A stretch of 24,000 nt of DNA, taken from positions 2,529,812 to 2,553,811 of the forward strand of contig NZ_CP064923.1 of the NCBI RefSeq assembly GCF_018336915.1. The letters run 5' to 3'. Shown here piece after piece: positions 1-24,000 of the stretch (positions are counted from its first letter, which is position 1; every line of letters begins with the position of its first letter). Position numbers and translations under genes: made by a program. The stretch is from Acaryochloris marina S15. GTDB taxonomy: Bacteria; Cyanobacteriota; Cyanobacteriia; Thermosynechococcales; Thermosynechococcaceae. The notes under the pieces were generated by a model. That model made no database searches. It was not told where the DNA came from and saw only the letters and a list, made by a program, of their open reading frames with translations.

Positions 1-80
1 ACTATACGAATGTTAGTTGGAGATGTGTATAGCACTCCATTCCAAGCATATTGTTATGCCGAACATGCTAGTGTAATAGT

Positions 81-251
81 ATGATTGTACTAAAGTTTAA
101 AGCAAGAACCAGTCAGCATCAAACAAGTGCGATTGATGAAGCCATCAGGACAGCTCAATTCATTCGTAATAAGTGCTTGCGCTTTTGGATGGATAACAAA
201 GGTACAGGCAAATACGACTGTAAGCGTAAATATCCTACATTAAAAGCCTAA
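81..251 (+). pseudogene. tnpB: N-terminal remnant of an IS200/IS605-family TnpB (OrfB), cut by the ISKra4-like insertion
   Basis: The ATG at 81 opens MIVLKFKARTSQHQTSAIDEAIRTAQFIRNKCLRFWMDNKGTGKYD. This matches the conserved TnpB N-terminus I remember from cyanobacteria (..AIDEAIRTxQFIRNKxLRxWMDN..). The similarity stops at about 218, where the IS inverted repeat begins. The reading frame then runs into IS sequence and stops at 249-251. No continuation is found after 1686 in any frame. Confidence 0.55.
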
Positions 252-1686
252 TTCTCAAGCAGCTTTTTCTTCTTCAGGAAGAACTAAATCTAGCCAATTA
301 TCACTCCATTCATTACTGATCATACTCGCCCTGATTTGCAAGACATTATGGGCACCTACCCGAGTCCATTGCATCTTCTGCTTCTTTTTATGGCGAGCAT
401 TAATGAGGGTGTCAATATGAGATTCTGCAACTTGACTGGTATAAGCTAGCCCCGCTTTATCTCGCTCGTCATAATTGACAAGATATTCACTGTTATTCTT
501 TAAGTAATCGTATAAGCCTTTGAGCTTTGTTTGCTTCTTCTCATCTGAAATGTTGTCTCGAAGCATGGCAATCTTCTGCAGAGCATCATCTACTTTTCCA
601 TGCCATAAACTCCCCTTCGCACTATCGAGGGATTCTGCAAAGGTTTCACCCAGTGCATTGCTGACATTTCGGAATTTCTTGCCGATATGAAACCAGTCCA
701 AGATCAGCTCTAATGCTTTGCAATGAGGCTCAAGAACTGAGATGACTGACCAGCAGTTGCTAGCACCATCGGCCAAGGCAGTGACCTGTGTCTCTTCTGT
801 CATCCCTTGTTTAAGTGCCGCATGATGCAGATAGGTCTTGATGGTTTGCAACTCATCCTCTAAGGCGGAAACAACACAAGTCTTTTCCGTAATTTGGCGA
901 TGATGTTTATCAACTACTTCAATGGCACTAGGACGATAAACGATGCCAGATAAGGCTTCAAAACTGCGCTTGTCTTTATCTTTGGTAGGAATATGACCCC
1001 CATCGACTTGAGCAATGAGTTCTGCTGCCGGGGTGGGTAACTCTTCTTGATCTGGAGGGGTAGTGTTCGCTTGAGATAAACGCTCACCGACTTGATTGGT
1101 CACGTTTTTGATTTGGACATGGTTATTCACACTCCGGCGCTGAGCATTCAGCCGCTCCATATTATCCTGAGCTTCTCGATAGCTATGCAAGGCACCATTC
1201 TCACATTGCAGTTTTACTAAGTCAGGATGAGTATCTGTGCCAAAGACGCTCAACACCGATGGCATACTTTGCCATCGACACTCAGGATTCTTGCACCGAT
1301 GTTTTTGGATACGGAGTTTATGATCGCTGAAGACGGCATGGAATGTAGATGGTTGAAAACCAAGCTTGCCTATTTTCCCACCACATTTGATGCACTGCGT
1401 AACTCCAGTATCGATGAGGGTAGATTGTTCGGATAACAGAGCACTTTGGACTTTGGAAAGCAGAGAGATTTGTTCTTCGTGACGCAATCCTAGATCTAGA
1501 ATAGATTCTGGTTGCTTGATGTCATAGATTTTTAGAGTGTCTCGTTTAACGACTTCCTGAGTGGTAACCGAAACTTTCTCCACAATCACTCTAAATTCGT
1601 AGTCCATCTCTCACCGTTACTCTCGAACCTCTGCAAGAGATAGAGTAACACTAAAAACTTGAATAATGTACAAAAATTACGCTTTC
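219..1686 (-). mobile_element. ISKra4-family-like insertion sequence (about 1.47 kb) with imperfect terminal inverted repeats
   Basis: The left end TGTAAGCGTAAATATCCTACATT (219-241) matches the reverse complement of the right end AATGTACAAAAATTACGCTTTCA (1664-1686) at 18 of 23 positions. These ends bracket a single 450-aa transposase ORF. Confidence 0.55.
255..1607 (-). CDS. ISKra4-family-like transposase (450 aa)
   Basis: Single long ORF between the inverted repeats. It has an N-terminal Cys cluster (CIKCGGK...HRCKNPEC) and an ELILDWFHIGKKF motif, both typical of ISKra4/ISL3-type DDE transposases. The family assignment is from memory of similar cyanobacterial proteins. Confidence 0.6.
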   Translation of the reverse strand: MDYEFRVIVEKVSVTTQEVVKRDTLKIYDIKQPESILDLGLRHEEQISLLSKVQSALLSEQSTLIDTGVTQCIKCGGKIGKLGFQPSTFHAVFSDHKLRIQKHRCKNPECRWQSMPSVLSVFGTDTHPDLVKLQCENGALHSYREAQDNMERLNAQRRSVNNHVQIKNVTNQVGERLSQANTTPPDQEELPTPAAELIAQVDGGHIPTKDKDKRSFEALSGIVYRPSAIEVVDKHHRQITEKTCVVSALEDELQTIKTYLHHAALKQGMTEETQVTALADGASNCWSVISVLEPHCKALELILDWFHIGKKFRNVSNALGETFAESLDSAKGSLWHGKVDDALQKIAMLRDNISDEKKQTKLKGLYDYLKNNSEYLVNYDERDKAGLAYTSQVAESHIDTLINARHKKKQKMQWTRVGAHNVLQIRASMISNEWSDNWLDLVLPEEEKAA

Positions 1687-1779
1687 ATTGCTGTCTCCAT
1701 TCCTCTGACTAATGCACAGAAGTTTAGAGGTTGGCCTGGTCTGGTTAGGGGGAATGACCTGTCGAAATGATGGTTAGGG

Positions 1780-1948
1780 GGTGGCGAAGTTTATTGCCAT
1801 TTGACCGGCGAAGTTATTACCACAGAGGTGGCGAAGTTTATTGCCATTTGACCGGCGAAGATAACTTCCAAAGGGGTGGCGAAGTTGCTGCTATTTGACC
1901 GGCGAGGTTGCCCTCCAAAGGGGTGGCGAAGTTTGTGAGAATATGCAG
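1780..1948. repeat. Tandem direct-repeat array: 7 units of 23-24 bp starting GGCGA(A/G)G, organised as 3.5 higher-order 47-48-bp units
   Basis: GGCGA cores start at 1783, 1807, 1830, 1854, 1878, 1901 and 1925, with spacings of 24, 23, 24, 24, 23 and 24 bp. Units alternate between the type GGCGAAGTTTATTGCCATTTGACC and the type GGCGAAG(N)CAAAGGGGT. Two GGTTAGGGGG copies (1743, 1772) lie just upstream. Confidence 0.9.
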
Positions 1949-2272
1949 CTATCTTTTGAATCTCATGTGATAGACAATAGAGAACCACCGACCAATCATC
2001 CTTCGCTAATTCAAGAAATGATTGACTTGGGGTTGGTCAAGACTCAAAGGAGCCGGGCTCACTGCGATCTCTCCCGATTTCAAAGAGAATGTTGGTTTGA
2101 GTATTGTTCTGACTTGGTGTTGCCATCCATCTATACCTGGGAATTGTGGCACGAGAAATTCATCACCAGTCAAAAGGAATCGACTACCCTGATCGCACCT
2201 GGGGAAGACTTTGAGCATTTTAACTATGTATGGGTACAAGAGATGGAAATCCAGACAGTGCAACCAGGCTAA
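1943..2272 (+). CDS. Hypothetical protein (about 109 aa from the ATG at 1943; the ORF is open from a TTG at 1895)
   Basis: An ORF with protein-like composition sits immediately after the repeat array. I recognise no motif. The antisense ORF 2006..2263 competes with it. Confidence 0.3.
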   Translation: MQLSFESHVIDNREPPTNHPSLIQEMIDLGLVKTQRSRAHCDLSRFQRECWFEYCSDLVLPSIYTWELWHEKFITSQKESTTLIAPGEDFEHFNYVWVQEMEIQTVQPG

Positions 2273-2350
2273 ATTTAGATGGTTAAGGTTCTGATTGCTT
2301 CATGGCACTATAAGATGTTGCATTAACTATGGCGAAGACCAAAACGTTGT

Positions 2351-2737
2351 TTGAAGATGATAGAAATCAGATGGCTGGAGAAGGATATCAGTATGACTTA
2401 TGTATGTGAATTAGGCCCCGGCCACAGCATGTACCTTGACAACCAAGGTGCTCAGACCTTAGTCACTTTAATGATGGGTACTCCTGGACAACAACAACAG
2501 TCTAGTAATAGTTTTGGAACAGGCTGTTGGACAGCTCCACCTGAAATTTATCGAACGCCCCAAGAATTCGTCATTAAAGTAACCACTACTCACGGTGAGC
2601 AGTTTATCCAAGTGCAGGGCAGCAGCATGATTAGTATGACGAGCATCCCATCTTTGCAGAAGTCTCAACAGATACAAATAAACCTAAGTGAGGCGATCCC
2701 CTCTATTTCTGGTAGTGTCGCAAAAATAGAGTGTTGA
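2351..2737 (+). CDS. Hypothetical protein whose native 3' end has been replaced by IS6 copy 1
   Basis: The ORF crosses the IS left end at 2711, so its last 9 codons (GSVAKIEC plus stop) are IS sequence. Alternative starts are ATG 2357 and ATG 2393 (MTYVCELGPGHS...). No recognised domain. Confidence 0.35.
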   Translation: MKMIEIRWLEKDISMTYVCELGPGHSMYLDNQGAQTLVTLMMGTPGQQQQSSNSFGTGCWTAPPEIYRTPQEFVIKVTTTHGEQFIQVQGSSMISMTSIPSLQKSQQIQINLSEAIPSISGSVAKIEC

Positions 2738-3554
2738 CCGATAGACAGTGGTAAATTGAGAGGCTCTGTTCCTTTTCTCTCCCATCAATGAAAACTACTG
2801 ATCTGTTCAAATGGCGTCATTACCAATCTGAGATCATCCTGCTCAATGTTCGTTGGTATTGCCGTTATCCCCTCAGCTATAGAAATTTAGAAGAGATGAT
2901 GATAGAGAGGGGCTTAGAGGTGGATCACAGCACCATCAATCGGTGGGTTCTCAAATATTCTCCTGAGCTAGACAAGCGCTGTCGTCGGCATCTCAAGCCT
3001 ACCAATGATTCTTGGAGAGTTGATGAAACTTACATCAAAATCCGTAAAAAGTGGCGATACCTATATCGAGCCGTAGACTCTGATGGCTACACCCTCGACT
3101 TTTTACTCACAGCAAAGCGGGATGCTAAGGCTGCGAAGCGCTTTCTGACTAAAGCACTGAATGCCGTTCATACCCATGAACCTCGGGTGATCAATGTGGA
3201 CAAGAATCCAGCATATCCTCCTGCTGTTGAGCAGTTACAGGAAGAGGAACGTATCCCTGAAGGAGTAAAAGTACGGCAGGTAAAATACCTCAATAATATA
3301 GTGGAGCAAGATCATCGTGGCATTAAAAGTCTCGTGAACCCTGGTATGGGATTTGGATCGTTTAACTCGGCTAGACGAACCTTAAAAGGGTATGAAGCGA
3401 TGAACATGATCCGTAAAGGTCAGATCAAAAATGTGGGCAAAGATGATGTGGTAGGACAGATCTCTTTTATCAATCAAATCTTCGGATTAGCTGCATAGTC
3501 TCGGATAGAAATCTGAGGAGTTTTGTAACTGGAAGCATTTTTTGCGACACAACC
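2711..3554 (+). mobile_element. IS6-family insertion sequence, copy 1 (844 bp)
   Basis: The left inverted repeat is GGTAGTGTCGCAAAAA (from 2711). The right end is TTTTTGCGACACAACC (ending 3554), whose reverse complement is GGTTGTGTCGCAAAAA. The repeats match at 15 of 16 positions and resemble the IS26-type GGCACTGTTGCAAA terminus. The element carries one 236-aa transposase gene. The flanking 8-mers CTATTTCT and ATCATTAC differ. Confidence 0.9.
2788..3498 (+). CDS. IS6-family DDE transposase (236 aa)
   Basis: The size, single-ORF organisation and termini match the IS6 family. The protein is identical to the copy at 22792..23502. Confidence 0.9.
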   Translation: MKTTDLFKWRHYQSEIILLNVRWYCRYPLSYRNLEEMMIERGLEVDHSTINRWVLKYSPELDKRCRRHLKPTNDSWRVDETYIKIRKKWRYLYRAVDSDGYTLDFLLTAKRDAKAAKRFLTKALNAVHTHEPRVINVDKNPAYPPAVEQLQEEERIPEGVKVRQVKYLNNIVEQDHRGIKSLVNPGMGFGSFNSARRTLKGYEAMNMIRKGQIKNVGKDDVVGQISFINQIFGLAA

Positions 3555-3575
3555 ATCATTACTGAACGAGATATC

Positions 3576-6500
3576 TTGCAATTACAAACCTTAGGGATTC
3601 CTACGACCACTACATTCGTTGAGCAGGTCATGAGTAGCCCACTATTTTTTGTCGATCCTAGAGATAGCCTGTGGTCGGTTTATCAACAAATGCATCACCA
3701 TCACATCCGCCGCATGGTGGTGGTTGATTCAAATAATAGTAATCATCTCTTGGGGATTGTCAATCAAGATGATCTGCTCCATTTATTCGACCCATTGGCG
3801 ATGAATGAGACCCCGCAAGTACAGGTTGAGCCGTTTAAACAAGAAAAAATCAACCTATTGCAGGACTGGAATCATGGCTTGGAACAGCAACAACAGTTGC
3901 TAGAGGATATTATCCTTGCCAAGGATCGAGCCCAGCTATTGGAACAACAGAATCTTCGACTTCAACAGGAAATTAAAGACAAGGAGCAAGCAGAAGCAGA
4001 ATTAAACCAACAAATTGAGCAGGAAAGGCTACTACGACTTATTACCCAAGACATTCATAGCACCAGAGATATTAAGGAACTGCAGTCTCTTGTTGTCAAT
4101 CAAGTCCGTCAGACGGTTAGGGCAGATCGAGCTTTGCTGTTTCGCTTAATGCCAGGAGGGGGAGGCATCATTCTTGAGGAATCTGTTCTCCCTAGCTATC
4201 CTGCTATGGAAGAGCTAGATGGTGAAGATCAAGATTTCCCACCTGAATGCTATGAGTTTTATCTCCAAAGAAAACCGCGAATCGTTTTGGACTTACACCA
4301 AGACGACTGGAGTCATTGCTTAAAACAATTCTGGATGCCAGCCCAGGTCAAATCTAAGATTGTGGCCCCCATTGTGCAATCCCAAAATCATGGCCACAAA
4401 AGGTTATGGGGGTTATTAGTGGTTCATGCCTGTGACTATCCTCGGGTATGGCAGCCAGATGAAGCTTTATTCCTGCAGCAAGTGGCCAATCAATTTGCAG
4501 TTGCGATTCAACAAGCTGACTTAGCTATACAGTTACAGCAAGAATTAGTAGAACGGCAACAGAGCGATCTAGCTCTAGCTCAAGAGTTACAACGATCGCA
4601 GCTTTTAGGTAAAATCACTCAGAAAATCCATGAAAGTCTGGATAGCCTTCATGTTTTTGAAACGGCAGTAGTAGAAATTCGTCGCGCTCTTAAAGCGAGT
4701 CGATGCAACATTTTTGTCTATAGTGCTGTGGATGACCCTCATTTCTCTTTGATGTTCCATGATTATGAAGCAGATTATCCAGACCAAGGACCAGAGATTG
4801 TCCGCTTAGCCGATCATGAGTATGTGCGGCAACTGGCAAACCAACCAGAAGCAATTGCCAGCCCCCAGGCTCAATCCGATCCATTATTGGTAAGTTGCTT
4901 GCCAATGGTTGAAGCCCTTTCCATTCAATCTATGGTTAGTATTCGCACGTCTTACCAAGGCAATGTGAATGGAGCGATTACGATTAGCCAATGCGATCGC
5001 ATCCGGGATTGGACCCCCGAGGAATTAGACTTACTCACTGCAGTCGCCACAGAAGTGGGCATTGCCCTAGCCCACGCCAACTTACTCACCCAAGAACTCC
5101 ACCAGCGAGAACAACTCTCTCAAAAGAACCAACAACTACATACTGAAATCGAAGAGAAGAAACAAACACAGACCCTTCTCAAACTCGTGATGGATTCCAT
5201 TCCTCAAGCCATTTTTTGGAAGGACAGAACCTCTCGCTATTTAGGGTGTAATCGTGCTTTTGCCAAAGAAGCGGGTTTTAACACTGCAGAAGAGATTATT
5301 GGCAAAACTGACCAAGAGATGCCTTGGCCACCGGAAGAAGCAGAATGGTATCGGCTTTCTGATCTAGAAGTCATAAACTCCAACCAACCCCAATTCCATG
5401 TCCTTGAAACTCAGCTACGCGCCGACGGGACAAAAACGTGGATGGACACCAATAAAGTCCCTCTTCATAACCCTAAAGGAAAAGTGGTAGGGGTTTTGGG
5501 AACTGCCGAAGATATTACAGAGCGGATTCAGGTCGAAGCCGAGTTGCAGCAACAACTCCAACGAGAACAGGTCTTATCCGAAATTACCAACCAAATTCGT
5601 CAGAGCCTCGATCTGGACATCCTTTTAAAATCTGCAGTAGAACAGCTCTGTGCTTTATTCCAAGTCAGTCGGTGTTCCTTTTTTACTTACACTGACCAGC
5701 CCAACCCTCAACTCGTACTCTCTGCCCAAGCCTATTCACAGCCAGAATGGGAAGCTGCTCTTTCTCATCCCCTCCTCACCTCAGATCATCCTCGTCTTTT
5801 AAAGTTACTTGCGAATGATCGAGTTCGCCCTGTGTCTGATATTTGGCAAGAGCCTAGTCTGGCGACATCAGAAAAAGAAAGCCTGTCTTCTACCCTAAGA
5901 ATTAGAGCCTATCTCAGCGTTAGAACAGCCTTTAAAAATCATCCAAATGGCATTATATTCCTCGACCAATGCGAGCGCAGACGGAATTGGACCAAAGATG
6001 AAGTCTCTTTATTGGGAACAGTTGCAGCCCAGCTAGGGATTGCTGTTGCCCATGCTGATTTATTAGCGGATGAACAGAAGCAGCGTCAGGACTTAAAACT
6101 TCAGAACCGCCGCCTGCAGGAAGAGATCGCCCATCGAAATCAGGCCGAGAAAGCATTAGCAAAGCAACTCGAAAAAGCTGAACTGTTAGAGAAAATTGTT
6201 CAACAAATTCGGCAAAGTCTTGAACCACAGTTAATTTTCCGCACTGCCGTGACTCAGGTACGACAATTACTAGCTGCAGATCGCGTCTGCATCTATCGAT
6301 TTATAGAGGATACGGACCACGCCCAAGGCATGATGGTCGCAGAAGAAGTACTCCCAGAGTTTCCATCTGCCCTGACAGCCCATGTGCGAGACCGATGCTT
6401 TGGTGACCAATATGCAAATCGTTATCAGAGCGGTCGCTTCCAGGCTGTTGCCGATATTCATGAAGCTGGCCTTAGTGATTGCCATATTGAAATTTTGGCC

Positions 6501-8234
6501 CAGTTTCATATCCGTGCCAACTTAGTTCTGCCCCTACTCCAGGGAGATAACTTATGGGGATTGCTCTGTATTCATCAATGTTCAGGGCCGCGATCTTGGC
6601 AGCCGGATGAAATAGAGTTTGTGCAGAAGATTGCCAATCAACTGGGTATTGCCCTATATCAAGCTGAACTCCTGCTTAAAGAACAGCATCAACGCCATGT
6701 CTTATCGGTTCGAAGCCAAGAATTGACCTTCAACAATCAACAGTTGGCGGCCGCTAAACAAGAAGCTGAAACAGCTCAGAAAAAAGCAGAGCAGGCGAAT
6801 CGAGCCAAAAGTACATTTCTGGCAAATATGAGCCATGAATTGAGGACACCCTTAAATGCCATCCTAGGTTTTAGCCAGTTGATCAGTCGTGACCCCAGTA
6901 CCCCGAACTATCAGCTAGAACAACTAGAAATTATTAATCGTAGCGGTGAACATCTGCTGGCCTTAATTAACGATGTCCTCACCATGTCCAAGATTGAAGC
7001 AGGACGTTCTTCTCTCCACTCCCAAATTGTAGATTTACCGTTGCTTCTGGATACTGTGGAAAGTATGCTCGGGATTAAAGCGAAGCAAAAAAGGCTGACA
7101 CTGCTAATTAACCGTGGGCCTAACCCACCTCAGTACATTCGGACAGACCCCGGAAAACTCCGACAGGTATTAATGAATTTACTGAGTAATGCCATTAAAT
7201 TTACCACCAGTGGTCATGTCCAGCTGCACCTGGAGCCCAGTGCCTTAGACACTTCTGAGAGTTCAGATGCACCTCCATTACTAGAGCTGCGGTTTACAGT
7301 GACAGATACAGGGTCCGGCATTGCCCCAGAAGAACTTAAGTTGTTATTTGAGCCGTTTGCCCAGACAGAAACGGGGCGTCAATCCCAAGAAGGAACAGGC
7401 TTAGGATTGGCTATTAGCCGTCAATTCGTACAGCTGATGGGCGGAAATTTGACTGCCCAGAGTATCCATAACCAGGGCACAACTTTCACCTTCAATATTG
7501 TGGTTGAAAAAGTTCTACAGCAAAAGCAATCTCTCTCTCATCGTCAGTTCATGGGGTTATTACCAGATCAACCTCAATATCGAATTCTGGTAGTGGAAGA
7601 TAATATGGATAGTCGTGAATTGTTAGTAACCCTACTAGAAACTATTGGTTTTACGGTTAAGGCAGCTAAAAATGGTGAAGTAGCCGTTACACTATGCCAA
7701 AGCTGGCAACCTGATTTAGTCTGGATGGATTTGCGACTACCTATCCTAGACGGATTGAGCGCTACGCGTTTGATCAAGCAAATGGAGAATCCCCCTGTCG
7801 TCATTGCCTTAACAGCTAATGCCTTTGATGAAGATCGTGACTTGGCACTACGAGCAGGATGTGATGATTTCGTTCATAAGCCTTATCGAGAAGCAAGTAT
7901 TTTCGAAAAAATGGCTCTACATTTAGAGGTGGAGTATCATTACCAAGATAAAGTACCTCTCAAATCAACGATTCCCACCTTAAATGTGGACCATCTAGCT
8001 CAAATGCCTCATCCTTGGCTAGTTCAATTACATCAAGCGACTAATAATCTCGACCAACATATGGTGGAACTGCTCCTCGATGAGCTTGATGATACTGCTC
8101 AGCCATTGCAAGAAGCTCTCAGACATTTAGTATACGAGTTTCGTTATGACGAAATTCTAGCGGTTACGCATCCTCTCATTTCACCTCTTCCTCAGGACTC
8201 CACGGAACAGAGTCCTCAAAATGGGAATGGGTAA
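3576..8234 (+). CDS. Hybrid sensor histidine kinase (CBS remnant, coiled coils, 2 GAF, PAS, 2 GAF, HisKA, HATPase, REC, helical tail), 5'-truncated by IS6 copy 1
   Basis: The frame is open from the IS boundary at 3555 (IITERDILQLQ...), which falls inside a CBS motif. A second CBS follows (VMSSPLFFVDP...LLGIVNQDDLL). GAF-like cores are WGLLVVHAC, AITISQCD, GIIFLDQCE and WGLLCIHQC. The PAS region runs MDSIPQAIFWKD...GTAEDITERI. The H-box is SHELRTPLN (His codon 6834-6836). ATPase boxes are LLSNAIKFT, DTGSGI and GTGLGL. The REC domain is ILVVEDN...WMDLRLP (Asp codon 7728-7730). The only nearby start is a TTG at 3576, so the native N-terminus is missing. Confidence 0.85.
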   Translation: MQLQTLGIPTTTTFVEQVMSSPLFFVDPRDSLWSVYQQMHHHHIRRMVVVDSNNSNHLLGIVNQDDLLHLFDPLAMNETPQVQVEPFKQEKINLLQDWNHGLEQQQQLLEDIILAKDRAQLLEQQNLRLQQEIKDKEQAEAELNQQIEQERLLRLITQDIHSTRDIKELQSLVVNQVRQTVRADRALLFRLMPGGGGIILEESVLPSYPAMEELDGEDQDFPPECYEFYLQRKPRIVLDLHQDDWSHCLKQFWMPAQVKSKIVAPIVQSQNHGHKRLWGLLVVHACDYPRVWQPDEALFLQQVANQFAVAIQQADLAIQLQQELVERQQSDLALAQELQRSQLLGKITQKIHESLDSLHVFETAVVEIRRALKASRCNIFVYSAVDDPHFSLMFHDYEADYPDQGPEIVRLADHEYVRQLANQPEAIASPQAQSDPLLVSCLPMVEALSIQSMVSIRTSYQGNVNGAITISQCDRIRDWTPEELDLLTAVATEVGIALAHANLLTQELHQREQLSQKNQQLHTEIEEKKQTQTLLKLVMDSIPQAIFWKDRTSRYLGCNRAFAKEAGFNTAEEIIGKTDQEMPWPPEEAEWYRLSDLEVINSNQPQFHVLETQLRADGTKTWMDTNKVPLHNPKGKVVGVLGTAEDITERIQVEAELQQQLQREQVLSEITNQIRQSLDLDILLKSAVEQLCALFQVSRCSFFTYTDQPNPQLVLSAQAYSQPEWEAALSHPLLTSDHPRLLKLLANDRVRPVSDIWQEPSLATSEKESLSSTLRIRAYLSVRTAFKNHPNGIIFLDQCERRRNWTKDEVSLLGTVAAQLGIAVAHADLLADEQKQRQDLKLQNRRLQEEIAHRNQAEKALAKQLEKAELLEKIVQQIRQSLEPQLIFRTAVTQVRQLLAADRVCIYRFIEDTDHAQGMMVAEEVLPEFPSALTAHVRDRCFGDQYANRYQSGRFQAVADIHEAGLSDCHIEILAQFHIRANLVLPLLQGDNLWGLLCIHQCSGPRSWQPDEIEFVQKIANQLGIALYQAELLLKEQHQRHVLSVRSQELTFNNQQLAAAKQEAETAQKKAEQANRAKSTFLANMSHELRTPLNAILGFSQLISRDPSTPNYQLEQLEIINRSGEHLLALINDVLTMSKIEAGRSSLHSQIVDLPLLLDTVESMLGIKAKQKRLTLLINRGPNPPQYIRTDPGKLRQVLMNLLSNAIKFTTSGHVQLHLEPSALDTSESSDAPPLLELRFTVTDTGSGIAPEELKLLFEPFAQTETGRQSQEGTGLGLAISRQFVQLMGGNLTAQSIHNQGTTFTFNIVVEKVLQQKQSLSHRQFMGLLPDQPQYRILVVEDNMDSRELLVTLLETIGFTVKAAKNGEVAVTLCQSWQPDLVWMDLRLPILDGLSATRLIKQMENPPVVIALTANAFDEDRDLALRAGCDDFVHKPYREASIFEKMALHLEVEYHYQDKVPLKSTIPTLNVDHLAQMPHPWLVQLHQATNNLDQHMVELLLDELDDTAQPLQEALRHLVYEFRYDEILAVTHPLISPLPQDSTEQSPQNGNG

Positions 8235-8414
8235 GCTAAAAGTAGATATAGGAACTTTATGGAGAAGGAATTTCCCAATTCTTAAATACCCCTTTGTCTC
8301 AATCTATTTAGCTCGCTCCTGCAAAGAATGGCTTGGGAATGTCTTATCGTCAGTCAAAAGTCATCAATAACCGAAAGTCCTTGATAGGTGGCCAGCTATA
8401 TACCTAGTAAAGCC

Positions 8415-8465
8415 CTATATCCAATAATTGAATATAGTGTTATTTTTGAATATATATTTCAAAAA
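8415..8465. promoter_or_regulatory. Two palindromes just upstream of padR, candidate PadR operators
   Basis: CTATATCCAATAATTGAATATAG (8415-8437) is a 23-bp palindrome with one mismatched pair. TTTTTGAA-TATATAT-TTCAAAAA (8443-8465) has 8-bp perfect arms. The second ends 14 bp before the padR ATG at 8480. Confidence 0.45.
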
Positions 8466-8479
8466 CATCTAGCGCTGCT

Positions 8480-8809
8480 ATGTCAGAATCCAACTTGCGT
8501 TTGACGCCTAATCAAGAGGTTATCTTAGCGGCCTTACGATTACATCGACGCTATGGTCTTGAGATTCTGGCTGCGATTGAAAATAGTGGGGGGAAACAGA
8601 TTGGTTTTAATTCCCTCTATCCCAATTTAAAGAAATTAGAGAAGAAAGGACTCGTCCAGTCTGAATGGGGGGATGAGCAGCCAGAAGAGCATAGTGGGGC
8701 AAGACGAAAATACTACCGTATTACTGCTGTAGGCATCAGAGCATTAGATGTCAAACAACAGCTGCTAGCTGAGGTAGCAGTCTGGATACCTGAAACGGAA
8801 GGGGCATGA
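8480..8809 (+). CDS. PadR-family transcriptional regulator (109 aa)
   Basis: Winged-helix PadR pattern: RYGLEILAAIE...NSLYPNLKKLEKKGLVQSEW...RRKYYRITAVG. Confidence 0.8.
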   Translation: MSESNLRLTPNQEVILAALRLHRRYGLEILAAIENSGGKQIGFNSLYPNLKKLEKKGLVQSEWGDEQPEEHSGARRKYYRITAVGIRALDVKQQLLAEVAVWIPETEGA

Positions 8810-8810
8810 A

Positions 8811-9746
8811 ATGAATGAGAAGGATTTAAAACTCGCAGAAAAAACAGGGCAGTTTGTCCGTCGTTTTCCCGATATATGGCAGGAGTATCAGGACTGGTTA
8901 AGAGCTATTGTCTCTTCTCAGGAAAAACTACAACAACGATATTCAGAGGGGGTAGCAAGTCTGATCTTTCGATGGCGGTTGCTGTATTTTGGCATCTATA
9001 TGTTTGGGATGGTGGGACGGAAAACCGTAGCTCAGATTCTCACCCAGTTATCCAGACCTCAACAAACAAATAATGGTCCTATCGTTAAGCAGGGAGCGAT
9101 CGCAACTCAATCCCTACAAATTAATCGCACCTATTTTATCCTGCAACGAATAGCGACACTTCTAGCAGTGGCGGAATTGACTCTATGTGGTCTAGCAGCA
9201 ATGACGGGAGTCATGCTGGCATTCTACTATCAGCCGACAGCGGTAGGGGCTCATGCATCCTTGCATGCGATCGCATATCAGATCGTCAACGGCAATCTCA
9301 TCCTCAGTCTGCATAACATCGCTGGGAATGGCCTGATTGTTCTCGCATTAGTCCAAATTGTCGTCATGTTTTTGGGACGGCAGTTTATGAGATCTTGGTT
9401 AACCGCCTGGATTAGCGGAATTTGCCTAGCACTAGCAACAATAGGCCTCAGTTGGACAGCCATTATTCTCAATTGGGACCAGGTCGGTTTCTGGCGATTC
9501 AAGATTGAGCTCAATATTATTGGCTCTTTACCCGCAGGCTCATTTCTACGGGAGGTACTGGCTGGCGGGAGTGCCATTAATACCCTGACCCTTCAACATA
9601 TGTATACCTTGCACAGCTACGTACTTGCGATCGCAGCCTTGCTCCTATCCGTTATCCATCTCACTGCCCATATCCTCCAAGAAAAATATTGGGCTCAAAC
9701 TGCTCCTGAAAGCTGGCATTCTTCAGAAGATACAAGCACGATCTAA
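8811..9746 (+). CDS. Membrane protein with a cytochrome b6 / cytochrome b N-terminal-like four-helix core and a roughly 125-aa N-terminal extension
   Basis: The ATG lies 1 nt after the padR stop. The core aligns by eye to PetB: MLAFYYQPT ~ AMTFYYKPT, SLHNIAGNGLIVL ~ SIHRWSASMMVL, NWDQVGFW ~ PWDQVGYW, and TLHSYVL...SVIHL ~ SLHTFVL...LLHFL. Confidence 0.7.
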   Translation: MNEKDLKLAEKTGQFVRRFPDIWQEYQDWLRAIVSSQEKLQQRYSEGVASLIFRWRLLYFGIYMFGMVGRKTVAQILTQLSRPQQTNNGPIVKQGAIATQSLQINRTYFILQRIATLLAVAELTLCGLAAMTGVMLAFYYQPTAVGAHASLHAIAYQIVNGNLILSLHNIAGNGLIVLALVQIVVMFLGRQFMRSWLTAWISGICLALATIGLSWTAIILNWDQVGFWRFKIELNIIGSLPAGSFLREVLAGGSAINTLTLQHMYTLHSYVLAIAALLLSVIHLTAHILQEKYWAQTAPESWHSSEDTSTI

Positions 9747-9782
9747 TGGTTTAGGAATCTAATAGCCGCTAAAAGTCATCCC

Positions 9783-10349
9783 TTAATCGAGCCACTGGAC
9801 TCCATTGCCAGACGTAGGGGGACAGTCATCAATCTGATTAGGCTCTGAAGTCGCAGGCATTTCTTCATTAGGATCGAATTGAATAAACGGATTAACGCTA
9901 ATATCCGTGAGACTATCTGGATCAACAATCATGTATGGCGGTTCCCCAATATGTTCAGGGTAAAACTGCTCTACAAAAAAATCCAAGGTGGCTTGGCGAA
10001 TATAGCCATTCAAAACAGCAAGGGCTCCAAACCGTAACCCCGTCTTTTGCTGAGCTGCCAAAATAGCGTCGACCATATTTCTATCAATCAGTCCAGCCCG
10101 ACGTAAATAGCTACCAATGGGAACTGGATCTGCTTGAGTATCGGGGTAAGGCCACTGATCACCAAAAAAGTCAGCCGTTTGCTGTTGCACCCATCCATGC
10201 AGAGTCAGAATCTCACCTAACCGCATCATTTCATAGAGTCGCTGCTCATACAGAGCAGTTTCCAACTGATGGGCTGAAATCAGATCTGATGCACACAATC
10301 GCTCACCGATTTTGTGAGAATTTTGAATGAGGGTGGGGCCAATGGTCAT
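9783..10349 (-). CDS. Hypothetical protein with two T2SSE_N/MshEN-like helical repeats (188 aa)
   Basis: There are two copies of the pattern (A/S)xQLExAL..Q......(R/M)(L/F)GE/A(I/L)..L.G(W/Y)(V/I).Q.T.DFF. The copies are RLGEILTLHGWVQQQTADFF and RFGALAVLNGYIRQATLDFF. The domain assignment is tentative. Confidence 0.5.
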   Translation of the reverse strand: MTIGPTLIQNSHKIGERLCASDLISAHQLETALYEQRLYEMMRLGEILTLHGWVQQQTADFFGDQWPYPDTQADPVPIGSYLRRAGLIDRNMVDAILAAQQKTGLRFGALAVLNGYIRQATLDFFVEQFYPEHIGEPPYMIVDPDSLTDISVNPFIQFDPNEEMPATSEPNQIDDCPPTSGNGVQWLD

Positions 10350-10507
10350 GGCTTAGCCTACAGAATACACTTTCCCAAAGTAGCAAAATTTCATTCGCGA
10401 AGTGAATATTGTTACGTATAAGGAATAATTCAGGATTGGATTGGATGTCAGAGGAAGGCTTATAACAAGTTACTTAATAATTCAATCGCAAATATTTTCA
10501 CAGAGAT

Positions 10508-10529
10508 TTTATTCATAATTATGAATAAA
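10508..10529. promoter_or_regulatory. Perfect 22-bp AT-rich palindrome, candidate Fur-family-type operator
   Basis: TTTATTCATAATTATGAATAAA is its own reverse complement; I checked all 11 base pairs. It lies about 160 bp upstream of the start (10349) of the minus-strand 188-aa gene and contains -10-like hexamers (CATAAT). Confidence 0.4.
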
Positions 10530-10996
10530 TCTGGATAGAGATCTTAAATGACTCAGAAAAAGCGATTTACCCTGTTAATCAAATTTCCACCATTTTTCTA
10601 CATCTTAAAGATCTGAAATAGGGGACATTTAACAACGGTTGCCAAGCAAAGAGAGGATTTTCTAAGTCTGCATATTTAGAGCTTTCACGGTTCAGAACGC
10701 AGCATGGCAAGCTTTTACCTTTTCCACAGCTAGGCCATAGCTTTGCCTCAATTTAGATGGGTTAAAGCTTTAGTCCATAGTTCAGATGACATCCATATCT
10801 TTTCATCTATGGGCTTTCCCTCACGGGCAATATTGATTTAGTTTTTGTGGCCAGTGTCAAAAATATAGCTATAAGTCAACAAACCCCCCTCATCTTCTAA
10901 ACCAAACAAAGTTCATGAAAATGAGAGGGGCAATCAATAAGAATCGTTATTTAGGTAGAAGATTTACCTAAATGAACGAACGAAGATTAGGGCAGG

Positions 10997-11233
10997 TTAC
11001 CCTTCTCCGCCTTCACCACCATCATCAGAGGAGCTGTCCTCTCCGCCTTCTCCGCCATCATCGGTAGAGCCATCCTCTCCACCTTCTCCGCCATCATCGG
11101 CAGGACTTTCCACAGCTGGGCTGGGGCTTTCCTGTTCTCCCCCTTCACCATTCGTTGTGCCGCCATCGCAGGCGAAAAGGGTAGCAGATAAACCCAGGGC
11201 AAGAAATAACTCAACTGATTTAGAACGTTTCAT
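10997..11233 (-). CDS. Small secreted acidic repeat lipoprotein (78 aa from the ATG at 11233)
   Basis: The signal peptide plus lipobox is MKRSKSVELFLALGLSATLFAC. The mature part is Gly/Asp/Glu-rich, with three DDGGEGGE(D/G) repeats. An upstream in-frame GTG at 11242 is possible but less likely. Confidence 0.6.
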   Translation of the reverse strand: MKRSKSVELFLALGLSATLFACDGGTTNGEGGEQESPSPAVESPADDGGEGGEDGSTDDGGEGGEDSSSDDGGEGGEG

Positions 11234-11674
11234 TGTAGTCACTTAGTTTTTCAACAGAGATGGCATCATCCTACCGTTTATTCAGATCAACTCTCAATAA
11301 ATAGAAGAATATAAGGGTGAATTTCAGATTTTTTCAGGCTTAGATCAACCCTCAAATTAGAGCCTTAAGCATAAAACAGCTTCATAGCATGGCTTTCAGC
11401 AAAACTTTATTAAAAACTCTGGCCTAAATGCTTCAGATTAGAACATCAATCGGATGTTAATAGATTTTACTTTTTAAATAGATTCTCAATTAGAGTCTCT
11501 TCTCACTTAATCATATCGATCCCTAAACCTCATCCAAGTTGAAAAACAAATATCTGGGCTTAAAGCATACAGGGCTTAACAGTGATTCTCTTAACTACCC
11601 ATCGTCGTTGCTGGCAAAAGACCCACTAATTTATTGCCAATATTATCAATACCTGCTTAAATAGCGGAAGAGGC

Positions 11675-11697
11675 TTATTGATTTTAATTCTCAATAA
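11675..11697. promoter_or_regulatory. Inverted repeat TTATTGA-N9-TCAATAA upstream of isiA, candidate Fur-box-like operator
   Basis: The 7-bp arms are perfect (11675-11681 and 11691-11697) in AT-rich DNA about 227 bp upstream of the isiA ATG. GATTTTAATTCTCAATAAA (11680-11698) matches the classical Fur box GATAATGATAATCATTATC at 11 of 19 positions. The site overlaps one copy of a repeated 16-mer (see findings). Confidence 0.35.
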
Positions 11698-11923
11698 ATA
11701 GCGAGCAATAAGTCACACTTCTTTCCTATTCGGTTCTGGGACTGAATAGCAAGAAAACGTAAGGCCAAAAAACATTCGTTGGAAACGGTATTTCTTTGGT
11801 TAGTACAGCCCTCACATCTTGATCAGAGGTTGGTTCCCTCAACCTCTGGCCTTTATTAAATCTTTCACTATGTTCGCAACAGAGCGATAAATATGGACAT
11901 TCTAAAAGGAAGGAGACTTTCCT

Positions 11924-12976
11924 ATGCAAAACTACGGTAACCCTGAAGTTACCTATGGCTGGTGGGCGGGTAATTCGCGCGTAGCCAGCTCTTCAGGTTT
12001 ATTTATTTCTGCCCATACGGGTCATGCTGGCTTGATATCGGTGTGGGCGGGTGGTTTTACATTATTTGAGCTAAGTCGCTACACCACTGACTCTCCCATG
12101 TGGGACCAAGGTCTCGTTCTCCTCCCTCATTTGGCCGCAGAGGGCATTGGCTTCGGTTCAGGTGGAATCCTGGATGATCCTCAACAGCTGGTTGCCGTGG
12201 CTATGGTCCACATCATTGCAGGGGCTGTATTAGGGGCTGGAGCGCTGTTTCATCTCTTAAAAGCTCCCTTAGATTTAAGTGATGCCTCCGGTGCAGCTCG
12301 CACCTACCATTTCGAATGGGACAATACCACTAAACTCGGTCGAATTTTAGGCCATCATCTCCTCATTTTGGGCTTGTATACCCTCCTATTTGTGGGTTGG
12401 GCCATGTATTGGGGAGGACTCTATGACCCTGATTTGCAAGAAGTCAGGTTGGTCACAGATCCCACCCTCAGTCCATCTGTTATTTTTGGCTATCAAACCC
12501 ATTTCGACAGTGTTGACAATTTGGAAGATATTGTCGGTGGCCATATCTTTATTGCTGTCCTAGATATTGTCGGTGGGATTTTCCACTTGCTCGTTCCCAT
12601 GTTGCCTTGGGCCAAGAAGCGAGTTCCTGTCAATGGGGAAGCAATCTTGTCCTATTCCTTAGGAGCAGTGGCTTTCTTCGGTTTCCTGTCCGCCTATTGG
12701 TGTTCGGTCAATACCTATATTTGGCCAGAAGAGTTTTATGGACCTGCTTTGCAAATCGAGTTTGGCTTTACGCCCTACTTTGCAGATACGGTAGATCTCC
12801 CCTACGGCATCCATTCCGCTCGATGCTGGCTTTCGAATACAACCTACATCTTTGCTTTCTATTTTCTCCAAGGTCATCTTTGGCATGCCTTGAGAGGGCT
12901 AGGCTTTAACTTTCGATCAGTCGATCACTTTCTCAATTCTTTGACCGACGAGCAGCTGGCAGTCAAACCAAAGTAA
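11924..12976 (+). CDS. isiA: IsiA/CP43'/Pcb-family chlorophyll-binding antenna protein (350 aa)
   Basis: The N-terminus [20 protein letters not shown]...[21 protein letters not shown] is the CP43-family hallmark. The 350-aa length indicates it lacks the large lumenal loop of PsbC. A flavodoxin gene follows, as in isiAB operons. Confidence 0.9.
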
Positions 12977-13077
12977 TTGAAAATTGCTAACCGCTACTGC
13001 TCCGCCTGCGCAAGCATTCTCGAATAAGTCTGCGTAGGCCTTATACCCCATTCAACTCCGTTGAATAAGAGCGCCAC

Positions 13078-13130
13078 GGTAAGAGCGTGAACAATCTGAC
13101 CGTTTTACGCTCTTGCCACTTTCTTTTTCA
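13078..13130 (+). terminator. Hairpin plus T-rich tract between isiA and the flavodoxin gene, candidate partial terminator or attenuator
   Basis: GGTAAGAGCGT (13078-13088) pairs with ACGCTCTTGCC (13107-13117) over 11 bp, including one G-U pair. The loop is 18 nt. ACTTTCTTTTTCA follows. Confidence 0.4.
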
Positions 13131-13169
13131 CGAAACTTAGTTTTCTTGTAGTAATCCTTTGGAGTACAT

Positions 13170-13682
13170 ATGTCACAAATCGGAATGTTCTTTGGCACCA
13201 CCACTGGCAAAACAGCAGAAGCTGCTGAAAAGATCCAAGAGGCCTTTGGGGGTGAAGATGTTGTCACACTCATTGAAATCCCAGATGTCGAAGATGGAGA
13301 CTTTTCTAGTTACAATTTCTTGTTGATTGGTTCTCCAACTTGGGATATCGGTGAGCTGCAAAGTGACTGGGACGCTTTTTTCCCTAATTTAGACAGCATT
13401 GACTTTTCCGGTAAGAAAGTGGCCTACTTTGGTACAGGCGATCAGGTGGGCTATGCCGATAACTACATGGATGCCATCGGCATGATTGAGGCAAAAATCA
13501 CTGAGAAGGGCGGCCAAACCGTTGGCTATTGGTCAACGGATGGGTATGAGTTTGATGGCTCCAAGGCAGACAGAGGAGGAAAATTTTGTGGGTTAGCCCT
13601 GGATGAAGATAACCAGTCTGAACTCTCTGATGAGCGCATAGAGGCTTGGGTTGCCCAAGTTAAAACAGAATTCGGAATATAG
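13170..13682 (+). CDS. isiB: Long-chain flavodoxin (170 aa)
   Basis: The FMN phosphate-binding loop is MFFGTTTGKTAEAA. Other flavodoxin motifs are GSPTW and GTGDQVGYADNY. The 170-aa length fits the long-chain class, and the gene sits directly downstream of isiA. Confidence 0.92.
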   Translation: MSQIGMFFGTTTGKTAEAAEKIQEAFGGEDVVTLIEIPDVEDGDFSSYNFLLIGSPTWDIGELQSDWDAFFPNLDSIDFSGKKVAYFGTGDQVGYADNYMDAIGMIEAKITEKGGQTVGYWSTDGYEFDGSKADRGGKFCGLALDEDNQSELSDERIEAWVAQVKTEFGI

Positions 13683-13771
13683 GGTTTCCAACAGCTGGGC
13701 CAGGGACAATCTCTGGCCTTTCATCGACCCCTTTTTTAGAATTCCTTCTAACTACATTTGCGAAAAAATAC

Positions 13772-14518
13772 ATGACTCACTCCATTGATGCCGTTTGGAC
13801 GACGACTAGTCGCTATCTTAAGCGTTTTGACCAACCCCTACTGGATCGGTTGAGAAAGCATACAACGATTGCCCAGTGGCAGTATCAACAATCTGCGGAT
13901 GAACCCAGCTCCCTCAGCACAGCGGTGGATCTCCTCCATGACTACATCCAGAATTTTGACCATCCCATCCACTTAATAGGGCATGGCACAGGTGGGTTAG
14001 TGAGCTTATTGTATGCGCGTCAATGTCCCCAGAATGTTCGATCTCTGACGATGCTCGGTGTGGGGGCATCAGCCACCTTAGATTGGATGGCCCATTACTA
14101 TTTTCATCTCCAGTTTATTCCTAGTAACCGCCGCCAAGTTCTAGCTCAGCTTATTCCCGATCTATTTGGCGAACAAAATTCAACCGTGACTTGCTACCTC
14201 AGTCGGTTGCTGGAAAAGGAAATGATGGTTTCTCCTTCGCCTCATTCATTATTTCAACGCTACAGTTTGCCTCCTAGTGGCGTATCAATGCCCCTGTTTG
14301 TCTGTGGAAGCAAAACCGATCCAGTGGTCGATAGTCAGGCATTGAAGGAATGGCAGCCTTGGATGAAAGGATGCGATCGCATCTGGCAATACAAGAGCGG
14401 TTACCACTTTTTCCACTGTTTTCATCCTCAACCCATTGCTGAACAAATTTTGGACTTTTGGCAAATCGAGTCAGAGCCTTCCATTCCAGCTAAGAACTTA
14501 GATGTTTGCTCTGTTTAA
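13772..14518 (+). CDS. Alpha/beta-hydrolase-fold protein in the IsiC position, with an atypical nucleophile elbow
   Basis: HPIHLIGHGTGGLVSLLYARQCPQNVRSLTMLGV matches the canonical ..HLVGHSMGG..A...P..V..L.L.. region. The third-gene position matches the isiABC operon arrangement. Confidence 0.7.
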   Translation: MTHSIDAVWTTTSRYLKRFDQPLLDRLRKHTTIAQWQYQQSADEPSSLSTAVDLLHDYIQNFDHPIHLIGHGTGGLVSLLYARQCPQNVRSLTMLGVGASATLDWMAHYYFHLQFIPSNRRQVLAQLIPDLFGEQNSTVTCYLSRLLEKEMMVSPSPHSLFQRYSLPPSGVSMPLFVCGSKTDPVVDSQALKEWQPWMKGCDRIWQYKSGYHFFHCFHPQPIAEQILDFWQIESEPSIPAKNLDVCSV

Positions 14519-15137
14519 TTCCGCATCAGTTTTTTACTTTGGTTGTCCGATGGTTTCTTCACTATCCACCGTTCCCCTTTCTTCGTTCATGCACGCTCAA
14601 TCTAGTGCCTTACAATCAACATTTTTCTCAGATCGAGCCTTTTTACCATCTGAATCGCAAGAATTGTGGCAAATTACGCGGGGACTCGTGCGCACCTATA
14701 CCTGGGACTCCAATGGCAACATCACCACCTTGGGAATTTGGGGAACCGGAGATATTGTAGGGCAGCCGTTGTCAAACGTTGCACCGTATATGATCCAGAC
14801 CTTAGGGACCGTTGAAGCGACTGCCTTAGTCTCTAATCAATGGAACAATCCAGAAGCTATTCTCAGCCATGCTCAGCAACTCTCGATTTTACTCAAAATT
14901 ATCAGCATTAAACGAGCAGACGATCGGCTGTTAAGCCTACTCAAATGGTTGGCCCAACGTTTCGGCAATTTGACACCAGCAGGAACTTGTACCACCTTGC
15001 CAATCACCCATCAAGAGTTGGCAGAAACCGCCAATGTCACAAGGGTTACAGCCACTCGACTGATTGGTGATCTGGAACAACAAGGCGTTTTACTTTGGTC
15101 TCGCCGACGTCAGTTTGTGCTGCTGACGCCATCCTAA
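14502..15137 (+). CDS. Crp/Fnr-family transcriptional regulator
   Basis: It has a cNMP-binding-like beta-roll (WQITRGLVRTY..DSNGNITTLGIWGTGDIVG) and a C-terminal HTH (ITHQELAETANVTRVTATRLIGDLEQQGVL). The start is uncertain: ATG 14502 overlaps the upstream gene by 17 nt, and ATG 14550 and ATG 14589 are alternatives. Confidence 0.75.
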   Translation: MFALFNSASVFYFGCPMVSSLSTVPLSSFMHAQSSALQSTFFSDRAFLPSESQELWQITRGLVRTYTWDSNGNITTLGIWGTGDIVGQPLSNVAPYMIQTLGTVEATALVSNQWNNPEAILSHAQQLSILLKIISIKRADDRLLSLLKWLAQRFGNLTPAGTCTTLPITHQELAETANVTRVTATRLIGDLEQQGVLLWSRRRQFVLLTPS

Positions 15138-15244
15138 CGACCCAGCTTTTAACTCAGTCTTGCTCGCCAGCAGCGGTTTCAATCAAGCACCCTTCGTCAA
15201 GGATTGGACGATCTTGAGAGATTCGTCAATATGGCCTTGGAAGT

Positions 15245-16088
15245 GGTTGTGTCGCAAAAAATGCTTCCAGTTACAAAACTCCTCAGATTTCTATCCGAGA
15301 CTATGCAGCTAATCCGAAGATTTGATTGATAAAAGAGATCTGTCCTACCACATCATCTTTGCCCACATTTTTGATCTGACCTTTACGGATCATGTTCATC
15401 GCTTCATACCCTTTTAAGGTTCGTCTAGCCGAGTTAAACGATCCAAATCCCATACCAGGGTTCACGAGACTTTTAATGCCACGATGATCTTGCTCCACTA
15501 TATTATTGAGGTATTTTACCTGCCGTACTTTTACTCCTTCAGGGATACGTTCCTCTTCCTGTAACTGCTCAACAGCAGGAGGATATGCTGGATTCTTGTC
15601 CACATTGATCACCCGAGGTTCATGGGTATGAACGGCATTCAGTGCTTTAGTCAGAAAGCGCTTCGCAGCCTTAGCATCCCGCTTTGCTGTGAGTAAAAAG
15701 TCGAGGGTGTAGCCATCAGAGTCTACGGCTCGATATAGGTATCGCCACTTTTTACGGATTTTGATGTAAGTTTCATCAACTCTCCAAGAATCATTGGTAG
15801 GCTTGAGATGCCGACGACAGCGCTTGTCTAGCTCAGGAGAATATTTGAGAACCCACCGATTGATGGTGCTGTGATCCACCTCTAAGCCCCTCTCTATCAT
15901 CATCTCTTCTAAATTTCTATAGCTGAGGGGATAACGGCAATACCAACAAACATTGAGCAGGATGATCTCAGATTGGTAATGACGCCATTTGAACAGATCA
16001 GTAGTTTTCATTGATGGGAGAGAAAAGGAACAGAGCCTCTCAATTTACCACTGTCTATCGGTCAACACTCTATTTTTGCGACACTACC
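15245..16088 (-). mobile_element. IS6-family insertion sequence, copy 2 (844 bp, inverted relative to copies 1 and 3)
   Basis: It has the same termini as the other copies: GGTTGTGTCGCAAAAA starts at 15245 and TTTTTGCGACACTACC ends at 16088. The flanking 8-mers TTGGAAGT and TGAATTTG differ. Confidence 0.9.
15301..16011 (-). CDS. IS6-family DDE transposase (236 aa)
   Basis: It is identical to the other two copies except for residue 22 (Cys instead of Arg). The cause is a single nucleotide difference at 15948. Confidence 0.9.
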   Translation of the reverse strand: MKTTDLFKWRHYQSEIILLNVCWYCRYPLSYRNLEEMMIERGLEVDHSTINRWVLKYSPELDKRCRRHLKPTNDSWRVDETYIKIRKKWRYLYRAVDSDGYTLDFLLTAKRDAKAAKRFLTKALNAVHTHEPRVINVDKNPAYPPAVEQLQEEERIPEGVKVRQVKYLNNIVEQDHRGIKSLVNPGMGFGSFNSARRTLKGYEAMNMIRKGQIKNVGKDDVVGQISFINQIFGLAA

Positions 16089-16338
16089 TGAATTTGAATT
16101 GGCTCAAAGCAAATCGACTCAAACCGAATCACTGATAACACCCGATCTTGCTCATTCGCTAACTTCACCAAAGCCACAATCAGCACTTTTGACCATAAAT
16201 CTCGGACTCAAGCATGGCCTGTTGTTGACCATAAACGGGCTTCCCTTAAATAGTCAAAAATCCAACTAGCTAGCCCCATTGGGATGAGTTGATGTTGGTA
16301 TGTGCAACAATCAATACACCGCAAACACTTGACGAACT

Positions 16339-16875
16339 ATGGCACCCAAATTTGACTATATGAATGACAGTGGAGCCGCTGACGTTGGGCAAAGTATCTT
16401 CGAGGAAATATCGGAATCCAGAGAGGAGCCTATTGCCGCATCACCCCGGATTGAAATCAAAAAAGTGGAAGTAGAATCCACAACTAAAAGGAACGGTCAA
16501 TTGTTTGGAGTAAAGGAGAACGTTCGCTTTGCCGTACCTAATTGCAACCTATCGGTCTTAACTGAAATCGATTGGGACGAACTATCAGTTTGGGCAGACG
16601 AGACTATCAAGCAGTACTTAAAGCTAATGAACCCAGAGCTGATGCCTCTATTCCAACGAGACAATAAGAAGAAGAAGTTCAAGCCAGCGAGTACTCAAAG
16701 TCCTTGCAGCTTGGCTGAGAGATACCCTTGTTATGTAGAGCTAAAGCAGGCGAGGGGCAATATGCTGTATGTTCATTCTAAATTGCCTAACTCAGATCGA
16801 CTGTGGAAAAATACTTTTTGGTACTGCTGGGCTGAGGATGTGAATCGGGTCGAAGCTGGTCTGAAGAAGAAATAA
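16339..16875 (+). CDS. Hypothetical protein (178 aa)
   Basis: A long ORF with an acidic N-terminus, a KKKKFK patch and a Trp/Cys-rich C-terminus. I recognise no domain. Confidence 0.45.
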   Translation: MAPKFDYMNDSGAADVGQSIFEEISESREEPIAASPRIEIKKVEVESTTKRNGQLFGVKENVRFAVPNCNLSVLTEIDWDELSVWADETIKQYLKLMNPELMPLFQRDNKKKKFKPASTQSPCSLAERYPCYVELKQARGNMLYVHSKLPNSDRLWKNTFWYCWAEDVNRVEAGLKKK

Positions 16876-17088
16876 ATCCGACCAATGGGGCTGGGTGATG
16901 TAGAAATACCAGTTGGCCGAAGTTAGATGAGTTGTCTAAAGTCCTCCTAATGCCTGTTCTCTGGTGTTTCTGGGCTACAGGGAATATGCAGATTTCAGTC
17001 TTATGTGTGCTCTCCAAAATTTCTCGAAAGCATTGTTATCATGCATGGGATAAGAGTATTAACTTCAGAACATTCTTGAGGACTAACG

Positions 17089-17790
17089 ATGGCTAATCAA
17101 GAACAGATAGCCTTGCTCAGTCAGGGTGTTGAAGTTTGGAATGAGTGGAGAACGGATAATCTCAAGGTACCGATCAACCTGAGTGGAGCTAACCTTGCTG
17201 GTCTTGATCTATGTACGATTAACCTTCATAAAGCGATCCTGAACGGTATCAATCTTTCGAGCGCCAATCTCAGTCAGGCTAACCTTTGTGAAGTCAGTCT
17301 CTGGAAAGCTAATCTCCGTGGTGCCATTTTGGATAAAGCTAACCTTAAAGACGCCAACCTTATAGAAGCTGACTTATGTACGGCCAGTTTCCGTAAAGCC
17401 AATCTCTATAACGTCAACCTTTATAAAGCCGATCTCAGTCAGGCTAATCTTTGTAGAGCCTATCTATACAGAGCCGATCTCAGTGAGGCATCTCTCAGTC
17501 AGGTCAACCTGAGTGAAGCTTATCTGTGTGAAGCCAACCTCAATAAAGCGGACCTCTCTGGTGCGGATCTTGAAGGAGCTAATTTTGAGGGAGCCGACCT
17601 TCTCAACATCCGTTTTGATTCTGATACCAAGTGGTCATCAATAGGTAGTTGGAATAATGCTAGAGGTATACCGCAGGAATGGATGGATGGGAGCAGTCAA
17701 GAAGATGAAGTTCCGCAAAGGGTTGATGGAGCAATTGTTCCTGATGTCAGTTCCGATGTTGCTTCAAATTCAGTGCTATTGGCTGATTAG
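17089..17790 (+). CDS. Pentapeptide-repeat protein (233 aa)
   Basis: About 30 consecutive A(D/N)LxX pentapeptides (ANLAGLDLCTINLHKAILNGINLSSANLSQANL...), followed by a non-repeat acidic tail. Confidence 0.9.
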   Translation: MANQEQIALLSQGVEVWNEWRTDNLKVPINLSGANLAGLDLCTINLHKAILNGINLSSANLSQANLCEVSLWKANLRGAILDKANLKDANLIEADLCTASFRKANLYNVNLYKADLSQANLCRAYLYRADLSEASLSQVNLSEAYLCEANLNKADLSGADLEGANFEGADLLNIRFDSDTKWSSIGSWNNARGIPQEWMDGSSQEDEVPQRVDGAIVPDVSSDVASNSVLLAD

Positions 17791-17823
17791 CTGTGCTTGT
17801 GGGTCTATGGTGAGAGTTCCCCT

Positions 17824-17874
17824 TTGACATCCTCTACCTCTGTACCTTTCAGGTACAGAGGTAGAGGATGTCAA
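17824..17874. terminator. Perfect 23-bp-stem hairpin between convergent genes, candidate bidirectional terminator
   Basis: TTGACATCCTCTACCTCTGTACC (17824-17846), loop TTTCA, then GGTACAGAGGTAGAGGATGTCAA (17852-17874). It lies 34 nt after the pentapeptide gene stop and about 200 nt after the stop of the convergent 164-aa gene. There is no U-tract. Confidence 0.5.
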
Positions 17875-18072
17875 CAAGGGTTCAAGTCGACTGGATATGC
17901 TTAATAATTCTGGGTTTCTTTAAGGATTGTAATTGAACTAGAAAAGCACAAAGGGCATGGGTAGGCTAACAGCAACAGCGAGATTCTCTGGAACAGTATT
18001 TGAGAACCTCTTCACTTGTACAGCTCTTCAATTTATCAAGATTGAGGAGCTTCTATCTTTATTAAACAGACA

Positions 18073-18567
18073 TCACCATAAAACTGAATATCCAGGATGG
18101 CCTTGGAGATTATTGTTCTTCGGGGCAGGTGCATCCCAGATCAACTTAAATCGCTCCAATCCTTTTGGGCTGATATCGATCTCGCCATCTGTCAATATCA
18201 GTTCACCATTGGCGAAGGTTGAACCCGCCGCATTAAGGATACCAATAAACTCATCGTGCTCTGTAATAACAGAAACATATCGCTTCAAGCCACTGTAAGA
18301 ATATATCTGCGAAATTTGCCCCATAGTGCCAGGATAATGTTCGAATAACACTCGAATGTAGAGAGAGAGGAGGGGCATTGGATCGTCGATGCCAAACACG
18401 GCATTGCAGATGCAGGTCGATGTTGTCAGCATCCAAGTGGCAATCTTTTTGGGATCGGTAGAGCGGTCTCGTGCCATCTCCAAAAGGAGATCCATCATAT
18501 TATTCCTGAAGGGAACATCCAAACGAGTTTCTAAGTTTTTCCAGACGGCTAAAGTATTAGGATCCAT
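18073..18567 (-). CDS. Hypothetical protein (164 aa)
   Basis: This is the longest ORF in the interval, and its composition is more protein-like than that of the overlapping + strand ORF 17957..18298. No recognised motif. Confidence 0.45.
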   Translation of the reverse strand: MDPNTLAVWKNLETRLDVPFRNNMMDLLLEMARDRSTDPKKIATWMLTTSTCICNAVFGIDDPMPLLSLYIRVLFEHYPGTMGQISQIYSYSGLKRYVSVITEHDEFIGILNAAGSTFANGELILTDGEIDISPKGLERFKLIWDAPAPKNNNLQGHPGYSVLW

Positions 18568-18787
18568 TTGAAGTTGAGGTATTCACTTGCTATACCTTTG
18601 GATACCCAAATTAGTCCAAAAACCGTCAAGAATTTACTCAATAATGGCAACCTAGACAACAGTTCCTGCTTGGCCTCCTGTCATTGAATAATCAACGGTT
18701 GAACTGCGGGCTTGGTGAAGGTGATCATGGTGAGTGGGGTTGAGTTGCTTGCTGAGGGTTTGAAGCTTGATTTGAAGTGCAGTAATA

Positions 18788-18845
18788 GGGGTATGGTTTG
18801 CCTAAGCCTGGGGGGTGACTCCCAGGCTTAGGCAAACCATACCCC
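18788..18845. terminator. Perfect 25-bp-stem hairpin downstream of the DUF4157 operon, candidate terminator
   Basis: GGGGTATGGTTTGCCTAAGCCTGGG (18788-18812), loop GGGTGACT, then CCCAGGCTTAGGCAAACCATACCCC (18821-18845). It lies 37 nt downstream of the 63-aa ORF stop on the minus strand. Confidence 0.5.
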
Positions 18846-18881
18846 CGATAGTGATTCAATTCAAGCTGCTATGACTTCTAG

Positions 18882-19073
18882 CTATTGCATCACCCCCAAA
18901 CCCTCGTCCAGCCACATCCCGATCATCTCCTCAATCCGCTTAATCGTCTCTCCTGGACGCAGACTCAACACTTGCAACACATCAAACGTGTCTTCTAATT
19001 CCAAGGCGCACTCGAAACAAAACTCAGGACTTCCAAACGAAATTCTGATGAATGGCTTACCGCTGCCACCCAC
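18882..19073 (-). CDS. Small hypothetical protein (63 aa, GTG start), weakly HicB/UPF0150-like
   Basis: The only available start is a GTG two codons after an in-frame stop. The C-terminal half, LRPGETIKRIEEMIGMWLDEG, resembles the ..GeTleEAlenakEAielwLE.. helix of short HicB-type proteins. It is the third gene of the co-directional block. Confidence 0.35.
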   Translation of the reverse strand: MGGSGKPFIRISFGSPEFCFECALELEDTFDVLQVLSLRPGETIKRIEEMIGMWLDEGLGVMQ

Positions 19074-19170
19074 GGTGATCTAATACAGATACAACATCAG
19101 ATCTCGAAATCTCAATGTGAGAGGTTTTTGAGTTGTTACTCAAATAAAACAACACAACAAGTCCCAAAAA

Positions 19171-20115
19171 TTATTTTGATGCACTCGGTAAATGTAGCAA
19201 GCGCTCACCATCACGAAAGAGCCAATCAAACCACAATTTGAGTAACTGGTGACCCTCTAGTTTAAGTGGTACTTCAAGGGCTTCCAGAGCCTTATCACGA
19301 TGATCTAATGCTCGCATCATCAATCGACCACGAACATCGTGACTGTCCAGTAGTTGGCGAATAGCCATGTCGTCACGGTATTTCTGGGCACACAGTTTTG
19401 ATAGTGTTTCACTCGTTTTACATCCATGCTCCATGCCTAAAAGCACCGGGTATGTATATTGTTCGTGCCCAGGATCTTCAGCATTGTCCGGGAACCAGAA
19501 CGCCTCAATATCATCAAGAATTTGCTGAGCCCAGCCGATATGCCGACCACAGACTCGACATCTCTCAATTGCTTTGGCATCAGCAGTGACAGCATTTGCA
19601 CCCGTAACTGCTGCAAGCTCATAAGCAGCAACAGTTTTTAACTCAACAACTTCCTCATATGCTGCCAAAGACCGAACCTCTCGCCGAATGTCTCTATCCT
19701 GTCCCTTACACACCCGAAGCAGAGCGTCAAAGTAGTCTCTTGTCATGAGGTCGCTATCTGGTGATGCTTTGGAGAGCAGTCCAATCTCTCGTGAAGCTAA
19801 TGTAATTAGCGCAGCAGAGAAATTTGCTGCACGTCCAATACCTATTTGTTGATATAAAGCACTAGGGTTATCCTGGTCAGCTATATCATCGAGAGTACGA
19901 AGTGCAAAGGCGACTGCAACGATAGCTGATGTGATAGGAATTAGATGTTCCGTAGAGCCACCACATGCATAGCCAGTGGCTACAGGTAAGGTCGCTACAG
20001 GTGGAAGCGGGTCTGGAAGAGTGGTAGACATTAATTCTCCCAAAGCAATATCAACATCACTAGCGAGAGTAATAACTCTGAGACGAATTGCATGGAGGAT
20101 GTCTTGTGGGGTCAT
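19171..20115 (-). CDS. Divergent polyprenyl (trans-isoprenyl) diphosphate synthase-fold protein (314 aa)
   Basis: The first Asp-rich motif is LDDIAD (DDIAD codons 19876-19890). A KGQDRDI motif corresponds to GQxxDL, and KTVAAYELAAVTGA corresponds to the KT motif. GWAQQILDDIEAF corresponds to GxAFQxxDDxxD, but its last Asp is Ala (DDIEA codons 19501-19515). The gene starts 9 nt after the upstream stop. Confidence 0.65.
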   Translation of the reverse strand: MTPQDILHAIRLRVITLASDVDIALGELMSTTLPDPLPPVATLPVATGYACGGSTEHLIPITSAIVAVAFALRTLDDIADQDNPSALYQQIGIGRAANFSAALITLASREIGLLSKASPDSDLMTRDYFDALLRVCKGQDRDIRREVRSLAAYEEVVELKTVAAYELAAVTGANAVTADAKAIERCRVCGRHIGWAQQILDDIEAFWFPDNAEDPGHEQYTYPVLLGMEHGCKTSETLSKLCAQKYRDDMAIRQLLDSHDVRGRLMMRALDHRDKALEALEVPLKLEGHQLLKLWFDWLFRDGERLLHLPSASK

Positions 20116-20124
20116 AAAGTCTAA

Positions 20125-21606
20125 TTAGAAATTTAATTCAATGCGTTTTGTGTCTTTTGCTGCATTAAGACGAGTGACCTGATCGCGATAGTGGTTCGTT
20201 TTAGCTACTCCGATATAGTCTGAAAAATTCTCACATGGGAAAAACTTTCCGAATGCGTCAAATTCATCGCTCTTGCCTGCTTCTTTGAAAAACGGCTCTA
20301 CTTCTGCGAAAGTATTTCTGGCGAGCTGAAAGCTATCCCATTCGTAGTATTCTTGGATAGCTGCACGCCACTCTTCAGGTGTAGTGGGATTCAATGGATT
20401 TAGAGAGTCCACTTCCCAATCAGATAATTTCACTCCACTTTCAAAATCACCTTTTTCATAAGCATTTTTAACTTTCGCAAACCGAGTATGCTGAATAGCA
20501 TTTGCAGTTTCGAAAATTGCGTTCAAAGCAGTAGTAGTGTTATGTCCTTTCGCAAGTCGGACCTCATGGCTTTCGGGATCATATGAACCCGATGTTCCCT
20601 TCTGAGCTGTCTTGTAGGTAACCCCTGCTTTCGCTTTGAGTTTTGCAAACTCCTCGGATTTATCGAGGATTGCTTTGACGATGACTCCTGGTTTACTACC
20701 TGCTCCTACTAACTCATCTTTAAGCTCGGTCGGGCTACTTGTACCGCAACAGCGATGCACCCGACCTACAGGGGATTCGTTGATTATCTCAGTGGGCTGA
20801 CCAAAAGCAATTGCACTCCTCTTAGCCTGATCCTTGGATGGTAGCCGACTCATGGATACTTTACTTCTGTTGGCTTGAATCGCGCCATTCTGCTGTACTA
20901 CATGGGTCAACTCATGAGCAATCAGCTCTTGTCCAACACGGTTCCCAGGCTGATATGCTCCCTCTCGGAAAAACATATCCTGACCCGTCGTAAATGCCCT
21001 CGCCTGAATCGATTGATTTAACTGGTCTGACTGGGTATCTGTATGCACCCGTACTCCACTAAAATCAGCACCCATTGCCTGACCCATTGACTGCTGCAAT
21101 TCTGAATTCAATGGCTGTCCACTACCCCTGGCTCTATTGATAGTAGACTCTAAATCTGGCGATGCTTCTTCACCTGCTATTGCTTGCCGCCGCTGGATGG
21201 CAGCACGAAGACTTTTCGCTTGTATTTCATCTTCTGGTCTTTTCTCCCGTTGAATTGACTGATCTTGATTTAATTGAGAAGAATTAGGAGCATTGATTTG
21301 ATAAACCACTTGAGAAGCAACTCTATCCGCTTCTTGTTCATATTTATCTCCTGGCTGCCCAAGCGTTAGCTTCCGCTGAATCCAAGGTTGTGCTAAGTCT
21401 CCGGATGGGTTAGGAACTTTATCCATCCAGGGCGTTCCAAACCGTGCCCATTTCTCCTGCTGAGCTTTCCATTCTGCTAAACCCTCTTCATTTGTCTTTG
21501 CTTGAATAGCAGGTACTACTGGAGCTGTTGATTGAATTTGGTCTAGTGATTTTGCCTGTGGTATCGGTTGAGATTTCTCTGGCTGAGAAGAATGTGTACG
21601 CTTCAT
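20125..21606 (-). CDS. DUF4157 (zincin-like HExxH) domain protein with an unassigned C-terminal domain of about 210 aa; polymorphic-toxin/effector-type architecture
   Basis: The leader is IQRKLTLGQPGDKYEQEADRVASQV. It is followed by GQPLNSELQQSMGQAMGADFSGVRVHTD...ARAFTTGQDMFF...ELIAHELTHVVQQ (HELTH codons 20902-20916), which is the DUF4157 signature as I know it. I cannot assign residues ~285-493. Confidence 0.7.
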   Translation of the reverse strand: MKRTHSSQPEKSQPIPQAKSLDQIQSTAPVVPAIQAKTNEEGLAEWKAQQEKWARFGTPWMDKVPNPSGDLAQPWIQRKLTLGQPGDKYEQEADRVASQVVYQINAPNSSQLNQDQSIQREKRPEDEIQAKSLRAAIQRRQAIAGEEASPDLESTINRARGSGQPLNSELQQSMGQAMGADFSGVRVHTDTQSDQLNQSIQARAFTTGQDMFFREGAYQPGNRVGQELIAHELTHVVQQNGAIQANRSKVSMSRLPSKDQAKRSAIAFGQPTEIINESPVGRVHRCCGTSSPTELKDELVGAGSKPGVIVKAILDKSEEFAKLKAKAGVTYKTAQKGTSGSYDPESHEVRLAKGHNTTTALNAIFETANAIQHTRFAKVKNAYEKGDFESGVKLSDWEVDSLNPLNPTTPEEWRAAIQEYYEWDSFQLARNTFAEVEPFFKEAGKSDEFDAFGKFFPCENFSDYIGVAKTNHYRDQVTRLNAAKDTKRIELNF

Positions 21607-21770
21607 CTACTGTCCCCTATCCGAAATCGAATCACCTTCCTTCAATCCTAAACCCAAGGAAATAATTACTACGATAGGAAATGTGCTAACTCAAATAGTA
21701 GTTGATTCACTCCCAGATCCGGGCCAACCACTCCCGACCCAGATACGCCACGACCATCTACTCGATCTGC

Positions 21771-22535
21771 CTAGCTCGCCTCGTGATCTATCAAGTCATC
21801 AGATTGATCGTTTTGCAATGCATAACCTACCCCACGAAACGTATGGATAAACTCGCATTCCTCTGAACTAGCCTTGAGCTTATTCCGTAAGCGAGACATA
21901 TGGACATCAACTGTCCGAGTATCAACGATGGATTCTTGGCTATAACCCCATACTTTCTGTAGCAGCTCTTGACGAGAAACTACTACTCCAGGGTGACTTG
22001 CCAACAGCTCTAACAAACAAAACTCCATATGGGTGAGGTAGATGCGTTCTTGCCCCAGGATTACCTGCCGTTTGTTGGTGTCAATATGGAGTAAACCAAT
22101 CTCAATTACACCATTAATTTGATACTTTGACGGGTTTAGAGCATCCAGTCTACGGAGAATACAACGAACACGTGATTCTAATTCTTTGGGTGAAAAGGGC
22201 TTGATCATGTAATCATCAGCTCCCATTTCCAGACCAGTAATGCGGTCTCTTACATCCGATAGAGCCGTCAGCATAATAATCGGCACTCTCGATATTTGAC
22301 GGACTGCTTGACAGACTCCATAGCCATCCAGATTGGGCATCATCACATCTAGCACAATTAAATCAGGATGTTGACGCTCAAAAATTTCTAACGCTTCGAC
22401 GCCATCAGCAGCGGTGAAAACCTGATAGCCCATCATAGATAGTCGAGTACTTAAAATTCGTCGAATCGGTACTTCATCATCAACTACCAAAATTGAATGC
22501 TGCTCAATGCTCAGATGATTCATGAGGTCAGACAC
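21771..22535 (-). CDS. OmpR-family response regulator, RpaB/Ycf27-like (254 aa)
   Basis: The REC domain reads ILVVDDEVPIRRILSTRLSMMGYQVFTAADGVEALEIF..PDLIVLDVMMPNLDGYGVC...IIMLTAL...GADDYMIKPFSPKELE. The winged-helix output reads LTHMEFCLLELL...VDVHMSRLRNKL...TFRGVGYAL. Confidence 0.88.
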   Translation of the reverse strand: MSDLMNHLSIEQHSILVVDDEVPIRRILSTRLSMMGYQVFTAADGVEALEIFERQHPDLIVLDVMMPNLDGYGVCQAVRQISRVPIIMLTALSDVRDRITGLEMGADDYMIKPFSPKELESRVRCILRRLDALNPSKYQINGVIEIGLLHIDTNKRQVILGQERIYLTHMEFCLLELLASHPGVVVSRQELLQKVWGYSQESIVDTRTVDVHMSRLRNKLKASSEECEFIHTFRGVGYALQNDQSDDLIDHEAS

Positions 22536-22578
22536 CCTGGGCTACGCTTAATTTTAAGGTAGCATTTATACCTAAGCA

Positions 22579-22606
22579 ATAATACTTAAAACGCTTGGTT
22601 AGACAA
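22579..22606 (-). promoter_or_regulatory. Sigma70-type promoter candidate for the response regulator gene
   Basis: On the minus strand the sequence reads TTGTCT (22606-22601), 16 nt spacer, TATTAT (22584-22579). The -10 element lies about 44 nt upstream of the ATG at 22535. This is a sequence match only. Confidence 0.25.
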
Positions 22607-22714
22607 GATTCTTATAATTAGTCATTTTTCAAAGAACCTGCCAAGATCACCACTTTCAACTCACCCCCAAACCCTCTCTGCCCGACTCAGCCAATTAGGC
22701 CTAATAGCTGTATC

Positions 22715-23558
22715 GGTAGTGTCGCAAAAATAGAGTGTTGACCGATAGACAGTGGTAAATTGAGAGGCTCTGTTCCTTTTCTCTCCCATCAATGAAAACT
22801 ACTGATCTGTTCAAATGGCGTCATTACCAATCTGAGATCATCCTGCTCAATGTTCGTTGGTATTGCCGTTATCCCCTCAGCTATAGAAATTTAGAAGAGA
22901 TGATGATAGAGAGGGGCTTAGAGGTGGATCACAGCACCATCAATCGGTGGGTTCTCAAATATTCTCCTGAGCTAGACAAGCGCTGTCGTCGGCATCTCAA
23001 GCCTACCAATGATTCTTGGAGAGTTGATGAAACTTACATCAAAATCCGTAAAAAGTGGCGATACCTATATCGAGCCGTAGACTCTGATGGCTACACCCTC
23101 GACTTTTTACTCACAGCAAAGCGGGATGCTAAGGCTGCGAAGCGCTTTCTGACTAAAGCACTGAATGCCGTTCATACCCATGAACCTCGGGTGATCAATG
23201 TGGACAAGAATCCAGCATATCCTCCTGCTGTTGAGCAGTTACAGGAAGAGGAACGTATCCCTGAAGGAGTAAAAGTACGGCAGGTAAAATACCTCAATAA
23301 TATAGTGGAGCAAGATCATCGTGGCATTAAAAGTCTCGTGAACCCTGGTATGGGATTTGGATCGTTTAACTCGGCTAGACGAACCTTAAAAGGGTATGAA
23401 GCGATGAACATGATCCGTAAAGGTCAGATCAAAAATGTGGGCAAAGATGATGTGGTAGGACAGATCTCTTTTATCAATCAAATCTTCGGATTAGCTGCAT
23501 AGTCTCGGATAGAAATCTGAGGAGTTTTGTAACTGGAAGCATTTTTTGCGACACAACC
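22715..23558 (+). mobile_element. IS6-family insertion sequence, copy 3 (844 bp)
   Basis: It has the same termini as copy 1 (GGTAGTGTCGCAAAAA from 22715, ...GCGACACAACC ending 23558) and encodes an identical transposase. The flanking 8-mers GCTGTATC and GGAACTAA differ. Confidence 0.9.
22792..23502 (+). CDS. IS6-family DDE transposase (236 aa)
   Basis: The protein is identical to the copy at 2788..3498. Confidence 0.9.
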   Translation: MKTTDLFKWRHYQSEIILLNVRWYCRYPLSYRNLEEMMIERGLEVDHSTINRWVLKYSPELDKRCRRHLKPTNDSWRVDETYIKIRKKWRYLYRAVDSDGYTLDFLLTAKRDAKAAKRFLTKALNAVHTHEPRVINVDKNPAYPPAVEQLQEEERIPEGVKVRQVKYLNNIVEQDHRGIKSLVNPGMGFGSFNSARRTLKGYEAMNMIRKGQIKNVGKDDVVGQISFINQIFGLAA

Positions 23559-23875
23559 GGAACTAACACCAAATCGCATCTGGTCAATATAGCTTTAGTG
23601 ACTTCTGAAAGTGAGCCTGGCCCATCAACTACAACAACGTCATAGTCATCTGAAAAGGCAGGTAAACTTTCAAATAACTGTTCAGGATCTATAAGTACTT
23701 TATAATCGAGTCCAAGTTCGTTAAGCCATGCGGAACTACTCTGCTGACCATCTGCATCAACAAGCATTACTGAAAGACCTTTTTGAGCAAGCCAAAATGC
23801 TGCATGAGCAGCACTTGTAGATTTTCCAGATCCACCTTTTTGATTAGCAAAAGCAATGATTTTGGGAGTTTGCAT
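23559..23875 (-). pseudogene. parA: ParA/Soj-type partition ATPase, 3'-truncated by IS6 copy 3
   Basis: The ATG at 23875 opens MQTPKIIAFANQKGGSGKSTSAAH (deviant Walker A KGGxGKST) ...MLVDADGQ...VVVDGPG...CDLVLVP. The frame then crosses into the IS at 23558, so the ORF-track tail VSQKMLPVTKLLRFLSETMQLIRRFD is IS-encoded. The upstream 33 codons of the track ORF are probably not coding. Confidence 0.8.
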
Positions 23876-24000
23876 AGAGTAGAGGCTTCTGTATCTAAAC
23901 CTAACCAGACAAATATTATACTCAATCTGTTGATTTGCAAATGAGATCGTTATCTTTCGACTGGATAAATGCAATCGACCCTAGAACGGTGTAAGCAGTG

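Follow-up and report, generated by a model that had tools for sequence, protein, structure and literature searches.

The window, a stretch of 24,000 nucleotides from the genome of Acaryochloris marina S15 to which the positions below refer unless a locus is named, contains a short padR gene followed at once by a gene for a cytochrome-b6-like membrane protein, called the partner hereafter. The features of this locus are the following.

8415-8437 (no strand assigned): probable PadR operator, a 21-bp dyad TATATC-CAATAATTG-AATATA with its core at 8416-8436
8443-8465 (no strand assigned): AT-rich element, a second palindrome TTTTTGAA-N7-TTCAAAAA
8480-8809 (+): padR, 109 aa, a short single-domain winged-helix repressor of the PadR family
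8807-8813 (+): stop/start junction TGA-A-ATG, made of the padR stop TGA (8807-8809), one A and the partner ATG starting at 8811
8811-9746 (+): partner gene, 311 aa, cytochrome-b6-like membrane protein
8811-9050 (+): PadR-partner module, residues 1-80, three helices (AlphaFold and profile search)
9051-9146 (+): variable basic linker, residues 81-112, predicted to be cytoplasmic, with low pLDDT at 82-97
9147-9746 (+): cytochrome b6-like four-helix core (residues 113-297) and short tail (sequence and Foldseek)

The one-domain padR product matches the family model PF03551 with 60.9 bits against a cut-off of 27 (E 1.2e-16), and its nearest NCBIfam model, padR_acidobact, scores below cut-off. The gap of 1 nt between the padR stop and the next ATG, pointed out in an earlier reading made from the sequence only, is borne out by the coordinates (8809 and 8811). 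This TGA-N-ATG spacing, together with the G-rich Shine-Dalgarno-like run that precedes it, is kept in 27 of 29 orthologous loci, and we read the junction as translational coupling of padR and the partner gene. Since the gene 3' of the partner gene lies on the opposite strand, the unit comprises just these two. The relative nearest to the partner protein, 97% identical, carries the label Acaryochloris sp. 'Moss Beach'.

As for the surroundings, the window contains two IS6-family copies (DDE_Tnp_IS240 transposase) of 854 nt each, identical in sequence and inverted relative to one another, at 2702-3555 and 15244-16097. They bracket 11.7 kb carrying a hybrid kinase, the padR pair, an MshEN-like gene, a CP43/IsiA-like gene, a flavodoxin, a hydrolase and a Crp-like regulator, a layout that looks like that of a composite transposon. 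The hybrid histidine kinase (3576-8234, 1552 aa, CBS-PAS-4xGAF) comes right after an IS6 copy and has TTG as its first start codon; the insertion may have cut its N-terminus. At 9783-10349 on the minus strand, a stand-alone protein of 188 aa has two c-di-GMP-binding motifs of the MshE-N type (NF053729, E 9e-20) and lacks an output domain.

The partner protein is a true cytochrome b/b6 homologue. Its residues 124-285 match PF00033 (E 5.6e-21, 75.7 bits against a cut-off of 27.2), it also matches PF13631, and its alignments to solved cytochrome b6 are gapless across helices A-C with E values of 6e-24 to 3e-21, among them those to 1q90_B (6e-24) and 1vf5_A (4e-23); identity to cytochrome b6 (PetB) is about 30%. 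An AlphaFold model of moderate confidence built on 150 relatives (pLDDT 77.8, pTM 0.57), in which heme is not represented, had cytochrome b6 chains as top Foldseek matches, with a TM-score on the target of 0.69-0.74 and an rmsd of 2.3-3.1 Å over about 180 residues. Match and fold together place the protein in the PF00033 family, and the PetB-like four-helix core that had been recognised earlier stands. The N-terminal extension of roughly 125 residues proposed at the same time does not: about 82 residues lie beyond the PetB N-terminus, partner numbering being b6 numbering plus 82, and the Pfam match sets in at residue 124 because it covers the profile from position 22 onwards. With PetB the partner shares the four-helix fold, the p-side His pair, one n-side His and Gly51; unlike PetB of the b6f complex, it carries an extra N-terminal module, is paired with a repressor gene and has no adjacent petD. 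A normal petB followed by a petD-like frame is present elsewhere in the genome (G000:C1:1314910) and scores 281.6 bits, versus 77.4 bits for the partner gene.

In cytochrome b6, four His residues ligate two b hemes, hemes bn and cn are kept in place by Cys, Gly and Arg on the n-side, and Cys35 is the covalent anchor of heme cn. By the b6 alignment, His86 corresponds to H168 of the partner (codon 9312-9314), His100 to Q182 (9354-9356), His187 to H268 (9612-9614) and His202 to H283 (9657-9659), so that H168 and H268 make up the p-side heme pair and Q182 and H283 the remodelled n-side site. The sequence-only reading had counted three of the four ligands and a Gln in the place of His100, and the profile alignment agrees with it on both points, giving Gln and not His.

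Relatives of the partner are either long forms, which carry the N-terminal extension, or short, core-only forms. The equivalents of H86, H187 and H202 are invariant in 121/121 long-form relatives, in all of which the His100 position is Gln and the Cys35 position Ala. Of 29 short forms, 25 likewise have Gln at the His100 position and 4 have Glu or Asp there, which suggests an oxygen donor or a hydrogen-bond role. None of the n-side hallmarks of PetB, namely Cys35, Gly37, Arg103 and Arg207, is found in the partner. Gly37 is replaced by Ala, Val or Met in the partner family (Gly in 35/35 other cytochromes b of the same search), Arg103 by Val or Ile (Arg in 35/35) and Arg207 by Ile, Val or Leu (Arg in 33/35). 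As to p-side residues, the family retains Gly51 and has Ala for Gly135, and its long forms have Leu for Arg83. The alignments indicate that the whole n-side site is remodelled in this family, beyond a single ligand. We infer that the p-side bis-His heme is retained and that the n-side pocket would no longer hold hemes bn and cn as in b6; the partner may be a single-heme protein. Because His283 and Gln182 are strongly constrained, the n-side pocket presumably still does something; it might contain a metal ion, a ligand resembling a quinone, or a heme that is five-coordinate or ligated by His and Gln.

A separate, non-cyanobacterial group of cytochrome-b-like proteins (loci L077, L080, L082, L084-L088, L092-L105 and L107, from Eisenbacteria, Acidobacteriota and other MAGs) has Arg at the His100 position in 23/35 sequences, with Gly37 and Arg103 kept, meaning that this ligand was lost more than once.

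The loss of one heme ligand and the location within an IS6-bracketed segment would be in keeping with a functionless, decaying petB paralogue that lies next to padR by chance. We regard this explanation as extremely improbable, since more than 120 full-length relatives share dozens of invariant residues, Gln182 and His283 included, and since gene order, junction and operator are conserved across genera.

We then looked at how the pair is distributed. In a phylum sample of 401 genomes, 36 had a close relative of the partner, the window's own genome included; all relatives other than the window's own were core-only proteins of about 200-250 aa, and no padR was found near them within the fetched flanks. 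When species genomes were scanned, long forms turned up at 31 loci (Acaryochloris, Leptolyngbyaceae, Symploca, Pleurocapsales, Lusitaniella and others), of which 29 have padR directly upstream of the long-form gene, while padR adjoins the short form in 0/38 loci, a total that includes nine from the species-genome scan. The two exceptions among the long forms are Leptolyngbya PCC 7375 and a locus (L062) that starts at a contig edge. The padR/partner unit is therefore a two-gene arrangement that occurs in several cyanobacterial lineages, and the survey of padR/cytochrome-b-like pairs that had been suggested earlier shows the pairing kept in about 30 species-level genomes.

Two of these loci are disrupted. 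In Leptolyngbya sp. PCC 7375 (L043:3900-4003) the partner is intact and padR is reduced to its last few bases and the TGA-N-ATG junction, making it a natural padR-less strain usable for comparison. In Mastigocoleus testarum BC008 (L061:1128-4777), padR and the first 37 partner codons are intact and a 2.4-kb insertion splits the partner gene; this locus is counted among the 29 that are linked to padR.

In a tree of the core region, the long forms make up a single clade (SH-aLRT 95) nested among the short forms, which indicates that the N-terminal extension and the padR link arose once. The cores of the two forms also differ: long forms have Glu122 in helix A where short forms have Ile, Val or Met, and Leu-Ser-Leu before H168 where short forms have basic residues; long forms also have Lys231. 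These differences may mark the docking place of the N-terminal module. Next to short forms we observed a Kef-type Na/H-exchanger with a TrkA_N domain in 20/38 loci and a PGAP1-like hydrolase in 18/38. A functional link of the short form to either gene was rejected, the loci concerned (L005-L031) coming mostly from one genome family.

The neighbourhood also bears on whether the partner could belong to another quinol-oxidising complex of the bc type whose subunit IV and Rieske protein are encoded elsewhere. The clear cytochrome b homology would fit, and some relatives are publicly labelled 'cytochrome bc complex cytochrome b subunit'. In the loci compared, however, no conserved neighbour of the long-form gene other than padR was found, and there is neither a petD-like nor a Rieske gene; the true petB and its petD-like frame lie elsewhere, and other residues stand in the place of the n-side heme ligand and of Cys35, Gly37, Arg103 and Arg207. 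We hold a bc-type subunit to be very unlikely, and the earlier statement that the partner is not part of the b6f complex is upheld by the lack of a petD neighbour, the separate normal petB and the replaced n-side residues.

The part of the protein that sets long forms apart is the N-terminal module. Its helices span residues 3-16, 20-43 and 46-80, with a pLDDT of about 80-93 in both AlphaFold models, and a hydrophobic helix (48-69) is contained within the third. Invariant residues are W23, Q27, D28, W29, L30, F53, W55, R56, L57, Y59, F60 and Y63. Scanning 20 N-terminal segments returned no Pfam or NCBIfam match for the module, a look-up of residues 1-82 in the ESM Atlas gave scores of at most 0.87 and no lead, and a structure search with the first partner model (core pLDDT 66.6) found only generic helical bundles with Z up to 9.3.

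When the module profile was searched against 1.84 billion representative proteins, it recovered, besides the long forms, one protein of 81 aa and a set of about 25 that are 120-190 aa long. The 120-190 aa proteins consist of a basic N-terminus, two membrane helices, a basic linker and then the module (2TM-module proteins). We fetched 22 of their loci, and padR was directly upstream in 18/18 that had enough upstream DNA, the remaining four beginning within about 300 nt of a contig end. In other cyanobacteria, related PadRs (46-53% identical) precede multi-pass membrane or apparently soluble proteins that end in 'FP-x-ERREEWLGDL ... P-x-W-x-V' followed by a hydrophobic or amphipathic helix, and hhalign matched the module to these ends with a probability of 93.9% (E 1.6e-7). 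Taken together, these results show that the module can sit at the N- or the C-terminus of proteins of different make-up and stays associated with one PadR subfamily. This gene context suggests a physical contact between PadR and the module, and control probably runs both ways, from PadR to the membrane partner and back.

The module profile also matched two giant proteins, P0123 (6411 aa) and P0134 (1673 aa), at profile positions 25-68 and in 6 to 8 stretches each; these short matches, which fall in the hydrophobic part of the module, are probably artefacts of repeats or of composition. The window's own genome encodes a second PadR of the related subfamily (L174:1426-3270, G000:C1:1205001-1206845), 44% identical, which is followed after 1 nt by a long protein with tandem 'KIDDP-x-SK-x-D-x-L-x-AIAAAYGQINDPKL' repeats. 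The two may form a further PadR-partner pair; the repeat protein gave no match to the module.

Both palindromes that the sequence-only reading had placed before padR exist by inverted-repeat analysis. The first has 11-nt arms that are 91% matched (8415-8425/8427-8437), its dyad being centred about 54 nt upstream of the padR ATG with one arm mismatch, and the second has perfect 8-nt arms (8443-8450/8458-8465). In orthologous loci only the first is conserved as a palindrome. The dyad TATATC-N9-GATATA, with the consensus TATATCcATTt.TTaGATATA, is present in about 29 orthologous loci from different genera, 50-99 nt and mostly 59-73 nt upstream of the padR start, and the 2TM-module loci have a TATATTCAA-N3-TTGAATATA version of it upstream of padR in the same layout. 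In the second region, orthologues keep only the left half and the AT-rich centre ('TAtatTTg.ata') and not the right arm. A sigma-70 consensus scan found no promoter in the 8443-8465 element; this element would probably hold the -10 region.

We built an operator weight matrix from 28 sites, the window's own site left out, with training-site scores of 23.6-37.6 bits. Across the 7.1-Mb genome the window site scored 28.2 bits and the next best 19.5, below the training range. The exact dyad pattern gave one other match, no more than a control pattern gave. Neither the exact pattern nor the weight matrix thus revealed a second strong operator, and hence further regulon members, in this genome. The conserved dyad and the single strong genomic site suggest autorepression, the operon itself being the only strong target that PadR would repress.

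Contact between the module and PadR depends on the side of the membrane on which the module lies. The core loops of the partner follow the PetB orientation, the stretch 70-112 before helix A is strongly basic (net charge +4.6, averaged over 28 relatives), and if helix 48-69 spanned the membrane, the module would be periplasmic or lumenal and unable to touch PadR. This helix is only marginally hydrophobic (mean 1.22) and is flanked by basic residues, the module of the 2TM proteins follows a basic loop behind two membrane helices, which places it in the cytoplasm, and the matching helix of the apparently soluble relatives contains Lys and Asp. On the grounds of the hydrophobicity, the 2TM layout and these charged residues, we take helix 48-69 as probably non-spanning; it would belong to the module, perhaps lying in the membrane surface.

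An autoregulated switch is the reading that we favour as rather probable. A PadR dimer would bind next to its own promoter, at the 21-bp dyad on the upstream side, and so repress padR and the translationally coupled partner gene. The partner would consist of a cytoplasmic three-helix module and a cytochrome b6-type four-helix membrane core, the latter keeping its p-side bis-His heme site and having a changed n-side (cytoplasmic) pocket that contains His283 and Gln182. If this core gained or lost heme, changed its redox state or bound a ligand, the module's hold on PadR at the membrane would be altered, and this hold would set the expression level of the operon. The unit would probably link membrane heme or redox chemistry to gene control. 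The earlier proposal of a PadR-controlled cytochrome-b-like sensor or redox protein is supported by the homology, the fold and the conserved pairing; its 'single-heme' part may be right, to judge by the ligand pattern.

A plain repressor-effector pair is the main alternative. In this case PadR senses a small molecule and represses a stress-induced membrane cytochrome, acting as an electron sink or in heme/porphyrin handling, and the module serves the cytochrome without binding PadR. PadR and LmrR do bind ligands directly, one of the topology readings puts the module outside the cytoplasm, and since the genome has no strong site besides the operon's own operator, no output other than the cytochrome-like protein can be seen, which fits a simple repressed effector gene equally well. 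A helper domain of a cytochrome is nevertheless not expected to travel with PadR, and the module does follow PadR on unrelated parts, whether in 2TM, multi-pass or apparently soluble proteins, while padR adjoins none of the core-only cytochromes (0/38). We consequently judge the repressor-effector pair rather unlikely, although clearly less so than a bc-type subunit.

The route by which the state of the photosynthetic or respiratory membrane reaches gene expression in cyanobacteria is only partly understood, and a 2026 review of cyanobacterial redox signalling does not mention PadR. If the switch exists as proposed, a repressor tied to a b6-derived membrane protein would provide a short route from membrane heme/redox chemistry to a promoter, and the core of an energy-converting enzyme would have been reused as a sensor. 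Module, operator and PadR make a compact and apparently orthogonal unit that is easily tested in a heterologous host. As the sequence-only reading had supposed, the pairing seems to be uncharacterised, no paper describing a PadR/cytochrome-b6-like pair having been found in the literature searched.

The proposed logic has a counterpart in the Mlc repressor, which is held at the membrane by the glucose transporter PtsG. In both cases a membrane protein would keep a repressor off its operator depending on its own state; the proteins of the two systems are unrelated, and for padR and the partner the contact is deduced from gene context.

A closer likeness is found in the HAAS-PadR-like wHTH dyads, in which, according to the available part of their description, a three-helix HAAS domain is carried by varied membrane sensors and always lies beside a stand-alone PadR, an arrangement proposed as a signalling alternative to two-component systems (Ravi et al., bioRxiv 10.1101/2020.09.24.301986, PMC11237479). 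All canonical HAAS loci that we fetched had a PadR neighbour (8/8). These dyads have in common a short stand-alone PadR adjoining a gene with a small helical domain and a membrane or sensor part, and this layout is also that of the padR/partner unit, which by analogy may share their logic as well.

The module itself was not assigned to HAAS. The HAAS families PF22564, PF08006, DUF1129 and DUF1048 gave no match at E up to 10 with 20 members of the module family, nor did PF22564 (HAAS) or PF08006 (HAAS_TM) match anything in the window's genome. By hhalign the module aligned to seven canonical HAAS sequences, all with PadR neighbours, with a probability of 0.1-1.1% against what is a thin reference profile. 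Since neither the profile scans nor three hhalign settings gave a significant match, membership was rejected. A very distant kinship is possible: the variant-group 'FP-x-E-R-R-E-E' aligns in register with 'LP-x-E-E-R-E-D' of HAAS, at the probability of 1.1%. HAAS has a kinked third helix with a GxP motif, whereas GxP is missing from the module alignment; a Pro-x-Trp is often seen in module relatives at the turn between helices 2 and 3, and the window's protein lacks it. Canonical HAAS was present in 8/301 genomes, all from lineages of the phylum that do not belong to the class of the window.

More tentatively, and with a little less than even confidence, we suggest that the modules belong to an unrecognised cyanobacterial superfamily of PadR partners, unrelated or distantly related to HAAS, that plugs sensors into PadR. 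The b6 core would here serve as a heme-based detector in the membrane: a heme, five-coordinate or with His/Gln ligation, or else an empty pocket, on the cytoplasmic side would pass information on redox state, gas or heme supply straight to transcription. The sensor domains given for HAAS in the available part of the paper by Ravi et al. (PMC11237479) do not include a cytochrome b core. What is new at this locus is the proposed use of HAAS-PadR-type logic with a partner module that lies outside current models, and with a cytochrome b6 core as the presumed sensor.

Follow-up and report, generated by a model that had tools for sequence, protein, structure and literature searches.

We identified a conserved, mobile two-gene module in Acaryochloris marina S15, in which a gene for a DUF4157 effector (gene 1) is directly followed by a gene for a protein with an isoprenoid-synthase fold (gene 2). 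The synthase-like gene tracks a linker motif within the upstream protein and not the toxin domain behind it. Judging from its sequence, gene 2 most likely encodes a prenyltransferase of the ComQ/Ord1 kind that does not elongate chains and would serve this linker motif specifically, and the rare cassette may represent a previously undescribed system attaching lipid to toxins. In the searched literature no paper linked DUF4157 or eCIS toxins to prenyl enzymes, which agrees with the original prediction that a combination of DUF4157 and a polyprenyl-synthase fold had not been described.

In the window, which is the whole 24-kb stretch of DNA that was analysed, gene 1 (20125-21606, 493 aa), gene 2 (19171-20115, 314 aa) and a 63-aa ORF with a GTG start (18882-19073) are all located on the minus strand. 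ORF translation reproduced these three co-directional genes as originally predicted, and the spacer between the stop codon of gene 1 and the ATG of gene 2 was measured to be the expected 9 nt. The three genes had been regarded as one unit ending at a perfect 25-bp hairpin. Such a hairpin with perfect 25-bp arms does exist at 18788-18845 (dG -58 kcal/mol, z -10.4), but it is not the end of the unit, since it lies about 325 nt past the stop codon of gene 2, has no U-tract and was not found at 40 other loci. The 63-aa ORF, for which HicB-like features had been suggested, gave no Pfam or PADLOC match and only a noise-level NCBIfam match, and tblastn found no counterpart in any related locus. DNA similarity to the orthologous A. 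marina cassette is limited to about 19198-21657 of the window and so covers precisely the two large genes. Since DNA homology is restricted to these two genes, the 63-aa ORF is not conserved and the hairpin is distant or absent elsewhere, the unit consists of two genes, and both the 63-aa ORF and the hairpin lie outside the module. Identical IS6 copies were located on both sides of the block (15244-16097 and 22715-23558), as predicted, together with a third copy at 2702-3555. The pair moves as a two-gene cassette among chromosome, plasmid and IS-flanked contexts. Scanning the window with Pfam and PADLOC revealed no eCIS genes, secretion genes or known defence genes, again in line with the prediction.

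By its domain composition gene 1 is a predicted polymorphic effector with a DUF4157/eCIS core and variable C-termini. The minimal-zincin domain eCIS_core/DUF4157 (PF13699, Pfam E 2e-31) extends over aa 165-242 (20881-21114, minus strand; coordinates verified by translation) and contains the anticipated HExxH core as HELTH at aa 231. The region of aa ~150-245 is modelled by AF2 with pLDDT >90, and the domain shows weak fold echoes of selecase, IrrE, SprT and ArdC. It is followed by the linker motif and by a C-terminal variable domain (aa 292-493; 20125-20733, minus strand, through to the stop codon) of a family designated A, which gene 1 has in common with L001, L006, L016, L018, L036, P0140, P0144, P0145 and P0160. 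Family A is characterized by the invariants FETANAxQ, IQEYYEW and one His. It is presumed to be the toxin domain, and it matches nothing in Pfam, PDB sequences or Foldseek, so that it is as unassignable as had been claimed. An A. marina protein encoded on a 5.88-Mb contig (P0018) is 100% identical to gene 1, although its annotated start is an internal ATG (21426), which makes it 433 aa long, and the orthologue in A. marina MBIC11017 shows 83% identity. The order of an N-terminal HExxH core, then a linker, then a toxin domain that varies at the C-terminus is that of eCIS-associated DUF4157 toxins; unlike for these toxins, eCIS genes are absent from the window and from the surroundings (+/-6 kb) of the pair at most related loci.

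The linker motif of gene 1 (aa 253-291, SRLPSKDQAKRSAIAFGQPTEIINESPVGRVHRCCGTSS; 20734-20850, minus strand), detected with a motif HMM and verified by translation, explains the pairing of the two genes and had been overlooked in the original prediction. In the whole family it comprises about 40 aa immediately N-terminal to the toxin domain and follows the pattern SRLPSxxQxxxSxxxLGQ…, ending in either GRIHRC or PVRQFxC. R254, P256, S264 and G269 are invariant in 18 paired loci; the library match P0149 carries D where the motif Gly stands. AF2 assigns the linker a pLDDT of only 27-47, so it is predicted to be a disordered segment between two folded domains. The alignment columns contain no conserved Trp, this residue being found at a variable position in 2 members only. 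Searching 1.84e9 representative proteins with the motif profile returned 28 matches at E <= 1e-3, of which 3 were spurious repeats, leaving about 25 clusters, which is about the size of the synthase family. The motif is rare: it is found in less than 1% of DUF4157 proteins and, among the 120 DUF4157 homologues with the highest similarity, in only 5.

The motif is found almost only together with the synthase-like gene and vice versa, and the two co-evolve. Neither the kind of toxin domain nor even the presence of the DUF4157 core matters for their pairing. A motif-bearing ORF is located directly upstream of the synthase-like gene at all 19 non-redundant loci, which span cyanobacteria, Chloroflexota and a betaproteobacterium, and at every locus the motif HMM matched this upstream ORF only. 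When loci had been found via the synthase (main clade, non-redundant, upstream DNA present), the adjacent upstream ORF carried the motif in 16/16 cases. Three loci were found without use of the synthase, namely via DUF4157 DNA similarity (L034), via DUF4157 protein and motif (P0032/L036) and via the motif profile (P0153/L039), and the synthase lies downstream in each of them. The distance from toxin stop to synthase start is 6-145 nt at 16 of the 19 loci. Among the 120 closest DUF4157 homologues all five with the motif are accompanied by the synthase, and none of the five motif-less DUF4157 controls (L006b, L015b, L035, L037, L038) has a synthase-like gene; the association of motif and synthase is significant (Fisher p = 2.4e-5), subject to an ascertainment caveat. 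Conservation of the adjacency of DUF4157 and synthase-like genes, on which the original prediction depended, was found down to about 40% identity and across several phyla. In an NJ tree the synthases separate according to the HRC and RQF subtypes of the motif, with the toxin families scattered over the tree, and L008 and L016 have no DUF4157 core, yet possess both motif and synthase.

The C-terminal domains of the motif proteins belong to at least 10 unrelated families, which bears out the view of gene 1 as one of a family of polymorphic effectors whose C-termini vary. RamC_N-like or faint PARP/Tpt1-like domains were seen in other partners, and one partner in a distant clade has a CdiA-CT RNase A domain. 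The immunity role originally implied for the 314-aa protein did not hold. Since one and the same synthase-like family accompanies changing toxin domains, and its tree is structured by motif subtype, gene 2 was rejected as a toxin-specific immunity protein. It could still act as a generic immunity protein or pro-toxin inhibitor, clamping the linker shared by all these toxins in the producer. Gene 2 does occupy the usual immunity slot immediately downstream of the toxin gene, most loci have no other small downstream gene, and many eCIS toxins have been reported to lack an obvious immunity gene (PMC8213781). However, immunity proteins co-vary with toxin domains, and here a single family serves at least 10 unrelated ones. 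A related motif-less DUF4157 toxin of Acaryochloris has a CdiI-type gene next downstream instead, and L015/L024 (46% identity, YbjN-like) and L039 carry a separate toxin-specific small ORF between toxin and synthase. Generic immunity would also leave the conserved catalytic residues without explanation, and we consider it very unlikely.

Gene 2 shows a weak match to PF00348 (48.4 bits, above the gathering cut-off of 27), and its AF2 model (pLDDT 90.5, pTM 0.89) adopts an all-alpha trans-isoprenyl diphosphate synthase fold with Foldseek TM values of 0.7-0.8 to GGPPS/OPPS and Ord1. The isoprenoid-synthase fold and the degenerate second Asp-rich motif, here DDIEA, had both been predicted correctly. 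Public annotation of gene 2 as 'polyprenyl synthetase family protein' or 'geranylgeranyl diphosphate synthase' would, like the PF00348 score, suit an ordinary GGPP/FPP synthase that neighbours the toxin gene by chance. This is hardly credible for several reasons. The best NCBIfam match, to an encapsulin-cargo polyprenyl transferase model with a cut-off of 450, reached 56 bits, and the synthase equivalogs all scored <=36 bits against cut-offs of 275-600. The family is very small, with 17 clusters among 5.8e9 proteins and about 25 members, is always found beside motif-bearing toxins and travels with the toxin between chromosome, plasmid and IS-flanked contexts. Moreover, besides the degeneration of its second Asp-rich motif, gene 2 lacks the RRG and GGKRxR segments that bind IPP.

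R73, D76, D77, D80, D82, G138, Q139, K160, Q198 and D202 are invariant in alignments of 17 and 18 sequences with about 45% mean identity. The first Asp-rich motif R73-T-L-D76-D77-I-A-D80-Q-D82 (19870-19899, minus strand; translation verified) would form the prenyl-diphosphate/Mg2+ (donor) site. The pseudo-second Asp-rich motif (pseudo-SARM) Q198-I-L-D201-D202-I-E204-A205 (19501-19524, minus strand) was located by alignment; position 201 is D, or N in 2 sequences, and position 205 is always A or S and never Asp in the 17 sequences. The profile alignment shows a deletion of the 'RRG' segment that follows the first Asp-rich motif, and a GGKRxR IPP-binding motif is found nowhere in the protein. 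Alignments of the gene 2 profile to solved synthases begin only after the segment LPDPLPP (aa 33-39; 19999-20019, minus strand; translation verified), for which the family consensus is LPxPLxP, and which, judged against the IspA sequence, may stand in place of GGKRxR position for position. By its sequence, gene 2 has kept the residues of the prenyl-donor site and lost those binding IPP, and it is probably catalytically active.

These features are reminiscent of ComQ/ComX from Bacillus, PalQ/PalX and StheQ/StheX, whose enzymes share with gene 2 the all-alpha trans-IPPS fold, a conserved first Asp-rich motif and a pseudo-SARM. ComQ, PalQ and StheQ do not elongate chains, and gene 2 would be alike in this. 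ComQ-type enzymes are encoded beside the polypeptide that they modify, as gene 2 is beside its proposed substrate, although in the present pair the enzyme gene lies downstream of its partner. The presumed recognition segment of the ComQ-type substrates is flexible, and the linker of gene 1 is likewise predicted to be disordered. In contrast, the ComQ-type substrates are Trp-modified pheromone or RiPP precursors of about 55-70 aa, whereas the proteins described here are polymorphic toxins of 300-900 aa with an internal motif. Gene 2 showed no specific sequence affinity to the ComQ, PalQ or StheQ families, and the pseudo-SARM differs at its first position, being (D/N)DxE(A/S) in the gene 2 family and N/G-D-x-x-x in ComQ, which keeps the second Asp only (PMC5331326).

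The all-alpha indole prenyltransferases Ord1 and XiaM (PDB 9v4g) have the pseudo-SARM pattern Q-x-x-D-D-x-x-A in common with gene 2, realized in Ord1 as Q216/D219/D220/A223 (PMC12510300). Their Foldseek and profile matches to gene 2 are on par with those of genuine synthases (21-22% identity, the highest among the identities listed). Ord1 prenylates free indole in a natural-product pathway and, unlike gene 2, neither comes with a peptide partner nor is associated with toxins. As retention of the donor site with loss of the IPP site would also suit prenyltransferases of small molecules such as Ord1 and XiaM, and the gene 2 profile also matches some 'terpene synthase' structures, gene 2 might instead make or consume a small-molecule isoprenoid, as a terpene synthase or metabolite prenyltransferase, that serves as cofactor, signal or co-delivered compound, the motif being, for example, a cleavage or sorting signal. 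This would leave the one-to-one co-occurrence and co-evolution with a 40-aa motif unexplained, and the neighbourhood of the pair contains no further conserved biosynthetic genes at the loci examined, which makes it rather improbable.

We propose, with about even confidence, that gene 2 prenylates the linker of the upstream partner effector. Gene 1 would consist of three parts: an N-terminal leader with the zincin-like DUF4157 core, the linker motif as a disordered segment, and a toxin domain at the C-terminus that can be exchanged. The gene 2 protein, having lost chain elongation with IPP, would still bind and activate an allylic prenyl diphosphate, recognize the motif in the linker of the protein encoded upstream and move a geranyl, farnesyl or geranylgeranyl group onto it, yielding a lipidated pro-toxin. 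The lipid could target the toxin to the membrane of a recipient cell, assist loading or export, or keep the toxin harmless in the producer. We infer that the chemistry is prenyl transfer and that the motif is a substrate of gene 2 rather than a mere binding site. Cys286 would be the obvious, though not universal, candidate acceptor; it is common in the motif, yet about one member in three has N, W, S, T or G at this position, which excludes a single universal Cys S-prenylation site. The Cys lies next to basic residues, and several members carry Lys/Arg-rich runs after it, e.g. HRCGPGKKKRRGGG, and the combination of Cys and polybasic run resembles prenyl-plus-polybasic membrane anchors. Such lipid-plus-charge anchors are known from CaaX prenylation next to the polybasic region of K-Ras4B and from bacterial effectors hijacking host prenylation. 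In contrast to CaaX systems, the site in gene 1 is internal, its Cys is not universal, and the putative transferase is self-encoded and of unrelated fold.

Some observations speak against prenylation of the linker. All characterized trans-IDS-like peptide prenyltransferases use the Trp of small peptides as acceptor (PMC13290415), and the motif has none that is conserved. Most members of the gene 2 family, like Ord1, have Asp at the first pseudo-SARM position, where in ComQ an exchange of Asn to Asp strongly reduces activity. A distant clade of the family (31-34% identity) lies near DUF4157 or CdiA-CT toxins but without the canonical motif.

The strict linkage of motif and synthase and its independence from the toxin domain would be equally well accounted for if gene 2 were a non-catalytic or ligand-binding adaptor, a chaperone or a piggy-backing co-effector, which binds the linker and stabilizes, masks, loads or exports the effector. 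Such a role is in keeping with the missing Trp acceptor, and at L006 the module lies directly downstream of a WHD+AAA ATPase gene, hinting at a loading machinery. It also resembles the T6SS effector adaptors DUF4123, DUF1795 and DUF2169, accessory proteins recognizing a constant effector region and not the toxin; in contrast to these, gene 2 has an enzyme-like IPPS fold with an apparently intact donor site. Invariance of D76, D77, D80, D82, Q139, K160, Q198 and D202 at about 45% identity would be unexpected for a pure scaffold, and we know of no precedent for an adaptor with the IPPS fold. We therefore regard an adaptor as unlikely. The linker motif itself is comparable to the PT-VENN and PT-HINT pre-toxin modules, which are likewise constant short modules placed right before an exchangeable toxin domain; its sequence is probably unrelated to described pre-toxin domains. 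Should gene 2 prove to be an adaptor rather than an enzyme, an accessory factor that pairs one to one with a pre-toxin motif would still add a new element to polymorphic-toxin architecture.

If the linker is prenylated, bacteria would possess a system devoted to prenylating large toxins that are secreted or injected; among ribosomal products, bacterial prenylation has so far been known for small peptides only. That a trans-IDS-fold enzyme prenylates a non-Trp residue in a portable ~40-aa tag placed before any toxin domain, as the first self-encoded bacterial lipidation of full-size protein toxins, is a tentative proposal to which we give somewhat less than an even chance. It would extend the acceptor chemistry of trans-IDS-like prenyltransferases beyond Trp and small peptides and provide DUF4157/eCIS-type effectors with a lipid by which they could be anchored, targeted to membranes or loaded. 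It would also help to understand some of the DUF4157 effectors, the biology of which is admittedly obscure. The motif together with one enzyme would then be a compact, genetically encodable lipidation tag of interest for protein engineering and for programmable eCIS delivery, in which the loading of cargo and its targeting still pose problems.

Among the loci, only P0017, a distant member of the family, adjoins sheath and Pvc16 genes; L036 adjoins XisH/XisI, which have been described as eCIS 'cloud' domains (PMC11297309).

The Acaryochloris marina S15 window contains three ORFs on the minus strand, at the positions originally predicted: gene 1 (493 aa, 20125–21606), gene 2 (314 aa, 19171–20115) and a 63-aa ORF with a GTG start (18882–19073). 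Gene 1 carries the expected DUF4157 domain with its HExxH core (PF13699 eCIS_core/DUF4157, aa 165–242, E 2e-31, HELTH), and 9 nt separate its stop codon from the ATG of gene 2. The original prediction combined all three ORFs with a hairpin into one unit. This holds for genes 1 and 2, which are supported by DNA homology, and fails for the 63-aa ORF and the hairpin, which are not conserved. Nucleotide identity to the orthologous chromosomal cassette of A. marina MBIC11017/MBIC10699 is 81% and limited to about 19198–21657, the stretch made up of genes 1 and 2; the flanks differ, with IS6 copies in the window versus IS630 and IS1 elements in these strains. For the 63-aa ORF, tblastn found no counterpart at any related locus, and no family match bore out the HicB-like features once assigned to it; the ORF is probably not a gene. 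The hairpin is indeed perfect with 25-bp arms (18788–18845, dG −58 kcal/mol, z −10.4). It was detected in none of the 40 related loci fetched, and a partial 87% match is present in unannotated DNA of an MBIC10699 plasmid. A function as operon terminator was rejected since the hairpin has no U-tract, lies about 325 nt past gene 2 and is not conserved; it may represent a repeat element or terminate transcription in a non-canonical way. Both hairpin and 63-aa ORF are thus outside the conserved two-gene module. PADLOC returned no defence-system match for any of four ORFs. A protein 100% identical to gene 1 (P0018) is found on a 5.88-Mb A. marina contig; there is no called gene on record for the exact gene 1 protein, and the window segment had no match for itself in the plasmid collection.

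Relatives of gene 2 are rare: only 17 (90% clusters) were found among 5.8 billion proteins, and genome and metagenome scans yielded about 20 further loci. The loci belong to Acaryochloris, Pseudanabaena, Nostoc, Spirulina, an uncultured cyanobacterium, two Chloroflexota MAGs and a betaproteobacterial MAG; among the carriers of the module are Nostoc sp. C117, Pseudanabaena sp. BL-A-41 and Spirulina sp. CCY15215. The predicted adjacency of DUF4157 and PF00348-like genes recurs in them, as a co-directional upstream gene, usually annotated eCIS_core, is present wherever enough sequence is available. The C-terminal domains of these upstream partners are not common to all. By BLAST clustering the loci alone yield seven or more unrelated families, and with library matches included the number rises to at least ten. 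What all partners share is a motif of about 40 aa directly before the variable domain, SR[LF]P[ST]xxQxxxSxxx[LF]G[QR] followed after 5–15 residues by GR[IVL]HRC (subtype HRC) or PV[RKQ]QFx[C/N/W] (subtype RQF). In gene 1 it was located in the translation at aa 253–291 (20734–20850). In 18 paired loci the four residues named in the pattern R-x-P-x7-S-x4-G are invariant, and the position after HR or QFx is most commonly Cys, with N, W, S, T or G in some members. In the full-length AlphaFold model of gene 1 the DUF4157 core reaches pLDDT values above 90, while the motif remains at 27–47; because of this very low model confidence the motif looks like an exposed flexible linker. Two partners (L008 and L016) have no DUF4157 HExxH core, yet both possess the motif and the synthase-like neighbor.

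The variable domains themselves were difficult to assign. Foldseek found nothing significant in the PDB for the full-length model of gene 1, and a profile of the gene 1 C-terminal domain (family A; 20125–20733, minus strand) returned only noise against PDB sequences. When ten different C-terminal domains were searched with Pfam, only RamC_N (at L008) and a faint PARP/Tpt1 signal (at L020) were obtained. Family A has an invariant FETANAxQ stretch loosely resembling the DUF4157 HELTHVVQ helix (xExxxxxQ), and judged by this pattern the domain might be a degenerate zincin-like duplicate.

We analyzed the association of motif and synthase-like gene from both sides. Within about 400 kb of fetched loci a motif HMM matched nothing but a single ORF per locus, the one immediately upstream of the synthase-like gene. 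The motif is present in just five of the 120 DUF4157 homologues closest to gene 1; four of these correspond to loci where the synthase was already known, and for the fifth (P0032), a blind prediction, a 317-aa polyprenyl_synt gene starts 3 nt past its stop. Searching 1.84 billion representative proteins with the motif profile gave 28 matches at E <= 0.001. Once three repetitive false positives are set aside, about 25 clusters are left, which matches the synthase family in size; one of the matches (P0153) is likewise followed by a polyprenyl_synt gene. A paralogous instance (L034), with an RQF-type motif and the synthase, is located on the A. marina plasmid pREC3. Five motif-less DUF4157 genes served as controls: two close Acaryochloris paralogues (P0023 and P0024), a paralogue on the Moss Beach plasmid, and the second DUF4157 genes of loci L006 and L015. 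None is followed by a synthase-like gene, and P0024 has a CdiI-type immunity gene after it instead. A synthase follows 19 of 19 motif-bearing and 0 of 5 motif-less genes (Fisher p = 2.4e-5, with 16 of the positives ascertained via the synthase). In a neighbor-joining tree the synthase-like proteins split by motif subtype, HRC versus RQF, and the toxin families A, B and C are scattered over both branches. Motif and synthase-like gene are genetically linked and have co-evolved. That gene 2 is an ordinary synthase placed next to gene 1 by chance is, beside this linkage, scarcely credible.

Gene 2 occupies the slot in which the original prediction expected an immunity gene. A single gene 2 family is combined with at least ten unrelated toxin domains, the opposite of how immunity genes behave, and we regard a generic immunity protein or pro-toxin clamp as quite improbable. 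Three loci contain an additional ORF of 142–161 aa in the gap between toxin and synthase-like gene (L015 5507–5947, L024 1242–1727 and L039 2793–3218). Those of L015 and L024 are 46% identical, YbjN-like (PF10722) and both associated with toxin family C. Their co-variation with the toxin is what would be expected of genuine immunity or chaperone genes, and they are candidates for such a cognate role.

We also assessed gene 2 as an enzyme. Its match to PF00348 is weak (48 bits) and it scores far below every named NCBIfam synthase, the best being an encapsulin-cargo polyprenyl transferase model with 56 bits at a cut-off of 450. The AlphaFold model (pLDDT 90.5) matched trans-isoprenyl diphosphate synthases at TM 0.7–0.8, and among the structural matches of highest identity was Ord1, an all-alpha indole prenyltransferase. 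The active-site pattern of the gene 2 family could be established. At a mean identity of about 45%, R73, D76, D77, D80 and D82, which constitute the first Asp-rich motif, are invariant, as are G138-Q139, K160, Q198 and D202. The second Asp-rich motif (SARM) reads (D/N)DxE(A/S) and never DDxxD. In profile-to-PDB alignments the RRG(K)P segment that follows the first motif in canonical synthases is deleted in the family, and the alignments start only past the GGKRxR region, a motif absent from gene 2. Because the first motif is invariant, the second degenerate and both IPP-binding segments are missing, the donor site for allylic diphosphate and Mg2+ appears to be kept and the IPP site to be gone. 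We find it unlikely that gene 2 is a small-molecule isoprenoid enzyme. The same signature of first motif plus pseudo-SARM is seen in ComQ, in which the first motif is essential and the second Asp alone is conserved in the pseudo-SARM (PMC5331326), and similar signatures have been described for PalQ (PMC10853753) and StheQ (bioRxiv 10.64898/2026.08.29.745113). Ord1 has D219-D220-x-x-A223 as its pseudo-SARM, and its catalytic Q216 precedes this by three residues (PMC12510300); judged by motif pattern, the resulting Q-x-x-D-D-x-x-A would correspond to Q198-I-L-D201-D202-I-E-A205 of gene 2.

By analogy to ComQ/ComX, where the enzyme gene lies beside the substrate gene, we propose that gene 2 prenylates the linker of its partner toxin, a reading to which we give roughly an even chance. 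The gene 2 protein would dock on the disordered linker and attach a prenyl group to it, with GPP, FPP or GGPP as donor; a lipidated effector with a freely swappable toxin head would result. We infer catalysis by gene 2 as well as the identity of its substrate, the donor and the acceptor residue. In several members the Cys is immediately followed by a stretch rich in Lys and Arg, e.g. HRCGPGKKKRRGGG. Such an arrangement resembles prenyl-plus-polybasic membrane anchors. Two points argue against linker prenylation: the motif has no conserved Trp, whereas the characterised trans-IDS-like peptide prenyltransferases all target Trp (PMC13290415), and the motif Cys is not universal. Alternatively, gene 2 could bind the linker as an adaptor, chaperone or piggy-back binder, which next to the apparently preserved donor site seems rather unlikely to us. 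S-prenylation of the Cys was rejected as a universal mechanism since this residue is replaced in about one third of the members.

The components of the module come from known superfamilies and its logic would be like that of ComQ/ComX. Full-text literature searches found nothing joining DUF4157 with polyprenyl enzymes, and searches for contractile injection systems with prenyltransferases or polymorphic toxins with polyprenyl synthetases returned unrelated work only. No prenyl or isoprenoid terms occur in the main eCIS-toxin surveys (PMC8213781, PMC11297309). In the literature searched the combination is thus undescribed, as the original prediction had supposed. Should the module prove to prenylate protein at a residue other than Trp, it would merit being regarded as a toxin-maturation system of a new type.

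DUF4157 is an established marker of eCIS-associated toxins, its own role there being unknown (PMC8213781, PMC11297309). The predicted lack of injection and secretion genes in the 24-kb window was borne out, and eCIS genes were found neither in the window nor at most loci. At L006 the module directly follows a gene for a 739-aa WHD+AAA ATPase (1296–3515), which overlaps the start of the motif-bearing toxin gene and may represent a link to an effector-loading ATPase; the second, motif-less DUF4157 gene of this locus (6711–8348) comes after the synthase-like gene. Locus L036 is flanked by XisH/XisI, which are eCIS 'cloud' domains (PMC11297309), and a synthase-family member of 32% identity adjoins Pvc16 and sheath genes. 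Members of a distant synthase-like clade of 31–34% identity have DUF4157 proteins or a CdiA-CT RNase A toxin protein in their vicinity, in a different gene order (L027 7062–8885, L028 2652–4505 and L032 2759–4474). The canonical motif gave no significant match in their partners; at L028 and L032 a loosely similar stretch, 'TLRRC..C' or 'TLRG..C', precedes the toxin domain. The 7.3-kb metagenome contig of L028 contains the same synthase-like ORF twice with equal length and score (408–1367 and 5684–6643), probably a circular or concatemeric assembly artefact.

As predicted, the module lies between two identical IS6 copies (DDE_Tnp_IS240; 15244–16097, minus strand, and 22715–23558, plus strand). 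A third copy on the plus strand (2702–3555) is 100% identical to both, and the three bound two composite-transposon-like segments. The segment 16098–22714 holds the toxin module together with genes for a pentapeptide protein and an OmpR-type response regulator and a 164-aa ORF downstream of the hairpin (18073–18567, minus strand), which had no match in Pfam, NCBIfam or PADLOC. Parts of the flank 16100–19086 match a plasmid of Acaryochloris sp. 'Moss Beach' at 96%, and the features under the match are annotated solely as hypothetical proteins. A second perfect palindrome with 24-bp arms and a 3-nt loop (17824–17874) is located between the pentapeptide-repeat gene and the 164-aa ORF; two perfect palindromes of such length inside 1 kb are unusual. 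Other genes of the window encode a hybrid sensor kinase, PadR and a cytochrome b-like protein. A classical iron-stress cluster (11924–13682) comprises an isiA-like PSII antenna gene (11924–12976), the antisense RNA IsrR inside it on the minus strand (12317–12494, RF01419, 96 bits) and a subsequent flavodoxin gene (13170–13682). Three direct repeats of about 47 nt are found at 1795–1933 upstream of an ORF at 1895, and three 36-nt tandem repeats (TCTCCGCCTTC…) at 11004–11111 in an intergenic or ORF-poor stretch.
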